A stretch of DNA of 64,000 nt from an uncultured Gemmatimonadales bacterium (GTDB lineage Bacteria; Gemmatimonadota; Gemmatimonadetes; Gemmatimonadales; GWC2-71-9). The stretch covers positions 352,001 through 416,000 of the forward strand of contig CAVYSW010000009.1 of the NCBI GenBank assembly GCA_963771275.1. Reading direction: 5' to 3'. Shown in pieces: positions 1 to 64,000 of this stretch. Within the stretch, counting starts at the first letter, position 1, and every line of letters begins with the position of its first letter. The position numbers and the translations under genes are program-made. The notes beneath the pieces are model-generated. The model did no database searches. It was given only the letters and a program-made list of their open reading frames with translations, and was not told where the DNA came from.

Positions 1-153
1 GTCGACGGCGTGGCCCGGCCGGACCACTCCGACCTCACACGGCACTTGGCGGCCCTGCGGCGGGTCGACGAGGCACGGGCGGAGGTGGGACGCAACGTGA
101 ACCCTCAGCTCGCCCTCGCGGTGCTGGCGCACGATCTCGTGGGGCTCACATGA
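1..153 (+). CDS. holB: 3' end of probable DNA polymerase III delta' subunit (partial)
   Basis: Frame 1 is open from the window edge and ends ...EVGRNVNPQLALAVLAHDLVGLT*, resembling HolB C-termini; stop overlaps the moaC ATG. Confidence 0.5.
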   Translation, partial: VDGVARPDHSDLTRHLAALRRVDEARAEVGRNVNPQLALAVLAHDLVGLT

Positions 154-635
154 CGCTGTCCCACCTGGACGCGGGGGGACGGGCCCGCATGGTGAACGTG
201 GGGGACAAGCCCGAGACCGTGCGCCGGGCGGTGGCGGAAGGCACGATCACGATGTCGCCCGGGGCCGCGGAGCTGGTGCGGCGGGCGGCGGGCCCCAAGG
301 GCGACGTCCTCGCGACGGCCGAGCTCGCCGGCACGATGGGCGCCAAGCGCACGGCGGAGATGATCCCGCTCTGCCACCCGGTGGGGCTCGACCACGTGGA
401 GGTCGTCGCGGCGGTGGACGACGCCCTCCCCGGCGTGCGGATCCGCGCCGCAGTGCAGGCGACCGGACGGACGGGGGTCGAGATGGAGGCGCTCACCGCG
501 GTCTCCATCGCGCTGCTGACGGTCTACGACATGGTGAAGGCCGCGGGGCACGGCATGTGCATCGGTGACATCGTACTGCTGGAGAAGTCCGGCGGCGCGT
601 CGGGACACTGGATACGGAGTCATGATGACCGGTAG
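150..635 (+). CDS. moaC: Cyclic pyranopterin monophosphate synthase MoaC
   Basis: LSHLD..ARMVNV, KGDVL, IPLCHP, TGVEMEAL, YDMVKA, LLEKSGG motifs. Confidence 0.95.
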   Translation: MTLSHLDAGGRARMVNVGDKPETVRRAVAEGTITMSPGAAELVRRAAGPKGDVLATAELAGTMGAKRTAEMIPLCHPVGLDHVEVVAAVDDALPGVRIRAAVQATGRTGVEMEALTAVSIALLTVYDMVKAAGHGMCIGDIVLLEKSGGASGHWIRSHDDR

Positions 636-1308
636 ATCAAGCGGCCCGCAGATGCACATCCCGCAGCGGCTGATGCTGCGTGGCCTCGGCATCTTTGCCG
701 TGCTCGTGGCGGTGGGCGCGGCCCTCAGCCTCGTCCCCCCCCGGGCCCGCGCGAGCCGTGACACCGCCCCCTGGACGGGCACGGCCGGGGTCATCAGCCA
801 GCTCCGCACGTCGCTCCAGGCGAAGTCGGGTGAGCTCGAAATCAAGGACATCGAGCTCGAGCGCGCCCAGGACATCATCGCCTTCTCGGCGCACTTTCAG
901 ATCCCCGCGGACCTGGCCACGCTCATCTACGACGAGGCGTTGGCCGCCGGGCTGAGCCCGGGCCTCGCTTTCGAGATCGTGCGGATCGAGAGCCGCTTCA
1001 ATCCCCGCGCCGTGAGTCGGGTCGGCGCGCTGGGGCTGACGCAGATCATGCCCGCCACCGCCGCGTTCTACGACTCGGTCGGGTCGGTCCAGGAACTGCT
1101 GGACCCGCGGACCAACGTCCGCGTGGGGTTCCGGTTCTTCCGGGACCTGCTGGAGCGGTTCAACGGGGATCTGCGCATGGCCCTGCTGGCGTACAACCGG
1201 GGTCCGGGGCGCGTGGCCGACCTGCTCGCGCGCGGGCGGAGTCCGGCGAACGGCTATGCGCAGTCGGTTATCGTGGGGTACAAGATGGGGGGCAGCCCGC
1301 CCCCGTGA
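622..1308 (+). CDS. Membrane-anchored SLT-domain lytic transglycosylase
   Basis: N-terminal TM; ES.F.P.A.S..GA.GL.QIMP and AYNRG motifs; start 622/625 chosen from GGAG at 616-619. Confidence 0.85.
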   Translation: MMTGRSSGPQMHIPQRLMLRGLGIFAVLVAVGAALSLVPPRARASRDTAPWTGTAGVISQLRTSLQAKSGELEIKDIELERAQDIIAFSAHFQIPADLATLIYDEALAAGLSPGLAFEIVRIESRFNPRAVSRVGALGLTQIMPATAAFYDSVGSVQELLDPRTNVRVGFRFFRDLLERFNGDLRMALLAYNRGPGRVADLLARGRSPANGYAQSVIVGYKMGGSPPP

Positions 1309-1314
1309 GCCGCG

Positions 1315-2832
1315 TCAGGGCCCGGCGACGCGCAGCCGCTGCCCGACCTTCACCAAGTCACCGTCCACATCGTTCCACTGCCGCAGATCGGCGACCCGGA
1401 CCCCGTAGCGCCGGGCGATCGTCCACAGGGAGTCCCCCGCCCGCACCGTGTGGTAGCGGGTTGTCGTCGCGGCCGCCACGCGCGCGCTGACGACGGGCCG
1501 GGGACGTCGCCCGCTGGCGATGTCACGCCGCGCCGCCGCACTCACGGGAATCGTGAGGCGCTGACCAATCGAGAGCCGTGTCGCCCTCACGCTGGGGTTG
1601 GCCGCCTTAAGCAGGTCCAGGCTCACCCGGTACCGCGCGGCGATCCCCGACAGCGTCTCGCCCCTGGTCACCCGGTGGTCGAGGAACGAGACGCGCTCGC
1701 TCGCCGGCAGCGCGGCCCAGCTCTGCGCCAACCGCGGACCCGTGCCGAGCGGCACGCGCACCGTCACCGCCCGGTTTGGAGGGGTCACGCCGCGGTAGAA
1801 CTGGGGGTTCAGCTCCACCAGCGCCGCGGTCGTGGTATCCGCGAGGCGCGCCAGCACGTCGAGGCCGGTGGCGTCGGTCACGTGGACCTCGTCGAACTGG
1901 AACGGCTGGAGCGCCGGCAACGTGTCGAACCCGTAGCGCGCGGGCTCTTTCGCGATCAACGCGGCGGCGATCAGCTTGGGCACGTAGTCGCGCGTCTCGC
2001 GCCGCAGGTACCGCTTGTCATACAGCGCGAAGAACGTGGAGTCGGTGGGTGACTCGCCCGCGTCACCGGGAAGCCGCTTCAGGCCCCGGGTGATGCGTCC
2101 CGCACCGGCGTTGTAGGCGGCGGCGGCGAGATACCACGATCCGAACGCCTCGTTCAGGTCCGCCAGATGGCGGGCCGCTGCGTCCGTGGCCTTGAACGGA
2201 TCGCGGCGCTCGTCCACCCAGGCGTCCTGCGCGAGTCCGTACTTCCGGCCCGTCCCGGCGATGAACTGCCACATGCCCACGGCCCGGGCGTGGGACACCG
2301 CCGTATTCGAGTAGCCGCTCTCGATCAGGGCGAGATAGACCAGATCCTCGGGCACCCCGTACCGCCGCAGCCGCTCCCGGATCAGGTCCTCGTAGCGCGG
2401 CAGGCGGGTCAGCCAGATGGCGAACCGGTCTCGCGCGGGCCCGAGGAAGAAATCCACATAGTACTGCACCCGGTTGTGATCGGCGAACGACTCGACATCG
2501 ATGTCGTAGGCCGGGCTCGCCGCGCTGTCGCCGGCGTCCCCCGCGCCGAACAACTGCGCGGTCTGCGCGTGCTCCGCATCCTGTTGCGCGGGATGGGCGG
2601 TGTCCGCGGCGGCGGTGTGGAACTCGAGCGCCGCGAGGGCCTCCAGCGCTTGCCGGTCGGCCGCCGAGTCGTCCGACGCGGCTGGGGGACCCGCGAGGCC
2701 CGCCGCCGCTCCGGAGTCGGCTGCCGCAGGACCCGGCTCGGGCCCGGGGGCTTCGAACGCGACGGGATGGGCGCAGGCCGCCGCGACGACCGCCATCGTC
2801 CCGAGTGCCAGTCGGCGCAGGAAGGCAGTCAT
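1315..2832 (-). CDS. MltD-like lytic transglycosylase lipoprotein with two LysM domains
   Basis: Lipobox [30 protein letters not shown]; two LysM repeats ([18 protein letters not shown]). Confidence 0.9.
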
Positions 2833-3269
2833 CGCACGTCTCGCAGGAAGATGTTACCCATGATCCGGTTGGTCGCGTTCAGCACGGCGACCGCCGCGCC
2901 CCGCGCCGGGTCCTGATCGGCGAGAAACGAGCCCACGAGGCGGTGGGGCGAGCCGTCCGCCTTGGAAACGATGGAGACGATCAGCACAATGGTGTCGAAC
3001 GCCCGGATCGCCTTGACCCCCAGGAGCTCGAAGGCCACCTGCCCGGGGGCGGACAGCTCGATGGCGCGCAGCGTGGCCTCCGCGGCGCAGCGCAGCTCGC
3101 CCGCATCGGACGCCAGCCCGTCGGCGGTCCCCACCCAGCGCTGGCCCGGGCCGAGTTCCAGCGCGACCTCCGCCCGGCACTGGCCGCTCGGCAGCCGGTC
3201 GAAGGCGAAGCCGACGAACCGCAGGCGCTCCCGGTGGGTCCGTTCCTGCCCGTCGTACGACATGGTCAA
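2829..3269 (-). CDS. Hypothetical protein resembling a stand-alone LeuA allosteric-domain fold
   Basis: Overlaps both neighbours by 4 bp; ends [11 protein letters not shown]. Confidence 0.65.
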
Positions 3270-3520
3270 TCGGCCCTGCCGAATTCAACTTCGAGTTGGC
3301 CCGGCATCGACTCCTCCGCCCCACGCAGCAGGTCGGCATCGAGCCGCGGCCGGCCACTGGCGTCTTGCCCCAGAGAGATCAGTAGGGTCTGCCCGTCGTC
3401 CAGCGTCACGCGCAGCTGGCGGCAGTCGGACCGCAGTACGACATCGAGCACCATCCGGTCGCGGAGATGGGCCACCGCGTCGGCGATGCGCCGCAAATCG
3501 TGGACCGACGTGAGGGGCAC
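3266..3520 (-). CDS. Small hypothetical protein
   Basis: Tightly packed between neighbours; normal protein composition. Confidence 0.55.
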   Translation of the reverse strand: MPLTSVHDLRRIADAVAHLRDRMVLDVVLRSDCRQLRVTLDDGQTLLISLGQDASGRPRLDADLLRGAEESMPGQLEVEFGRAD

Positions 3521-3541
3521 GAACGACCTCGCCGCGACGGT

Positions 3542-3787
3542 TCAGGACAGGTGCCGGCTGAGTACCTCGTGCAGCACCTCGTCCGGGATCTTCTCCGCCT
3601 GGGTGAAGAGCGACGACTTGGACGAGGACTCGAGGGGAAAGGATGCCCACAGACACCTGCTTGTCCCGCCGTTTCTGGAAGCCCTGAAGGAGAGCATCAA
3701 CTGCCACGTCACCTGGTTGGCGCGCCGCTCTGCGGCGGGGTGTACGTGCCAAACCTCGCCCTCTCGTGACAGGATTCTCCAGGCCAT
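3542..3787 (-). CDS. Small hypothetical protein (MAWRILSREG...)
   Basis: AAGGAG RBS upstream of ATG at 3787; 81 aa. Confidence 0.65.
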   Translation of the reverse strand: MAWRILSREGEVWHVHPAAERRANQVTWQLMLSFRASRNGGTSRCLWASFPLESSSKSSLFTQAEKIPDEVLHEVLSRHLS

Positions 3788-4015
3788 CGCGCACCGCTCC
3801 TTGCCGGCAGTCCGTCGCACAAACCGCGGGGGGCCGTCAAAGATGGGCCGACCCCGCGAGACGGTCAAGAGAGCGCGTCGCCGCGCGCCGGCTGTCTTGT
3901 CGCCAATATGCCCGCGTCCGCGCCGTATCGGTGTGACACCGGTCACCTGGCGTCCGCCCGGCGCCGCCGCGAAACTTCCGGCCCTGGGCTTCGTCGGGAC
4001 AGGAGGGAGGATACC

Positions 4016-4294
4016 ATGCTCGAGATCATGCTGCTCGCCGGGACGGGCGCCGTTACCCTGTTTGGCTACCTCAAGGCGCGGAGCTTCGTGCGCGAGCGGC
4101 TCCGCTTCGTAGACGCGGCGCACAAGCCGGGCACGCCAGTCGTGGCCGGCGCGGCGGCGGCGCTGGCCGCCGGCCCGGTGGTGTGGCTGCTCCCGTTCGT
4201 GGGCGCACCCACGGCCCTGATCTTCGGCATCGGCGTGGGCTGGGGCGTCTATCACGGGTCGCGCGACGTGCGGAAGCGCCTGCCGGGCGGCTAG
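4016..4294 (+). CDS. Small hypothetical membrane protein
   Basis: Strong GGAGG RBS; three hydrophobic segments. Confidence 0.7.
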   Translation: MLEIMLLAGTGAVTLFGYLKARSFVRERLRFVDAAHKPGTPVVAGAAAALAAGPVVWLLPFVGAPTALIFGIGVGWGVYHGSRDVRKRLPGG

Positions 4295-4378
4295 GTCTCC
4301 TCCGCCGGCTGTCGGCCCGGCCGGCCCGTGGAGCTTCCAGGACGACCCTTCGGGGCAAGGCTACCGGCGGGGGCGGCA

Positions 4379-4451
<73 letters not shown>

Positions 4452-4576
4452 GCGGCGCTGCCGGGACGTTACCTGCCGCCGTCCCGGCTCGCAATCCCGG
4501 CCGTCGAACGCCTGGGGGGCGCGTAGCGGCCGGTCTCCGGTCGCCACGCGCCCCCCTCGCGATCCCCCGCCGGCGT

Positions 4577-6343
4577 CTAGTTCCCCGGAGGGGTCAGCAG
4601 CTGGAAGTAGTTGGCCACGTTGAAGCCCACCGGGTCGACCTCGAAGTACCGGCCGCGCGCGAACACCCCGGTCGTCGGGAAATACGGCGGCGGATCGGTG
4701 AAGGCGCACGCGTCGTACGAGTACCGCTTGAGGTAGCCGGTGCCGGCCGTCGTGCCCACCGCGCCGCGGGTCGATTGGATGATACCGCCCGTGAGGTACA
4801 GGCAGCCTCGACCCCACGACGTCGTCCCGCACGGCTCGCTGGACGTGGCGCCCGCGTCGTAGTTCTCCACCGTGAAGTTGCTGAGCGCCAGCACGACGCC
4901 CTGGATGAACTCGTCTCGCGTCTCGTCGAACGTGTAGTAGTTGCTCGACGAGGAGACCGCCTGGAGCGGGCTGTTGATCGTGTTGTCGGCCACGACGACG
5001 TCGGTGCCGCTGAACAGCCCCATGATGTCGTTGCAGGTTCCGGCGCCGGGATCGGTGGCGTAGGTCAGGTCGTCGCCGATGATGATGTCGCTGGTGGCGG
5101 CCACCGTGACCCGGCCGCGCAGCACGCCGCTCAGCACGACCTTGCCCTGCACGAAGATCACGCCCTTGAAGTTGGGATTGAGCTCGCGCGTGATCGGGAA
5201 CAAGTACTGCTTGTCGGCGCGGGCGGCGAGGAGGCCGCTCACCGCACCCGGCCAGGCCAGCCACTGCCCCTTCGTATCGACCGCCTGGAACCCACCCGAG
5301 AACGCGTCCGCGCCGCCGAGCAGGCAGCGCCGGCCGCTGCCGGTGAGCGCGACAATGTACGAGTCGGTCCCGGTGCTGCTCGTGTGGGCCTTCGCCGACT
5401 TGAGCGTGTCGCCGTGGAAATGCCCGCAGTTGAGCGAGTTCCGCAGCCGGATGTCGGGGCTGCCGCTGGTGTAGTCGGAGGGGATGTCCGCCGTGACCCA
5501 GCCGGCGTCGCTGGACTGGTAGACCCGGATGAAGCCCTCGTTGGTGCCGTTCACCTCGCCGTCGCCGTTCAAGTCGATCGCGACGAACTCGATCCGCGTG
5601 GTCGCCTGGCCAACCGCCCCGTTGGTGTTCCCGACGAACGCGGTGTTACCCGCCTGGGCCTGCGTCTGGAGCTTGAGCAGGTCGGCCGTCTGGGGCATCT
5701 CGATGCGCCGGACGTGCTCGGTATACCCCTGCGCGAAGGTGCCGTACTGGGCCCCCTCCACGGTCTTCGCCGTCGTCACGGGGCCGAAGAAGGTGGCGCC
5801 CGACGAGTAGATCTTGAGATAGTCGTTGGTGTGCACCGGCCCGAAGATCTGGTCGCCGCCGCCGAACGAGATGTTCGACGGCTCGATGTCGGTGAAGTAG
5901 GCGTACTTGGCGAAGCTCTCCTGCACGATCTCCCCGCGGCGGACGACCGTGTTGCCGAACCGGTCGCGGGCAATCGAGACCGCGCTGCCGAACACGCCGT
6001 ATTGTCCCGACGTGATGCCCGTCGGGCCAACGTAGACCGAGCGGGTCACGTTGGGAATCACGGTCCCGCCGGCGTCCGTGACCGTCGCGTCCTGCTCGAG
6101 CGTGGTATAGCCCGAGGCGGGGTAGATGGCCGGTGTGCCGTTGACCCGCGAGCGCGCAATCTCGATCCCCGCGTCCGCGACCGATTCGAGCGACAGCTCG
6201 CGGTCGGTGTTGCGGTTCACCATCGCGCTCGTCATGCTCAGCAGCACGGCGGTGGTCGAGAGTACGGCCACCACGAGCGCCACGTACAGCACCGTGATCA
6301 GCGCGACCCCGCGCTCGTTCCGGATGCAATGTGTCCACGACAT
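4577..6343 (-). CDS. Large PilX/ComZ-like minor pilin
   Basis: Class III signal ERG|VALIT (no Glu5), ADAGIE.A motif, beta-rich C-terminal region; 588 aa. Confidence 0.75.
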   Translation of the reverse strand: MSWTHCIRNERGVALITVLYVALVVAVLSTTAVLLSMTSAMVNRNTDRELSLESVADAGIEIARSRVNGTPAIYPASGYTTLEQDATVTDAGGTVIPNVTRSVYVGPTGITSGQYGVFGSAVSIARDRFGNTVVRRGEIVQESFAKYAYFTDIEPSNISFGGGDQIFGPVHTNDYLKIYSSGATFFGPVTTAKTVEGAQYGTFAQGYTEHVRRIEMPQTADLLKLQTQAQAGNTAFVGNTNGAVGQATTRIEFVAIDLNGDGEVNGTNEGFIRVYQSSDAGWVTADIPSDYTSGSPDIRLRNSLNCGHFHGDTLKSAKAHTSSTGTDSYIVALTGSGRRCLLGGADAFSGGFQAVDTKGQWLAWPGAVSGLLAARADKQYLFPITRELNPNFKGVIFVQGKVVLSGVLRGRVTVAATSDIIIGDDLTYATDPGAGTCNDIMGLFSGTDVVVADNTINSPLQAVSSSSNYYTFDETRDEFIQGVVLALSNFTVENYDAGATSSEPCGTTSWGRGCLYLTGGIIQSTRGAVGTTAGTGYLKRYSYDACAFTDPPPYFPTTGVFARGRYFEVDPVGFNVANYFQLLTPPGN

Positions 6344-6360
6344 AGGTTTCCTCCGTCCAA

Positions 6361-7533
6361 TCATGGCGCCACGACCGGCCCGGCCAGGGCCATGGTCGAC
6401 TGCGACGGCGTACAATCCTGCGCGGCCAGGGCATACTGATAGGCCTGTCCCGTGACCGCGGCCTCGTCGTCCCATGTGTAGCTTGCACTCCCCGCGGGCA
6501 CGCTGCGGTACGGATCGCCCCACTCGACTTCGCCCAGCAACCGCCGCCACAGCACGTAGCGCACCACGTCCCGCTCGCCTCCGGTCTCGTCGACCGCCGC
6601 GTTCCAGGTGAGCCGGATGGCGGGGTCGCCCGAGGCCAGCACGATGGGCGCCGCGACGAGCGGGTTGCCCAGGATCGGCTCGTCCCCGCAGGTCTGGCGC
6701 GTGCCGAAGCCGGCGTTGGGGAACCGGACGAGGCGCGTGAGCGCGCCGCGCCGCTCGCGCGCGCCCGTGAGCCCGTTGGTCGCGGTGAAGCTGATCTGGA
6801 CACCCCGGAGGCTGTCGATCCGTGCCGCCGGGCCCGTGTCCGCGGGCGACATGTGCATGCTGACCGAGTGCATGAGCGGGATCTCGCCGCTCGGGACCAG
6901 GGCGATGAAGGCCGGCGCGTTGTTCGGCGTGCGCAGCCGGTAGTACTGGAAGAACGGCACGCCCGGGGTCTGCAGCAGGTTGCGCGCGACCATCGCCCGC
7001 GCCTGGTTGTTCACCTGGCGGTACAGGATGTAGTCATCCGTGCGGGCGGTGGTGGCGTCCGGCGTGAAGTAGAAGATCAGCAGCTCCGCCGGACTGTTGG
7101 CGCCCTGGTACGTGTAGTTCACGGCGGGGTACTGGAAGGTCGTGCCGGGCAGCGTGATCTGCTGCGCCGTGCGCAGGGCGGTCACGGCCCCGGTGGGCGC
7201 GTCGGGATCGTGGTACACGGCCCACGCGTCGTTCACGACGTTGGTGGCGTAGTCGCCGTTGAACGCGAGGATGCTCGCGCCGACGTACACCAGCTGAGGC
7301 TGCTGGTCGGGCACATTGGAGCCGGCGGTGCGCAGGTCGTTGCCCAGCGTGGTGGCCGCGAACCGCAGGTTCTGCAGCACGTCCATCCGCTCGCTGCCGA
7401 GGCGGAACGCCGCTCCCTGGCGCCCGAGGAACGTCAGCGCCGAAGCCAGGACGATCGAGAACACCACCAGGGCGACCAGCATCTCGATCAGCGTCATGCC
7501 GCGCGCGTCGCGGCGCCGTGCGATCGTCGTCAT
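6361..7533 (-). CDS. PilW-like prepilin with C-terminal FN3-like domain
   Basis: RG|MTLIEMLVAL; DLRTAGS; C-terminal LTWNA..Y.LWR..Y.Y pattern. Confidence 0.8.
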   Translation of the reverse strand: MTTIARRRDARGMTLIEMLVALVVFSIVLASALTFLGRQGAAFRLGSERMDVLQNLRFAATTLGNDLRTAGSNVPDQQPQLVYVGASILAFNGDYATNVVNDAWAVYHDPDAPTGAVTALRTAQQITLPGTTFQYPAVNYTYQGANSPAELLIFYFTPDATTARTDDYILYRQVNNQARAMVARNLLQTPGVPFFQYYRLRTPNNAPAFIALVPSGEIPLMHSVSMHMSPADTGPAARIDSLRGVQISFTATNGLTGARERRGALTRLVRFPNAGFGTRQTCGDEPILGNPLVAAPIVLASGDPAIRLTWNAAVDETGGERDVVRYVLWRRLLGEVEWGDPYRSVPAGSASYTWDDEAAVTGQAYQYALAAQDCTPSQSTMALAGPVVAP

Positions 7534-7910
7534 GGAGCAGCCACCGTCGTCGTGCGGGTGATGGGCGTCGTCACGCCCGGTCCTGTCACCGTCACCGTCA
7601 CCACCTTGTAGTCCGTCGCCTGCCCCGTCCCGCCGATCTGCGTGACCTGGGTCACCCGGGTGTAGCCGGGCAACGCCGGCAGGTTGTTCTCGGTTCCCGC
7701 GTACGTGGCCGCGAGCCCGGCGTAGTCCGGGTCCATCTGAATCACCTGGAGGCGGTCCTGCGCGAGCTGCGTCGCCGTCGCGCGGGTTCCCTCCTGGGCC
7801 GTCTGTCGGACGAATGAGCCCGTCGCGCTCCCCATCGCGAGCACGACGACGAGCAGGATCACCAGGGCGATGATCACCTCGATCAGCGTAAAGCCGCGAC
7901 GGTTCGTCAT
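7530..7910 (-). CDS. PilV-like minor pilin
   Basis: RRG|FTLIEVIIAL; 126 aa. Confidence 0.85.
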   Translation of the reverse strand: MTNRRGFTLIEVIIALVILLVVVLAMGSATGSFVRQTAQEGTRATATQLAQDRLQVIQMDPDYAGLAATYAGTENNLPALPGYTRVTQVTQIGGTGQATDYKVVTVTVTGPGVTTPITRTTTVAAP

Positions 7911-8491
7911 CAGAACCCCCTGATCCAGCCGTTGTTGTAGCGGTACCAGGACGTCCGCCCCGTCGACCGCTCGACCTCGAGCAGTCGCGTATCCGTCGCC
8001 AGGCCCGTCAGCACGGCGCGCCGCGAGGTGAGGTAGACGCCGCCGTACTCGCTGGCGCTGCCGTTGCGGTGGAACGTGACCGACGGAAGCCCGTCGCGCA
8101 CCTGGGCGAAGGTGACCGCCGCCGCACCCACCGCATGAGCTGGCGCGCCCGCCCGGCCGAGCACGACCAGATCGCCCAGGTCGCGTCGGGTGGCGGCCTC
8201 GCCCCCGTCGATCACGCCGTTGTTGTTCGCGTCCTGATGCACCCGGACCGTGTTGGTCGCCTGGTCGAACCCGACGATGACGTCGAACTGCCGGGTCGCG
8301 GCGAGACGCTGGGCGCCGAGCAGCACCATACCGGTGCTCTGCATGGCACCATCGACGCGATACCGTGTGAGGTCAATCTTCGGGATGGCGATGCTGGCGA
8401 CGATCCCGATGATCGTCACCACGATCAGCAGCTCGACCAGCGTGACGCCGCTCGAGCCGCTCAGCCGTTTCATCGCAGACCGCTGTTGCAT
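7910..8491 (-). CDS. FimT/GspH-like minor pilin
   Basis: SG|VTLVELLIVV; DANNNGVIDGGE; VTFHRNGS. Confidence 0.85.
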   Translation of the reverse strand: MQQRSAMKRLSGSSGVTLVELLIVVTIIGIVASIAIPKIDLTRYRVDGAMQSTGMVLLGAQRLAATRQFDVIVGFDQATNTVRVHQDANNNGVIDGGEAATRRDLGDLVVLGRAGAPAHAVGAAAVTFAQVRDGLPSVTFHRNGSASEYGGVYLTSRRAVLTGLATDTRLLEVERSTGRTSWYRYNNGWIRGF

Positions 8492-8649
8492 CCTGTCCGC
8501 CTCCGGTGCTCAATGCCTCCGGTCAACCTGCCGCCGGGCCCCAGCCCACTCCACACGAGCGTGATGCCCCGCCTGCCATGCTTCGCAGTTTGCCCGTTTT
8601 CGGCGGTTCCCGGAAGGGCCACCCCCAACCGGCTCGCAGCGATGATGGT

Positions 8650-8663
8650 GCAACGGGCGTGCC
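8650..8663 (-). promoter_or_regulatory. Sigma54 (-24/-12) promoter candidate for the pilin cluster
   Basis: Minus strand GGCACG-CCCG-TTGC with exact GG-N10-GC spacing, about 160 nt upstream of the first pilin. Confidence 0.6.
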
Positions 8664-9146
8664 CTCACCGCACCGACGTGCCAACCGTGCGTGTCGCACG
8701 GAGTTCGCCCTCCTCGTGTGGAGCCAACGCGCGCGCGCCCCGCCGCAGCTTGCAGGCCGAGTCGTGGGCGATGCCAATTCCTGCAGGCCCGCGCGATTCG
8801 GTTCGTGACGTGCGTCACGGAGCGGTCCCATCCGCACGACGCGAGCGGGCGTCGTCACCGCGCCCGCTCCACACCCGCTGCCCCACCCCGGCCCTCGACG
8901 CGACGCGAGGACCGCCGCCGTCCACCCCTGCGTTGTCCGTCAACAGCACGATGACGAGCGTCGCCGCGTGGCCCGGTGCGGAGAGCATCGAAACGCCGGC
9001 CGCCAGCGCCACCATGATCACCGTCGGTCGCGGGCCGCCTGGTCCCCCCAAGGCGCCGTTCCTGCGCCACAGGAAAGGTCGGTCCGGCGGGGACACCACA
9101 CAAGCGGCGCACCGTGCGACGGGCGTTGTACGGCCACGCGGCGGGT

Positions 9147-9249
9147 CTCCCAGAGGGGAACGCACCCCCTCCGCGGGGGAGCGCGGGCCCCGCTCCCGAG
9201 GGGGGATCACCGTTTTCAGAGGGAAAACCCTCTTGTTTCAGAGGGAAAA
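9147..9249. repeat. Degenerate ~22-bp-phased repeat array
   Basis: TTTCAGAGGGAAAA exact at 9214 and 9236; degenerate copies at 9147, 9169, 9193. Confidence 0.55.
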
Positions 9250-9313
9250 ACACTTACTTTGGGCGCATGTAGCGGCTGGTTGTACCGACTTTCACCCATC
9301 TCGCGAGGTGACC

Positions 9314-9598
9314 ATGGCTGCGAAGAAGAAGGCCAAGAAGACCAAGCGGAAACCCAATGCCGCGTTCATGAAGCCGGTCATGCCGGACGCCAAGCTCTCT
9401 GAAGTCGTCGGGGCGAAGGCGATGCCGCGCACGGAGCTCACCAAGAAGCTGTGGGCCTACATCAAGCGGAAAGGCCTGCAGGACAAGAAGAACAGACGGA
9501 TGATCAACGCCGATGACGCCTTGAAGGCGGTGTTCAACGGCAAGTCCCAGGTGAGCATGTTCGAGATGACGAAGCTGGTCAGCAGGCACGTGAAGTAG
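9314..9598 (+). CDS. SWIB/MDM2 domain protein with Lys-rich N-terminus
   Basis: AAFMKP..L..VVG...PRTE.TKKLW.YIK..GLQD..NRRMINAD..L...F..VSMFEMTK; GAGGT RBS. Confidence 0.92.
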   Translation: MAAKKKAKKTKRKPNAAFMKPVMPDAKLSEVVGAKAMPRTELTKKLWAYIKRKGLQDKKNRRMINADDALKAVFNGKSQVSMFEMTKLVSRHVK

Positions 9599-9711
9599 CC
9601 GGCCCTGCCCGCGAGTGGGCGGGACAGGTCGAGCGGTGAGTCCAGCGGAGCGGAAGGCAGCAGGGTAGCGCAGGCACAGCAAGCTCTCCCATTGCATCAC
9701 CAGCCCTACAT

Positions 9712-9748
9712 GGGGGTCGGCGCGCTCGTCGGCCCCCACTGTGTTTCC
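9712..9748 (+). terminator. Probable intrinsic terminator between convergent genes
   Basis: GGGGGTCGGCG/CGTCGGCCCCC stem followed by a weak T-rich tail. Confidence 0.45.
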
Positions 9749-9810
9749 CGCCGGCGCGGCCGAACGTGAGGCCACGGGGTCTCGCGGCTGCCCGGCCGGC
9801 CGGCCGGCTC

Positions 9811-10425
9811 CTACAGGAGCGACAGTTGACTGACCGGCGTGAAGCTGCGTCGGTGATGGGGGGTGGGACCGGCGGCCGCGATCGCGGCGAGGTGGGCCGC
9901 CGTCGCGTAGCCCTTGTTCACGTCCCAGGCGAATGCCGGATACCGGCGTCCCAGGGCCACCATCAGGTGATCGCGCAGCACCTTGGCGAGCACCGACGCG
10001 GCGGCGATCGACAGGCTCAGGTTGTCGCCTCCCACGATGGCGTCGTGGATGTGCCCGAGATCCGGAACGGGATTGCCGTCCACGAGCACGTAGTCCGGCC
10101 GGACCGGCAGGTGCGCCACCGCGCGCCGCATGGCGCGCACGGTGGCGCGGAGGATGTTGAAGCGATCGATCTCCCGGACGGACGCGGCGCCCACCGCCCA
10201 ACCGAGCGCCAGCGCGCGAATGCGCACGGCGGCCGCTTCCCGCTCGGCCGCCGTCAGGCGCTTCGAGTCCCGCAGGCCCTCGATCGCCACGTCCCCCGGC
10301 GGGAACACCACCGCCCCCGCCACGACCGGTCCCGCCAGCGGACCACGACCGACTTCGTCCACGCCCGCCACGACCCGGTACCCCACCGCCCACAGCGCGC
10401 GCTCGCGCTCCAGCGTGGGGGCCAT
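9811..10425 (-). CDS. rnhB: Ribonuclease HII
   Basis: GVDEVGRGPLAGPV, DSK, SIAAASVLAKV.RD, NKGY, HHRRSF. Confidence 0.95.
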   Translation of the reverse strand: MAPTLERERALWAVGYRVVAGVDEVGRGPLAGPVVAGAVVFPPGDVAIEGLRDSKRLTAAEREAAAVRIRALALGWAVGAASVREIDRFNILRATVRAMRRAVAHLPVRPDYVLVDGNPVPDLGHIHDAIVGGDNLSLSIAAASVLAKVLRDHLMVALGRRYPAFAWDVNKGYATAAHLAAIAAAGPTPHHRRSFTPVSQLSLL

Positions 10426-10429
10426 CAAC

Positions 10430-10777
10430 TCAGGACTCGCGCTTCTCCCGGATGCGCGCCGCCTTGCCCGCGAGCTTCCGCAGGTAGTAGAGCTTGGCGC
10501 GCCGCACCTTGCCGCGCCGCACGACCTCGATGCTGGAGAGGCTGGGCGAGTGCAGCGGGAAGATGCGCTCGACGCCCACCCCGGCCGAGATCTTGCGCAC
10601 CGTGAACGTCGCGCTGATGCCGGCGCCGCGTCGCCCGATGCAGGTGCCCTCGAACGCCTGCAGCCGCTCCTTGTCCCCTTCGTGCACCCGCACCTGCACG
10701 CGCAGGGTGTCGCCGGGGAAGAACTCCGGCAGATCGGCCCGCAGGGCCGCGCGCTGAACGGCAGTGAACCTCTCCAT
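10430..10777 (-). CDS. rplS: 50S ribosomal protein L19
   Basis: [38 protein letters not shown]. Confidence 0.97.
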
Positions 10778-10790
10778 GTCGCTATCCTCG

Positions 10791-11495
10791 TCAGTCGGTC
10801 CCGTCGGACCCGTGTTCCGCCTCGTAGCGGGCCCAGAGATCGGGCCGCCGCGATTTCGTCAGTCGTTCCGTTTCCGCGCGGCGCCACGCCGCGATGCGCG
10901 CGTGGTCTCCGCTCAACAATACCTCGGGCACGGTACGCCCGCGATACTCCGGCGGCCGCGTGTAGCTCGGCGGGCTGAGCAGACCATCGTAGTGCGAGTC
11001 CGTCGCCGCCGACTCGTGATCGCCCAGCGCCCCGGGCAGCAGGCGCACCACCGCGTCCATCACGCACAGCGCCGCGAACTCCCCACCCGACAGCACGAAG
11101 TCGCCGACGCTGATCTCCTCCACCCCAGCCCGTTCCGCCACCCGCTGATCCACGTCCTTGTAGTGCCCGCACAGCAACGTCAGATCGGCCGCCAGACTGA
11201 GGCGCACGGCGGTCGCGTGATCGAACGGGCGCCCGCGGGCCGAGAGCAGCACGACCGGCCCGGTGGGCGCCAGCGCGTCGAGCGCCTCGTAGAACGGCTC
11301 CGGCTTCATCACCATCCCCGCGCCACCACCGTACCCGTAGTCGTCCACCGTGCGGTGCCGGTCGTGGGTGTGCGCCCGCAGATCGACCACCTGCACCGCG
11401 ATCAGCGCCTGGCGGCGGGCGCGCCCCACGATGCTGGTGTCGCACGCGGCCGCGAACAGCTCCGGGAAGATCGTGACCACGTTGATCCGGAGCAC
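10791..11495 (-). CDS. trmD: tRNA (guanine-N1)-methyltransferase
   Basis: [40 protein letters not shown]. Confidence 0.97.
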
Positions 11496-11497
11496 CG

Positions 11498-12019
11498 CTA
11501 CAGCTCCAGCAGGCCGGGTGGCGGCACGATCGCAATCTCACGCCCCGCGCGATCCACCCGCGCCACGATCGGCGCCCGGAAGGGCACCAGGACCTCACGT
11601 CCCTCGTGCTCGACCACCAGCAACTCCCCTCCCGGCACCGGGATCAGCCCCCGCGCGGTGCCGATCGGGCGCCCCCCCGCGGTCACGGTGATGCCGGCCA
11701 CTTCGTCCGCCGTGAGGGGTCCCTCCAGCGGCGCCGGCAGCACGCTCGTCGGCACCGCCAGCCCCACGAGCCGCCAGCTCTCCCACGGCGTCCGCGCCGC
11801 GATCTCGCGGAACTTCAGCAGCCAGCGCCGGTGATAGGCCCGGGCCCGCTCGATCGTCAGGGGCGGCCCGGTCGGGCGGCCCGCCTCGTCGACCGGCGTG
11901 AGCGCGGCCCCCGGGACGAACACCCGCTCGGGCTGGGCGGTGAGGACGTACACGATCGCCTCACCCTTCAGGCCGTGGGGCTTGGAGAAGCGCGCCACCA
12001 ACCGGTAGCCCGCCTCCAC
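11498..12019 (-). CDS. rimM: Ribosome maturation factor RimM
   Basis: KPHGLKGE, LVPF, PPPGLLEL; conserved position in the operon. Confidence 0.92.
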   Translation of the reverse strand: MEAGYRLVARFSKPHGLKGEAIVYVLTAQPERVFVPGAALTPVDEAGRPTGPPLTIERARAYHRRWLLKFREIAARTPWESWRLVGLAVPTSVLPAPLEGPLTADEVAGITVTAGGRPIGTARGLIPVPGGELLVVEHEGREVLVPFRAPIVARVDRAGREIAIVPPPGLLEL

Positions 12020-12030
12020 GCCGCCCCCGG

Positions 12031-12306
12031 TTACGCGGGCTCGGCGGTCGCCGGAGCGGCCGGCTTGAACACGCCGGCCTGCTTGAGCAGCGAGCGGACG
12101 GTCTCCGTGGGCAGGGCGCCTTTCGCGAGCCAGCTGCGCGCCCGCTCGGCGTCCACCTGGACCACCGCCGGCTGCTCCCGCGGCCGGTAGTGACCGATCG
12201 TCTCGATGAACCGGCCGTCCCGGGGCGACGTACTCTCCGCCACCACAATGCGGAACTCCGGCTGCTTCTTCCGGCCAACGCGGCGCAAGCGAATGCGTGT
12301 TGCCAT
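12031..12306 (-). CDS. rpsP: 30S ribosomal protein S16
   Basis: IRLRRVGRKKQP..RIVVA...PRDGRFIE.IG.Y; GA.PTETV. Confidence 0.97.
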   Translation of the reverse strand: MATRIRLRRVGRKKQPEFRIVVAESTSPRDGRFIETIGHYRPREQPAVVQVDAERARSWLAKGALPTETVRSLLKQAGVFKPAAPATAEPA

Positions 12307-12331
12307 GTCCCTCGACTTCCCGTCCGGCGAG

Positions 12332-13643
12332 TTAGTGCAAGCCGAGCTTGCCCATGCCCTTCATGACCTGCTTCATCTGCTCGAACTGCTTGAGCAACTG
12401 GTTCACTTCCTGGACCGGCCGACCGGCCCCCCGGGCGATCCGCGCGCGGCGCGACCCATTGAGCACTTCCGGGCGCCGCCGCTCCGCGGGGGTCATCGAG
12501 AGGATGATCGCCTCCGTGTGCTTCACCCGGCTGGGATCGACCTTGGCCTGCTTCAGCGCCTTGGCCGGCATCCCCGGGAGCATCCCCAGCAATCCCTCGA
12601 GCGGCCCCATCTTCTGGAGCTGGCGCATCGCGGTCAGGAAATCCTCGAGGTCCATCCCGCGTTTCGAGGTCGCCTTCCGCGCGAGGCGCTCGGCCTCGGT
12701 CGCGTCGACCGCGTGCTGCGCGCGCTCCACCAGGCCCACGACGTCGCCCTGCTGGAGGATCCGTCCCGCCAGCCGCACCGGATCGAACGCGTCGAGCGCA
12801 TCGAGCCGCTCGCCGACGCCAACGTACTTGATCGGCGCTCCGGTCACCCCGCGCATCGAGAGGGCCGCGCCGCCCCGGGCATCCCCGTCGAGCTTGGTCA
12901 GGATCACGCCGGTGAGCCCGAGTGCCTCGTGGAACCCCCGGGCGATCCGCACGGCGTCTTGCCCGGTCATGCCGTCGGCGACGAGCAGGATCTCGTGCGG
13001 TCGCACGGCCGCCTTGATACGCGCGAGCTCGCGCCATCATCGCTTCGTCGATCTGCAGCCGGCCGGCCGTGTCCACCACCACCGTCCGGGCGCGGGCCCG
13101 GCCCGCCGCCTCGACGCCGGCGCGCACCAGCGCCACGACGTCGTCGGTCCCACCCTCCGACGGCCCGAAGCAGCCGACGTCCACCTGGCGCGCCAGCTGG
13201 CGCAGCTGCTCCTCCGCGGCCGGCCGGTGCACGTCCGCGGCCACGAGGAACGGGGCCTTCTGCTCGCGCTTGAGCCGGGCCGCGAGCTTGGCCGCCGTCG
13301 TCGTCTTCCCCGACCCCTGCAAGCCCACCAGCAGGATCACGGTCGGCGGCACCGAGGCAAACTGCAGCGGCACCCGCGTCTCGCCCAGCAGCCGCACGAG
13401 CTCGTCGTGCACGATCTTGACGAGCTGCTGGCCTGGGCTCACGGCCTTGAGCGCCGTGACGCCGACGGCCTGCTCCCGCACCCGGTCCGTGAAGGTCCGG
13501 GTGAGCTCGAAGCTGACGTCCGCCTCGAGCAGGATGCGCCGGATCTCGCGCAGCCCTTCGCTCACCGCCTCTTCGGTCAGCACGCCGCGGCCGGTGAGAT
13601 CGCGCAGCGCGGCCGTCAGCCGTTCCGAAAGAGCAGCGAACAT
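12332..13643 (-). CDS. ffh: Signal recognition particle protein Ffh (one frameshift near 13030)
   Basis: GLQGSGKTT and DTAGR in one frame; TKLDGDARGG and M domain in another; removing one base restores MMAELARIKA. Confidence 0.95.
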
Positions 13644-13807
13644 AGAGCCTTGAAGTATAGGCGCTTCGTCCCGGAATGGGCAGGGGCCGCGTCGTCGCGC
13701 CGCGGCGGCAGCCCCCCGACGCGAAACCGCCGCTCCCCGCAGTCCGTAACCCTCCCCGAGCAGCGTGTGGCGCCCAGCGGGGCGTCTGAGGAGATTCCTG
13801 ACCACCC

Positions 13808-15370
13808 ATGCCGCAAAACCTGCTGGTTCAAGCAGTGGTCACGATCGGCTTCGGCGCCCTGGCGGGCGGCATCACCAACGCCGTCGCCATCTGGATGCTG
13901 TTCCACCCCCATGAGCCCCGGGGCCTCTGGCGGCTCCGGATCCAGGGCGCCGTGCCGAAGAACCGCGAGCGGCTGGCCAAGACGATCGGCCGGACGGTGG
14001 GCCAGCGGCTGCTCACGCCGGAAGATCTGGCGCGCCAGCTCAGCTCACCCGGCGTGCGGGAGGCGTTCGACGACACGGTGCGCGGCCTGGTTCACGGCCT
14101 GCTCTCCACGGAGCGCGGCCCGCTGCGCTCGGAGCTGCCGGGGCCGCTCGTCGCGGAGCTCGAGGCGCTGCTGCTGGGGCTGGGGCCGACCCTCGCCGCC
14201 CGGTTCGCGGAGTTCGCGGCCACGGAGCGGTTCCGCGAGCCGCTGGAACGGTTTCTCCGGGCCACCGCGGCCTCGGTGGCCGACCAGCCGCTGGGCGCGC
14301 TCCTCACGGAGACCCGCCGGGCGGCGCTGCGGGAGCGGGTCGAGTCCTGGGTCTCGCAGGCGGTCGCGAGTCCCGACCTCGAGCGGGCGATTCGTGACTG
14401 GCTCGACCGCCAGATGGTGCGCGCCGCCGCCGATCACACGCCGCTGCTCGAACGGCTTCCCCCCGGGCTGGTGCCTGCCGTGGAGCGAGGCATCGCCAGC
14501 TATCTCCCGGTGGCGCTCGAGCGGCTGGGCTCCGTGCTGCGCGACCCGGATGCCCGCTCGCGCATCGAACACACGCTGCACACGCTGTTCGAGCGCTTCG
14601 TGAAGGACCTGATGCTGCACGAGCGGATCGTCGCGCGGCTCGTGGTGACCGAGCGCACGATCTCCAAGCTGCTGGACAACGTCGGGCAGGAGGGCTCGGA
14701 GCAGATCGGCCGGCTGCTCGACGAGCCGACGATGCGGGCTCATGTGGCGCGCAACGTGAACGACGCCGTGCTCACGTTTCTGCGGCGGCCGCTCGCGGAG
14801 CACATGGTGAGCCTGGGCCCCGAGCGACTCGAAGGGCTGCGGGACACGGCGGTGCGCTACGTCATCGCGGCCCTGCGCGACGAGGCCACGCGGACCTATG
14901 CCATCGAGCGCCTCGACCGGGCACTCGCGGCCGCCGAGACGCGCACGTGGGGCGAGCTGCTGGCCAAGCTGCCGCCCGAGCGGGCCGCCGAATGGCTGAC
15001 CGACGCGCTGCGATCGGATCGTGTGCGCGGCTGGATCGCCGACGGCTGGGGCAGCGCGATCGCGGCCCTGCTCGACCAGCCCATCGGAACCCCCGAGCGC
15101 CTGCTCGGCGCCGGTGCCGCCGACCGGCTGGGGGAGCGCATCGGCCCTGCCCTGTGGGGCTGGATCGAGCGACAGGTCCCCATCGTGGTCGCGCGCGTCG
15201 ACATCCAGACGATGGTGGAGCAGAAGGTGCTGGGGTTCTCGCTCGACCGGATCGAGGAAATCGTGCGGCTCACGACCCAGCGCGAGCTGGACGTCATCGT
15301 GCGCCTGGGCTTCGTGCTCGGCGGCCTGGTGGGGGTGGGGGCGTTCATTCTCGCGATTGCCCTGACGTGA
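13808..15370 (+). CDS. DUF445 family protein
   Basis: GGITNAVAIWMLFHP..QGAVPK...LA..IG N-terminus; ELDVIVRLGFVLGGLVG C-terminus. Confidence 0.88.
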   Translation: MPQNLLVQAVVTIGFGALAGGITNAVAIWMLFHPHEPRGLWRLRIQGAVPKNRERLAKTIGRTVGQRLLTPEDLARQLSSPGVREAFDDTVRGLVHGLLSTERGPLRSELPGPLVAELEALLLGLGPTLAARFAEFAATERFREPLERFLRATAASVADQPLGALLTETRRAALRERVESWVSQAVASPDLERAIRDWLDRQMVRAAADHTPLLERLPPGLVPAVERGIASYLPVALERLGSVLRDPDARSRIEHTLHTLFERFVKDLMLHERIVARLVVTERTISKLLDNVGQEGSEQIGRLLDEPTMRAHVARNVNDAVLTFLRRPLAEHMVSLGPERLEGLRDTAVRYVIAALRDEATRTYAIERLDRALAAAETRTWGELLAKLPPERAAEWLTDALRSDRVRGWIADGWGSAIAALLDQPIGTPERLLGAGAADRLGERIGPALWGWIERQVPIVVARVDIQTMVEQKVLGFSLDRIEEIVRLTTQRELDVIVRLGFVLGGLVGVGAFILAIALT

Positions 15371-15489
15371 GCGGCGGCGGAGACCGGAGCCGGAGCACAG
15401 GGCTCCCGCCAGCGGCGCTCGGCCTGACGATCCGCCGAGTCGGGCGCGACTATTCTAGTACCGCTGGTCATACGTTCGATGACGCGTCT

Positions 15490-15602
15490 CACCGCAGAGT
15501 CCGCAGAGACCGCAGCAGCAAGCGCGTGATCGTCGGTCGCTGGGGTCGGCGCATGGTGCGCAGCAGTTCCCTCACTCCGCGTGCTCGGCGACCTCTGCGG
15601 TG
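15490..15602. repeat. Palindromic intergenic element with 9-bp CCGCAGAG units
   Basis: CACCGCAGAG at 15490 pairs with CTCTGCGGTG ending at 15602; tandem ccgcagag units on the left arm. Confidence 0.55.
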
Positions 15603-15633
15603 CAATACGTAACCGTAGTTGTGAGCTGATGGA

Positions 15634-16827
15634 CTAGTCGAGCACGACGGCCGGCGGGCGGCGCCACCCGGCCCACGCGTCCGGCGCGTCGATCAGGCGC
15701 ACGATCGGGCGGCCCGCGATAGTCTCCTGCTCGACGGCCCACCGCCGGCCGGGCGCCCCGCGCGCCCCCCAAGACCGGCCCAGCACGGCGGCGAACTTCT
15801 CGGCGGCGGGTCCGTCGTCCCAGACGGTCCACCACGCGACCGCGTAGCCGCCGGACGCGCGATACACCGCGAACCGGTCCCCGCCCCAGCCGAGGGCGCC
15901 CGCCGTTGCCACCGCCTCGCTGCCGGTGAGCTGCTGCAGCACGATGCGCGTCTCGAACTCACCCCAATCGTCCTGATAGACGAGCTCGCCGGTCGCGGAC
16001 GGTGCCGGCACGACCCGCACGGACACCGGCTCGTCACCGGCGCGGTACCGCTCCGGATGGAGGATCTGCTCGGTCGAGCGGGGCATGCGCGGTCCATAGG
16101 GCCGGGTGCCGGGATACGCGCTCTCGAACCAGCGCATGAAGTCGGCGCCCGCGAGGTAGGGGAACAGCAGGCCTTCCCGCACGATCAGCGGGGCGGCGGC
16201 GAACACCGGCATGCGCTCCTGAGCCTGACGCACGTTCTCACGCAGATCACGCCAGAAATTGCCGAGCTGGCTCACGCGGGCCGAATCGAACATGGCCGTG
16301 ATCGATGACAGGGTGGCCTGTCCTTCGAGCACGGCCTGGGCGGCCATCTTGCGGTCGTTGTCTCCCTGGCTCTCGAGGATCGAATCGAGCGGGAGGTACT
16401 GTCCCTGGAGCGCATGAACCAGCTCGTGGGCCAGCACAATGCGCACCTGCAGCGGATCCGTCCCGTCGACCACGTACAGGGTGGTCGAGTCGGGATCGTA
16501 GTATCCCACCACCTGCTCCGACAGGACGTCCAGCAGCAGCGCCCGGAAATCGAGCGTGTCGGGAATGACGCCAAACAGCCGGTAGCTCAACGCGATGTGC
16601 GCCATCTGCTCAGGAGGATACTCGGCATCGAGCCGGGCGATGAGATACTGCCGCACCTGGTCGCGGGTCCGGACCGCAAATGCCGGCGGAACGCGGAACG
16701 CGACCCCGACGGAACGCTCGACAGCCGGGATCACGTCGGCGGCCAGGCGACGGACTTCCTGCTCGGTGCTCGGCTGCGGGCGGGCGCAGGAAGAGACTCC
16801 GAGGAGCAGGAGCGGGACATAGCGCAT
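15634..16827 (-). CDS. Putative zincin-type metallopeptidase lipoprotein
   Basis: Lipobox VSSC; GYYDP, LAHELVHALQ, EGQAT, FPYLAG, STEQILHP. Confidence 0.75.
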   Translation of the reverse strand: MRYVPLLLLGVSSCARPQPSTEQEVRRLAADVIPAVERSVGVAFRVPPAFAVRTRDQVRQYLIARLDAEYPPEQMAHIALSYRLFGVIPDTLDFRALLLDVLSEQVVGYYDPDSTTLYVVDGTDPLQVRIVLAHELVHALQGQYLPLDSILESQGDNDRKMAAQAVLEGQATLSSITAMFDSARVSQLGNFWRDLRENVRQAQERMPVFAAAPLIVREGLLFPYLAGADFMRWFESAYPGTRPYGPRMPRSTEQILHPERYRAGDEPVSVRVVPAPSATGELVYQDDWGEFETRIVLQQLTGSEAVATAGALGWGGDRFAVYRASGGYAVAWWTVWDDGPAAEKFAAVLGRSWGARGAPGRRWAVEQETIAGRPIVRLIDAPDAWAGWRRPPAVVLD

Positions 16828-16843
16828 GGGAGGAAACTACAAC

Positions 16844-16915
16844 AATGTCGAATGTCCAATGTTCAATGTCCAATTCCCAAGTGACTTGGAAATTGGACAT
16901 TGGACATTGGACATT
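16844..16915. repeat. AT-rich heptamer hairpin (AATGTCC)n ... (GGACATT)n
   Basis: Five left units, AAGT-G-ACTT centre, four right units. Confidence 0.85.
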
Positions 16916-16925
16916 CTGCGGTTTT

Positions 16926-17717
16926 CTAGTGCTTCCGGATCTCAATCCCGCCGTTCACGGTCTCGAGCCGCAGCTGGCGACCGCCGTCGCCAATCGTGCC
17001 ATGCAGGCGCCGGGGACCGAACCGGCCCTGCACCGTGATGGGAAAATCGGACTCGATGTCCCCGTTGACGGTCGAAGCGTCCAGCACGGCGCTGAGGTTG
17101 GCCGGGACCTGCACCGTGATGCTCCCGTTCACGGTCTTGAACGCCATCGCGCCGGTCCAATCCGCCCGGCCCATCGCCGCGTGGACCGAGCCGTTGACGG
17201 TCTCTGCCTCGACGAGGCCCGCGGCCGTCACGTCCACGTCGCCGTTCACCGTGGTGGCCCGGACGTCACCGCCCACATCGCGCACCTGCACGTCGCCGTT
17301 GACGGTCGCTCCGACGAACGCGACCCGGGCGGGCACCTGGACCGTGAAGTCGACTTCGACGTCGTTGTTGTCCGTGTTGTTCCGCCCGCCGCCCGGCCGG
17401 CACTCGTTGGGCCGGCCGTTCTTCGCGGGATAAACGGCGCAGATCGTGACGCCGCCGTCGTGCGGGACCACCTCGATCTTGACCTCGGACGGGTCGCTCC
17501 GCCGGCCAGACTTCACGGCGGTGACAACCACCTCGTTGCCGCTCGCCGGCGCCGCGTGGATCGCGCCGTTCACGTTGCGGATCTCCAGCGTCTTGCCGGG
17601 CTCGACCCGGCCGCGCCATTCGAAGGTCTCACCCTGGCCCTGCGCCGTACCGCGCCCCTGCGGGGCGAGCGACAGGGCCGCCGCTCCGAGTCCCACGATG
17701 ATCGCAATCGTACGCAT
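16926..17717 (-). CDS. Exported DUF4097-family beta-strand repeat protein
   Basis: Signal peptide; repeated TVNG.V/I motifs. Confidence 0.88.
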   Translation of the reverse strand: MRTIAIIVGLGAAALSLAPQGRGTAQGQGETFEWRGRVEPGKTLEIRNVNGAIHAAPASGNEVVVTAVKSGRRSDPSEVKIEVVPHDGGVTICAVYPAKNGRPNECRPGGGRNNTDNNDVEVDFTVQVPARVAFVGATVNGDVQVRDVGGDVRATTVNGDVDVTAAGLVEAETVNGSVHAAMGRADWTGAMAFKTVNGSITVQVPANLSAVLDASTVNGDIESDFPITVQGRFGPRRLHGTIGDGGRQLRLETVNGGIEIRKH

Positions 17718-17734
17718 GTCGGCTGCCTCCCGGT

Positions 17735-18583
17735 TTACCGGCGCTCGAGCCGGATCGTGCCGTCAAAGGATTCGAGCTCCACCCGGGCGGCACCCGAGCC
17801 GAGCGTGAACGAGAACCGTCTGCCGGGCCGCACATTCGTGACCTGCACCTTGAACGCCGGATCGGCCTCGAAGGAGCCATCGAACGTGGCGACGCTCACC
17901 GCCGCATTGACGGTTGCGGGCATGCCCACCACGATGTCGCCGCTGTGGGCCGAGAACCCGTACCGCCCACCGTCCTTGATTGCGCCGTGAAAGCTCACGT
18001 CACCGTCCACGGTGCTGACGTCCACATTGGCCGCGTCCACATTCTCCAACGTGACATCGCCGTCGGTGGTTTCCACGGTCAGGTCACCGATCACGTTCGA
18101 GAGCGTGATGTCCCCCTCCACCCCCTCGACCTTGACCGTCCCGCGCGCCCCGTCGATCACGATGTCGCCCTCCACCGTGTGGACCTCGACGGGCCCGCCG
18201 GCCCCGCGAATCGTGACGCCGCCCTCGACGCTCTCCGCGCTGATCGCGCCGGTGACCCCCTCGACCGAGATCTCCGTCTCCTGGCCGCTCAGCTCCAGCG
18301 ACATCGTCCGGGGGACCGTGATCTCGTAGTCCACGAACGCGGGCCCGCCGCGGCGCCGTTGGGCGTCGATCTCGACGACCGAGCCACGCACGTTGATCTG
18401 AATCTCGTCGCGCGTGCCGTGCTCGGCGTGTACGCGCATCTCGTTGCGGTCCCAGGCGGTCACCTTGATGGAGCCCGACTGGTTCTGCAGCTGCAGCCGC
18501 GCCGACGGCGGCACGGCCAGGGTCGTATCGGTCTGCTGCAATGACGACAGCATGAGCAGCGCGACCGGAATGGTGATTGCCAT
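17735..18583 (-). CDS. Exported DUF4097-family beta-strand repeat protein
   Basis: Signal-like N-terminus; repeated VEG/SGD.V motifs. Confidence 0.85.
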   Translation of the reverse strand: MAITIPVALLMLSSLQQTDTTLAVPPSARLQLQNQSGSIKVTAWDRNEMRVHAEHGTRDEIQINVRGSVVEIDAQRRRGGPAFVDYEITVPRTMSLELSGQETEISVEGVTGAISAESVEGGVTIRGAGGPVEVHTVEGDIVIDGARGTVKVEGVEGDITLSNVIGDLTVETTDGDVTLENVDAANVDVSTVDGDVSFHGAIKDGGRYGFSAHSGDIVVGMPATVNAAVSVATFDGSFEADPAFKVQVTNVRPGRRFSFTLGSGAARVELESFDGTIRLERR

Positions 18584-18600
18584 GAGTCCCTCCCGCTCTA

Positions 18601-19299
18601 TCAGGATGCGCGCGTCGCCAGCACGACCGCGCGCTGCATCAACTCGAGTTTCCGCCGCATCGTCTCGGCGAGATGCGCGTTGAGGTACGCGTCCGACGGA
18701 TCCGCGACAAGCGCCGCCTGGGCCCGGGCGATCGCCCGATCGATCGTGCGCAGGCTCTCCTCGATCACCCGCACCGTCGACGTATCCAGTCGACTCCGAT
18801 TGGCGTCGAGCACCCGCTGGAAATCCGCCACGGCGCCCGCGTAGGCGACACTGCCGGCAAACTGCTGCGCGCCGGCGGACGCGGGTCCCATGCTGGGCCT
18901 GGTGGCCACCGGCGTCGGCCGTCCGCTCACCCCGGTGGGCCCGCCGCGCGGGCCCACCGCCAGCCACATCGCGCCCGCCCCCAGCATCAGCAGCACCCCG
19001 GCCGCCGCCGCGAGCTGGGACATCGTCACGGTGAATGGCCGCCGCCAGCGCAGTGGCCGGGCGCGGACGGGCGCCGTCCCCCCGACCCCAATCCGGGCTG
19101 CGATCCCGGGCCAGAGGTCCCGCTCCGGCGGCCGGTCCGCCAGCGCGCCCGCCCGCATCGTCACCCGCCGCAAGTCGGCCAGCGTCCGCTCGCAATCCGC
19201 GCACTCGCCGAGGTGCCGCTCCAGCTCGTCGCGCTCCGCCGGCGCCAGCTCGCCATCGAGGTACTCCGATAGCCGTGCCGTCCAGTGGTCGCCGGTCAT
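18601..19299 (-). CDS. zf-HC2 (ZAS) anti-sigma factor
   Basis: LSEYLDGEL..HLGECADC, one TM; overlaps the sigma gene. Confidence 0.88.
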   Translation of the reverse strand: MTGDHWTARLSEYLDGELAPAERDELERHLGECADCERTLADLRRVTMRAGALADRPPERDLWPGIAARIGVGGTAPVRARPLRWRRPFTVTMSQLAAAAGVLLMLGAGAMWLAVGPRGGPTGVSGRPTPVATRPSMGPASAGAQQFAGSVAYAGAVADFQRVLDANRSRLDTSTVRVIEESLRTIDRAIARAQAALVADPSDAYLNAHLAETMRRKLELMQRAVVLATRAS

Positions 19300-19880
19300 T
19301 GCGGCCTTCCTTCCGGCGCTCGCGGCTCCAAGTGGGTCCGGAGCAGCATCCGCGCCCGGTGCAGCTGCGCCTTCGATGTCCCTGCGGCGATCCCCATCAG
19401 CTCTCCGATTTCCTCGTGTCGATAGCCCTCGACGTCGTGGAGCACGAACACCTGCCGAGCCCCTTCCGGCAACCGCGCGACCGCGCTCTCGAGGTCGATC
19501 GCCAACTCGGGCCGCGACGGCGCCGCCCGCTGCAGCTCCAGTACGCCGTCCGCCTCGCTGAACCGCGACCGCTCCACCCCGAGCCGGGACCGCCGCGACA
19601 GGATCAGGTTGATCGCGAGCCGGTGCAGCCAGGTCCCGAACGCCGCCTCGCCACGGAAGCTCCCCAGCTTCTCCCACGCCCGGACGAAGACATCCTGCGT
19701 CAACTCGTCCGCGTGGTCGGGCCCGGTCATGCGCCGGGCGAGCGAGTGGATCCGCGCCGAGTGGCTGCGATAGAGCCGCTCGAAGGCATGTGCGTCCCCG
19801 CTCGCTGCGAGGGCAACGTCCACGGCGTCGTCGGGTACGGTCTGGCTCAGAAGGCCCGCTCCAGCGCTCGGCTCGTCCAT
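19296..19880 (-). CDS. ECF RNA polymerase sigma factor
   Basis: Region 2 (AFERLY, LTQDVF..AW, F.TWLHRLA.N) and region 4 (VFVLHDVEGY.HEEI, TSKAQLHRAR). Confidence 0.93.
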   Translation of the reverse strand: MDEPSAGAGLLSQTVPDDAVDVALAASGDAHAFERLYRSHSARIHSLARRMTGPDHADELTQDVFVRAWEKLGSFRGEAAFGTWLHRLAINLILSRRSRLGVERSRFSEADGVLELQRAAPSRPELAIDLESAVARLPEGARQVFVLHDVEGYRHEEIGELMGIAAGTSKAQLHRARMLLRTHLEPRAPEGRPQ

Positions 19881-19891
19881 GCACTCCGTTG

Positions 19892-19916
19892 GACGAGCGG
19901 ACCGGCCGGATGGTTT
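19892..19916 (-). promoter_or_regulatory. ECF-type promoter candidate
   Basis: AAAC-N17-CGTC directly upstream of the sigma gene. Confidence 0.55.
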
Positions 19917-19926
19917 GGAGACGCGA

Positions 19927-20697
19927 TCACAGCCTCAGGATGCTGGTCCGGTACCACTGCACGACGGCGTCCCCCGCCACGAACGCGACGGCGGCGCCGG
20001 CCGCGAGGAAGATGCCGAAGGGCACCAACTTCTTGGTGCGCAAGGAGATAGGAACGAACACCAAGGTGCCGAGCAGGGCGCCGCCAAAGATCGTGAGCAG
20101 CACGCCCTGCCAACCCACAAAGGCGCCGACCATCGCCATCATCTTGATGTCGCCCCCGCCCATCGCCTCCTTCTTGAACACCTTCTCGCCGGCCCACGCC
20201 ACCGCGTAGAGCAGCGTGAACCCCACGACCGCGCCCACCAGGGCGTTCCCCACGGCCGGGAGGCCGACGGGCAGGGCCAGGGCGAGCCCCAGGGCGAGGC
20301 CTCCCCAGGTGAACTCGTCGGGGATGATGTAGTGGCGTGCGTCGGTGATGGCGATGCCGAGCAACAGCGTGCCGAGCACGGCCGCCGCCGCCGCGTGCCA
20401 GGAGAGACCGTAGCACCCTACCGCGGTCCCCCAGAGCAGCGCGACGAGCGCCTCGATCAGCGGGTACTGCACGGAGATCGGGGCGCGGCACCGGCGGCAC
20501 TTTCCCCCCAGCAGCAGCCATCCGAACACCGGTACGTTGTCATGCCACGGGATGCGCTGCCCGCACGACGGACAGGAGGACGGCGGCCGCACGAGCGATT
20601 GCTCGCGCGGCAGCCGGTAGATGCAGACGTTGAGGAAGCTCCCGAACGTGCTGCCCAGTGCCGCGGCAATGGCCACGATCGGCCATTCAGCCGCCAC
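19927..20697 (-). CDS. pilD: Prepilin peptidase
   Basis: GSFLNVCIYRLP, CPSC, CRRC, AMGGGDIK, VPFGIFL; GTG start. Confidence 0.95.
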   Translation of the reverse strand: MAAEWPIVAIAAALGSTFGSFLNVCIYRLPREQSLVRPPSSCPSCGQRIPWHDNVPVFGWLLLGGKCRRCRAPISVQYPLIEALVALLWGTAVGCYGLSWHAAAAAVLGTLLLGIAITDARHYIIPDEFTWGGLALGLALALPVGLPAVGNALVGAVVGFTLLYAVAWAGEKVFKKEAMGGGDIKMMAMVGAFVGWQGVLLTIFGGALLGTLVFVPISLRTKKLVPFGIFLAAGAAVAFVAGDAVVQWYRTSILRL

Positions 20698-21457
20698 GGA
20701 CCACCTCGTAGAGCAGGATGCCGGCGGCGACCGCCACGTTGAGGGATTCCGCGCCCCGCGCGAGCGGAATCGCCACCTGCTGGTGGGCCAGGCCGCGCAC
20801 GGCGGCGCCGACCCCCAGCCCCTCGTTGCCCACCACCAGCGCCAGCCGCTCGGGCACGGTTGCCCGCTGGAGCGCGGCACCGTCGGCGGCGGCCACCCAG
20901 ACCGCGAGCCGCTCGCGCCGCACCCAGGCGGCGAGCTCCGCGGGCTCGAGCGGAACCGCCGGCAGACGGAACGTGGCCCCCATCGCGCCGCGCACCACCT
21001 TGGGGTTGGTGAGGTCGGCGGTACCCTTGAGGAGCACGGCGCCGCAGGCACCCAGGGCGAACGCCGTGCGGAGCAGGGTGCCCACGTTGCCGGGGTCCTG
21101 GACCGCGTCCAGCACGAGCACGGGGGCGGTGCGTTGCGGGTGGAGATCCGCCAGCGTCCAGCGGCGCGGCTCCACCACCACGAGCACCCCCTGGGGCGTC
21201 TCCGTCTCCGCGAGGGTGGCGAACGTGCGGGCGGGCACCTCTTCGAGCGGCACGGCGCGGCCCGCGAGCTCCGCCAGGAGCGCGGCCCCGCGAGACGACT
21301 CGGCGAGGTCGCGCGTCACGAGCGCCCCCACGATCGGCACGCGCGCGGCGAGCACTTCCTCGACCAGGCGCACGCCTTCGGCGAGCGTCAGGCCCCGGCG
21401 TCTGCGCGCCCGGCGCTGTTGTAGATTCCGAACCACCGATTGGAGCTGAGAAGTCAT
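20687..21457 (-). CDS. TrmH/SpoU family RNA methyltransferase
   Basis: [33 protein letters not shown]. Confidence 0.92.
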
Positions 21458-21514
21458 GGACACTCCCGCCGACGCCCAATCATACCACGGCGCGCGGATT
21501 CGGAAAGTCGCCGG

Positions 21515-22318
21515 ATGCGGATCGCCCTGACGATCGCGGGATCCGATTCGGGCGGCGGCGCCGGCATCCAGGCCGACCTCAAGACGTTCCATCAGTTCGG
21601 CGTGTTCGGCACGTCGGTGATCGTGGCGATCACGGCGCAGAACACGCGCGGCGTCACGGCGGTGCACGCGGTTCCCCTCGCGACGGTGGACGCCCAGCTC
21701 GCGGCGCTCGCCGCCGATCTGCCGCCCGCGGCGGTGAAGAGCGGCATGCTCGCCTCGGCGGCGCTCGTCGCGACGGTGGCCGACGGGATCGCGCGCTTCC
21801 GGTTCCCCCACTACGTGTGCGATCCGGTCATGGTGGCCACGTCGGGCGACCGCCTGCTGGACGCGGACGCGGTGCGCACCGTGCGCGAGCGCCTGCTGCC
21901 GCTCGCGACGCTCGTCACGCCGAACCTCGACGAGGCCGCGCTGCTGGCGGAGCAGCCCGTCGCGAGCCCCGGCGACATGGAGGCGGCCGGCCGCGCGCTG
22001 GTCCGCATGGGCGCGCGCGCCGCCCTGATCAAAGGCGGCCATCTCGCAGGCCACGAGATCGTGGACGTGCTCGTCACGGCCGGCGGCACCGAGCGGTTCC
22101 GCCGGGAGCGCCTCGCCACGACGTCGACCCACGGCACCGGGTGCACGCTGTCGGCCGCCGTGACCGCGGCCCTGGCGCTCGGTCGACCCCTGCGGGAAGC
22201 GATCGCGGCCGCGCTGGACTACGTGCACCGCGCGATCGCGGGGGCGCCGGGACTGGGCGGGGGTCACGGGCCGCTCAATCACTTCGTCCCGGCGGGTCTG
22301 CCGGGGACGGTGGCGTGA
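21515..22318 (+). CDS. thiD: Hydroxymethylpyrimidine/phosphomethylpyrimidine kinase
   Basis: [39 protein letters not shown]. Confidence 0.96.
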
Positions 22319-23772
22319 GCCCGTCCCCGATCTTTCCCCGCCCGCCCCGCGCCCGGGGCATCTTCTGCAACCGCACGCTCAACCTGCGGGCGATCCGGGC
22401 AATCGGCTACGACATGGACTACACGCTGGTCCACTACCGGGTGGACGAGTGGGAGCGGCGGGCCTACGAGTACCTGCAGCAGAAGTTCACGGACCTCGGC
22501 TGGCCCCTCGCGGCGCTTGCGTTCGACGCGTCGTTCATCGTGCGCGGCCTGATCATCGACACCGAGCTGGGCAACGTGCTCAAGGCCAACCGCTTCGGCT
22601 ACGTGAAGCGCGCGTATCACGGGACCCGCCAGCTGGATTTCGAGGAGCAGCGCCGCGTGTACGCGCGAACGATCGTGGACCTGAGCGAGCCGCGCTGGGT
22701 GTTCCTCAACACGCTGTTCGCGCTGTCGGAAGCGTGCATGTACGCGCAGCTGGTCGACCTGCTGGACGCGCGCACGCTGCCGGAGGTGCTGGGCTACGCC
22801 GACCTGTACGAGCGCACCCGGCAGCTGATCGACGAGGCCCACGTCGAGGGCCTGCTCAAGGCGGACATCCTGGCGGACCCCGACCGGTTCGTCGAGCCCG
22901 ACCCCGAGGCCGCGCTGGCGCTGCTCGACCAGATCAAGGCGGGCAAGCGCCTGCTGCTGATCACCAACTCCGAGTGGCCGTACACCCGCGCCCTGATGCG
23001 CCACGCGTTCGACCGGTTTCTGCCGGGCGGGATGACTTGGCGCGATCTGTTCGAGGTGGTGATCGTGCAGGCCCGCAAGCCGGACTTCTTTTCCAGCCGG
23101 AGCCCGGTGTTCGAGATCGTGAACGAGGAGGGCCTGCTGCGGCCCGCCCTGGGCCTGACGGCCGGCGGGGCCTACGTCGGCGGCAACGCCGGGCTCGTGG
23201 AGCACCACCTTGGCGTGTCGGGCGACCAAATCCTGTTCGTCGGCGATCACCTGTTCGCGGACGTGCACGTTTCCAAGAACGTGCTGCGGTGGCGGACCGC
23301 GCTCGTGCTCCGCGAGCTCGAGGCCGACCTGCTGGCGGAGGAGGCGTTCGCGGACGACCTGGCGCGGCTGGAGCGGCTGATGGCCCGCAAGGAGGAGCTG
23401 GAATTCGACGTCTGCCAGATCCGCCTGCAGCTGCAGCGCGCGCGGGCCCGCTACGGGCCCAAGCCGACCCGCTCGCCCGAGAGTCTCGAGCCGGACCTCG
23501 CGGCCCTGCGCGACCGGCTGGAGGCGCTGGACGAGGAAATCGCACCGCTCGCGGCGCGCGCCACCGAGATCAGCAATGCGCGCTGGGGGCAGCTGATGCG
23601 CGCCGGAAACGACAAGAGCCACCTGGCACGGCAGGTGGAGCGGTACGCGGACATCTACCTGTCGCGCGTCTCCAACTTCCTGTACCACACGCCGTTCGCG
23701 TTCCTGCGCTCGCCGCGCGGGAGCCTGCCGCACGACGCCGGCAGCGCGGGCGCCGAGGAACCCGCGCCTTAG
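22315..23772 (+). CDS. HAD-IG family (cN-II-like) 5'-nucleotidase
   Basis: IFCNR.LNL, GYDMDYTL, LITNS, ARKP.FF, VGDH...DV, RYADIY. Confidence 0.92.
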   Translation: MSPSPIFPRPPRARGIFCNRTLNLRAIRAIGYDMDYTLVHYRVDEWERRAYEYLQQKFTDLGWPLAALAFDASFIVRGLIIDTELGNVLKANRFGYVKRAYHGTRQLDFEEQRRVYARTIVDLSEPRWVFLNTLFALSEACMYAQLVDLLDARTLPEVLGYADLYERTRQLIDEAHVEGLLKADILADPDRFVEPDPEAALALLDQIKAGKRLLLITNSEWPYTRALMRHAFDRFLPGGMTWRDLFEVVIVQARKPDFFSSRSPVFEIVNEEGLLRPALGLTAGGAYVGGNAGLVEHHLGVSGDQILFVGDHLFADVHVSKNVLRWRTALVLRELEADLLAEEAFADDLARLERLMARKEELEFDVCQIRLQLQRARARYGPKPTRSPESLEPDLAALRDRLEALDEEIAPLAARATEISNARWGQLMRAGNDKSHLARQVERYADIYLSRVSNFLYHTPFAFLRSPRGSLPHDAGSAGAEEPAP

Positions 23773-23781
23773 GCGCGTCCC

Positions 23782-24288
23782 GTGGACCTGCTCGTCGTGC
23801 GCCACGCGATCGCGGGCGATCGCCTCGACTGGAGCCGGTCGGGGAAGCCCGACAGCCAGCGTCCCGTCAGCGCGGAGGGGCGCAGGAAGATGGCGGCGGC
23901 CGCGCGCGGCCTCGCGGCCGTGGTGCCGCACCTGGACGTGCTCGCGACGAGCCCGTACCTCCGCGCCCGCCAGACCGCCGAGATCCTGCACACGCAGTAC
24001 GGGAAGCCCGAGCCGACCGAGGTCGCGGCGCTGGCCCACGGCGGGTCCCCGGCGGAGCTGCTCGAGTGGCTCGGGCGCGAGGGGAAGCGCGACGTGGTGG
24101 CGATCGTCGGGCATGAGCCCGACCTCGGCGCGCTGATCGGCCGGCTGCTCACCGGCGGACCCGCGGACGTGGTCCGGCTCGGGAAGGGCGGCGCCTGCCT
24201 GCTCTCGTTCACCCGCACGCCCGGCCCGGGCGCGGCGGAGCTCACCTGGGTGCTCACGCCCAAGCTGCTCCGCCGGCTGGGGAAGTAA
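23782..24288 (+). CDS. sixA: SixA-like phosphohistidine phosphatase
   Basis: VRHA.A, RP....G, SP..RA.QTA, VGHEPDL. Confidence 0.85.
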   Translation: MDLLVVRHAIAGDRLDWSRSGKPDSQRPVSAEGRRKMAAAARGLAAVVPHLDVLATSPYLRARQTAEILHTQYGKPEPTEVAALAHGGSPAELLEWLGREGKRDVVAIVGHEPDLGALIGRLLTGGPADVVRLGKGGACLLSFTRTPGPGAAELTWVLTPKLLRRLGK

Positions 24289-24289
24289 C

Positions 24290-25726
24290 GTGCCGCCGCG
24301 CGCGCCGCTGCTCGATCTGCCGGTCCGCGAGGGCGTCGCCCGCATCGCGCGGCGCTATCTCGACGAGGCGGTGTCCGGCCTCGACCGGCTGCGCGACCGC
24401 CGGGACACCGAGGCACTCCACGATTTCCGGGTCGCCGTGCGTCGCCTGCGGAGCCTGCTCCGGGCGTACCGCCGCTGGATGGGACGTGCCGGCGGGAAGA
24501 AGGTGCGACGCCGGTTGCGGGACTTGGGCCAGGCGACCAACGCCGGCCGCGACGCGGAAGTCCAGGTAGTCTGGCTCGAGGTACAGCGGGCCGCCCTCGC
24601 CCGGCGCGAGCGGAGCGGGCTCAACTGGCTGTTGCGGCGGCTGCGCGCCGTGAAGCGCGACAGCTATCGCGCGGCGCGGAAACGCGTCAAGGCGGGCCTG
24701 CACCGGTCCGAGCTGCTGCTGCGCCACCGACTCGACGAGCCGGCCGGTCAGGGGGCCACACGCTTCCGGGCGGCGTTCGCCGGGCTGCTCGTCGAGCAGG
24801 TCGCGGATCTGGAGGGCAAGCTGGCGGCGATCGCCGGCGCGGACGACGAGGAGCAGGCTCACGAAGCACGCATCAGCGCCAAGCGACTCCGCTACCTCGT
24901 GGAACCGGTGCGCTACGAGCTGCCGGGTGGCCGCCGCATCGTCGGGCGGCTCAAGCGCGTGCAGGACCTGCTGGGGACGCTGCACGACATGCATGTGCTC
25001 GCCGGGTCGCTCGCCACGGTGGTCGAGGAGGCGGCGCGCGAGAAGGCCCGGCGGATGCACGGGCTCGCGCTGGCGGGCGACGACCGGACGCTCGGCCGGG
25101 AGCGCCGGCGCGACGAGCGCATCGGGCTGGTCACCCTCGCGGCCCGTGCGCGCGGCGACCGCGACCGGGTGTTTGCCGCGCTCGACCGCGGATGGCTGCG
25201 CGGGCGGGCCCGGGCACTGTTCCAGGAGCTCAGGACGCGGGCGGACAGCCTGGCCATGCCGGCGCCGGAGGACAGCGAGATCGAGCGCAAGTTCCTGCTT
25301 GCGGCGCTGCCGCCGGAGGCCGCCGCCGCGCCCGTCGAGGAGATCGAGCAGGGATGGCTCCCCGGCGAGCGGCTGCGCGAGCGGCTGCGCCGGGTGGTGG
25401 ACGCCGATGGGGAGCGGTTCTATCGGACCGTGAAGCTGGGCAGCGGGGTGCAGCGGCTCGAGCTGGACGAGCAGACGTCAGCCGAGCTGTTCGGGGCGCT
25501 GTGGCCGCACACGGCGGGCTGCCGCGTCGCGAAGCGCCGCTACCGGGTGCACGACGGGGCGTTGACGTGGGAGATCGACGAGTTCCGCGACCGCGACCTG
25601 CTGCTCGCCGAGGTGGAGCTGTCCGATCCGGCTATGGCCGTGACCATCCCCGCCTGGCTCGCGCCGCATCTCGTGCGCGAGGTGACCGGCGATCCGGCCT
25701 ACGTGAACCTCAACCTGGCCGGCTGA
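24290..25726 (+). CDS. CHAD-CYTH fusion protein
   Basis: CHAD motifs LHDFRVAVRRLRS, HEARI..KRLRY, QDLLG.LHD; CYTH motifs EIERKFL, KRRY, WEIDEF, AEVEL, EVTGD. Confidence 0.9.
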   Translation: MPPRAPLLDLPVREGVARIARRYLDEAVSGLDRLRDRRDTEALHDFRVAVRRLRSLLRAYRRWMGRAGGKKVRRRLRDLGQATNAGRDAEVQVVWLEVQRAALARRERSGLNWLLRRLRAVKRDSYRAARKRVKAGLHRSELLLRHRLDEPAGQGATRFRAAFAGLLVEQVADLEGKLAAIAGADDEEQAHEARISAKRLRYLVEPVRYELPGGRRIVGRLKRVQDLLGTLHDMHVLAGSLATVVEEAAREKARRMHGLALAGDDRTLGRERRRDERIGLVTLAARARGDRDRVFAALDRGWLRGRARALFQELRTRADSLAMPAPEDSEIERKFLLAALPPEAAAAPVEEIEQGWLPGERLRERLRRVVDADGERFYRTVKLGSGVQRLELDEQTSAELFGALWPHTAGCRVAKRRYRVHDGALTWEIDEFRDRDLLLAEVELSDPAMAVTIPAWLAPHLVREVTGDPAYVNLNLAG

Positions 25727-25798
25727 CGCTCAGGCCGGCTCGCGGTCGGTCCGCCACCGCGAGATCGCCATCCAGCCTCCCCGCGCGCGTCCTCAGCG

Positions 25799-27409
25799 CT
25801 ACCCGGCGCGGGCCCCGCGCACGACGCGCAGCACCGGCCGCGCCACGCCAGCCGCCGCGAGCCAACGGACCGCGAGTCGCAGGTCGAACACCCGCTCGAA
25901 CAGGCCCGCCTTGCGCCGGGCGTCCCACAGCTCCACCGACGGCTCCTGCTCCGCCTCGAGCGTGAGCCGCAGCCGGCCGCGGCGGACCTCGCAGCGGACG
26001 GCGCGCACCAGGTTCTGATGGCTGCGGTTCAGGGCCACCGCCAAGCGCAGCAGGCCGGCGAGCCGGCGCGCGAGCGCCCGGTCCTCGCGCGGCAGGCGCG
26101 CGAAGGTGGGATGCGCACGCTTGGGGTACGCGCGCCGGTGATAGCGCGCGACGTTGGCGATCAGCTCGATCTCCCGCGCGGAATAGCCCGGCAGATCGCT
26201 GTGCATGATCAGGTGGTACGCGTGCTTGTGGTGCTTCGCGTGGTTCACCAGGAACCCGATGTCGTGCAGCAGGGCCGCGGCGACGAGCAGCTCCCGTGAG
26301 GCGGCGGGCAGCCCGGCCCGCCGCCGCAAGCCGTCGAACAGCTGCCCCGCGAGCTCGGCCACGTGCGCGCCGTGGCGCTCGTTCGAGCGACAGGTGCGTG
26401 CGAACCGGCGCACCGCGTCGAGCCGCTCCGGCGGCACCGCCGGCGACGTCGGGGCGGCGAGGCCCAGGTCCGCCATCATCGACAGCAGGAGGCCGTCGCG
26501 CACGCCGCCTTCGTTGACGAGGATCTGGCGGCAGCCGAGGTACTTCGCGAGCCGGGCGACGACGGCGGCGCCCGCCACGAGAATGTCGGCTCGCTGGGGC
26601 GGCACGCCGGGAATCTGGCGTCGCTGGGACTCTGGGAGCTCCAGCAGCCACGCGAGCAGGCGCGTGGCTTCCGCGCGGGTGACGGCGTAGCCGTGGGGAT
26701 TGCCCTCGCGCCCCTCATGCTCGTAGCGCATCATCGCGCCGAGCGCCGAGAACGTCCCGCCGCTCCCGACCATCACCTCGACGGTGAACGGCGGCTTGCC
26801 GATCTCGTCCGCCAGCGCCCGGTCGATCGCGCGGCGCAGCGCTTTCCAGTGCTTCGTGCGCAGCGGATCCGACCGGACGTAGCGCTCGGTCAGCCGCACC
26901 GCTCCCAACGGCAGCGAATGGACCTGGTCCACGACTGAGCCGGCCGAGAGCACGACCTCGAGGCTTCCGCCGCCGATGTCCGCCACCGCGACCGAACGGC
27001 CCTCGAGATTGAACCGGCGAATCGCGCTCGCGAAGGCGAGGCGCGCCTCTTCGTCCGGCGAGATGACTTCGACCCGCACGCGATGCCGCTTCCACGCCTC
27101 GCGCCGGAACGCCGCTCCGTTCTCCGCCTCCCGCACGGCGCTCGTCGCCGCGGCGCGCAGCTCGGTCACGCCGAACCCGTCGGCGATGGCTTTCATCGTC
27201 CCGATCGCGCCGAGCGAGGTGGCCACGGCGGCCTCGGAGAGGCGTCCCGTGCGCGCCAGGCCGGCGCCGAGGCGCGTCATCTCGCGCTCCTCGTCGAGCA
27301 CGCGATACGTGCCGTCGGGCTGAACCTCGGCCACGATCAGCCGGATCGAGTTGGTCCCGATGTCGATCGCGCCGAGGCGCGGCGCGTGGGAGGCGCGGTC
27401 GGGGCTCAC
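25799..27409 (-). CDS. ppx: Ppx/GppA exopolyphosphatase with HD domain
   Basis: IDIGTNS, ATSAVREA.N, DIGGGS.E, GSGGT, GVRDG, LLHDIG. Confidence 0.92.
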   Translation of the reverse strand: MSPDRASHAPRLGAIDIGTNSIRLIVAEVQPDGTYRVLDEEREMTRLGAGLARTGRLSEAAVATSLGAIGTMKAIADGFGVTELRAAATSAVREAENGAAFRREAWKRHRVRVEVISPDEEARLAFASAIRRFNLEGRSVAVADIGGGSLEVVLSAGSVVDQVHSLPLGAVRLTERYVRSDPLRTKHWKALRRAIDRALADEIGKPPFTVEVMVGSGGTFSALGAMMRYEHEGREGNPHGYAVTRAEATRLLAWLLELPESQRRQIPGVPPQRADILVAGAAVVARLAKYLGCRQILVNEGGVRDGLLLSMMADLGLAAPTSPAVPPERLDAVRRFARTCRSNERHGAHVAELAGQLFDGLRRRAGLPAASRELLVAAALLHDIGFLVNHAKHHKHAYHLIMHSDLPGYSAREIELIANVARYHRRAYPKRAHPTFARLPREDRALARRLAGLLRLAVALNRSHQNLVRAVRCEVRRGRLRLTLEAEQEPSVELWDARRKAGLFERVFDLRLAVRWLAAAGVARPVLRVVRGARAG

Positions 27410-27416
27410 GGCCGCG

Positions 27417-28854
27417 CTACCGGATCACCTGCCCCACGACCCGCTTGGCGAGGTTCCGGTTCATGAAGCGGCCATCGGCATCGAGCTGGTTGATGATCGC
27501 CAGCTCGTCGGCCGAGACGGGGCCGGGGTAGCGCTGAGCGAATTCCTGCGGTGTCATGGACCGGTCGAGCCGGACGATCGTAATGTGCCACGGCTGCACG
27601 CTCAGCGCGGTCTGGTCGGTGAGCGGCCGGAACGTCCGCATCGCGTCGACGACCACCGCCTCGCTGCCGGGCCAGGAGGCCGCCGTCCCGTAGCCCAGCA
27701 CCTGCAGCACGAGCCCGCCCTGCGCAACGAACATCACCCGCCCTTTCACGGTGCCGTCCTGCAGGGCCGCACTGAAGCCGCCGCCGGACGCCTGCAGCCC
27801 GTTGACCGTCAGCGCGGCCGGCGTCCCCGTGACACCCTGCTCGCTGAAGAACTGCCGCGCCGCCTCGCCGGGCGTGCCCGCCTCTGCGCCCGAGATGCGG
27901 AGGATCACGTCCTGGTTGGCGTTGGCCGCGAGCACGGCGGCTTTCTGGTTCGCCGTCGTCCAGCCCGTCGGGAAGGTGAACTCGAACCGGAGATCGGGGT
28001 GGAGGAACCGCGTGCCGCGGAAGAAGCCTTCCCTGGGGTTGGGGCCGAACATCAGATCGTCGAGGCGGCGCAGATAGGGGTCGCGGTCGACGACCGCCGC
28101 GGCGAGCTCGTCGGGCGTGAGCGTGGCGGCCCGCTCGACGGCCTTCTCCTCCCGGTTCGCGGGATCGGGGTGGGTGGAGGCCCACTCCGGCACCCGGGCC
28201 CCGGCGGCGGCGCTCACGCGGCTTAGCTCGCGGAACATCTCCGCCATCTCCCGCGGGTCGTAGTTGGTGCGCCGGACGTAGCGGAACCCCAGCTCGTCGG
28301 CCTGGGACTCGTCGTCGCGGCTGAACTTGAGAAACAGGAGGCCCAAGCGCCTGCTGCGCCGCGCCGGCATAGCGCGCCAGCTCGGGCTTGAGCACGACCC
28401 CCACGGCGAGCCCCACCTGGGCGAGCTGCTGCTGCGTCATCTGGACCACGGTGTGCCGCGCCGTCACGTGGCCGATCTCGTGCCCCAGCACCCCGGCCAG
28501 CTGCGCCTCCGAGTTCATGTGGGCAAGCAGGCCGCGCGTAACGTAGATGTAGCCGCCCGGCAGCGCGAACGCGTTCACCGCCGGATCGTCCACCAGCCGG
28601 AACGCCCACTCGAGCTGCGGCCGCTCGGACACGGCCGCGAGCTTCTTGCCGAGCGCCTCCACGTAGCGTCCGAGCGCCGTGTCGGGATACACCCCCATCT
28701 CCGCGGACACTTGCTGGTCGTATTGCCGCCCCATGGCGATTTCCTGGCTCTCGCTCACGAGCACCAGCTCTCTCCGGCCCGTGGCGGGATTGACGGAGCA
28801 GCGCGTGACGACAAGGCACAGGAAGGCAGGAACGAAGACGCTGCGGATGCGCAT
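27417..28854 (-). CDS. M48 family metalloprotease lipoprotein (frameshift near 28343)
   Basis: CSVNPATG, NAFALPGG, GHEIGH; after the shift SRDDESQAD, STHP; one extra base in CTTGGGCCTC. Confidence 0.88.
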
Positions 28855-28882
28855 GGGGCAGTCCCCCTGAGGCGGAACGAAC

Positions 28883-28923
28883 GTCGGTCGGGATCGACTG
28901 AAACGTAGTCGACCCCGACCGAC
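28883..28923. other. 17-bp stem hairpin between HEAT gene and M48 gene
   Basis: GTCGGTCGGGATCGACT / AGTCGACCCCGACCGAC, one mismatch, 7-nt loop, no U-tract. Confidence 0.55.
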
Positions 28924-28943
28924 CCGTCACATCGACGACCCGC

Positions 28944-29693
28944 TCAGCGGCCGGTGAGAATCTCCTCGAAGAACGCCACCGCCCGTGGATCTCCGGTCTG
29001 CCCGAGCCAGAACATCGCCGACTTGCGGACGTCCGGGTCGCGGTGCTCGCGCGCGATCCGGATCAGCAGGGGAACCGCCTCGTCGCCCTTGTGCTGCGAG
29101 AGCGCGAACACGGCCTGCTTCTGGATCTCCCGGTCGGTGGTGTCGTCGATCAGTCCGCCGAGCGCTCGGGTGATCTCGGCGCCCGCGGCCTGGCCGAGCC
29201 AGAACACGGCGCTCTTGCGCGTTTCCCGCGGGATCGCGGCGTCCCGCCCCAGCTGGACGAGCTGGGGCCAGACGATCGCGCTGTCGGCCAGGGTCGCCGG
29301 AAACACCAGCTTGTCACCCACCCCCCCGGGAACGCGGGGGGCGAGGTCGAGGAGGTACTTGGCGGCCTCGGACGCCCCGACCGTGCCGAGATCGGTCACC
29401 CCGGCTTCCGCCGCGCGCCACCGCCCGCCGACGTACGTGTCCACCTTCACGAGCTTCCCACCGCGCCAGTCGAGCACCACGCGCGCCGGGCCGTGCTGAC
29501 AGTCGCTCTCCCAGTCAGCGGTCGACCGCACGATGTTGATGTTGCGCCCGTTGCCGCAGACCTCGGGCCGGGTCGCGTAGCTCATGCGCACCGTCCCGTC
29601 CCGCACCCGCTCCACCCGCTGCGCGAGCGACTGGGCCTGCGCGGCGGACGCCGCCAGCAAGACGAGCAGCCCCCCCATCACGGTCGTTCTCAT
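28944..29693 (-). CDS. Exported HEAT-repeat protein
   Basis: Signal peptide; A.FWLGQ / AVFALSQ repeats. Confidence 0.85.
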   Translation of the reverse strand: MRTTVMGGLLVLLAASAAQAQSLAQRVERVRDGTVRMSYATRPEVCGNGRNINIVRSTADWESDCQHGPARVVLDWRGGKLVKVDTYVGGRWRAAEAGVTDLGTVGASEAAKYLLDLAPRVPGGVGDKLVFPATLADSAIVWPQLVQLGRDAAIPRETRKSAVFWLGQAAGAEITRALGGLIDDTTDREIQKQAVFALSQHKGDEAVPLLIRIAREHRDPDVRKSAMFWLGQTGDPRAVAFFEEILTGR

Positions 29694-29721
29694 GCTCTCC
29701 CCCTCCGCCCCTCTGCGGCCG

Positions 29722-31182
29722 TCACTTGTTGATCACCTCCAGCAGGAACTGCGCGACGCGCGGATCGTGCGACTGTCCGAGCCAGAAGATCGCCTTGCTG
29801 CGCAGCTCGCGGTTCGGCTCGGCGCGCGCGATGCTCATCAGCTTGTCCACGGCCGCCGCGTCCTTGCTCTGCGAGAACCCGAAGATCAGCTGTTCCTTGA
29901 TTTCCGTGTCGCTTGCCCTGTCGTACAGCCGGGCCAGGTCGGCGAACGGGACCGCTTTGCTCTGCGCGGCCCAGAACAGCGCCGTCTTGCGGAGCTCGAC
30001 GGGACTATTGGCATCGAGCGCCACGTCCAGCAACCAGCGGCCGTTTTCCTCCATGGGATTCTGCGCGAGCGCGAACAGCACCTTCTCCTTGAGCACCGTG
30101 CTCGAGGTCTTGGCGTAGAAGTCCTTGAGATACTGCGCGTTGCCGGCGGACTGCCCCATCCAGAAGATGATGTTCTCCTTGATGTCGTCCGGCGTGTCGG
30201 CGCGCTCGAGGTGCGCCCGGAGCGCACGACCCGCCGCCGAGTCCTTGATCTGACCGAGCGCGAAGATCGTCTTCTCCTGAAGCTCGCGATCGATGGTCGA
30301 CCGCAGAATCGAGTCCAGGGCGCCCACGGCCTCCGAGGAGGGAACCTGGGAGAGCCAGAACACCGCGTTCTCGCGAACTTCGGGGTCCGGGTCGCTCCGC
30401 ACGGCGTCCAGCAGGATCTTCGCCGTCTCGGGCGACTTCTTCTGCGAGACCAGGAACACCGCCTGGCGCCGCAGGCACACCGACCCCTCGTCGCGCCGCT
30501 GCAGGACCTGGCGCAGGATCGGGATCGCCTGCTCCGCCTGCATCTGCAGCAGCGCATTGAGGGCGATCAGGCGGTCGTCGTCCTCGTCGCTGCAGCCGCC
30601 CTGGGAGTGCCCCACACCACGGCCTACTCCGGCGCCGCGTCCCACCCCCACCCCCACCCCCACCCCACCCCTGGGGGCGGCAGGGACGGCGGGAGCGGCA
30701 GGGACCGCCGCCGCGGCAGGCGGGGCAGCGGCGCTCGCCACCGCCGCCGCCGCGTCCGCATCGCCGAGGCGCGCCAGCTCGCCCTGCACCTGGATCTTGA
30801 GGCCCCGCGCGTCGCGCGCGGTGCGCGCGTCGGGATGCCGCTCCAGCTGCCGGTCGAGCAGCACCAGTGCGCCACGCAGGTCGGCCGTCGAGGCCAGCCT
30901 GCTCATCGCAAACGCCTGCCAGTAGTAGGAATCCGCCGCGTAGCCCGACCGGGGATAGCGGTCGCGCAGCGCCTGGAACTCGCGCGCCGCAGCCCGGTAG
31001 TCGCCGCGGTTCAGCGCGCCGCGGGCGGAGCGGTAGAGCGAGTCGCCGGGGTCCTGCGCAAGCCACGGGGCCGGGGCTTCGATCGCGGGCTGTTGGGCCG
31101 CGGGTTGAACCGGTTCCGTCGCCGTGCCCAGCAGCAGGGCGCTCAGCGCCCCCATCGCCAACATCGTGTGGAACGTCGTCAT
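29722..31182 (-). CDS. Exported TPR-like plus HEAT-repeat protein
   Basis: Signal peptide; LY..AR..L..GDY...YP.S..A.D.YYW; several A.FWL.Q repeats; PA/GV-rich linker. Confidence 0.85.
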   Translation of the reverse strand: MTTFHTMLAMGALSALLLGTATEPVQPAAQQPAIEAPAPWLAQDPGDSLYRSARGALNRGDYRAAAREFQALRDRYPRSGYAADSYYWQAFAMSRLASTADLRGALVLLDRQLERHPDARTARDARGLKIQVQGELARLGDADAAAAVASAAAPPAAAAVPAAPAVPAAPRGGVGVGVGVGRGAGVGRGVGHSQGGCSDEDDDRLIALNALLQMQAEQAIPILRQVLQRRDEGSVCLRRQAVFLVSQKKSPETAKILLDAVRSDPDPEVRENAVFWLSQVPSSEAVGALDSILRSTIDRELQEKTIFALGQIKDSAAGRALRAHLERADTPDDIKENIIFWMGQSAGNAQYLKDFYAKTSSTVLKEKVLFALAQNPMEENGRWLLDVALDANSPVELRKTALFWAAQSKAVPFADLARLYDRASDTEIKEQLIFGFSQSKDAAAVDKLMSIARAEPNRELRSKAIFWLGQSHDPRVAQFLLEVINK

Positions 31183-31844
31183 CAGAGTGTCCCTCCCATG
31201 GCCAGGCGCTCGGCGCGGCTCGGCAGGTTCGCACGCAGCCGCAGCAGCACCGATCGATCCTTGATTCCCTGTTCGATGAAGCCGAAGTCCAGGGCATCGC
31301 CCGCCTCGGCGTACGCCGCGATCTGGACCAGCACCAGCTCGATGTCGTCGAGCAACGGCCCGAGCGCGACATCCCGCCCCGCCGGCGAGTCCCTGAGCAG
31401 TCGGGTCCGCTGCAACAGCTGCCGGACGGGCTGCTCGATCTCGCCAATCCGATTGGGTTCTCGTCCCGCCTCGGTCGAAAACACCGAGAGGAACGTCTCG
31501 ACGCGGCTCAGGTGCTCGCCGGCCGCGAGGCGGTACGCCGCCGGGAGTTGCGCGGGGGCGGGCCCGGTCGCCGAGGGCGGGGCCACCGGAGCCGTCCCAC
31601 CCCGGGCCGTGTAGCGTCCGATGGCCACTCCCATCGCCAGCGTGGCCGCGAGCCCGACCCCCCATGCCACCCAGCGCAGCGGCGAGCGGGTCTGCCCGCC
31701 TGGCGCCCGGCGGCGCCGTCGGGCACGCTCGCTCCCAATCCGGTCCCACAACTCGGCCCGCGGCGTCTCTGGGGGCCGGTTGTAGCTCTCCGCCAGATTC
31801 CGGATCATGGCGTCCGTCTTCTCATCGTCCGTCATACGGCCCAC
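31182..31844 (-). CDS. Putative membrane anti-sigma factor (no Zn motif)
   Basis: Directly downstream of the ECF sigma gene; single TM. Confidence 0.65.
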   Translation of the reverse strand: MGRMTDDEKTDAMIRNLAESYNRPPETPRAELWDRIGSERARRRRRAPGGQTRSPLRWVAWGVGLAATLAMGVAIGRYTARGGTAPVAPPSATGPAPAQLPAAYRLAAGEHLSRVETFLSVFSTEAGREPNRIGEIEQPVRQLLQRTRLLRDSPAGRDVALGPLLDDIELVLVQIAAYAEAGDALDFGFIEQGIKDRSVLLRLRANLPSRAERLAMGGTL

Positions 31845-32374
31845 TCTCCCGCGAAATCCACCAGCGCGTCGCGCAACCGCGCCCGGGCCCGAAACAGCTG
31901 GGCTTTCGAGGTACCGACCGGCACGCCCAGCGCCCCACCGATCTCCTCATGTGTGTAGCCCTCGACGTCGTGCATCACGAACACCATCCGCAGCTTGGGC
32001 GGCAGCCCCTCGATCGCCTCGCGCAGCCGGCGGCGGAGGTCCGGCTCCGCCCGGCGCGGCTGGTGTCCCAACCCGGCTGCCTCCGCCTCCGGCAGCTCCC
32101 GCGCCCGGATCCGCCGCACCGTTCGCAGCGCGTTCAACACGACGGAGACCGCCACGGCGTGAATCCAGGTCCCGACCGACGCATCGCCACGGAACTCCGC
32201 CAGCCGCTCGAACACCCGCACGAACGCGTCCTGCGTGCAGTCCCGCGCCAGGGCGTCGTCACCTGTCATCCGGTACGCCAGCCGGTAGACCCGATCCACA
32301 TGGGCCTCGTACAGCTCACGTTCCGCAGCGGCCTCGCCGGACAGCACCCGCGCGATCAGGTGTCGTTCGTCCAC
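31832..32374 (-). CDS. ECF RNA polymerase sigma factor
   Basis: TQDAF.R, FRG, TWIH, VFVMHDVEGYTHEEI, GTSKAQLFRAR. Confidence 0.93.
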   Translation of the reverse strand: MDERHLIARVLSGEAAAERELYEAHVDRVYRLAYRMTGDDALARDCTQDAFVRVFERLAEFRGDASVGTWIHAVAVSVVLNALRTVRRIRARELPEAEAAGLGHQPRRAEPDLRRRLREAIEGLPPKLRMVFVMHDVEGYTHEEIGGALGVPVGTSKAQLFRARARLRDALVDFAGEWAV

Positions 32375-32415
32375 TGGACTCCCGGAGTCAGAAGGTCTTA
32401 CGGCTCCAATCCTGT

Positions 32416-32440
32416 GACACGGTGGGGTGGGAAAGGGTTA
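32416..32440 (-). promoter_or_regulatory. ECF-type promoter candidate
   Basis: TAAC-N17-TGTC upstream of the sigma gene. Confidence 0.5.
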
Positions 32441-32510
32441 CATGGAAGGGAGAGGCGGTAGGAGCGGCAGGGGCGGTGGAAGCGGCCTGGGCAGGCTGCC
32501 CTCCCCCTCC

Positions 32511-33308
32511 CTACAGGCCGCGCAGCACGCCGCGCACCACGGTCTCGAGTTTCCCGGTCACCGCCCGTCCTGCCGCCAGCACCTCGTCGTGCGACAGCGG
32601 CGTGGCCGCGATGCCTGCAGCCAGGTTGGTGATCGTGGAAACGCCGAGCACCCGGAGGCCGCAGGCCCGTGCCACGATCACTTCGAGCACGGTCGACATG
32701 CCGACGGCGTCGGCGCCGAGCCGCTCGAGCATCCGGATCTCCGCCGGCGTCTCGAAGCTGGGACCGAGGAGGCCCGCGTACACGCCCTCGTGGAGCATGA
32801 TCCCCGCCGCGGCGGCGACGCGGCGTGCCAGCGCGCGGAGCCCGGCGTCGTACGCCTGCGACATGTCCGGGAACCGCAGCTCGCCAGGGAGGACCGGCCC
32901 CACGAGCGGCGAGCGGCCCGTCAGATTGAGATGATCCGTGATCAGCATGAGGGCGGGCGGCGTGAGGTGGGGCCGAATGCCGCCCGCGGCGTTCGTGACG
33001 ATCAGCGTGTCGATCCCGACCCCTGCCATCAGCCGGATCGGCCGGGTCACGACCTCCGGCGCATGCCCCTCATAGAGGTGGAGCCGGCCGCACTGCAGGA
33101 TGACCGGTACACCTTCGAGCGCCCCAACCAGGAACTCACCGCGATGGCCCGCCACTCCGGGCTCCGCCAGCCCCGGCAGGTCGCGAAACGGGACGGCCGC
33201 GCTCGGCTCGAGCGTGTCAGCGAGGCCGCCGAGTCCGGACCCGACCACGATGCCGACCCGGGGCTCGAGTCCCGCCAACCGCGCCCGCAGGTCCGCGCTG
33301 CCGCTCAT
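32511..33308 (-). CDS. Purine-nucleoside phosphorylase
   Basis: GSGLG, GH.G, GR.H.YEG, TNAAGG, GPSFETPAE, GMSTV.E, SHDEV. Confidence 0.94.
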   Translation of the reverse strand: MSGSADLRARLAGLEPRVGIVVGSGLGGLADTLEPSAAVPFRDLPGLAEPGVAGHRGEFLVGALEGVPVILQCGRLHLYEGHAPEVVTRPIRLMAGVGIDTLIVTNAAGGIRPHLTPPALMLITDHLNLTGRSPLVGPVLPGELRFPDMSQAYDAGLRALARRVAAAAGIMLHEGVYAGLLGPSFETPAEIRMLERLGADAVGMSTVLEVIVARACGLRVLGVSTITNLAAGIAATPLSHDEVLAAGRAVTGKLETVVRGVLRGL

Positions 33309-33376
33309 GCCGACCTCACATCCCCCGATGGTCCTCGGCGGCCTAACCCCATCCGGCTCGCCCTCGAACGGCCTGG

Positions 33377-34414
33377 CTACTGCAACAGGAACCGCAACAC
33401 GTAGTAGCAGATGCCGGCGATCCCGGCCGACAACGGGATCGTGAGCAGCCACGCCCACACGATCTGGCCGGCGAGGCCCCAGCGCACGGCAGAGATGCGG
33501 CGCGCGGCGCCCACCCCGGCGATCGCGCCGGTAATCACGTGGGTGGTGCTCACCGGGACGCCGAGGAAGGAGGCCAGGAAGACCGAAATGGCGCCACCGG
33601 TCTCGGCGCAGAAGCCGTGCACCGGCTTCAAGCGCGTGATGCGCGAGCCCATGGTGTGGACGATCCGCCAGCCACCGAAGAACGTGCCCATGGCGATCGC
33701 GAAGTGGGCTGACAGGATCACCCAGACGGGGATGACCTCTGCGGTCGTCAGGTGCAGCGCCGGCACCGGGAAGTTGGTGAACAGGTGCTGCGACGACACC
33801 AGCAGCCCCACGATGATGCCCATCGTCTTCTGGGCGTCGTTGGTCCCGTGGCTCAGGCTGTAGGCCGCCGCCGACACCAACTGGAAGCGTCGGAAGTGCT
33901 TGTCCACGCTCCGTGGGGTCGCGCGCCGGAGCGTCCAGGCGGTCACCACCATGAGGCTCAAGCCGAGGGCCATGCCCAGAATCGGCGCCACGAAGATGAA
34001 GGCGATAGGCATGACCCATCCGCCCAGGACCAGGGCGTTGATGCCGGCCTTGGCGACGGCCGCGCCGCCGTACCCGCCGATCAGCGCGTGGGACGAGCTG
34101 CACGGAATCCCCAGGTACCATGTGATGACGTCCCACGCGATGGCCCCAATGAGACCAGCCAGCACGACGATCGGATCCACGACCGAGAGGTGAATCAGGC
34201 CGCTGCCGATCGTCTTGGCGACGGCCGTGCCGAAGCCGAACGCGGCCACGAAATTGAAAAACGCCGCCCACGCCACCGCGGCGACCGGGGAGAGCACTCG
34301 CGTGGACACGACGGTCGCGATGCTGTTGGCGCTGTCGTGGAACCCGTTGACGAAATCGAAGAACAGCGCGACGCCGATGATCGCGAGGATGAACCAGACC
34401 GACTCGACGATCAT
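33377..34414 (-). CDS. pit: PiT-family inorganic phosphate transporter
   Basis: NGFHDSANSIAT, P.SSSHA, HGTNDAQK, PVSTTH. Confidence 0.94.
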   Translation of the reverse strand: MIVESVWFILAIIGVALFFDFVNGFHDSANSIATVVSTRVLSPVAAVAWAAFFNFVAAFGFGTAVAKTIGSGLIHLSVVDPIVVLAGLIGAIAWDVITWYLGIPCSSSHALIGGYGGAAVAKAGINALVLGGWVMPIAFIFVAPILGMALGLSLMVVTAWTLRRATPRSVDKHFRRFQLVSAAAYSLSHGTNDAQKTMGIIVGLLVSSQHLFTNFPVPALHLTTAEVIPVWVILSAHFAIAMGTFFGGWRIVHTMGSRITRLKPVHGFCAETGGAISVFLASFLGVPVSTTHVITGAIAGVGAARRISAVRWGLAGQIVWAWLLTIPLSAGIAGICYYVLRFLLQ

Positions 34415-35031
34415 GCGTTCTTCAGAACGATGGACTCGATGTCGTTGGCCACGTCCTCGGCTTCGTCGATCGCGCGCTCGAGGTTGTCGTAGATCTCCTT
34501 CCACTTGATGATGCGCAGCGGGTCCGTCTCGGTATCGAACAGCCGCCCGAGCATGTGCTGGTAGACGGTGTCCCCTTCCTCTTCCAGGCGCTTCGCGGCG
34601 ACGCAATGCGCCATCACGTCGTCCTTGGTCTTCAGCTTGGTCACGGCCAGCAGCAGCTCGGCGGTGATCCGCTCGACCACGTCGCACAGCTGGGCGATGC
34701 CTTCGGGCGTTCGCTCGACGCGGAAGATCTGCGCCCGCCGCGACGTGCCGTCGAGGGAGTCGATCACGTCGTCGAGGTCCGACGCGAGCAGATGGATGTC
34801 CTCGCGGTCGATCGGCGTGATGAACGTGCGGTCGAGCCGACGCACGACCTCGTGCGTGATGTCGTCGCATTCGTTCTCCAGCCGCTTGATCTGCTCGGCA
34901 AAATAGGCGGCCCGTTCGGGCTTGCCGGTGAGCAGCTCGCGCAGGTGCTTGGCGGCCTCCGCGGTGCGCCGGGACACTTCGACGAAAAGCTCGTAGAACT
35001 CTTCGTTACGGGGGAGAAGACGAAGGCGCAC
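34411..35031 (-). CDS. DUF47 (PhoU-like) Pit accessory protein
   Basis: E..CD.ITH, TFITPIDREDI, LDDVID, KWKEIY..LE; GGAGG RBS. Confidence 0.9.
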   Translation of the reverse strand: MRLRLLPRNEEFYELFVEVSRRTAEAAKHLRELLTGKPERAAYFAEQIKRLENECDDITHEVVRRLDRTFITPIDREDIHLLASDLDDVIDSLDGTSRRAQIFRVERTPEGIAQLCDVVERITAELLLAVTKLKTKDDVMAHCVAAKRLEEEGDTVYQHMLGRLFDTETDPLRIIKWKEIYDNLERAIDEAEDVANDIESIVLKNA

Positions 35032-35065
35032 CACGACCTCCAGCCTGGTGTGGGGGCACGCCCGG

Positions 35066-35102
35066 GTCACGAACGCGTCACAGGGCGTAACAGTCGCGTC
35101 AC
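35066..35102. promoter_or_regulatory. Pho-box-like direct repeats between DUF47/pit and phoB
   Basis: GTCAC 35066, GTCAC 35077, GTAAC 35087, GTCAC 35098. Confidence 0.6.
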
Positions 35103-35187
35103 AAACCGCGCGGAATCTCGCTGGCCGCCCCACCGGATGCAACGTACCAGATGCCGGATCGCGGATTCGCGCTATATTCGCCACTCG

Positions 35188-35895
35188 ATGAGCCATCACG
35201 TCCTCGTCGTGGACGACGAGCCCGACATCACGGCCCTCGTCGCGTACCATCTTGCCAAGGCGGGCTACCGGGTGACCACCGCGTCCTCCGGACCCGACGC
35301 CATCCGCATTGCCGAGGAGCAGGGACCCGACCTCGTCGTGCTGGACCTGATGCTGCCGGGCCTTTCCGGCTACGAGGTGCTGGAAGCGCTGCGGCGGCGC
35401 GCGCCGACCCAGGACATCGGCGTCCTCCTGCTGACGGCCAAGCGCGAGGAAGGCGACCGGATCAAGGGCCTCTCGCTCGGCGCGGACGACTATCTCGTGA
35501 AGCCGTTCGCGCCGCAGGAGCTCGTGCTGCGGGTGGGGGCGGTGCTCCGACGGCTCGCCGGCGGCGCGGTCGCCTCGGGCTCCAAGCTGGTCGCCGGGCC
35601 GCTCGTGATCGACCGCGCCGGCCACCGGGTGGCCGTGCACGGCAGCGAGATCGACCTCACCGCCACCGAGTACAAGCTGCTGGTCACCCTCGCCGAGCGG
35701 CGCGGCCGCGTCCAGACGCGGGCGCAGCTGCTCGAGACCGTGTGGGAGGCGCACCCCGACATCCAGACCCGGACGGTGGACATGCACATGCAGCGGCTCC
35801 GGGCCAAGCTCGGTCCCGCCGCCGAGTGGATCGAGACGGTGCGCGGCTTCGGCTACCGGTTCCGCGCCGCCGAAGGGTCGAAAGCGCGGCGATGA
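35188..35895 (+). CDS. phoB: OmpR/PhoB-family response regulator
   Basis: VVDDE, LDLMLPG, GADDY..KPF, TRTVD.H..RLR.KL, IETVRGFGY; phosphate gene context. Confidence 0.85.
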   Translation: MSHHVLVVDDEPDITALVAYHLAKAGYRVTTASSGPDAIRIAEEQGPDLVVLDLMLPGLSGYEVLEALRRRAPTQDIGVLLLTAKREEGDRIKGLSLGADDYLVKPFAPQELVLRVGAVLRRLAGGAVASGSKLVAGPLVIDRAGHRVAVHGSEIDLTATEYKLLVTLAERRGRVQTRAQLLETVWEAHPDIQTRTVDMHMQRLRAKLGPAAEWIETVRGFGYRFRAAEGSKARR

Positions 35896-37607
35896 GCTTC
35901 GGCGCCCGGATTCTGCTCGCCATGGTGGCGATCCTCCTGGTCACGGTCACCGGGTCGATGCTCATGGCGGATCGCTGGCTGCGCACCAGCCTCGAGCGCT
36001 CGCTGGTGGGCGAGATGCGGCGCGAGGCGGAGCTCGCCGCCGCGGCGCTGCCGCGGGACGCGGCGCTCGTGGCGGAGGCGACGCGCCGCTTGGGTACCCA
36101 GACCGCGCGCCGTCTGACGGTGATCGATTCCACCGGGCGCGTGATCGGCGATTCGGATTTCGACGACGCCAGCCTGCCGTTGCTGGAAAACCACCTCAGC
36201 CGGCCGGAGGTGCAGCAGGCGCTTGCCACCGGCCTCGGGACCTCGAAACGCTTCAGCGAGTCCACCAAGCACGCCGAGCTCAAGGTGGCGATCCACGCGT
36301 GGCCCGGTGTGGTCCGGTTCTCGGCGGCGATGGAGCAGGTGGACGACGTCGTCGCCGACGCGCGGCGCGCCGTGCTCGTGGCCGCGTTGGTGGCCCTGCT
36401 GCTCGGCGTCGGGCTGGCGTGGATCGGTGGACGCGAAGTGGGGCGGCCCCTCGCCCAGCTCAGCGCGGCTGCCCGCAGCGTCGCGCGCGGACAGGCGCCG
36501 GTCTACCCCGCGGCCCGGGCCACGGAGATCCGGCAGCTGGTCCATGCGTTCCGCACGATGCAGGAGGAGCTGACCGCCCGGATGGCGGCACTGACCCGTG
36601 GGCGAGAGGAGACAAGCGCCATCATCGAGTCCATGGTGGAGAGCGTGGCCGCGGTAGACGCGCAGGGAGACGTGCAGGTGTGCAACTCGGCGCTGCGCCG
36701 CCTCGTGCGCTACGGACCGGACGCGCCGCTCCCCAGCCTGCGGGAGATCTTCCGCTCCGTGGAGGCGCGTGAAGTGCTGGATCAGGCGTTGGACGGCCGC
36801 GTGGTGCTCGGCCGCGAGGTCTCGCTGGACGACCGCACCGTGCTCGCCACCGCCCGGCCGCTCCCCACGGGCGGGGCCGTGATCTGCCTACACGACGTCA
36901 CGGACCTCCGGCGCCTGGAAACGGTACGCCGCGATTTCGTCGCGAACGTGACGCACGAGCTCAAGACGCCGCTCACCAGCATTGCGGGCTACGCGGACAC
37001 GCTGCTCACCGATCAGCCGGACCGCGAGACGACGGAGCGGTTTCTCACCGTGATCCGCAGCAACGCGGAGCGGATGCACCGGCTGGTGGACGAGCTGCTC
37101 GACCTCGCCAAGCTGGAATCGGGCGCCTGGCGGCCCCAGGTGGCGGAGGTCGATCCCCGTGCGGCGGCCGACGCCGCCTGGTCGGAGCTCGCCGATCGCG
37201 CCGCCGCCGCGCACGTCGCCTTCACGGCCTCGGCCCCGACGGACCTCCGGGTCTGGGCAGACCCCGAGGCCCTGCGCCAGATCCTGACCAACCTGTTCGA
37301 CAACGCCCTGCGCCACACCCCGGCGGGCGGGAGCATCGACTTCACCGCCAGCGCCGTCGATCAAGCGGCTCAGTTGGTGGTGCGCGATACCGGGAGCGGC
37401 ATCCCCGACGAACACGTGCCGCGCGTGTTCGAGCGCTTCTACCGCGTGGACCCGGCGCGCTCGCGCGAGCACGGGGGCACCGGGCTCGGTCTGTCGATCG
37501 TGAAGCACTTGGTGGAGGCGCACGGCGGGCGCGTCGATCTCAGCAGCGCGCTGGGACGCGGCACCACGGTGCGCATCGTCTTTCCGGAACCGGCCGCCAC
37601 GGACTGA
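35892..37607 (+). CDS. phoR: PhoR-like sensor histidine kinase
   Basis: Two TMs, HAMP, PAS-like region, RRDFVANV.HELKTPLT, FERFYRVD, GGTGLGL. Confidence 0.85.
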   Translation: MSFGARILLAMVAILLVTVTGSMLMADRWLRTSLERSLVGEMRREAELAAAALPRDAALVAEATRRLGTQTARRLTVIDSTGRVIGDSDFDDASLPLLENHLSRPEVQQALATGLGTSKRFSESTKHAELKVAIHAWPGVVRFSAAMEQVDDVVADARRAVLVAALVALLLGVGLAWIGGREVGRPLAQLSAAARSVARGQAPVYPAARATEIRQLVHAFRTMQEELTARMAALTRGREETSAIIESMVESVAAVDAQGDVQVCNSALRRLVRYGPDAPLPSLREIFRSVEAREVLDQALDGRVVLGREVSLDDRTVLATARPLPTGGAVICLHDVTDLRRLETVRRDFVANVTHELKTPLTSIAGYADTLLTDQPDRETTERFLTVIRSNAERMHRLVDELLDLAKLESGAWRPQVAEVDPRAAADAAWSELADRAAAAHVAFTASAPTDLRVWADPEALRQILTNLFDNALRHTPAGGSIDFTASAVDQAAQLVVRDTGSGIPDEHVPRVFERFYRVDPARSREHGGTGLGLSIVKHLVEAHGGRVDLSSALGRGTTVRIVFPEPAATD

Positions 37608-37703
37608 GTCCATTCGCCCCCGCGGCATCACCGCCAGCCGCTCGGGCGCCGACCGCGCTCCGTGAAGCCAGCATGAAACCATCTTCAGAGTCGGATCGGG
37701 TTC

Positions 37704-37746
37704 TTGAACGCGAGGCGGTCCTTGGCCATTTTGCCAAATAAGAAAT
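37704..37746 (+). promoter_or_regulatory. Sigma70-like promoter overlapped by probable ArsR operator
   Basis: TTGAAC-N17-CATTTT; inverted repeat TTGGC-N6-GCCAA followed by ATAAGAAAT. Confidence 0.5.
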
Positions 37747-37767
37747 ATCGACCTACGGAGGGCGACG

Positions 37768-38088
37768 ATGCATCGGTCAATCCGCCTGCGGTACCAGAGT
37801 CGCGCCCAGGTCCTCAAGGCGCTGGCCCATCCCACCCGGTTGTTCATCGTGGAGGAGCTGGGACGCCGGCAGCGGTGTGTCTGCGAGCTGACGGCCATGA
37901 TCGGCGCCGACGTATCCACCGTGTCCAGGCACCTCACTGTGCTCAAGCACGCCGGCATCGTGGACGACGAGAAGCGCGGCACGCAGGTCTTCTACACCCT
38001 CCGGGTGCCATGCGTGCTCAGCTGGTATACCTGCGTCGAAGGCGTTCTGAAGGCGACGGCCCGGCGACACCAGCTCGCCGTAGGCTGA
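37768..38088 (+). CDS. ArsR/SmtB family repressor
   Basis: KALAHPTRL, CVCEL, STVSRHL. Confidence 0.92.
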   Translation: MHRSIRLRYQSRAQVLKALAHPTRLFIVEELGRRQRCVCELTAMIGADVSTVSRHLTVLKHAGIVDDEKRGTQVFYTLRVPCVLSWYTCVEGVLKATARRHQLAVG

Positions 38089-38109
38089 CCCGGACGGGAG
38101 GAGTCGAGG

Positions 38110-39421
38110 ATGTTCTGGAAATACGAGTGGAAGGCGTTGGGGCTGATTCTCGGCGGGTTCGCGCTGGCATACTACCTCCCGGTGGAAGCCCTGCAGGCGG
38201 CACTCCCGGTCCCGGCCGCGGCGGCCGAGTCGCTGCTGCTGGTGCGGTGGTACGCGCGCGAGCACGTGCTGCTCTGCCTCGTGCCGGCGTTCTTCATCGC
38301 CGGGGCGATCGGCGTGTTCATCAGCCAGGGCGCCGTCATGCGGTACCTGGGAGCGGGCGCCAAGAAAGTCCTGGCGTACGGCGTGGCGTCGGTGTCCGGC
38401 TCGATCCTGGCCGTGTGTTCCTGCACCGTCCTGCCGCTGTTCGCCGGGATCTACAAGCGCGGAGCGGGTCTCGGCCCGGCCACCGCGTTCCTGTATTCGG
38501 GGCCCGCGATCAACGTCCTGGCGATCATCCTCACGGCGCGCGTGCTCGGCATGGAGCTGGGCGTGGCCCGCGCCGTGGGGGCCGTGGCGTTCAGCATCGT
38601 GGTCGGGCTGCTCATGTACCTCGTCTTCCGCCGCGAAGAGGTGGCCAAGGCCGCCGAGCAGGCGGCGATGCCGGTTCCCGAGGTGAGTCGGCCGCTGTGG
38701 CAGAACGCGGTGTTCTTCGCCGTCCATGATCGGGATCCTGGTCTTCGCCAACTGGGGCGCCCCGGCATCGGCCACCGGGTTCTGGCAGACGGTCTACGCG
38801 GCCAAGTGGTATGTGACCGGGCTGTTCGCGCTCATCCTCGCGGGGACCCTGGTGGCCTGGTTCCGGCTCACCTGGACGCGCGTCGCGGTCCCCGCGGTCG
38901 CCGTCGCCGGCGCGGGCGTCGGCTTCTCCCAGCATCCCATGGTGCCGTTCACGGTAGGCGTCGTGGGGCTCTCGGCGGTCACCACCGCGGACGACGGCGA
39001 GCTGCGTGAGTGGTTCGCCGCCTCGTGGGGCTTCGCCAAGCAGATCCTCCCGTTGCTGCTGCTCGGCGTGCTGGTGGCGGGACTGCTGCTCGGGCGCCCG
39101 GGCCACGAGGGTCTCATCCCGTCACGATGGATCGCGGCGGCGCTCGGCGGGAACTCGCTCGGCGCCAACCTCTTCGCGTCGGTCGCCGGCGCCCTGATGT
39201 ACTTCGCCACGCTCACCGAGGTCCCCATTGTCCAAGGGCTGCTTGGCGCCGGCATGGGCAAGGGCCCGGCCCTCGCGTTGCTGTTGGCCGGGCCGGCGCT
39301 GTCCCTGCCGAGCATGCTGGTGATCCGCAGCATCATGGGGACGAAGAAGACGCTGGTGTTCGTGTCGCTCACGGTGGTCATGGCGACCCTCACCGGCCTG
39401 GTGTTCGGAGCGCTGGCGTGA
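38110..39421 (+). CDS. DUF318/ArsP-like permease (frameshift near 38725)
   Basis: VCSCTVLPLF, FLYSGPAIN; after the shift MYFATLTEVPI, LLAGPALSLP. Confidence 0.88.
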
Positions 39422-39734
39422 GGACAAGGGGAGAACACGATCGGCGCTGACGGATCTGGCGCGCGCGGCCTTGGTGAGGACGGCCATGGATGCCCTCGAC
39501 GTGGTGGAAGGGGTTGGCGCGGTCGTCCTGCTGTTCGTGCTCTACGGCATGAGCATGCGTGGCACCCGAGGAGGTGCGGGCTGCGCGTCGTGCGGGACGA
39601 TTCGCGCCCGGGTCTCGGCGGTCGGGCAGCCCCCGATCCTGGACGACGTGGCGACGGCACGGAGCGGCGGCGACGGTCTGCGTGGGAGTGCCGGCGATGC
39701 GCAGCCGGCCAGGAACCCGGAGATGGGAGGCAGT

Positions 39735-39986
39735 ATGGAGATTCGGATATTCGGACCGGGGTGCCCACGCTGTCATGAGCTGGAAGCGCGCACCCGGGAG
39801 GCCCTCGGCGCCCTGAACCGCGACGCGAGCGTCACCAAGGTCGAGGACATCATGGAGATCGCGGCGGCCGGCGCGCTCCGCACACCCGCGATGCAGATCA
39901 ACGGGCGTTTCGTCCTCCAGGGGCGCGTGCCGGGCGTGCGGGAACTGACGACCATGCTGGCGAAGGCGTTTGACGCGGAGCCCTAA
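39735..39986 (+). CDS. Small thioredoxin-like protein (MTH895/ArsE type)
   Basis: GPGCPRC, TPA..ING...GRVP; GGAGG RBS; frame is open back to 39471. Confidence 0.85.
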   Translation: MEIRIFGPGCPRCHELEARTREALGALNRDASVTKVEDIMEIAAAGALRTPAMQINGRFVLQGRVPGVRELTTMLAKAFDAEP

Positions 39987-40032
39987 CAAGGCGCCGGGCT
40001 CATGAAGACGAGACTCAACAAGGGAGGGAATC

Positions 40033-40290
40033 GTGGAAGTCGTTGTTTATGGACCCGGATGCAGCAACTGCCGCCGCCTGGAGGCGCAGGCGCGCGCGGC
40101 GCTCGCGGCGTTGGGGCAGGAGGCACGCGTGATGAAGGTAACGGACTTCGTGGCCATGGCCGACGCGGGTGTCATGCGGACCCCAGCGCTCGGCGTGAAC
40201 GGGAGCATCGTCCTCCAGGGACGGGTGCCGGAGGTGGCCGAGCTGTCGAGCATCATCGCGTCCGCGCTGGAGCGGGCCGGCGGGCGGTAG
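40033..40290 (+). CDS. Small thioredoxin-like protein (MTH895/ArsE type)
   Basis: GPGCSNC, GVMRTPAL.VNG, GRVP. Confidence 0.85.
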   Translation: MEVVVYGPGCSNCRRLEAQARAALAALGQEARVMKVTDFVAMADAGVMRTPALGVNGSIVLQGRVPEVAELSSIIASALERAGGR

Positions 40291-40366
40291 GCGGGCGGTA
40301 TTCCCCAGCGTCCTCGCGGCTGTCCGCACGCTTCACCAAGGCCGTCGAGCCGTCGCGAGGCGACAC

Positions 40367-40747
40367 ATGACCACGCGGACCGGAGATAGAACGGTGACGG
40401 GACACGAACCGAACCCGATGGAGATCCTGGGCCGGATCTCGCCCATAGGCGCCCGCAGCTATATGGAGCACCGGGCGGCCATCATGGACAACCCTGCGCT
40501 GGCGGCCCTTTCCCTGAAGACCAAGCTGCTCGTGGGGATCGGCGTGGCCGCCGCGCTCCAGTCCAGCCGTTGCACCCTGATGTGGACGAAGCAGGCCCGG
40601 GCCGCGGGCGTGGCCGATGCCGAGATCGTCGAGGCCGTGCTCGCCGCCCGCCTGATGAAGGCGGCCACCGTGAACGACGCCGCCGCGGAGGCGCTGGCCT
40701 GGCTCGGAGAAGCCGGCGTCAAGGCTGCGGGCGCGGGCACCTCCTGA
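40367..40747 (+). CDS. Carboxymuconolactone decarboxylase/AhpD-like protein
   Basis: ALSLKTKLLVGIGVAAA, AR.AG....EI.EAV; SxxC in place of CxxC. Confidence 0.75.
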   Translation: MTTRTGDRTVTGHEPNPMEILGRISPIGARSYMEHRAAIMDNPALAALSLKTKLLVGIGVAAALQSSRCTLMWTKQARAAGVADAEIVEAVLAARLMKAATVNDAAAEALAWLGEAGVKAAGAGTS

Positions 40748-41216
40748 TGCGCAAGGGAACGAGATTTCTGGCGGGGGGGTCGTGGTCCTCGCCGTCGCGA
40801 TCGTGCTTGGCCTCAAGTACACCTCCCGCGCCGCGGTACCCGGCGGGAATGCGGCCTTCGACCCCGCGGCACCGGTCCCGATCGAGCCCATCCCGGCCAG
40901 CTACGGTCCGTCCACGCCCGGGATTCCGCGCCTGGCGGCCCTGGGAGCCGGGGAGTGCATTCCCTGCAGGGCCATGGCACCCATCCGCGCGGAGCTGCGG
41001 CGCGAGTACGCCGGCGTGCTGGCCGTGGACTTCTACGACGTGTGGAAGGACCCTGAGGCCGGGCGACACTTCCGCATCTGGGCCATCCCGACGCTGATCT
41101 TCTACGACGCCGCCGGCCGGGAGCTGGGCCGCCGCCAGGGGTTCGTGTCGAAGGCTGAGATCCTCGCTACGTACGACCAGTTGGGCATCCTGCTGATCCC
41201 GAAGAGTGTGCGCTGA
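40747..41216 (+). CDS. Membrane-anchored thioredoxin (frameshift in G-run near 40773-40779)
   Basis: N-terminal TM, LGAGECIPC, IPTLIFYD..G.E..R..G. Confidence 0.8.
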
Positions 41217-41222
41217 GTCCGC

Positions 41223-41917
41223 ATGCGTCATCTCCTTGAAGCGCTCAGCGCCACGCTCAACGGCGCCCCACTGCTGGCCCTCGCCGGGGCCGCCGGCTGG
41301 GGCCTGGCGAGCCTGCTGCTGAGTCCCTGCCACCTCGCGAGCATCCCGCTCATCATGGGCTACGTGGGGGGGAGGGCCGTCCCTCGACGCGCCGGGCGGC
41401 GGGCACCGCCCTCGCGTTCGCCGGCGGCATCCTGGTGACCGTCGCGCTGGTCGGCGCGGTCACGGCCCTGCTCGGACGCACGGTCGGCGCGTTCGGCTCC
41501 GCGGTGACCTACGTCGTCGCCGCGGTCTTTCTGGTGGTCGGGCTCGAGCTGGTCGGCGTGATCGAGCTGCGGTGGTGGACGCCGGGACTCCACGGCCTGC
41601 GGCGGCGGGGGCCCGCGGGCGCGTTGCTCCTGGGTCTCGTCTTCGGCCTCGCGCTCGGGCCGTGCACCTTCGCGTTCCTCGCCCCGGTGCTCGGCACCGC
41701 CCTCACGGTGGGATCCAGGAATCCGCTGCTGGCCGTTGCGCTGACCCTGGCATTCGGTGTCGGCCACTGCGCGGTCATCGTCGCGGCCGGGACCTCGACC
41801 GGCCTGGTGCAGAGACTGCTGGCCTGGGACCGGCAGTCCAGGGGCCTGACGGCGTTCCGGAGAGCGAGCGGAGTCCTCGTGCTGGTGGGAGCCATGTACC
41901 TCGTCTATCGGGCATAG
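41223..41917 (+). CDS. CcdA/DsbD-family membrane protein (frameshift near 41370)
   Basis: LLSPCHLASIPL and LGPCTFAF motifs in two frames flanking a G-run. Confidence 0.85.
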
Positions 41918-42002
41918 GATCGGCATGAACACGCATCGCGCGCGGCAGCATCGCGCCGCAACAAGGTGAGGCGCCCCGCGCCACGGAGGAAGGGGGACCA
42001 CC

Positions 42003-42095
42003 ATGGTGATCCGCGTGGTTGGACCGAAGTGCCCGCGGTGTAATGCACATCATTGGGTCCGCGCTCGCGGAACGGGGCGCTGTAGGCGGACCTGA
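42003..42095 (+). pseudogene. Internally deleted third small-thioredoxin copy
   Basis: Good RBS, MVIRVVGPKCPRC, then out-of-frame IIGSALAERG resembling the end of 40033-40290. Confidence 0.55.
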
Positions 42096-42154
42096 CGGGC
42101 GGCGCCGTTCTGACGTCCGTCGCTGTCGTCGTCGCGAGGAGTGAGGAGCACGAG

Positions 42155-42556
42155 ATGGAAAGCCCCCAGGAGATCCTCAGCACCCGGAAACGGTACGCGC
42201 TGCTCGGCGCGTCGGCGGATCCGGAGAAATACAGCTTCGAACTGCTCGCCACCCTGCGGAAGGCGGGGTACGTGGTGTACCCCGTCAACCCACGGTACGA
42301 GACGATCGAGGGACTTACGTGTTACCCATCCCTCGCCGAGCTCCCCGAGCGCCCCGAGGTGGCGATTGCCGCCCTGGCGCCGCCGAACACGGAGCGCATG
42401 CTCGCGCAGGTCGCCGAGCGGGGGATCCCGGTGGTCTGGATGCCGCCCAACTGCGGGTCCGCGGGCGCCGTGGCCGAGGCCGAGCGGCTGGGGCTGGCGG
42501 TGATCCACGACGTCTGCCCGATCGGGCAGCTGCTGCAGATGGGCAGGGCACCGTGA
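42155..42556 (+). CDS. CoA-binding protein (YccU-like)
   Basis: GAS..P.K, VYPVNP, G..CYPSL, VW..P, DVC. Confidence 0.88.
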   Translation: MESPQEILSTRKRYALLGASADPEKYSFELLATLRKAGYVVYPVNPRYETIEGLTCYPSLAELPERPEVAIAALAPPNTERMLAQVAERGIPVVWMPPNCGSAGAVAEAERLGLAVIHDVCPIGQLLQMGRAP

Positions 42557-42599
42557 CGAGTCCGAGGGGCCCCGGTTTCCGCTCAAGCGGCGCAGCCCC

Positions 42600-43283
42600 A
42601 TGAGCCAGCCGGGCACGCCGGGTCCGAGCCTGACCGATCTGGCTGAGCAGATTCGCCAGCTGCTGAGGCTGCATCTCCACACGCGTCGGTTCAAGAAGGG
42701 GGCGTTGCTCTGGCGTGAGGGAGAGACCTCGGGCCTGCTGGTGGCAATCACGACTGGCCGCGTGAAGATCTACCGGCTCCTGCCGACCGCTAAAGCCGTC
42801 ACGCTGTTCCTCTTCGGTCCGGGCGACGTCTTCGGTTTCCTCCCGTTCCTGGATGGGGGCGCCTATCCTGCGTACGCCCAGGCGATCGAAGACGTCGAGG
42901 CCGAGGTGCTGCCGCGGTCGGCGCTGCTCCAGGCCCTGCGGGCCGATCCGGACGTCGCGGTCGCGCTCATCGCGCTGCTCGGCCGCCGCCTGCGCGCGGC
43001 GATGGACCTGATTCAGGGGCTCTCCACGCCGGGAGTGCAGGCCCGGGTGGCTGCGGCGCTGCTCGCGCTGGCCGCCGAGAACCCGGCGAACGCGCCGCCG
43101 GTCATCACCCTGCCGGTCACGGCCCAGGAGTTCGCCGGCGCCATCGGCATCGCCCCGGAGACCTTCTCCCGCAGCCTGACCCAGCTGGAGGGCGCCGGAC
43201 TCCTGGCCCGTGAAGCCCCCGGGCGCTACCGGGTGCTCGATCTGCCCGGCCTCAGCCGCGCCGCCGCACCACCGGTGGAGTGA
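42600..43283 (+). CDS. Crp/Fnr family transcriptional regulator
   Basis: cNMP-like domain (G.VKI, GPGDVFG); HTH ETFSR. Confidence 0.92.
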   Translation: MSQPGTPGPSLTDLAEQIRQLLRLHLHTRRFKKGALLWREGETSGLLVAITTGRVKIYRLLPTAKAVTLFLFGPGDVFGFLPFLDGGAYPAYAQAIEDVEAEVLPRSALLQALRADPDVAVALIALLGRRLRAAMDLIQGLSTPGVQARVAAALLALAAENPANAPPVITLPVTAQEFAGAIGIAPETFSRSLTQLEGAGLLAREAPGRYRVLDLPGLSRAAAPPVE

Positions 43284-43293
43284 GGTTGGCCGA

Positions 43294-43311
43294 TCTTGAC
43301 CGCGGTCAAGA
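43294..43311. promoter_or_regulatory. Fnr-box-like perfect palindrome
   Basis: TCTTGAC-CGCG-GTCAAGA between the regulator and the fmdE-like gene. Confidence 0.7.
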
Positions 43312-43397
43312 CGCTGTGGGTTGCCATCCCCCATCCTTCCACTCGACGCCCGGCGCGGGGCCGGGCGAACCGAACTTCCGAGTGTGAGGTGAACGCC

Positions 43398-44039
43398 ATG
43401 ATTGACGCGCGAGAGTTCTTCGACGCCGGGCTCAAGCTGCACGGCCACAAATGTCCCGCCATGCCCCTCGGGCTTCGGGCCGGCGCGGCCGCGATGAATG
43501 CGCTGGGGGTCGAGCGGTCCCAGGACAAGCAGCTGCTGGCGCTGGTGGAGCTGGGCGACGACCACTGCGCCCACTGCTTCGGTGACGGCGTGCAGATGAT
43601 CACCGGCTGCACCTTCGGCAAGGGCAACATCCAGCAGTTGGGCTACGGCAAGTTCGGGCTCACGCTGGTGGACAAGGCGACCGGGCGGGCGGTGCGGGTG
43701 GTGCCGAAGGCGGAGGCGCAGCTCCAGACGAAGCGGACGCCGTTCTTCCAGGAGTACCGGATGAAGGGCGTGCCCGCGTCGAAGGTGCCCGCCGAAGTGG
43801 TGGAGCCGCTGATCGCGCAGGTGTTGCACGCGCCCGAGGACCAGCTGTTCACCATCGGCGAGGGGTTCGACTACGCGGTGACGAACCAGCCGGAGAACTT
43901 CCACTCGTTCATCTGCGATCGCTGCGGCGAGATGGTGGTGGAGCCCTACGGGCGGCTGGTTGGGAAGCATAAGGTCTGCATCCCGTGTCAGGCGGAGCTG
44001 ATGACCGCCGAGCGGACCGCGGTCGAGCGCGCGGCATAG
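43398..44039 (+). CDS. FmdE family protein with C-terminal Zn finger
   Basis: HGHKCP...G.R, CFGDGVQ...GCTFGKGN, CDRCGE...CIPC. Confidence 0.9.
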   Translation: MIDAREFFDAGLKLHGHKCPAMPLGLRAGAAAMNALGVERSQDKQLLALVELGDDHCAHCFGDGVQMITGCTFGKGNIQQLGYGKFGLTLVDKATGRAVRVVPKAEAQLQTKRTPFFQEYRMKGVPASKVPAEVVEPLIAQVLHAPEDQLFTIGEGFDYAVTNQPENFHSFICDRCGEMVVEPYGRLVGKHKVCIPCQAELMTAERTAVERAA

Positions 44040-44055
44040 ACCGCGGGGGCCACCG

Positions 44056-44811
44056 ATGGTGCTGTATCTCGCGGTCTCCGTCATCATTCTCCTGGCGTCG
44101 TTCCTCTTCGCGATGCTGGGATTGGGCGGCGGGATGGTCTATGTCCCCGTCCTCACGTGGGCCGGGTTTCCGGTCAAGGACGTGGCCATCCCGCTGGGGC
44201 TCCTGCTCAACGGGCTCAACACGCTCCTGGCGCTCATTCCCTTCGCCCGCAACAAGCTGGTCGATTGGAAGGGCGGGCTCGCCATGGCGGCCGCGGCGTT
44301 CGTGCTGGCGCCGGTCGGCGCCTACACGGCGCAGTTCGTGCCGATCAAGACCCTGCTCCTCTTGTTCGCTGCGGCCGTGGTGGTGGCGGCCATAAGGATG
44401 ATCACCGTTGCCCGGCGGCCGGAGCCCGAGGCGATCATGTCGCTCGCGAAGCGATCGGTCATCGGCGGGTTCGTGGGTGGCTTCGCGGGCTTCATGGGCG
44501 GCATGCTGGGGTTGGGCGGCGGCTTCATCATCGCGCCGATCCTCATGTGGATGGGGTACCGGACCAAGGAAGCGGCCGCGACGACCGCGTTCGTGGTCAC
44601 CTTCTCCTCGCTCTCCGGCTACCTGGGGCACATGGCCGAGGGGCACATGAACTGGCCGCTCACGATCGCGGTCGTGGTCGCCGTCATCATCGGGTCGCAG
44701 CTCGGCGGGACGTTCATGTCCACGAAGGCGAAACCGCGCTGGGTCAAACAGCTCTACGCCGTCGTGCTGTTGGCGATCGCCGTCAAGCTTATCCTGGGAG
44801 TTCTGGGATGA
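44056..44811 (+). CDS. TauE/SafE (TSUP) family exporter
   Basis: Two GLGGG motifs in a duplicated multi-TM layout. Confidence 0.9.
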   Translation: MVLYLAVSVIILLASFLFAMLGLGGGMVYVPVLTWAGFPVKDVAIPLGLLLNGLNTLLALIPFARNKLVDWKGGLAMAAAAFVLAPVGAYTAQFVPIKTLLLLFAAAVVVAAIRMITVARRPEPEAIMSLAKRSVIGGFVGGFAGFMGGMLGLGGGFIIAPILMWMGYRTKEAAATTAFVVTFSSLSGYLGHMAEGHMNWPLTIAVVVAVIIGSQLGGTFMSTKAKPRWVKQLYAVVLLAIAVKLILGVLG

Positions 44812-45806
44812 GGCGAGGCGGCGCGGCGGTGGTCACGCTCGCCCTGGCGGCGCTCGCGTGGGTGGTGCCGGCCCGGGCCCAGGATCGCGTGGACTGGCAC
44901 GGGTACACCCAGGTGCGCTTCACCGAAGGCAGCGACATCTCGAGCTTCGCGATCCGGCGCGCCAAGCTCTGGATCGAGGGCCCCGTCCCGGTGAGCAAGC
45001 ACTTCCACTTCAAGGTGCAGGGGCTCTTTCGGCCGGCGAACGCCGGCGCCTTCGTGCTCCAGGACGGCTACGCCGAGTATCGCTGGGAGCTGGGGGCGGT
45101 GCGCGCGGGCCAGATGGTGCCCGATTTCGCCCTCGAGCGGCAGCAGCCGGACTACGACATACCGCTGGTGGAGCGCGCGGCGGTCATCAACGTCTTGGTC
45201 CCGGCCGCGACGACCATGGCGCGGGACATCGGCGCGCAATTGACCATCGGACCCGCCAACGGACCGTGGCACGCGAGCGTGGGCCTGTTCAACGGGAACG
45301 GCGCGAACCACCTGGCCAACGAGGACAAGCGGTTTCTGGCGACCGGCCGGGCGACGTACACCGCCCGCCTCGCGTCCGGTGTCGCCTGGGAAGCGGGCGC
45401 CTCCGCTGCGTTCCGCCGGTCCGGCGGCATCGATCTCAGCGGCATGCTGGGTGAGGGCGAGCCATTTGCCGGCACCGATACCCGTTGGGGCGTCGAGAGT
45501 CGGGTGACGGCCCCGCGCTGGCACGTCCAGGGCGAGTATCTCCGAGCCACGCTGGACAGCACGACGGCCTGGGGCTGGTACGCCCTCGCGGCGTTTGCGG
45601 TCACGGCGAGGAACCAGATCGTGGTGTCCACCGAGCAGCTCCAGGTCCCGAATCCGGACATCCCGCGCCGGCCGTGGTACATCCTCGGCTTCAATCACCA
45701 CATTGCGCGGGACCAGGCCAAGGTGATGCTCGACGGTCGGGCGCAATTCGAGGACCCGCGCACGAACTGGTCGGCGACGGCGCAGTTCCAGCTGTTCTTC
45801 CACTGA
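44808..45806 (+). CDS. OprO/OprP-like porin
   Basis: Signal peptide; GY.Q.RF, F.IRRA.L, AGQ..P.F..E, RDIG, G.FNG.G; aromatic C-terminus. Confidence 0.75.
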   Translation: MRRGGAAVVTLALAALAWVVPARAQDRVDWHGYTQVRFTEGSDISSFAIRRAKLWIEGPVPVSKHFHFKVQGLFRPANAGAFVLQDGYAEYRWELGAVRAGQMVPDFALERQQPDYDIPLVERAAVINVLVPAATTMARDIGAQLTIGPANGPWHASVGLFNGNGANHLANEDKRFLATGRATYTARLASGVAWEAGASAAFRRSGGIDLSGMLGEGEPFAGTDTRWGVESRVTAPRWHVQGEYLRATLDSTTAWGWYALAAFAVTARNQIVVSTEQLQVPNPDIPRRPWYILGFNHHIARDQAKVMLDGRAQFEDPRTNWSATAQFQLFFH

Positions 45807-45817
45807 GGTGTCGGTAG

Positions 45818-46401
45818 ATGACACGAATACATAGATCGCCCGGCTGGCATCGCTGGCTCGCAGGCCGTCCCTCGGTTTCGGTGGAGAGAACCATGGTCGC
45901 GATGCTGCTGTCGAGCGTGTTGGCCTCCGCTCCCGTCTCGGCGCAAGCGCCGGGCGCGGCGCCCACCGACTCGACACTGCGTGCCGCGCCGCCGAGCAGC
46001 GACGTGACCCAGGCCAACAAGCTGCTCGGAACGCTCATGAGCCCGTTCTGCCCGGGGCTCACGCTCGCCAACTGTCCCAGCGTCTACGCCGAGACGCTCC
46101 GGGTCTCGGTGCGGGAACGCCTCGACGCCGGCCAGGCGCCGGACTCGATCGTGGAGTCGCTGGTCGCCGCGTTCGGTGAGGGGATTCGGGGCGCGCCGCG
46201 GCCGCAGGGCTGGGGCTCGTCCTGTGGGCGCTCCCCGCCGTCGTGGTGGGTGTCGGCGGAATCGCCGTGCTGTGGTGGTTGCGAACCCGTGGCGTGCCTG
46301 CGGCCACGGTCCCGTCGCAGGGACACAGCGGTGCCGTGGGTTCCCCGGTCACCCCTGGCAACCTCGCCCGGCTGCAGGCCGAACTCCGGAACTTGGAATG
46401 A
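45818..46401 (+). CDS. CcmH/NrfF-like protein (frameshift near 46212; start uncertain)
   Basis: LMSPFCPGLTL..CPS, then GLVLWALP TM in the shifted frame. Confidence 0.7.
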
Positions 46402-47365
46402 GCGACGCCGTCACGCCTCCGCCCGGGGCGGACGTCCAACGGTCACGTACACGCGACATGCCGGCGCCGCTCGAGACCCGTCACCCCGAGCCCGACGTCT
46501 CGGTCACCCGCCTCCTGATCACGATGGTGCTCAATTTCGCGATCACGATCGCGGAGATCGCCGGCGGCCTGCTGTCGGGCAGCCTCTCCCTCGTCTCGGA
46601 CGCCCTGCACAACTTCTCCGACGGTATCGCCATCATCATCACGTATCTGGCGATCCGGCTCAAGCGGCGGGAGAAATCACTCAAGCACACGTTCGGCCTG
46701 AAGCGGGCCGAGATCCTGGCGGCCGTGATCAACGCCGCCGTGCTGCTCACGATCTCGCTCTACCTGTTCGATGAGGCCGCCCAGCGGCTGATCCCATCCG
46801 GCCCCCGTGCAGGGCGGCCTGATGGCGGGGGTGGCCCTGCTCGGCCTGGCGGCCAACGTGGTGGGGACCTTGCTGCTGCGGCCGGACGCCGCCCACAGCC
46901 TGAACGTGCGCTCGGCGTACCTCCATCTCCTCAGCGACGCCGCCTCCTCGGTGGGGGTCGTGCTCGGTGGCCTCGCGGTTGTCGTCTGGCGCGTCTATTG
47001 GGTCGATCCCGATCCTCACACTGCTCATCGGCCTCTACGTGCTGCGAGAGAGCTTCCGAATCCTGTCGCAGGCCGTTCACGTTCTGATGGAAGGCGCGCC
47101 GCCGGGGATCGACCTGCAAGCGCTGCGCGATGCCGTCGAGGCGCTCCCGGAGGTCGACGACATCCATCATCTCCACGTGTGGACGGTAGGGGAGAACGAC
47201 ATCCATCTGGAGGCCCATCTCAACGTGCAGGACATGCGGATCAGCGAGGGGGGCGAACTCCGCCGGGCCATCGAGATCATGCTGCGGGCGTCGTTCGGCA
47301 TCAACCACGTGACCATCCAGCTGGAATGCGGGCAGTGCCGGGAGGTGGGGTTGATCAAGGGATAG
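46398..47365 (+). CDS. CDF-family (CzcD-like) cation efflux transporter (frameshifts near 46795 and 47008)
   Basis: SLSL.SDALHN.SD, TFG.KR.EIL, N.RSAYLH..SD, LMEG.P, IHHLHVW, HVTIQ.E. Confidence 0.88.
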
Positions 47366-47384
47366 CCGCGTCCGCTCCGTGGCC

Positions 47385-48596
47385 TCAGACCCCCGCCTCA
47401 CCGCCGGGGTCTCGGAGCGTCGGCGCCGCCGTGGCCGCCCGGTCTGTCGCTGAGGCATCGGTGTTGACGAGCGTGGCACGCCGCCCGAGCCACGCCAGTA
47501 CGGTCCCCAGCACGATCCCGACCAGATAGCCGTAGGGGAGCCCCACCGCCGTGAGTCCCACGAGCACCGTCACCGGGAAGTCGCGGCCAGACGGCGCGAC
47601 GTCGCGCACGAGCCAGATGAGCCCCAACCCCTCGAACAGGAGCAGAACGCCGAGGACGGGGAGCGGGAAGGCCCGCACGATCTGGTCCATGCCTGGCCCG
47701 AACAGCACGCCGAGGGTGACGAACACCGAACCGTAGATGACGACGGACCCGCCGGTCCGGCCGCCGAAGGTGTAGTGCCCCACCATCCCGCCCGACCCGT
47801 GGCACGTCGGCACGCCTCCCAGCCAAGGATTGACGAGGTTCATCACGGCGTAGGTGAGCCCGATCTTGCGGATCGTGATCCGGCGCTCGGGGAACAGATC
47901 CTTGGCCAGCTGGTGGGTGGCGAGCACCGAGTTGCCCAGCGAGAGGGGGATCTGCGGCAGGGCGAGCAGCACGAAGCCGGTGGCGATGTCGGCGAGCCGA
48001 GGGATGTGCGTGGACGGGAGGTGCAGCCCTACACTCGCGGCCACGCTGTCGGGGTCCAACCGGAATGCCGCATACACCAGCCCGAGCGCCACGACGGGTA
48101 GGGCCGCCGGAAGCCGGCGACTTCCCAGCAGCAGCACCACCACAGTGAACGCGGCGCCGGCAAGCCAGTATCCAGATACGCCCTCCGCCCGCACGTAGTT
48201 CTGGAGCGCGATGCCCGCGAGCTGGAGGCCCAGGCCGAACTGAATCCCGCGCACCACGCTCTTGGGGATGACGCGTGCCAGCCAGGTAAGCAGGCCGGTG
48301 GACGCCAGGAGCAGCATGACGACGCCAATGGCGAGCCCGGCGCCGTACAGGACCGGCGCCGGCGTCTGCTGGGCGATGACGATGGCGGCCATGGCCTTGA
48401 GCGGCTGGACCGGCATGGGCATGCGGTACACCAAGCCGGTCAGGATCTGCATGGCGCCGAACATGATCAGCACGCTGGCGCCGCCCAGCTGCGCGGCCAG
48501 GGCGACGCCGACCAGGAGGGGAACGTCGGTGCCCATGTCACCGAAGGCGCCGGCCAGCTCGTGGCGGTTGAAGCGGATGCGCGGGGGTGGGATCAT
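47385..48596 (-). CDS. Putative molybdate/sulfate transporter (MOT1-like)
   Basis: ELAGAFGD.GT..P, PMPVQPLKA, P.CHGSGG...HY.FG.RTG. Confidence 0.85.
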   Translation of the reverse strand: MIPPPRIRFNRHELAGAFGDMGTDVPLLVGVALAAQLGGASVLIMFGAMQILTGLVYRMPMPVQPLKAMAAIVIAQQTPAPVLYGAGLAIGVVMLLLASTGLLTWLARVIPKSVVRGIQFGLGLQLAGIALQNYVRAEGVSGYWLAGAAFTVVVLLLGSRRLPAALPVVALGLVYAAFRLDPDSVAASVGLHLPSTHIPRLADIATGFVLLALPQIPLSLGNSVLATHQLAKDLFPERRITIRKIGLTYAVMNLVNPWLGGVPTCHGSGGMVGHYTFGGRTGGSVVIYGSVFVTLGVLFGPGMDQIVRAFPLPVLGVLLLFEGLGLIWLVRDVAPSGRDFPVTVLVGLTAVGLPYGYLVGIVLGTVLAWLGRRATLVNTDASATDRAATAAPTLRDPGGEAGV

Positions 48597-48721
48597 GCGG
48601 CCAAGGTGCAGCGCCCGTGCCGGAACGTCCAGCACCCCCGTGCCGCGGGGCTCAGGCGCCACGGTGGCCGGGCCGAATGCCTCACCGCCCTCCGCCAACG
48701 GCTCCGCCCGGGGAAAAGGGC

Positions 48722-50509
48722 TCAGGCAGACCGGATCGCGACCTTCCCGTCACCCCCGATCAGCCCCCGCAGCGCCTCCTCCCCCACCGGCGGCTCGGCC
48801 AGCCGCGGCGTCACGTACACCCGTGCGGCGCGGTCGCGCACTGCCGCGATCGGCTCGCGCTCGGCCGCGGCCCGGCGGCGCAGGAGCCCATCGCGCGGGC
48901 CCGCCGCGGCGAGACTGCCGTTGATCACCCAGCCATGCGGCGTAATGCCGGCTCGCTCGAGATCCTCCGCCAGCGCCGCCGCTTCCAGCACCGGGGTCGT
49001 CTCCGCCAGCGTCACCAGCAGGATCTTCGTGTACTCGGCGTCCCGCAGCCGCATGAGCGGCGTCGTGACCCGCAGCGATTTCTCCTCGGCGTGGCGCAGG
49101 ACCTCCCGATGGTACGCGCCCGCCGCGTCGAGCAGCAGCAGCGTGTGCCCGGTGGGCGCCGTGTCCATGATCACCACCTCCCGCGCCGCCGCCGAGACAA
49201 GCCGCGAGAAGGCGTGGAACACCGCCACCTCGTCGGTACACGGCGAGCGCAGGTCCTCCTCCAGCAGGGCCCGGCCATCGTCGTCCAGCGTCGCGCCCAC
49301 GCGCTCGAGCACCTTGCGGCGATACGCCGCCGCCTCGGCCTCGGGATCGATCCGGCTGATGCGCAACCGCGCCCCGCCGTCTCCGACGGTCTCCGCCACG
49401 TGCGCGGCCGGGTCGGTGGTCGTGAGGTGCACGGCCACGCCCCGGGCCGCCAGCTCCACGGCCAGCGCCGAGGCGATGGTCGTCTTGCCGACCCCGCCCT
49501 TGCCCATCACCATGACCAGCCCGCGCCCGCGCGCCTCGAGCTGCGCGACGAGATCCTCCAGCGCCTCCGTGCCGGCGATCGCGGTCCCGCCGTCGTCGGA
49601 CCAGGGCACGACGACTGCCGCGTCGGGCCCGTCGGAGAGGAACGCACGGAGCGCCGGGAGCCCAACCACGTTGTCGGCGCGAAGCGGGACGTCGGTGCGG
49701 GGCAGCGCGGAAAGCTCCTCCGGCATCTGCTCCAAGGCCTCGCGGCCGGACGCCTCGATGGCCACGGCGAGCGGATCGGACCGATCCGTGGCCAGGAACA
49801 CGCCGTTCACCACCAGATGCTGGTTGCTGAGGCCCAGCGCCGCCAACTCGCCGCTGGTGCGCGCGGCCTCGGCCAGCGTCGCCCGTTCCGGACGGGCCAC
49901 CAGGATCAGCCGCGTCCGGTTCGCGTCGGCCAGCGCCGCCACCGCCTCGCGGTACCGGTCGCGCTGCATCGTGAGGCCGGACGCCGGCCCGAGGCAGGAG
50001 GCGCCACGCTCGTTGCTGTCGAGGAAGTCCGTCCACGCCGCGGGGAGCCGCAGCAGGCGCAGCGTATGGCCGGTGGGAGCCGTGTCGAAGATGACGTGGT
50101 CGAACTCGGCGGCGACGTCGCCCGTCAGCAGGCCGGTGAACTCGTCGAACGCCGCCACCTCCACCGTGCACGCGCCCGACAGCTGCTCCTCCATGCCCGC
50201 CACCGCGTCCGCCGGCAGCGTGCCGCGGTACGGGCCCACCACCCGCTCGCGGTACTGCCGCGCCGCCTCCTCGGGGTCGATGTTGAGTCCCCAGAGATTC
50301 GGCACGCCCGCCACCGCGGTGGGGGCCTGGCCAAGCCGCGTGCCGAGCACATCATCGAGGTTCGAGGCGGGATCGGTGCTCACGAGCAGCACCCGCTCAC
50401 CCTGCCCCGCCAGGCGTACGGCGGTCGCCGACGCCAGCGATGTCTTGCCGACCCCGCCCTTCCCCGTGAAGAAGAGGAATCGCGGCGCGTCCTCCATGAA
50501 CGGGGTCAT
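48722..50509 (-). CDS. arsA: Arsenical pump-driving ATPase
   Basis: Two GKGGVGKT, two DTAPTGHT, Cys in SGACT, SCLGP, SPCT. Confidence 0.96.
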   Translation of the reverse strand: MTPFMEDAPRFLFFTGKGGVGKTSLASATAVRLAGQGERVLLVSTDPASNLDDVLGTRLGQAPTAVAGVPNLWGLNIDPEEAARQYRERVVGPYRGTLPADAVAGMEEQLSGACTVEVAAFDEFTGLLTGDVAAEFDHVIFDTAPTGHTLRLLRLPAAWTDFLDSNERGASCLGPASGLTMQRDRYREAVAALADANRTRLILVARPERATLAEAARTSGELAALGLSNQHLVVNGVFLATDRSDPLAVAIEASGREALEQMPEELSALPRTDVPLRADNVVGLPALRAFLSDGPDAAVVVPWSDDGGTAIAGTEALEDLVAQLEARGRGLVMVMGKGGVGKTTIASALAVELAARGVAVHLTTTDPAAHVAETVGDGGARLRISRIDPEAEAAAYRRKVLERVGATLDDDGRALLEEDLRSPCTDEVAVFHAFSRLVSAAAREVVIMDTAPTGHTLLLLDAAGAYHREVLRHAEEKSLRVTTPLMRLRDAEYTKILLVTLAETTPVLEAAALAEDLERAGITPHGWVINGSLAAAGPRDGLLRRRAAAEREPIAAVRDRAARVYVTPRLAEPPVGEEALRGLIGGDGKVAIRSA

Positions 50510-50853
50510 GCGTGGTCGTGCCCAGCAACCGCCGGCGCCAGGCCCACGAGGGCCGCCAGCGCGGACCGCGCGGGATAGCCGCCGGACGCCACGACGTCCC
50601 CTCGCCAGAGCACGAGCGGCAGGGACGCCGTGCCCTGTTGCTGGAGGGTGCGCCGCACCACCGCGTTGGCGACGAACGCCTGCGCCTCCTGTGACAGGTT
50701 GTAGCGCCGCACGTCCACCCCGCGCGCGCGCAGCCATTCCAGGTCCGCGGCGAACCGCGGCAGCGCCGGATCCACCTCCACACCACAGACGCCGCTGGGG
50801 CAGCACATGGGCGGATCGAAGATCTCCAGTCGCTCCGGCTTCATACCTCCCAT
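50506..50853 (-). CDS. arsD: Arsenite metallochaperone
   Basis: FDP.MCC..GVCG..VD, RYNL, LP, YP.R. Confidence 0.93.
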   Translation of the reverse strand: MGGMKPERLEIFDPPMCCPSGVCGVEVDPALPRFAADLEWLRARGVDVRRYNLSQEAQAFVANAVVRRTLQQQGTASLPLVLWRGDVVASGGYPARSALAALVGLAPAVAGHDHA

Positions 50854-50867
50854 ACGTCCTTCCCTCC

Positions 50868-51632
50868 TCAGCCCGTGCGTCCCGGCGGCGCACCGCCGGT
50901 CCGGAGATAGTCCGCGAACTCATCGGGCAGATCGCTCGCCCGGATCCCCCTCGTCGCCCGCTCGAGGTCGTACTCCACGCGGACGAGTTCGGGTGTGGCC
51001 TTGCCATCCTCGAAATCGAGCAGGACGTATCCGGCCCGCCAATCGCCGTCCTTGGGCCGGCCCACCGAGCCGGTGTTCACGAAGTGGATCCCCTCGATCT
51101 CGCGATGCCAGGGCTTGTGCGTGTGTCCGAACGCGATCACGTCTCCAGGCCTGGCTCCGGCGATGCCCGCCATCCTGAGGCAGAAGCTGTCCGGCCGATC
51201 CTCGGTCCAGTAAACGGTATTGAGCGTGGGCGTACCGTGCACCAGGATCAGCGTGGCTCCCGACTGATGACCGCCCCCCAGGCGGACGTCCAGCCGGAAG
51301 GGGAGCGTCCTGAGGAACCGCTTCGTCTCGGCGTTCACGTGGCGGCGGGTCCAGTCGTAGCTGAGGTGCGACAGCTCCTCCTGGCGTGGATCCTCGTACT
51401 TGCAGCCGCAGTGCTTGTAGTCGGTGGCGACCGTCGAGTCGTAGTTGCCGGCGATCCCGGCAATCCCGGCGTCGCGCAGGAGGGCCACCGTCTCGTCCGG
51501 CCATGGCGCGTAGCCGACCAGATCGCCCAGGTGATAGGTGGCCGTGATGCCGTCCCTGGCCGCGAGGTCCGCGAGCACCGCCTCGAGCGCCGGGGCGTTG
51601 GCGTGGACGTCCGAGATGAGCGCGTACTTCAT
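50868..51632 (-). CDS. Metallophosphoesterase with CGC motif
   Basis: SDVHAN, GDLVGY, GNYD, HCGCKY, VHG.P, GHTH, N.GSVG.PKD. Confidence 0.9.
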   Translation of the reverse strand: MKYALISDVHANAPALEAVLADLAARDGITATYHLGDLVGYAPWPDETVALLRDAGIAGIAGNYDSTVATDYKHCGCKYEDPRQEELSHLSYDWTRRHVNAETKRFLRTLPFRLDVRLGGGHQSGATLILVHGTPTLNTVYWTEDRPDSFCLRMAGIAGARPGDVIAFGHTHKPWHREIEGIHFVNTGSVGRPKDGDWRAGYVLLDFEDGKATPELVRVEYDLERATRGIRASDLPDEFADYLRTGGAPPGRTG

Positions 51633-52702
51633 GCCGTCTGCTCCACGCCGTCGAACCAGTGCCTGGTCGCGACACAGACGTGGCACACCGACAGCATCAC
51701 GGGCACCTCCACGAGCACGCCCACCACGGTGGCCAGCGCGGCTCCCGAATCGGCGCCGTACAGGGCGATGGCCGTGGCCACGGCCAGCTCGAAGAAGTTG
51801 GACGCGCCAATCAAAGCACCCGGGGCGGCGACCGGATACGGCACCTTGAACAGCCGCATCAGCCCGTACGTGAGCGAGGAGTTGAAGTAGACCTGAATGA
51901 GAATCGGAATGGCGATCAACACCACGTGGAACCAGCGCGTCGTGATGTTCTCGGCCTGGAAGGCGAAGATGAGGACGAGCGTGGTGAGTAGGGCCAGCAC
52001 CGTGACCGGGGCGAAGAGCGCGACGTACCGGCCGTTGAACCACTCCACGCCCTTGCGGGCGATCAGCGTCCGCCGGCTGATCGAGCCCGCCGCGAGCGGG
52101 ATCACCACGAAGATGATCACGGAATAGAGGAGTACCTCGAACGGCACCTGGAGACCCGAGGCGCCGGACACGAGGAGCTTCACGACCGGCGCGAACGCGA
52201 CCAGCATGATGAGGTCGTTGACCGAGACCTGCACCAGCGTGTAGGCCGGATCGCCATCGGCCAGATACGACCACACGAACACCATGGCCGTGCACGGCGC
52301 CGCTGCGAGGATGATCACGCCCGCGATGTACTGGCTCGCCAGCTCTTGCCCGATCAGCGGCAGGAACAGGTGGCGGAAGAACAGCCAGCCGAAGAACGCC
52401 ATCGAGAAGGGCTTCACGAGCCAGTTCACGAACACGGTCACGAACAGGCCCCTGGGACGCTTGCCGACGTGCTTGATCGAGGCGAAGTCGATCTTGAGCA
52501 TCATGGGGTAGATCATGAGCCAGATCAGGACGGCGATGGGCGCGTTGATGTGGCTCCCCTCCCCGAACTCGAGCCCCCGGATCACGCCGACGAACCCGGG
52601 GAACGATTTCCCGATCACGACGCCGAGGACCATGCAGAGCGCCACCCAGAGGCTCAGGTAGCGCTCGAACACGTTCATCTGCTTGGCACCCTGAGCCGTC
52701 AT
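51629..52702 (-). CDS. acr3: ACR3 family arsenite efflux transporter
   Basis: FERYLS.WV, NWL.KPF.M, APCTAMV.VW, SNFFELAVA, LVEVPVML. Confidence 0.96.
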   Translation of the reverse strand: MTAQGAKQMNVFERYLSLWVALCMVLGVVIGKSFPGFVGVIRGLEFGEGSHINAPIAVLIWLMIYPMMLKIDFASIKHVGKRPRGLFVTVFVNWLVKPFSMAFFGWLFFRHLFLPLIGQELASQYIAGVIILAAAPCTAMVFVWSYLADGDPAYTLVQVSVNDLIMLVAFAPVVKLLVSGASGLQVPFEVLLYSVIIFVVIPLAAGSISRRTLIARKGVEWFNGRYVALFAPVTVLALLTTLVLIFAFQAENITTRWFHVVLIAIPILIQVYFNSSLTYGLMRLFKVPYPVAAPGALIGASNFFELAVATAIALYGADSGAALATVVGVLVEVPVMLSVCHVCVATRHWFDGVEQTA

Positions 52703-53118
52703 TCTCTGGCTCCCGCGGCATGAAGAATGGGTCGCGTAATGCCCAATTCGGCGAGGTCGAGGTCCAGCCGGCACAACTCGACGACATCCACCGCTCGAAG
52801 CTGGCGCAGCACCGCCGTGTCAGCGCGGACCATCGGGTCGGCGCGCAGCCTGGACCACACCTGCTCGAGAACCCCGACGGCGTCGGCTTGGTCACTCAGA
52901 CGGTAGTGCACCCAACGCCCTTCCTTCCGTTCCGCGATCAGACCTCCGCGCCTGAGCTCAGCCAGGTGGGCTGACACGGTGGAGGGGGAGAGATCGAGGA
53001 CCGCGGCAATCTGGCAGCCGCACAGCTCGCCGGGACGGAGCATCGCGAGAACGCGCAGGCGGGCGGGGTGCGCCAGGGCCTTGAAGGTCTGCACGAGGTC
53101 CGAAAGCGAAGCAGCCAC
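52699..53118 (-). CDS. arsR: ArsR family repressor of the ars operon
   Basis: FKALAHP.RL, ELCGCQI, STVSAHL, KEGRWV.Y; first gene of the acr3 operon. Confidence 0.88.
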   Translation of the reverse strand: MAASLSDLVQTFKALAHPARLRVLAMLRPGELCGCQIAAVLDLSPSTVSAHLAELRRGGLIAERKEGRWVHYRLSDQADAVGVLEQVWSRLRADPMVRADTAVLRQLRAVDVVELCRLDLDLAELGITRPILHAAGARE

Positions 53119-53127
53119 GATGACTCC

Positions 53128-53183
53128 ATTTCGTTACTTGGCCAACTGACGCATATTATGGACGCAGGTGAAACGGGAGTCAA
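53128..53183 (-). promoter_or_regulatory. Sigma70 promoter and probable ArsR operator of the ars operon
   Basis: TTGACT-N17-CATAAT (53183-53155) followed by TTGGCCAAGTAACGAAAT. Confidence 0.7.
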
Positions 53184-53480
53184 GGCCCGGCACACCAGCC
53201 GGCCACCCGGGCCGCGCCCGGTCCCACCCGTCACCACGGTCATCGCCATGACGCCGTCCGCGGGCAACCGGAAGCTCGCTGCCGTCCGGAGTCATCAGAG
53301 CCAGCGGCATCTCCAGACGGACACGCCCGCATCGCGCGCGCTCATTGTGGAAGCACCGGAACATTTCCACCGCGCGGCGCCTCGCGCCGACATGCGGACC
53401 CTCGAAACCACGCTCGAGGACCTGCTGCCGGCCCTGCGTCAAGCCGCACGTCACGGCCGCAGCCGTCAGGAAGCCCTCCG

Positions 53481-53942
53481 ATGACGACCCGCTCGTCGGT
53501 CGCGCCCTCGGTGGCGGCCCGCCGCTTCGGCGCGCTTGCCGATCCCACCAGACTGCGGATCGTCACCCTCATGGTGCAGGGGGAATGGTGCGTGTGCGAG
53601 CTGGCCTCGGCGGTCGGCCTCGCGCAGCCGCTCGCCTCGTACCACCTGAGGGCGCTGCGACGGGCCGGATTCCTCCACGTCAGGCGCGAGGGTCGCTGGC
53701 ACTACTACGCCTTGAACCGGGAGCAGTTCGAGGGGTGCCAGGCGTGGATTCGTAACACACTCGAAGGGATTGACGAATCCGCTCACCTCGGGCGGCGGTG
53801 CTGCAGCACTGGAGCAAGGCCCAACGTGCCTTCGGCACATGCCGAGGCTGTGGCCGACGTGATGCCGTTAGGACGGCGAGTCCCGACGAGAGACCCCTCC
53901 AGGGCACGGCGCCCCGACGCACGCGCCAGCACTGACAGCTAA
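53481..53942 (+). CDS. ArsR/SmtB family repressor
   Basis: ALADPTRL, CVCEL, QP..SYHL, EGRW..Y.L, C-terminal CC. Confidence 0.85.
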   Translation: MTTRSSVAPSVAARRFGALADPTRLRIVTLMVQGEWCVCELASAVGLAQPLASYHLRALRRAGFLHVRREGRWHYYALNREQFEGCQAWIRNTLEGIDESAHLGRRCCSTGARPNVPSAHAEAVADVMPLGRRVPTRDPSRARRPDARASTDS

Positions 53943-53950
53943 CTCCCGCC

Positions 53951-53966
53951 GTTACAACCTTGTAAC
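53951..53966 (+). promoter_or_regulatory. Pho-box-like repeat upstream of the GT4 operon
   Basis: GTTAC 53951 and GTAAC 53962 (11-bp period). Confidence 0.55.
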
Positions 53967-54010
53967 CGGCTCGTGGCCGGCGCTTGACGAGCCGGGCACA
54001 AGCTACATCC

Positions 54011-55162
54011 GTGCACATAGCCCTCGTCACCGACACGTACACCCCCCAGGTGAACGGGGTGACGACCGTCGTGCGCCGCATGGCACAGACGATCGCGCGC
54101 GCCGGCCATGCGTGCGCGGTGGTAGCGCCGCGTTACCCCGGTGACGGCGTCGCCCCTGCGCTGGAGCTGCGGCTCCCCTCCATTCCGTTTCCTCCGTACC
54201 CCGCGATCCGCCTCGCGCTGATGGCCGGCGGGCCGGTGAGGCGGTACCTCGATGCCTTCGGTCCGGACATCGTGCACGTGGCCACCGAGGGACCGCTGGG
54301 CCTCGTCGGTCGAGGCTACGCGATCCGCCACAAGCTGCCGCTCGTGACCGCGTTTCACACGGACTTCCCGGGGTACTGCCGTCACTACCGCGCCCCGGGG
54401 CTCGAGCCCGCGGTGTGGCGCTGGCTCCTGTGGTTCCACCGCCCGGCACGCCTCACCCACACGCCCGGCGAGTTCGTGCGGGACAGGCTCATCGCAAAGG
54501 GGATCCACCAGGCCGTGGTATGGGGACGCGGGGTGGACACAGACCACTTCCGGCCCGACCGCGATCGCGCCCCGTGGCGCTGGCGCCTCGGGCTGCCGGC
54601 GGGGGCGGCGCTCGTGCTTCACGTGGGGCGCCTGGCGCCGGAGAAGAATCTCGAGACGCTCTGGGAATCGTGGGCGATCGCGCACGCGGCGCTCGGCGCG
54701 CGCGCGCAGTTCGTCGTGGCGGGCGACGGCCCCACAGCGGCACTCGTCCGCAGCCGGATGCCGTGGGCCACCCACCTCGGCTTCCTCAACCGCGAGACCC
54801 TGGCCGACCTGTACGCCGCCGCCGACCTCTGCGTCCTGCCCTCCGCAACCGAGACCTGCGGCCTCGTGGCGCTCGAGGCCATGGCGAGCGGTGTGCCCGT
54901 CGTGGCCGCCGACGCGGGCGGCTTTCGCGAGAGCATCCGGCACGGCGTTACGGGCCTGCTCGCGCGGCCCAGGGACCCCGAGGCGCTCGCCGCCCACGTC
55001 ATCCACCTCGCCATGGAGCGGGAGCGTCGCCTCGCCCTGGCGGCGGCGGCGCGGCGCTTCGCCCTGTCGCGCAGCGCCGCGCTCGACGACGCATCCCTGC
55101 TGGTGCAGTACCAGACCATCCTCGGGCACGATCTCCCGAAGGGAAGCGAATGCGCCGCGTAG
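54011..55162 (+). CDS. GT4 family glycosyltransferase (lipid glycosyltransferase-like)
   Basis: TDTY.PQVNGV, HVATEGPLG, HTDF..Y, RGVD..F.P, VGRLAPEKN, ET.GLV.LEAMASG. Confidence 0.9.
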   Translation: MHIALVTDTYTPQVNGVTTVVRRMAQTIARAGHACAVVAPRYPGDGVAPALELRLPSIPFPPYPAIRLALMAGGPVRRYLDAFGPDIVHVATEGPLGLVGRGYAIRHKLPLVTAFHTDFPGYCRHYRAPGLEPAVWRWLLWFHRPARLTHTPGEFVRDRLIAKGIHQAVVWGRGVDTDHFRPDRDRAPWRWRLGLPAGAALVLHVGRLAPEKNLETLWESWAIAHAALGARAQFVVAGDGPTAALVRSRMPWATHLGFLNRETLADLYAAADLCVLPSATETCGLVALEAMASGVPVVAADAGGFRESIRHGVTGLLARPRDPEALAAHVIHLAMERERRLALAAAARRFALSRSAALDDASLLVQYQTILGHDLPKGSECAA

Positions 55163-55980
55163 CCATCGTCCTGGTGGACGGCCTTCGACCCGACGCGGTC
55201 GCGCTCGCCCCGATGCCGGCATTGGACCGGCTCGGCAAGGACCATGTGCGCGCCCTCGGCGCGGCCACCATCCGGCCGAGTGCCACCGTGGCGGCGCTCG
55301 CGACGTTGGCCACCGGCCTGAGCCCCGCCGCTCACGGCCTGATGGAGCCCGGGCTGCACTTCCTCCGACGGCTCGGCGGACTCCGGCCCCTTCCCGCCGA
55401 GCTGGCGCGGCACGCCCTCCCGACCACCGTCGTCACTACCCGCTTGCCGGGCCCGGCTCTCGCGATCGCGCAGGCACTCACCGCATTCGCGGGAATCCGT
55501 CACTTCGTCGCTGCTGGCCGGACGGCGCTCGAGACGGCGCTCACCGCCCGGGAGTGCTTCGAACGGATGGACGCCGGGCTGTTGTTCGTCTATCTCCCGG
55601 ACTGCGACCGCACCGGCCACCGTGCCGGCTGGATGTCCTCCGCGTACCTGCGGAGCGCCGCCGACGTCGATGGCGCCCTCGACCTGTTCACCCAGGGGCT
55701 CGGCGACGGGACCGTCTTCGTGCTCGCCGACCACGGCGGTGGCGGCGTGTATCCCCGCGACCACGACCTGCCGCACCCGGCGAACGACCACATTCCGCTC
55801 GTCGTCGCCGGTCGCTCGACCCGCCGGCGCTGCGTGCTCCCCGAGCCGGTGTCCATCCTCGACGTCCCGGCCACCGTGCTCTGGCACCTCGGCCTCGCCG
55901 TCCCGGAGACGTACGAGGGACGCGTGCTGCGCCACGCCTTCCTCGCGACGTCACTCGGGGCAGAGGTAGCCGCGGCATGA
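55150..55980 (+). CDS. Cytoplasmic alkaline-phosphatase-superfamily (NPP-like) phosphodiesterase
   Basis: VDGLRPD, PSAT, D..GH, ADHGG; no signal peptide. Confidence 0.8.
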   Translation: MRRVAIVLVDGLRPDAVALAPMPALDRLGKDHVRALGAATIRPSATVAALATLATGLSPAAHGLMEPGLHFLRRLGGLRPLPAELARHALPTTVVTTRLPGPALAIAQALTAFAGIRHFVAAGRTALETALTARECFERMDAGLLFVYLPDCDRTGHRAGWMSSAYLRSAADVDGALDLFTQGLGDGTVFVLADHGGGGVYPRDHDLPHPANDHIPLVVAGRSTRRRCVLPEPVSILDVPATVLWHLGLAVPETYEGRVLRHAFLATSLGAEVAAA

Positions 55981-56405
55981 TGCGCCTGCTCACGCATCTG
56001 GGCGGAGCCCGGACAACGTTGGGGATCGGGCTGGCCCTGGTTCTGCTCGGAGATCGAACGGTCGGGCTCGCGGTCTTGCTCGCCAACGCGGCGTCGCACG
56101 TCGTCGTGCAGCTGCTCAAGCGTCTGGTGGCGCGCCCGCGGCCCTGCGACGGTTTCGGCCGGCCCCTGGCCCTGGTCGCGCTGCCGGACCCGTTCTCGTT
56201 TCCCTCCGGGCACGCCGCCGCGGCCACGGCCGTGGCCGCCACGGTGGCCTTCGCCCATCCACTGCTCGCCCCCGTGGTCCTCCCCCTCGCCGCGCTCGTC
56301 GCCGCGTCCCGGGTCACGCTACGCGTGCATCACGCGGGCGACGTCGTGGCCGGCGCGCTGCTCGGGCTGGCGGGGGCGCTCCTCGCCATCCGGCTCCTCC
56401 TCTAG
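55977..56405 (+). CDS. PAP2 family phosphatase
   Basis: K......RP, SFPSGH, SR.....HH..DV. Confidence 0.9.
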   Translation: MMRLLTHLGGARTTLGIGLALVLLGDRTVGLAVLLANAASHVVVQLLKRLVARPRPCDGFGRPLALVALPDPFSFPSGHAAAATAVAATVAFAHPLLAPVVLPLAALVAASRVTLRVHHAGDVVAGALLGLAGALLAIRLLL

Positions 56406-56445
56406 CTCCGGGAGTCCATCTCTCCACAACCCGGAATGTGGAGTA

Positions 56446-56494
56446 CTGACAGGGTCGTTACGGACTCGCGCTACGCGCGTCATGCAATCGTTAC
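56446..56494 (+). promoter_or_regulatory. Pho-box-like repeats upstream of the TonB-dependent receptor
   Basis: CTGAC 56446, GTTAC 56457, GTCAT 56479, GTTAC 56490, all in 11-bp phase. Confidence 0.55.
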
Positions 56495-56596
56495 GGCCGG
56501 CACCGAGGCTTCCCTTGCTCGGCCGGCGCGCACGCGTGGGGCCTGCCCGCCGCCGAGCCCGAGATCACCTGCGGGCCCCAGGGACGCGACACACGT

Positions 56597-59404
56597 ATGG
56601 CACGTTCGATCCGCGGCGCGGCACTCGGACTCCTGTTCGCGGCGCTGTTGCTGGAGGGCCTCGCACTCTCGCCGAGGCTGCTCCTTGCCCAGGCGCAGGT
56701 CAGGACCATGGGACGTATCACGGGCCGCGTCATCAGCCAGGAGACGGGTCAGCCTGTCCAACGGGCGGAAGTGCACGTTGCCGGGACCAGCCTCCAGGCG
56801 CTCACCGACCTGAACGGACGGTACTTCGTCCCGAACGTCCCACCGGGCGCTCAGAACATCGAGGTCCGGCAGGTCGGCTTCACGTTCAAGACCGTGACCA
56901 ACGTGCTCATCACGGAGGACGAAACGACCGTGCTCGACGTCGCGCTCTCGTCCGCGACATTCGCCGTGGAAGCGATCACCGTGACCGCGCAGGTCGAGCG
57001 GGGCACGGTCGCCCGCGCGCTCGAAGAACAGCGCACTGCCCTGAACATCGTGAACGCGCTCAGCGCCGAGCAGATCGCGAAGACCCCCGACGCCGACGCC
57101 GCGGAGGCGGTGCGGCGAGTGAGCGGGGTCACGGTGCAGGACGACAAGTACGTGTTCGTGCGCGGCCTGGGCGAGCGCTACACCACCACCTCCCTCAACG
57201 GCGCGCGACTCCCCAGCCCCGAGCCGGAGAAGCGGGTGGTCCCGCTCGACCTGTTCCCGTCGAGTCTCCTGGAGTCCATTTCCACGTCGAAGACCTTCAC
57301 CCCCGACCAGCCTGGGGACTTCAGCGGGGCGGAGGTGAACCTCCGGACGCGCACGTTCCCCGTGAATCACCTGCTGCAGTTCTCGCTGTCTGGTGGGTAC
57401 AACAGCCTGGTGACGGGCCGGGATGTCCCCGCGCCGCCCACGACAGGCCGAGAATGGCTGGCCATGGCGGCCGGGCAGCGCCAGCTCCCCACGCAGCTCA
57501 CCGGCATCACGGATTTCTCGCAGCTCACCCAGAACGACATCAACGCCCTGATCCGCACGCTGCCGCGCCGGTGGACGGTCGACCAGGGCAGCGGGCCGCC
57601 CAATGTCTCGGGGAGCCTCTCGTTCGGGGGCGAGGATCCGGTCCTGGGATTGCATCTCGGCTACGTCGGGTCGCTGTCGTACTCCCGGAGCGAGCAGTTG
57701 CGCAAAGGGGAGATCCGCGCGCGCGCGGTCCCCCGCGACAGCACGGGCGTTCCCGCGCCCTACAACACGTTCACGGGCAGTACGGGACAGAGCAGCGTGC
57801 TCTGGGGCGGGCTGCTGAACCTGAGCGCCCTCATCGGGCACGCCACCAAGATCGAGCTGAACAACACGTACGACCGCACGGCCGACAACTCGGCGCACCA
57901 GGACTGGGGCACGCTGGAGGAGTTCCAGCAGGTGGACAGCGTGCGGCGCACCCAGCTGCAGTACGTGGAGCGCTCCGTGCGGTCCAATCAGCTCCGGGCG
58001 ACCCACCAGTTGGGCGCTCATAACCTCCTGATGTGGTCGGTGACCTCTTCGGGCGTGACGCGCGCCGAGCCCGATCGCGCCGACCTGGCCTACGGCTATG
58101 AGCTGTCCGCCACCGGAGAGCGACTTCCGCTGGCTTGGTTGGGCTTCATTCCCGAGGCGGCCAAGCGCACCTCGTCCCAGCTTGCGGAGGACGCGCTGGG
58201 CGGCGACCTGGACTACGCGCTCTCCGTCGGCTCGCCCGAGCGGCCGGTGACGTTCAAGGTCGGTGGAGCTTATCGTCACACCAAGCGCGACGCCCACTCG
58301 GTGTCCTACAACGTGCGCGCGCTTGGCTTGGGCGCCGCCGCTCGCGCCGCCGGGCCGGACTCGCTGTTCTATGGCGCGTTCACCAACCCCGACTCCGCGC
58401 GCGTCACGCTCGAGCCGAACAATAGCGGCGGCACCTATCAGGCAAGGGACCGGGTATCCGCCGGGTACCTCATGGCGGAAATCCCGCTGGGCGGCCGGCT
58501 CACCATCATGGGCGGCGCCCGGCTGGAGCGGTGGGCCCTCGACATGGATGCCGAGCCCGTCAGTCGGGGGACGGTCGCCATCACGCGCCGGAATACCGAC
58601 GTGCTGCCGTCGTTGGCCGTGAACGCGAAGCTGAGTCGGGACCAGACGCTGCGGCTGTCCGCCACGCAATCCCTGGCCCGGCCTGAGTACCGCGAGCTGG
58701 CCCCTGTGAGCTACCGCGACATGGTCGGCGAACGCGAGGTGTTCGGCGACTCCAGCCTCGTTCGCACCCTGGTCCAGAACTACGACGCACGGTGGGAGTG
58801 GTACCCCAATCCGAACGAGGTGGTCAGCGTCGCCGTGTTCGCGAAGCGCTTCGACCATCCGATCGAGCAGATCGACGTCGCCACCTCGGGCGCATCCCAG
58901 CTGAGCTTCATCAACGCCGAGTCGGCGGTCAACTACGGCATCGAGCTAGAGCTCCGCAAGGGACTCGGGTTCCTGGGTCTGTGGCCGCTCGCCCTCTTCA
59001 GCAACGGCACCCTGATGCGGAGCCGCATCAACACCAGCAACAGCAACCTCTCGGCGCTCACGAATGACCAGCGGCCCATGGTGGGGCAGGCGCCGTACGT
59101 GGTGAACGCCGGTCTCTCCTATGAGAGCCTGTCCGGCGCGACCAGCGCCACGCTGCTCTACAACGTCGTGGGGCCGCGCATCACCTCGGCCGCCGTCACC
59201 CCACTCACCGTCGACACCTACGAGCGGCCCCGTCACGTACTGGACTTCTCGTTCCGCTTCGCCGTCTACGGCGGGATGACCGCGAAGCTCGACGCCAAGA
59301 ACCTGCTCGACGCCGCGTACGAAGAACGACAAGGGGACGTCATCCGCTACCGCTACACCACGGGGCGCTCGTTCAGTCTCGGTGTGAATTGGCGCCTGCA
59401 GTAG
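56597..59404 (+). CDS. TonB-dependent receptor with N-terminal carboxypeptidase-regulatory-like domain
   Basis: Signal peptide, G.ITG.V, plug VRGLGERY..T.LNG, VPLDLFP, KTFTPD, barrel with NLLD. Confidence 0.93.
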   Translation: MARSIRGAALGLLFAALLLEGLALSPRLLLAQAQVRTMGRITGRVISQETGQPVQRAEVHVAGTSLQALTDLNGRYFVPNVPPGAQNIEVRQVGFTFKTVTNVLITEDETTVLDVALSSATFAVEAITVTAQVERGTVARALEEQRTALNIVNALSAEQIAKTPDADAAEAVRRVSGVTVQDDKYVFVRGLGERYTTTSLNGARLPSPEPEKRVVPLDLFPSSLLESISTSKTFTPDQPGDFSGAEVNLRTRTFPVNHLLQFSLSGGYNSLVTGRDVPAPPTTGREWLAMAAGQRQLPTQLTGITDFSQLTQNDINALIRTLPRRWTVDQGSGPPNVSGSLSFGGEDPVLGLHLGYVGSLSYSRSEQLRKGEIRARAVPRDSTGVPAPYNTFTGSTGQSSVLWGGLLNLSALIGHATKIELNNTYDRTADNSAHQDWGTLEEFQQVDSVRRTQLQYVERSVRSNQLRATHQLGAHNLLMWSVTSSGVTRAEPDRADLAYGYELSATGERLPLAWLGFIPEAAKRTSSQLAEDALGGDLDYALSVGSPERPVTFKVGGAYRHTKRDAHSVSYNVRALGLGAAARAAGPDSLFYGAFTNPDSARVTLEPNNSGGTYQARDRVSAGYLMAEIPLGGRLTIMGGARLERWALDMDAEPVSRGTVAITRRNTDVLPSLAVNAKLSRDQTLRLSATQSLARPEYRELAPVSYRDMVGEREVFGDSSLVRTLVQNYDARWEWYPNPNEVVSVAVFAKRFDHPIEQIDVATSGASQLSFINAESAVNYGIELELRKGLGFLGLWPLALFSNGTLMRSRINTSNSNLSALTNDQRPMVGQAPYVVNAGLSYESLSGATSATLLYNVVGPRITSAAVTPLTVDTYERPRHVLDFSFRFAVYGGMTAKLDAKNLLDAAYEERQGDVIRYRYTTGRSFSLGVNWRLQ

Positions 59405-59430
59405 GAGGGAGCCGGTCGCTGCGGGTCCCC

Positions 59431-59457
59431 GTCACTCGATTGTTACCGCCACGTGAT
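59431..59457 (+). promoter_or_regulatory. Pho-box-like repeats upstream of the lipoprotein
   Basis: GTCAC 59431, GTTAC 59442, GTGAT 59453. Confidence 0.5.
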
Positions 59458-59542
59458 CGGGCTCATACGCAGCCGTTCTAGGCTTTCCTCACTTCACGGA
59501 CTAGGTGCCCCACACCGCACCGCAACCAGGAGACCCGAACCG

Positions 59543-61234
59543 ATGAGATCGTTCACGCGTAGCCTCCTTGCCCCGGCCGGCGCCGTTCTGCTCCTGGGCT
59601 GGCTGGCGGCCTGCAGCGACACCACCAACCCGGCGTTGACCGCGCCGACCGGCGTGACCGCCGTCGCCACCTCGGCCACGTCGGTACAGGTGACGTGGAA
59701 CCAGGTGACCGGCGCCGATAGTTACGCGTTGGACCGGGCGGAAGGCGCCGGCGCTTTCGCCAACGTGGGGACGGGATTGACCAGCACGCACTACGACGAC
59801 ACCGGCCTCCAGCCCAGCACGGATTACCGCTACCAGGTGCGCGCCGCGCAGGGCACGACCGAGAGCGCGAGCAGCAGCGAAGCCTCCGCCACGACTCCCG
59901 CGGTGGGCGCCAAGGTGGCCACGGTCACCGGCGTCCCGCTCAGCCGGACGTTCTACGCCGACACCACCTACATCCTCCAGGGGTACGTGAAGGTGAGCAA
60001 CGGCGCCACGCTCACCATCCAGGCCGGCACCACGATCGTGGGCGACACCCTCGTCACGGGCAGCTCCCTGTGGATCCTGCGCGGGTCGAAAATCATGGCC
60101 AACGGGACGGTGGATGCGCCGATCGTGTTCACGTCGCAGCGCTCCTCGCCCAACCGCAAGCCGGGGGACTGGGGCGGGCTCATCGTTGTGGGGAACGCGC
60201 TCATCAACCGGACGGCCAACCCGATCTTCACCGAGGGCCCCGCCGGCGCGGCAGAGAACTACGCCGGCGGCACCGACCCGAACGACAACTCCGGCGTCCT
60301 CAAGTACGTGCGGGTCGAGTTCGCGGGGTACGATGTCTCGAACGGCGGTGGGCAGGAGCTGAACAGTATCTCCAGCTACGCCGTGGGACGCGCCACCACG
60401 TACGACTACGTGCAATCGATGGCCGGCCTGGACGACGGGTTCGAGTCATTCGGCGGCGGATATGACATGCGCCACATGGTCTCGTTCGAAGAGGGCGACG
60501 ACCATTTCGATTGGACGGAAGGCTACCAGGGCCGTGGCCAGTTCCTGATCGCGCTCCAGACCTCGGTGCTCACGCCGCGTCCCGGGACGGGCACCACGTC
60601 GAGCGATCCCCGCGGCTTCGAGGGCGACGGCTGCGAGAGCGACAAGGCGGGATGCACGTTCTCCAACACCCCGTACTCCATGCCCGTGTGGGCCAACTTC
60701 ACCGTGGTGGGGCCGGGCACGGGCGTCTTCTCGACGACCGACGGCAATGGGGCGGTGGTCCGGCGCGGCGCGGCGGCCAATTTCGTGAACGGCATCATCG
60801 CCCGCTGGCCGGGCGTGGGCATCAGCGTCCGCGACACGGCCAGCAGGAACCGGATGGACCAAGACTCGCTCTACGTCCGCAACGTCGTCCTCGCGGAGAA
60901 CGGGAGCAACTTCGAGCCGGCGGGCCCGAACTTCGGGTCCGTGCTGAGCGACAGCGCCACCGTCTGGGACATCACCACGAGCACGCTGGCAGCCCTGTTC
61001 ACCGGCGCGCTTCCCGTCGGCGCCACCACGGTGACCACCGCGAACCTCAACATCGGTCTGGCGGCCGGCGCGGCGGCCAGAACGGGCGGGCTCGGCGCGT
61101 TCCCCGCCATTCTGTCCGCGCGGGTGCAGAACTTCTTCGGCGGTGCGATGCCGGCCACCGCCTACATCGGCGCGGTCGATCCGTCGGCGGGCACCCAGTG
61201 GTTCGAGGGCTGGACGAACTGGGCACGGAACTAG
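59543..61234 (+). CDS. Lipoprotein with FN3 domain and beta-helix-like domain
   Basis: Lipobox LAAC; FN3 (APTGV, VTW, GLQPST.Y.YQVRA); TLTIQAGT, PGDWGGL, DNSG.LKYVR.EFAG, DDG.E.FGG. Confidence 0.85.
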   Translation: MRSFTRSLLAPAGAVLLLGWLAACSDTTNPALTAPTGVTAVATSATSVQVTWNQVTGADSYALDRAEGAGAFANVGTGLTSTHYDDTGLQPSTDYRYQVRAAQGTTESASSSEASATTPAVGAKVATVTGVPLSRTFYADTTYILQGYVKVSNGATLTIQAGTTIVGDTLVTGSSLWILRGSKIMANGTVDAPIVFTSQRSSPNRKPGDWGGLIVVGNALINRTANPIFTEGPAGAAENYAGGTDPNDNSGVLKYVRVEFAGYDVSNGGGQELNSISSYAVGRATTYDYVQSMAGLDDGFESFGGGYDMRHMVSFEEGDDHFDWTEGYQGRGQFLIALQTSVLTPRPGTGTTSSDPRGFEGDGCESDKAGCTFSNTPYSMPVWANFTVVGPGTGVFSTTDGNGAVVRRGAAANFVNGIIARWPGVGISVRDTASRNRMDQDSLYVRNVVLAENGSNFEPAGPNFGSVLSDSATVWDITTSTLAALFTGALPVGATTVTTANLNIGLAAGAAARTGGLGAFPAILSARVQNFFGGAMPATAYIGAVDPSAGTQWFEGWTNWARN

Positions 61235-61253
61235 CGACGGGTTCGGTCACCGC

Positions 61254-61291
61254 GGACGGCCGGGGCGCAGGACTGCCCCGGCCGTCCCTTT
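61254..61291 (+). terminator. Probable intrinsic terminator
   Basis: 13-bp stem GGACGGCCGGGGC/GCCCCGGCCGTCC followed by CTTT. Confidence 0.55.
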
Positions 61292-61321
61292 CCCGCTCGA
61301 GGAGACGGGGGTCGGGATAGC

Positions 61322-61905
61322 ATGAGACACCACTGGCTGGCAGCGCTCACCCTTGCGGTGGCATGCAACGCGCATTCCGAGAACCACGAAACCGTCGCCG
61401 GCAACGTGACCGACAGCGTCCTCCCGATGGATGTGATGCTGGACCGCTTTCGGCACGACCTGCCTCGGCCGGCGGAGCTGCACGGCGGGCTGGCGAACCG
61501 CGACAGCCTCGTCCGCCGCGTGATCGCCGCGCTCGAGACGAGCGACACGCTGGCGTTCGAGCACCTCGCGGTGAACCGGGGTGAATGGGCGTGGCTGTAC
61601 TTCCCCAGCAACGTCCTCTCCCGCCCACCGTACGAGCTGCCGCCAGGGCTCGCCTGGTTCCAGCTGCAGGAGACGAACCGGCAGGGCGTGTTCCGCGCCT
61701 TGCGGGAGTTCGGCGGCCACCAACTCGACTACCGCGGGTATCGCTGCAACACCGAGCCCACCATTGAGGATGCAAACCGGATCTGGGCCGGCTGTACCGT
61801 CACGCTGGGGCGGGACGGCGCCCCCCCGCGCCCGTCCGCCTGTTCGGCGCCGTCCTCGAGCGACGGGGCCGCTTTCTCATTCTCAGCTACACCAACGACT
61901 TCTGA
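61322..61905 (+). CDS. Hypothetical lipoprotein (frameshift in C-run near 61821-61827)
   Basis: Lipobox AVAC; shifted frame ends PVRLFGAVLERRGRFLILSYTNDF*. Confidence 0.65.
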
Positions 61906-61966
61906 ACCCGCCGAGCCTTCAACATGTTGCCGAAAGCGTAGTTAGACGGTCGGCGTCCGGGCCAGC

Positions 61967-62004
61967 GTTACCGCCGCGTTACAACGCCGTTGCCCTTTCG
62001 TGAC
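61967..62004 (+). promoter_or_regulatory. Pho-box-like repeats upstream of pstS
   Basis: GTTAC 61967, GTTAC 61978, GTTGC 61989, GTGAC 62000. Confidence 0.7.
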
Positions 62005-62064
62005 ATGTCACGACGATCGTTATTGGCTGGCGAACTCCTCCCACCGCTGCGCGAGAGTTGCGCG

Positions 62065-63144
62065 ATGATGATGCCCCGAATGCGATGGCTCCCGGCCGCG
62101 GTCGCGCTGATCGGCACCGCGTGCGGCGGCCGTGGCAAGCCCACTGTCCTCCTCAACGGCGCCGGCGCCACGTTTCCCAACATCATCTACCAGCGCTGGA
62201 TCACCGACTACAACGCGGCGCACGCCGGCGTCGAGCTCAACTACCAGTCCATCGGGTCGGGCGGCGGAGTGCAGCAGTTCATGGACGGCACCGTGGACTT
62301 CGGGGCCAGTGACGGCCCGATGGCGGACGAGGAGATCGCGAAGGTCGGCGGCAACGTGCTCCACGTTCCCACGGTGCTGGGCGGCGTGGTACCGGCCTAC
62401 AACCTCCCCGGTGTCACCCAGACCATCCGATTCACGCCCGATGTGCTGGCGGACATCTTTCTTGGCGCGATCACCCGGTGGGACGACGTCCGGATCCGGA
62501 GCGCCAACCCCGGCGTTACCCTCCCCAACCGCGCGATCGTCGTGGTCCATCGCTCCGACGGGTCGGGCACGACCTACATCTGGACGGACTACCTCACTGT
62601 GGTCAGCGAGACCTGGGCCGGGCGGGTCGGGCGCGGGCGCGCGGTCAACTGGCCCGTCGGTATCGGCGGCCGCGGCAACGAGGGCGTCGCCGCCGCCATC
62701 ACGCAGACCCCGGGCGCGCTGGGCTACGTCGAGCTGGGGTACGCCCTGATCAACAAGATGCCGGTGGGGGCGGTCCGGAACCGGTTCGGCAACTTCGTGA
62801 CGCCCGACTTCTCCACCGTCTCGGCGGCCGCCGCCGGCGTGGTCGATGCCCTCGGCCCGGACACCGATTTCCGCATCAACCTGATCGACGGCCCGGGGGA
62901 GCGGACGTATCCCATCTCGTCTCTCACCTGGCTGCTGGTCAAGCGGGACTACGGAACGGCCGGGGCCAAGGCCCGCGAGCTGGTGCAGTTCATATCATGG
63001 GCCCTCACCGAAGGCCAGGCCACGGCCCCCCAGCTTGGCTACGCGCCGCTCCCGGCCGGGCTCGTGCCGCTGGTCGAGGCGCGTCTCCGGACGATCACGG
63101 CCGGGGGGCAACCGGTGTGGACGGGCCCGGCGGCGGCCAGGTAG
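62065..63144 (+). CDS. pstS: Phosphate ABC transporter substrate-binding lipoprotein
   Basis: GAGATFP, NYQSIGSGGG, DFGASD, HRSDGSGTT, GNEGVA, GYVE, YPI. Confidence 0.96.
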   Translation: MMMPRMRWLPAAVALIGTACGGRGKPTVLLNGAGATFPNIIYQRWITDYNAAHAGVELNYQSIGSGGGVQQFMDGTVDFGASDGPMADEEIAKVGGNVLHVPTVLGGVVPAYNLPGVTQTIRFTPDVLADIFLGAITRWDDVRIRSANPGVTLPNRAIVVVHRSDGSGTTYIWTDYLTVVSETWAGRVGRGRAVNWPVGIGGRGNEGVAAAITQTPGALGYVELGYALINKMPVGAVRNRFGNFVTPDFSTVSAAAAGVVDALGPDTDFRINLIDGPGERTYPISSLTWLLVKRDYGTAGAKARELVQFISWALTEGQATAPQLGYAPLPAGLVPLVEARLRTITAGGQPVWTGPAAAR

Positions 63145-64000
63145 CCCCGGCCGCCGTCACCGGAGGTCAGCCGGGGGGGCGGAGAGCCCGACCGCGCCTC
63201 CGCGGGACGGCCCGGAGCGACCGCCTCTTCCGTGGCGCGCTCACGGCGCTCGCCGCCGTGGTGCCGCTCCTGTTCCTGGCGCTGGCCGGCCTGCTCGCCG
63301 TCCTCGCCTGGCCGACGATCCGCGCGTTCGGCTTCCGATTCCTCACGACGTCCACCTGGGACCCGGTGGCCAACGTGTACGGCGCGGCCCCGATGATCTT
63401 CGGGACCTTGCTCTCGTCCTTCGTCGCACTCCTCCTGGCGGTCCCCCTGGCCGTCGGCGTCGCGATCTACCTCACGGAGTTCGCCCCCGGCTGGCTGCGA
63501 CGCCCCGTCGGCACCCTCGTCGAGCTCCTCGCCGCCATCCCGAGCGTGGTGTACGGCCTGTGGGGCATCTTCGTGCTGATTCCCCTGCTCCGCACCTACG
63601 TGATCCCGCCGCTCCAGGCGGTCCTCGGCTGGACCCCGTTCTTCTCCGGCACGTTCTACGGCAATTCGATGCTGGCCGGCGGGGTCATTCTCGCCATCAT
63701 GATCCTGCCCTACATCAGCTCGGTGAGCCGCGAGGTCCTCGCCGCGGTGCCCCCGTCGCAGCGGGAGGCCGCCCTGGCCCTCGGCGCCACCCGCTGGGAG
63801 GCGGTCTGGTCGGCCGTGCTTCCCTACGCGCGGACCGGGGTCATGGGCGCCGTCGTGCTCGGCCTGGGCCGCGCGCTGGGCGAGACCATGGCCGTCGTCA
63901 TGGTGATCGGGAACCGGCACGACCTGAGCGTGTCGCTGGTCGAGCCGGGCTACACCATGGCGGCCATCATCGCCAACGAGTTCAACGAGGCGGCGGGCCT
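63117..64000 (+). CDS. pstC: Phosphate ABC transporter permease PstC (start uncertain, runs off the window)
   Basis: WDP, GTL, ELLAAIPSVVYGLWG, EAALALGATRWE, LGRALGETMAV, IANEF.EA. Confidence 0.93.
   Translation, partial: MDGPGGGQVAPAAVTGGQPGGRRARPRLRGTARSDRLFRGALTALAAVVPLLFLALAGLLAVLAWPTIRAFGFRFLTTSTWDPVANVYGAAPMIFGTLLSSFVALLLAVPLAVGVAIYLTEFAPGWLRRPVGTLVELLAAIPSVVYGLWGIFVLIPLLRTYVIPPLQAVLGWTPFFSGTFYGNSMLAGGVILAIMILPYISSVSREVLAAVPPSQREAALALGATRWEAVWSAVLPYARTGVMGAVVLGLGRALGETMAVVMVIGNRHDLSVSLVEPGYTMAAIIANEFNEAAG

Follow-up and report, generated by a model that had tools for sequence, protein, structure and literature searches.

A candidate PhoB-controlled GT4–NPP–PAP2 operon of Gemmatimonadales and its predicted role in replacing phospholipids by glycolipids

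Three overlapping genes on the forward strand, found with their promoter at positions 53951–56405 of the window (the 64,000-nucleotide stretch of Gemmatimonadales DNA that was analysed), encode an Agt-type GT4 glycosyltransferase, a cytoplasmic mini-NPP of the alkaline-phosphatase superfamily and a short PAP2 phosphatase. On balance, and by a modest degree, we favour the reading that they form a PhoB-controlled, leaderless operon that replaces phospholipids by phosphorus-free glycolipids when phosphate is scarce, with NPP and PAP2 supplying diacylglycerol (DAG) instead of PlcP. The computed evidence consists of the gene anatomy, intact catalytic motifs, gene linkage, a pstS-like promoter layout, Agt homology and a pattern of PlcP displacement. 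We infer what the substrates are, in which order the steps run, how PAP2 is oriented, which regulator acts and that low phosphate induces the operon.

In phosphate-starved proteobacteria, the metallophosphoesterase PlcP frees DAG for GT4 enzymes such as Agt. This PlcP–Agt lipid renovation pathway is known from Sinorhizobium meliloti, Phaeobacter MED193, SAR11 HTCC7211 and Pseudomonas aeruginosa (PA3219/PA3218/PA0842); the new element here is NPP together with PAP2 in the place of PlcP. In the proposed scheme, phosphate scarcity would act through PhoB to yield a leaderless mRNA of three genes. The cytoplasmic mini-NPP would remove the phospholipid head group to leave phosphatidic acid, PAP2 would dephosphorylate the latter to DAG and free phosphate on the cytoplasmic side, and the GT4 would move a sugar from a UDP-sugar onto DAG, as characterised relatives do with glucose or glucuronic acid. 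Among the possible routes to DAG, we consider this two-step one, NPP to phosphatidic acid and PAP2 to DAG, the most likely.

Operon architecture and promoter

The GT4 gene runs from a GTG codon at 54011 to 55162 (383 aa) and overlaps the mini-NPP gene (55150–55980; 276 aa) by 13 nt; the latter overlaps the PAP2 gene (55977–56405; 142 aa) by 4 nt, as given by the open reading frame listing and start mapping. The original prediction of three overlapping genes for a GT4, a signal-less alkaline-phosphatase-superfamily enzyme and a PAP2 protein is borne out at these coordinates. Downstream on the same strand, a trio that starts with a TonB-dependent receptor gene (TBDR; 56597–59404; Pfam and NCBIfam) and continues with fn3 and ORF207 lies between PAP2 and pstS, and the order of this trio recurs in loci L013/L029, L027 and L070. 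The pstS gene (62065–63144, forward strand) encodes a phosphate-binding lipoprotein (PF12849 at 134 bits), the start of which was re-set to MMMPRMRWL....

Upstream of the operon is an arsenic/metal island of about 16 kb (37768–53942) that is not a component of the system and contains genes for two ArsR proteins, ArsP, ArsA, Acr3 (SBF), MOT1, TauE, FmdE and Crp. The gene that directly precedes the operon encodes an ArsR repressor with a CVC motif; ArsA and Acr3 are encoded beside it, and the adjacency of arsR to the operon is not kept in relatives. On the far side of the island, also on the forward strand, are genes for a phoB-like response regulator (about 35200–35895) and a phoR-like kinase (35907–37598), located by tblastn with the regulator (69% identity) and the kinase (48% identity) of locus L015 and assigned with Pfam. 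GT4 is directly preceded by the end of a histidine-kinase gene in L014–L017, L020, L027 and L028. NCBIfam scoring of the L015 pair describes it as phoB/phoR-like: the top match of the regulator is PhoB (TIGR02154, 237 bits) and those of the kinase are PnpS (349 bits) and then PhoR (291 bits), all below the curated cut-offs. Judged by these homologies, the island separates the operon of the present genome from the phoB-/phoR-like genes that adjoin GT4 in relatives.

Four Pho-box-like half-sites phased at 11 bp precede the operon (53951–53988, forward strand): GTTAC at 53951, GTAAC at 53962, GTGGC at 53973 and TTGAC at 53984. They are followed by a -10-like hexamer, CAAGCT (53999–54004); the spacing is 10 nt from the fourth box to the hexamer and 6 nt from the hexamer to the GTG codon. 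The 11-bp-phased GTTAC/GTAAC repeat noticed at the outset, GTTACAACCTTGTAAC at 53951–53966, is present, but constitutes only the first half of this four-box element. With at most one mismatch, the repeat pattern occurs twice in the window, compared to 0.12 expected, and the second copy is 5' of pstS. The pstS promoter (61967–62020, forward strand) displays the same layout, with GTTAC at 61967, GTTAC at 61978, GTTGC at 61989 and GTGAC at 62000, followed after 10 nt by GATCGT (62015–62020). Because the -10 hexamer is only 6 nt ahead of the GTG codon, the operon mRNA is predicted to be leaderless.

This arrangement of four phased boxes, a -10 hexamer and a start codon 6–7 nt further on is kept in all 41 collinear loci, which, with its occurrence before pstS, bears out the expected conservation of the Pho-box-like element. 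GTTAC and TTGAC are found in 41/41, the second box retains G in 39, T in 39, A in 35 and C in 41, and the hexamer has A at position 2 and T at position 6 in every locus. A position weight matrix was trained on 40 other genomes, excluding the present one, and used to scan the 3.86-Mb genome (7.72 million positions). The operon site was the top match (31.9 bits) and the pstS promoter ranked second (17.0 bits); together with a site at an ExbD gene (16.2 bits), these are the only three above 12 bits. The fourth-best match, at 8.4 bits, is a weaker box-like site 5' of the TBDR gene (56455–56510, forward strand). Among divergent intergenic regions, 13 of 24 contain phased box pairs, versus a mean of 0.05 in shuffles, and pstS (at least 45% identity) is found in 25 of the 80 loci.

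The four-box array thus represents a set of candidate PhoB sites, with the regulator assigned from context, and the operon would be induced by low phosphate. Other readings of the region were rejected. TTGAC is an unlikely -35 element, as it stands just 10 nt from the conserved -10, and a search of 53400–56700 for a sigma-70 -35/-10 consensus pair found none. Nor is GTTAC-N6-GTAAC a likely palindromic operator: most orthologues have GTTAC-N6-GT(C/G/A)AC and two further in-phase boxes, and the boxes therefore form a direct-repeat array. Arsenic-inducible read-through from arsR was discarded as the main control, since relatives do not share the adjacency and a conserved promoter stands directly before the operon; some read-through may occur in the present genome.

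The three predicted enzymes

Homologues carry generic labels only, and the ESM Atlas gives the same generic family. The GT4 protein matches PF13439 (105.5 bits) and PF00534 (117.7 bits). In BLASTP it is 38% identical over 356 aa to the Agt2-position protein of P. aeruginosa (PA0842; E 3e-62) and 37% identical over 327 aa to the Agt1-position protein (PA3218; E 3e-49). These two proteins are described as GADG and MGDG synthases that use DAG, and validated Agt enzymes as 35–41% identical to one another, in the available sections of Jones et al. 2021 (PMC8528852), so that the values for the present GT4 fall within the reported range. In a GT4 tree built without SqdX, both P. aeruginosa Agt-position proteins are located inside a 79-row clade (SH-aLRT 96) that leaves out the five other GT4 paralogues of the present genome. 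In favour of the original prediction, these proteins and two PlcP-linked Gemmatimonadales GT4s group with the NPP-linked sequences or branch within their clade.

The closest full-length NCBIfam match is GpgS (NF053787) at 139.5 bits against a cut-off of 480, and a search of PDB sequences returned MshA, BshA and PimB-type enzymes and no lipid glycosyltransferases. The protein is most likely an Agt-family GT4, predicted to glycosylate DAG as a diacylglycerol glycosyl- or glucuronosyl-transferase.

The second protein, a predicted phospholipid head-group phosphodiesterase, matches PF01663 at 76 bits (cut-off 23) in two stretches that cover the profile only in pieces, and Sulfatase (PF00884) at 23.2 bits, below the cut-off of 25. 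Its N-terminus is MRRVAIVLVDGLRPD, with the first metal-binding Asp already at residue 10, which leaves no space for a signal peptide and agrees with the earlier description of the enzyme as signal-less. Thr46 aligns with the position that we take to be the nucleophile of the Xanthomonas NPP (Xac NPP), and it is invariant, like D10, D151, D153, H157, D194, H195, H205 and H209, in 14/14 orthologues; the proposed Thr nucleophile is thereby upheld. The last metal ligand is either H205 or H209. The AF2 model (pLDDT 85.6) has Xac NPP as its best Foldseek match (PDB code 7n1s; E 4e-13), with a TM-score of 0.74 normalised to the query and 0.55 to the target; NPP3 and NPP1 are the other best matches, and identity to the structural matches is 12–18%. 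With 276 aa, compared to 380–393 aa for Xac NPP, the protein is not a full-length NPP domain with its substrate-binding insert. Canonical NPPs have a stretch of about 90 residues after the DH pair and before the last metal-binding His that is missing here, so its substrate is not readable from known NPPs.

This missing region also weighs against a reading that we consider unlikely, in which NPP would split CDP-diacylglycerol into CMP and phosphatidic acid, PAP2 would convert the latter to DAG for the GT4, and old phospholipids would be diluted by growth. Such re-routing of new synthesis agrees with the fact that NPPs classically attack pyrophosphate bonds in nucleotide diphosphate compounds, and with the nearest structures being Xac NPP, NPP1 and NPP3. 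All three proteins are predicted at the cytoplasmic face, the site of CDP-DAG synthesis, and GT4–PAP2 operons without NPP would already divert phosphatidic acid. However, no phosphorus would be regained from existing lipid, whereas the PlcP that is displaced acts on mature PE and PC, as stated in the available part of PMC4796936.

The third protein, a predicted phosphatidic acid phosphatase with five helices, matches PF01569 at 71.5 bits (cut-off 27.2). The residues K48..R55-P56, P76-S77-G78-H79 and S111-R112..H118..D122 are invariant in 11/11 sequences and correspond to KxxxxxxRP, PSGH and SRxxxxxHxxxD, which we take to be the three catalytic motifs of the family. The protein aligns to positions 48–186 of the 188 in the SepP profile, one N-terminal helix being absent, and has 8–11 Lys/Arg residues on the active-site side versus 0–2 on the other. 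With the usual first helix missing, the active site is predicted to be cytoplasmic, and the distribution of charges suggests the same. In comparisons with curated equivalogs, SepP scored 51.6 bits (cut-off 250), YbjG-type UppP 32.7 (229), LpxE 24.6 (177) and PgpB 18.9 (261). The closest curated families, none of which comes near its cut-off, are phosphatases of undecaprenyl diphosphate and lipid A.

These matches, along with that of the GT4 to the teichuronic acid glycosyltransferase TuaC (67 bits), are what could be expected if the operon remodelled envelope glycans or lipid A, PAP2 acting as a phosphatase of undecaprenyl diphosphate or lipid A and the other two enzymes working on a polyprenyl-linked or lipopolysaccharide substrate to spare phosphorus. 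We regard this as very improbable, since the scores are far under the cut-offs (550 for TuaC), the GT4 belongs with the Agt enzymes that use DAG, orthologues of it pair with PlcP, and neither NPP nor GT4 carries an export signal.

Gene linkage and the distribution of NPP and PlcP

The triplet is conserved, as the original prediction required. NPP has GT4 within 3 kb in 74 of 80 loci, PAP2 in 63 and both in 62; among the 54 loci with at least 3 kb of flank on both sides, the numbers are 49, 44 and 44, respectively. Three different gene orders keep the genes together, and a GT4–NPP fusion of 702 aa is found on three contigs. PAP2 is absent from the vicinity in 10 of the 54 well-flanked loci, and is encoded elsewhere (E ≤ 1e-18) in four of five checked genomes of PAP2-less loci.

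The same data bear on the possibility that the functions are separate, with NPP as a cytoplasmic phosphodiesterase of general function that regains phosphorus from soluble nucleotides or diesters and shares the operon only through its Pho promoter. Among the 417 clusters of the wider NPP family (E ≤ 1e-30) are secreted proteins that carry Ig-like, kelch or LysM domains, and one member is fused to a glycerophosphodiester phosphodiesterase domain; NPP stands alone in two Acidobacteriota loci (L092 and L097). Yet the adjacency to GT4 outlasts three rearrangements and extends to a fusion, and NPP displays no comparable linkage to pstS or other Pho genes; we judge separate functions to be highly unlikely.

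PlcP was not detected in the present genome, either with the P. aeruginosa PlcP-position protein (PA3219) at E ≤ 1e-3 or with a Gemmatimonadales PlcP at E ≤ 1e-20. The genome has nine other Metallophos matches. The one nearest to a GT4 gene, on contig C5, is about 4 kb from it and was rejected as a plcP–agt-like pair: two genes lie in between, and that GT4 pairs with a deacetylase. Of 301 Gemmatimonadota genomes, 61 contain NPP, six contain PlcP and none contains both; 240 lack NPP and 234 lack both enzymes. The predicted exclusivity with plcP is therefore observed, but it is close to chance (about 1.2 shared genomes expected), because only six genomes have PlcP, and a Fisher test overstates the association because the 301 genomes are related. 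Of the 61 genomes with NPP, 59 also have the PAP2 of the operon; none of the six with PlcP does. In two genomes (G203 and G256), the gene after plcP encodes a GT4 with 48% identity to the present one. Since both of these GT4s branch within the NPP-linked clade (SH-aLRT 100 and 96), the tree indicates that the two forms are probably related by non-orthologous displacement.

A further reading divides the supply of DAG in two. NPP would be a phospholipase C-type stand-in for PlcP, releasing DAG and a phosphorylated head group, while PAP2 would make DAG from newly formed phosphatidic acid, both feeding the GT4. We think this doubtful, though it has the best standing of the alternatives. Mammalian NPP6 and NPP7 cleave lipids as a phospholipase C does. 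GT4 also occurs with either partner by itself: there are GT4–NPP pairs without a nearby PAP2 (L086, L088, L100 and L103) and GT4–PAP2 operons without NPP (L126 and L131, the latter behind the same promoter). It is NPP, and not PAP2, that replaces PlcP in the phylum tally and that is fused to GT4. On the other hand, the contrasting frequency of PAP2 in NPP and PlcP genomes is unexpected if NPP makes DAG like PlcP, and the 4-nt overlap in the collinear form ties NPP to PAP2. The NPP-less GT4–PAP2 operons fit the serial route and parallel DAG sources equally well; those of the L131 type fit PAP2 as the DAG-making step.

Relation to known systems and significance

The operon resembles PlcP–Agt systems in that a Pho-box-like promoter precedes an Agt-type GT4 adjoining a predicted DAG-supplying enzyme, and two Gemmatimonadales genomes have PlcP beside an orthologue of this GT4. 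It differs in its GT4-first order, its predicted leaderless mRNA and the replacement of PlcP by an alkaline-phosphatase-fold NPP and a PAP2 protein, folds unrelated to the metallophosphoesterase.

In P. aeruginosa, the Agt2-position GT4 gene, whose product is the best plasmid-collection match to the present GT4, is directly 3' of plcH and plcR. PlcH, a phospholipase C regulated by phosphate, is a member of the phosphoesterase family, which shares the alkaline-phosphatase-type fold and a Thr nucleophile; unlike the mini-NPP, it is large and secreted and belongs to another Pfam family. The available sections of PMC8528852 do not report PlcH as a DAG source for Agt2.

MdoB/OpgB and LtaS belong to the alkaline-phosphatase superfamily, use a Thr nucleophile and convert phosphatidylglycerol to DAG. 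They provide a precedent for an enzyme of this fold that strips a phospholipid head group and leaves DAG, although, unlike the mini-NPP, these transferases are anchored in the membrane, face the periplasm and belong to the Sulfatase Pfam family. Within the NPP family itself, NPP2 (autotaxin), NPP6 and NPP7 cleave lipid phosphodiesters. The mini-NPP shares the catalytic core of this family and of Xac NPP, with the Thr nucleophile and two-metal site, but has 276 aa instead of about 390 or more, is cytoplasmic instead of secreted, and lacks the long insert.

For PAP2, the parallel lies, by description, in the PAP2-type phosphatidic acid phosphatases of cyanobacteria and plastids, which make DAG for a glycolipid glycosyltransferase; the NPP-less GT4–PAP2 operons share this plan. 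These enzymes (LPP in plastids) are not known to occur paired with an NPP. Sebastian et al. suggest that PlcP-less cyanobacteria obtain DAG via a phosphatidate-acting enzyme, and name MdoB as a DAG source in E. coli, in the available part of PMC4796936.

No literature linking Gemmatimonas or Gemmatimonadota to lipid remodelling, PlcP or phosphate-limited glycolipids was found in a search with most subscription journals outside it, and the literature searched contained no description of NPP (PF01663) or PAP2 in bacterial lipid renovation. Going further, we put forward as a tentative possibility that this abundant soil phylum has evolved a scheme of its own, in which a minimal, cytoplasmic, phospholipase D-like NPP and a PAP2 whose active site came to face the cytoplasm through loss of the first helix form a phosphate-releasing two-enzyme replacement of PlcP that feeds Agt. 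On this reading, no bacterial NPP before it has been shown to attack phospholipids of the membrane, and no earlier PAP2 has been shown to be inverted in its topology.

The exchange of phospholipids for glycolipids is a main means by which bacteria lower their phosphorus demand, and it changes antibiotic and phage sensitivity in the organisms studied. The usual marker gene of lipid renovation in heterotrophic bacteria is plcP. Given the 61 Gemmatimonadota genomes with NPP and the six with plcP, surveys of plcP would miss most of this capacity in a phylum that is frequent in soils. The promoter, with its four conserved boxes and predicted leaderless start, can serve as a working model of the Pho box in Gemmatimonadales. 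Should the chemistry be confirmed, the three operon forms (GT4–NPP–PAP2, GT4–PAP2 and PlcP–GT4) would be a clean natural case of non-orthologous displacement, and the bacterial NPP family would gain a lipid-active member alongside a possible PAP2 of inverted topology.

Gene Content, Promoter and Candidate Regulon

The three overlapping genes of the original prediction were all recovered by ORF mapping, each with a Pfam match. They lie on the forward strand of a genome of 3.86 Mb (70% G+C, 11 contigs), and encode a GT4 glycosyltransferase (54011–55162, GTG start; 383 residues; PF13439, 105.5 bits, and PF00534, 117.7 bits), an NPP-type protein of the alkaline-phosphatase superfamily (55150–55980; 276 residues; PF01663, 76 bits, cut-off 23), and a PAP2 protein (55977–56405; 142 residues; PF01569, 71.5 bits, cut-off 27.2), with overlaps of 13 nt between GT4 and NPP and 4 nt between NPP and PAP2. 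None of the three proteins reaches the curated equivalog level of NCBIfam, and their homologues bear generic names only. A consensus scan of positions 53400–56700 found neither a sigma-70 −35/−10 pair nor an intrinsic terminator.

The 11-bp-phased GTTAC/GTAAC repeat noted in the prediction is present 5' of GT4 as GTTACAACCTTGTAAC (53951–53966), but constitutes only half of a larger element of four boxes (53951–53988). With one mismatch allowed, this pattern occurs twice in the window versus 0.12 times expected, and the second copy precedes pstS. The layout was derived from the aligned GT4 upstream regions of the window and 40 other loci with the collinear order GT4–NPP–PAP2. Boxes 1 and 4 read GTTAC and TTGAC, respectively, in 41/41 loci. 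Box 2, six bases after box 1, reads GTnAC (G in 39, T in 39, A in 35 and C in 41 of the 41); box 3, another six bases on, reads GTc(A/G)C, and is followed by box 4 at the same spacing of six bases. Ten bases after TTGAC lies a hexamer whose second base is A and whose last is T in all 41 loci, and the start codon is found 6–7 bases past it. The GT4 promoter is thus predicted to combine four 11-bp-phased direct repeats with a −10 element; no −35 stands at a workable spacing, and the operon mRNA should start at or beside the start codon. The layout resembles the spacing rule of E. coli, in which the Pho box ends 10 bp ahead of the −10 element, and the GTCAC variant of the box presumably agrees with the CTGTCAC core.

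Both strands of the window's genome (7.72 million positions) were scanned with a weight matrix trained on 40 loci from other genomes. Only three sites exceed 12 bits, namely those of the operon (31.9), the pstS promoter (17.0) and an ExbD gene (16.2). Direct reading of the pstS promoter reveals GTTAC at 61967, GTTAC at 61978, GTTGC at 61989 and GTGAC at 62000, followed after ten bases by GATCGT, and the operon promoter appears to be of the same kind. For pstS, 62065 is the preferable start position; the protein predicted from there opens with MMMPRMRWL and has a lipoprotein-like leader. Pairs of GTGAC-N6-GTGAC precede pstS in two more genomes with a captured intergenic region (L077 and L081; L-numbers denote loci fetched from relatives), and the divergent GT4|NPP intergenic regions contain an exact phased pair in 13 of 24 cases (shuffles: mean 0.05, maximum 2). 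The third site is located at 268153 of contig C9 (locus L110, ~2154–2697), upstream of a gene assigned to ExbD/TolR by Pfam; by this site, the system that energises TonB receptors may form part of the same regulon.

Genomic Neighbourhood

Several relatives (L014–L017, L020, L027 and L028) have a histidine-kinase gene that terminates immediately 5' of GT4. In L015, the one upstream regulator/kinase pair scored against NCBIfam, the regulator matches best to PhoB (TIGR02154, 237 bits) and the kinase to PnpS (349 bits) and then PhoR (291 bits), all under the curated cut-offs. The orthologous pair of the window (~35200–37598, with the phoB orthologue at ~35200–35895) is separated from GT4 by ~16 kb, a space filled by an arsenic/metal island (37768–53942) bounded by two ArsR genes. 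Because the histidine-kinase gene abuts GT4 in the relatives, the island looks like an insertion. It contains the two ArsR genes and those for an ArsP-type permease, ArsA, Acr3, a MOT1 molybdate transporter, TauE, FmdE and Crp. The pairing of ArsR with GT4 is not conserved in relatives; with ~16 kb apparently inserted between the regulator/kinase pair and GT4, this adjacency would be incidental. The island also encodes thioredoxin-like and CMD proteins, a CcmH-like protein and a Metallophos protein (51111–51632, reverse strand). The gene for its ArsP-type permease (PF03773) is broken into two overlapping ORFs (38110–39009 and 38726–39421) that cover profile positions 6–147 and 168–293, a pattern pointing to a frameshift or to faulty assembly.

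Downstream of PAP2, a TonB-dependent receptor, an fn3-domain protein and a 207-residue ORF without a Pfam match (together 56597–61945) are followed by pstS and pstC, and the trio occurs in the same order in L013/L029, L027 and L070. The fourth-best matrix site of the genome, a weak box-like site of 8.4 bits, precedes the receptor gene, and the trio may represent a Pho-regulated uptake system. Upstream of phoB–phoR lie genes for a CHAD-domain protein (24290–25726, forward strand) and a Ppx/GppA exopolyphosphatase (25799–27409, reverse strand). By gene content, the operon region is a putative phosphorus-homeostasis cluster, which these two genes extend.

Conservation of the Triplet and Assignment of the Glycosyltransferase

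Clear orthologues of the NPP (E < 1e-40) are found in 17 of 61 close relatives, the window's genome counted. In the 16 fetched loci, GT4 adjoins NPP in 15, whereas PAP2 is present in 12 and a pstS of at least 50% identity in 8. A pattern scan with one genome per species confirmed 162 relatives, from which the best 80 loci were kept; these overlap partially with the fetched set. Within 3 kb of NPP, these 80 loci have GT4 in 74, PAP2 in 63 and both in 62, which bears out the predicted conservation of the triplet across genomes; where both flanks extend for 3 kb or more (54 loci), the counts are 49, 44 and 44. Three gene orders occur: (a) GT4>NPP>PAP2; (b) PAP2> <GT4|NPP> pstS>; and (c) <GT4|NPP>PAP2>, the last often with a second GT4 after it. 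The form with the second GT4 is represented by MAGs labelled Gemmatimonas sp. (L085, L101 and L104). Where PAP2 is not adjacent to NPP, a copy of 43–46% identity is located elsewhere in four of the five genomes checked. Solitary NPP genes occur in the Acidobacteriota loci L092 and L097, as well as in L072, L075 and L093. A full collinear triplet with the conserved promoter is present in L047, from a MAG titled 'uncultured Alphaproteobacteria'; this label is probably wrong, since in the tree described below the L047 GT4 clusters closely with sequences from Gemmatimonadales.

A search of a plasmid collection with the window's GT4 returned two Pseudomonas aeruginosa records. The matching gene of the first overlaps a 'UDP-2,3-diacylglucosamine diphosphatase' gene and adjoins an adenylate cyclase gene, and that of the second comes after cerN, plcH and plcR. 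By their gene order, these are taken to be PA3219–PA3218 (plcP–agt1) and PA0844–PA0842 (plcH–plcR–agt2), respectively. The window's GT4 shares 38% identity with the Agt2-position protein (356 residues, E 3e-62) and 37% with the Agt1-position protein (327 residues, E 3e-49), similar to the 35–41% given in PMC8528852 for validated Agt enzymes among themselves. According to the same paper (Jones et al. 2021), PA3219 is PlcP, Agt1 (PA3218) and Agt2 (PA0842) form monoglucosyl-DAG and glucuronosyl-DAG, respectively, from diacylglycerol (DAG) and UDP-sugars, and both agt operons have Pho boxes. The closest curated NCBIfam model is GpgS (139.5 bits, cut-off 480), described in PMC12713373 as a lipid-acceptor GT4. 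Elsewhere in the genome (contig C5; L109, 6231–8125), a second GT4 gene is followed by a polysaccharide deacetylase gene, a pair that recalls gpgS–gpgD of P. aeruginosa, makers of glucosaminyl-phosphatidylglycerol according to the same source.

A maximum-likelihood tree was computed for 85 GT4 sequences, SqdX and the original Agt sequences being absent (quick IQ-TREE search, with SH-aLRT as the sole support measure). The P. aeruginosa proteins fall with the operon's GT4 in a 79-row clade (support 96), although their branches are long, which makes their precise position uncertain. The window's genome has five further GT4 paralogues, all outside this clade. This grouping agrees with the relationship to Agt proposed originally, and the operon's GT4 is assigned as an Agt on these comparisons.

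Proposed Supply of Diacylglycerol

The first β-strand of the NPP begins two residues after the protein start, and the first metal-binding Asp is residue 10, so that no space is left for a signal peptide, in agreement with the signal-less enzyme predicted. Residues D10, T46, D151, D153, H157, D194, H195, H205 and H209 are invariant in 14/14 orthologues. T46 aligns with the position that we take to be the nucleophile Thr of Xanthomonas NPP, which supports the probable Thr nucleophile of the prediction. The AlphaFold model (pLDDT 85.6, pTM 0.88) has Xac NPP (7n1s; E 4e-13; TM-score 0.74 by query, 0.55 by target) as its top structural match, followed by NPP3 and NPP1, and the protein is modelled as an NPP core ~110 residues shorter than the bacterial prototype. 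A GT4–NPP fusion of 702 residues with a linker of ~55 residues (P0004), found on three contigs, was the third-best match in a profile search across 1.8 billion proteins. In a further protein of 525 residues (P0113), a more distantly related mini-NPP is fused to a glycerophosphodiester phosphodiesterase domain, and other members of the family collection bear Big_1, kelch, LysM or PGA_cap domains.

All three catalytic motifs of the PAP2 are intact and invariant in 11/11 orthologues. Its match to the SepP profile spans only positions 48–186 of 188, which argues that the first helix of canonical enzymes is missing. In each of the 11 orthologues, the N-tail and both catalytic loops carry 8–11 Lys/Arg, three of them catalytic residues, versus 0–2 on the other side. 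Under the positive-inside rule, this bias is a lead to a cytoplasmic active site; the remodelling proposal requires the site to lie on the side where NPP and GT4 work.

The window's genome has no match to the P. aeruginosa PlcP-position protein at E ≤ 1e-3. Among the 61 relatives, 26 have some match at this cut-off; the only strong one is in G024 (E 1.8e-80; next best 5.6e-13), and the weak matches are presumably other metallophosphoesterases. With the G024 protein as the query, 301 evenly drawn Gemmatimonadota genomes were surveyed (PlcP, E ≤ 1e-20; NPP, E ≤ 1e-30; the operon's PAP2, E ≤ 1e-15). PlcP was found in 6, NPP in 61 and PAP2 in 119, including G100, a genome flagged as unpublished. 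PAP2 accompanies NPP in 59/61 genomes, an association that the Fisher p of 1.8e-26 overstates, as the genomes are related and the counts are not phylogenetically independent; it accompanies PlcP in 0/6. The anticipated exclusivity with plcP holds insofar as no genome has both NPP and PlcP, but this zero overlap is near the chance expectation of ~1.2.

Gene neighbourhoods are more telling on displacement than these counts. In G203 and G256, the gene after PlcP encodes a GT4 that aligns full-length with that of the window at 48% identity. In the GT4 tree, these two proteins form the sister group of the eight GT4s from arrangement (b) (support 100), and the combined group falls, together with all 42 collinear GT4s, in a 52-row clade (support 96), which indicates that the partner of one orthologous GT4 is PlcP in two genomes and NPP in the others. 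The gene after PlcP in G024 (L119/L120), G221 (L121) and G163 (L122) encodes a GT28-like transferase (PF13528/PF04101) and not a GT4, and four phased boxes (GTGAC, GTCAC, ATGAC and GTGCC) lie upstream of PlcP in G024. This pair is a putative further operon form for the same job.

Ten PAP2 loci were fetched from genomes without NPP, and an Agt-like GT4 adjoins PAP2 in 6/10 (a partial match only in L129) and is absent from 4/10. In G063 (L131, 4790–8751), a GT4–PAP2 operon without NPP has the same four boxes and −10 element, with pstS next. The GT4 of L131 matches the window's only to residue 335 of 383 and thus has a different C-terminus; this operon may have lost NPP by deletion. Together with the PlcP-linked loci, it gives three natural forms, GT4–NPP–PAP2, GT4–PAP2 and PlcP–GT4.

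PAP2 and GT4 alone would provide a complete route from phosphatidic acid via DAG to glycolipid, and GT4–PAP2 operons resemble a plan proposed in PMC4796936 for cyanobacteria lacking PlcP. The simplest place for NPP would be upstream of phosphatidic acid, where it could release the head group of PE or PG, in line with the original proposal, or split CDP-DAG. Alternatively, NPP would be a phospholipase C in its own right, with PAP2 as a parallel source of DAG. The literature searched, with most subscription journals outside it, yielded no paper linking Gemmatimonadota to lipid renovation and no description of an NPP-type enzyme or PAP2 in a bacterial lipid renovation pathway. The system is of a kind already known, for which the predicted DAG-supplying enzymes and the Gemmatimonadales promoter model are new variants.
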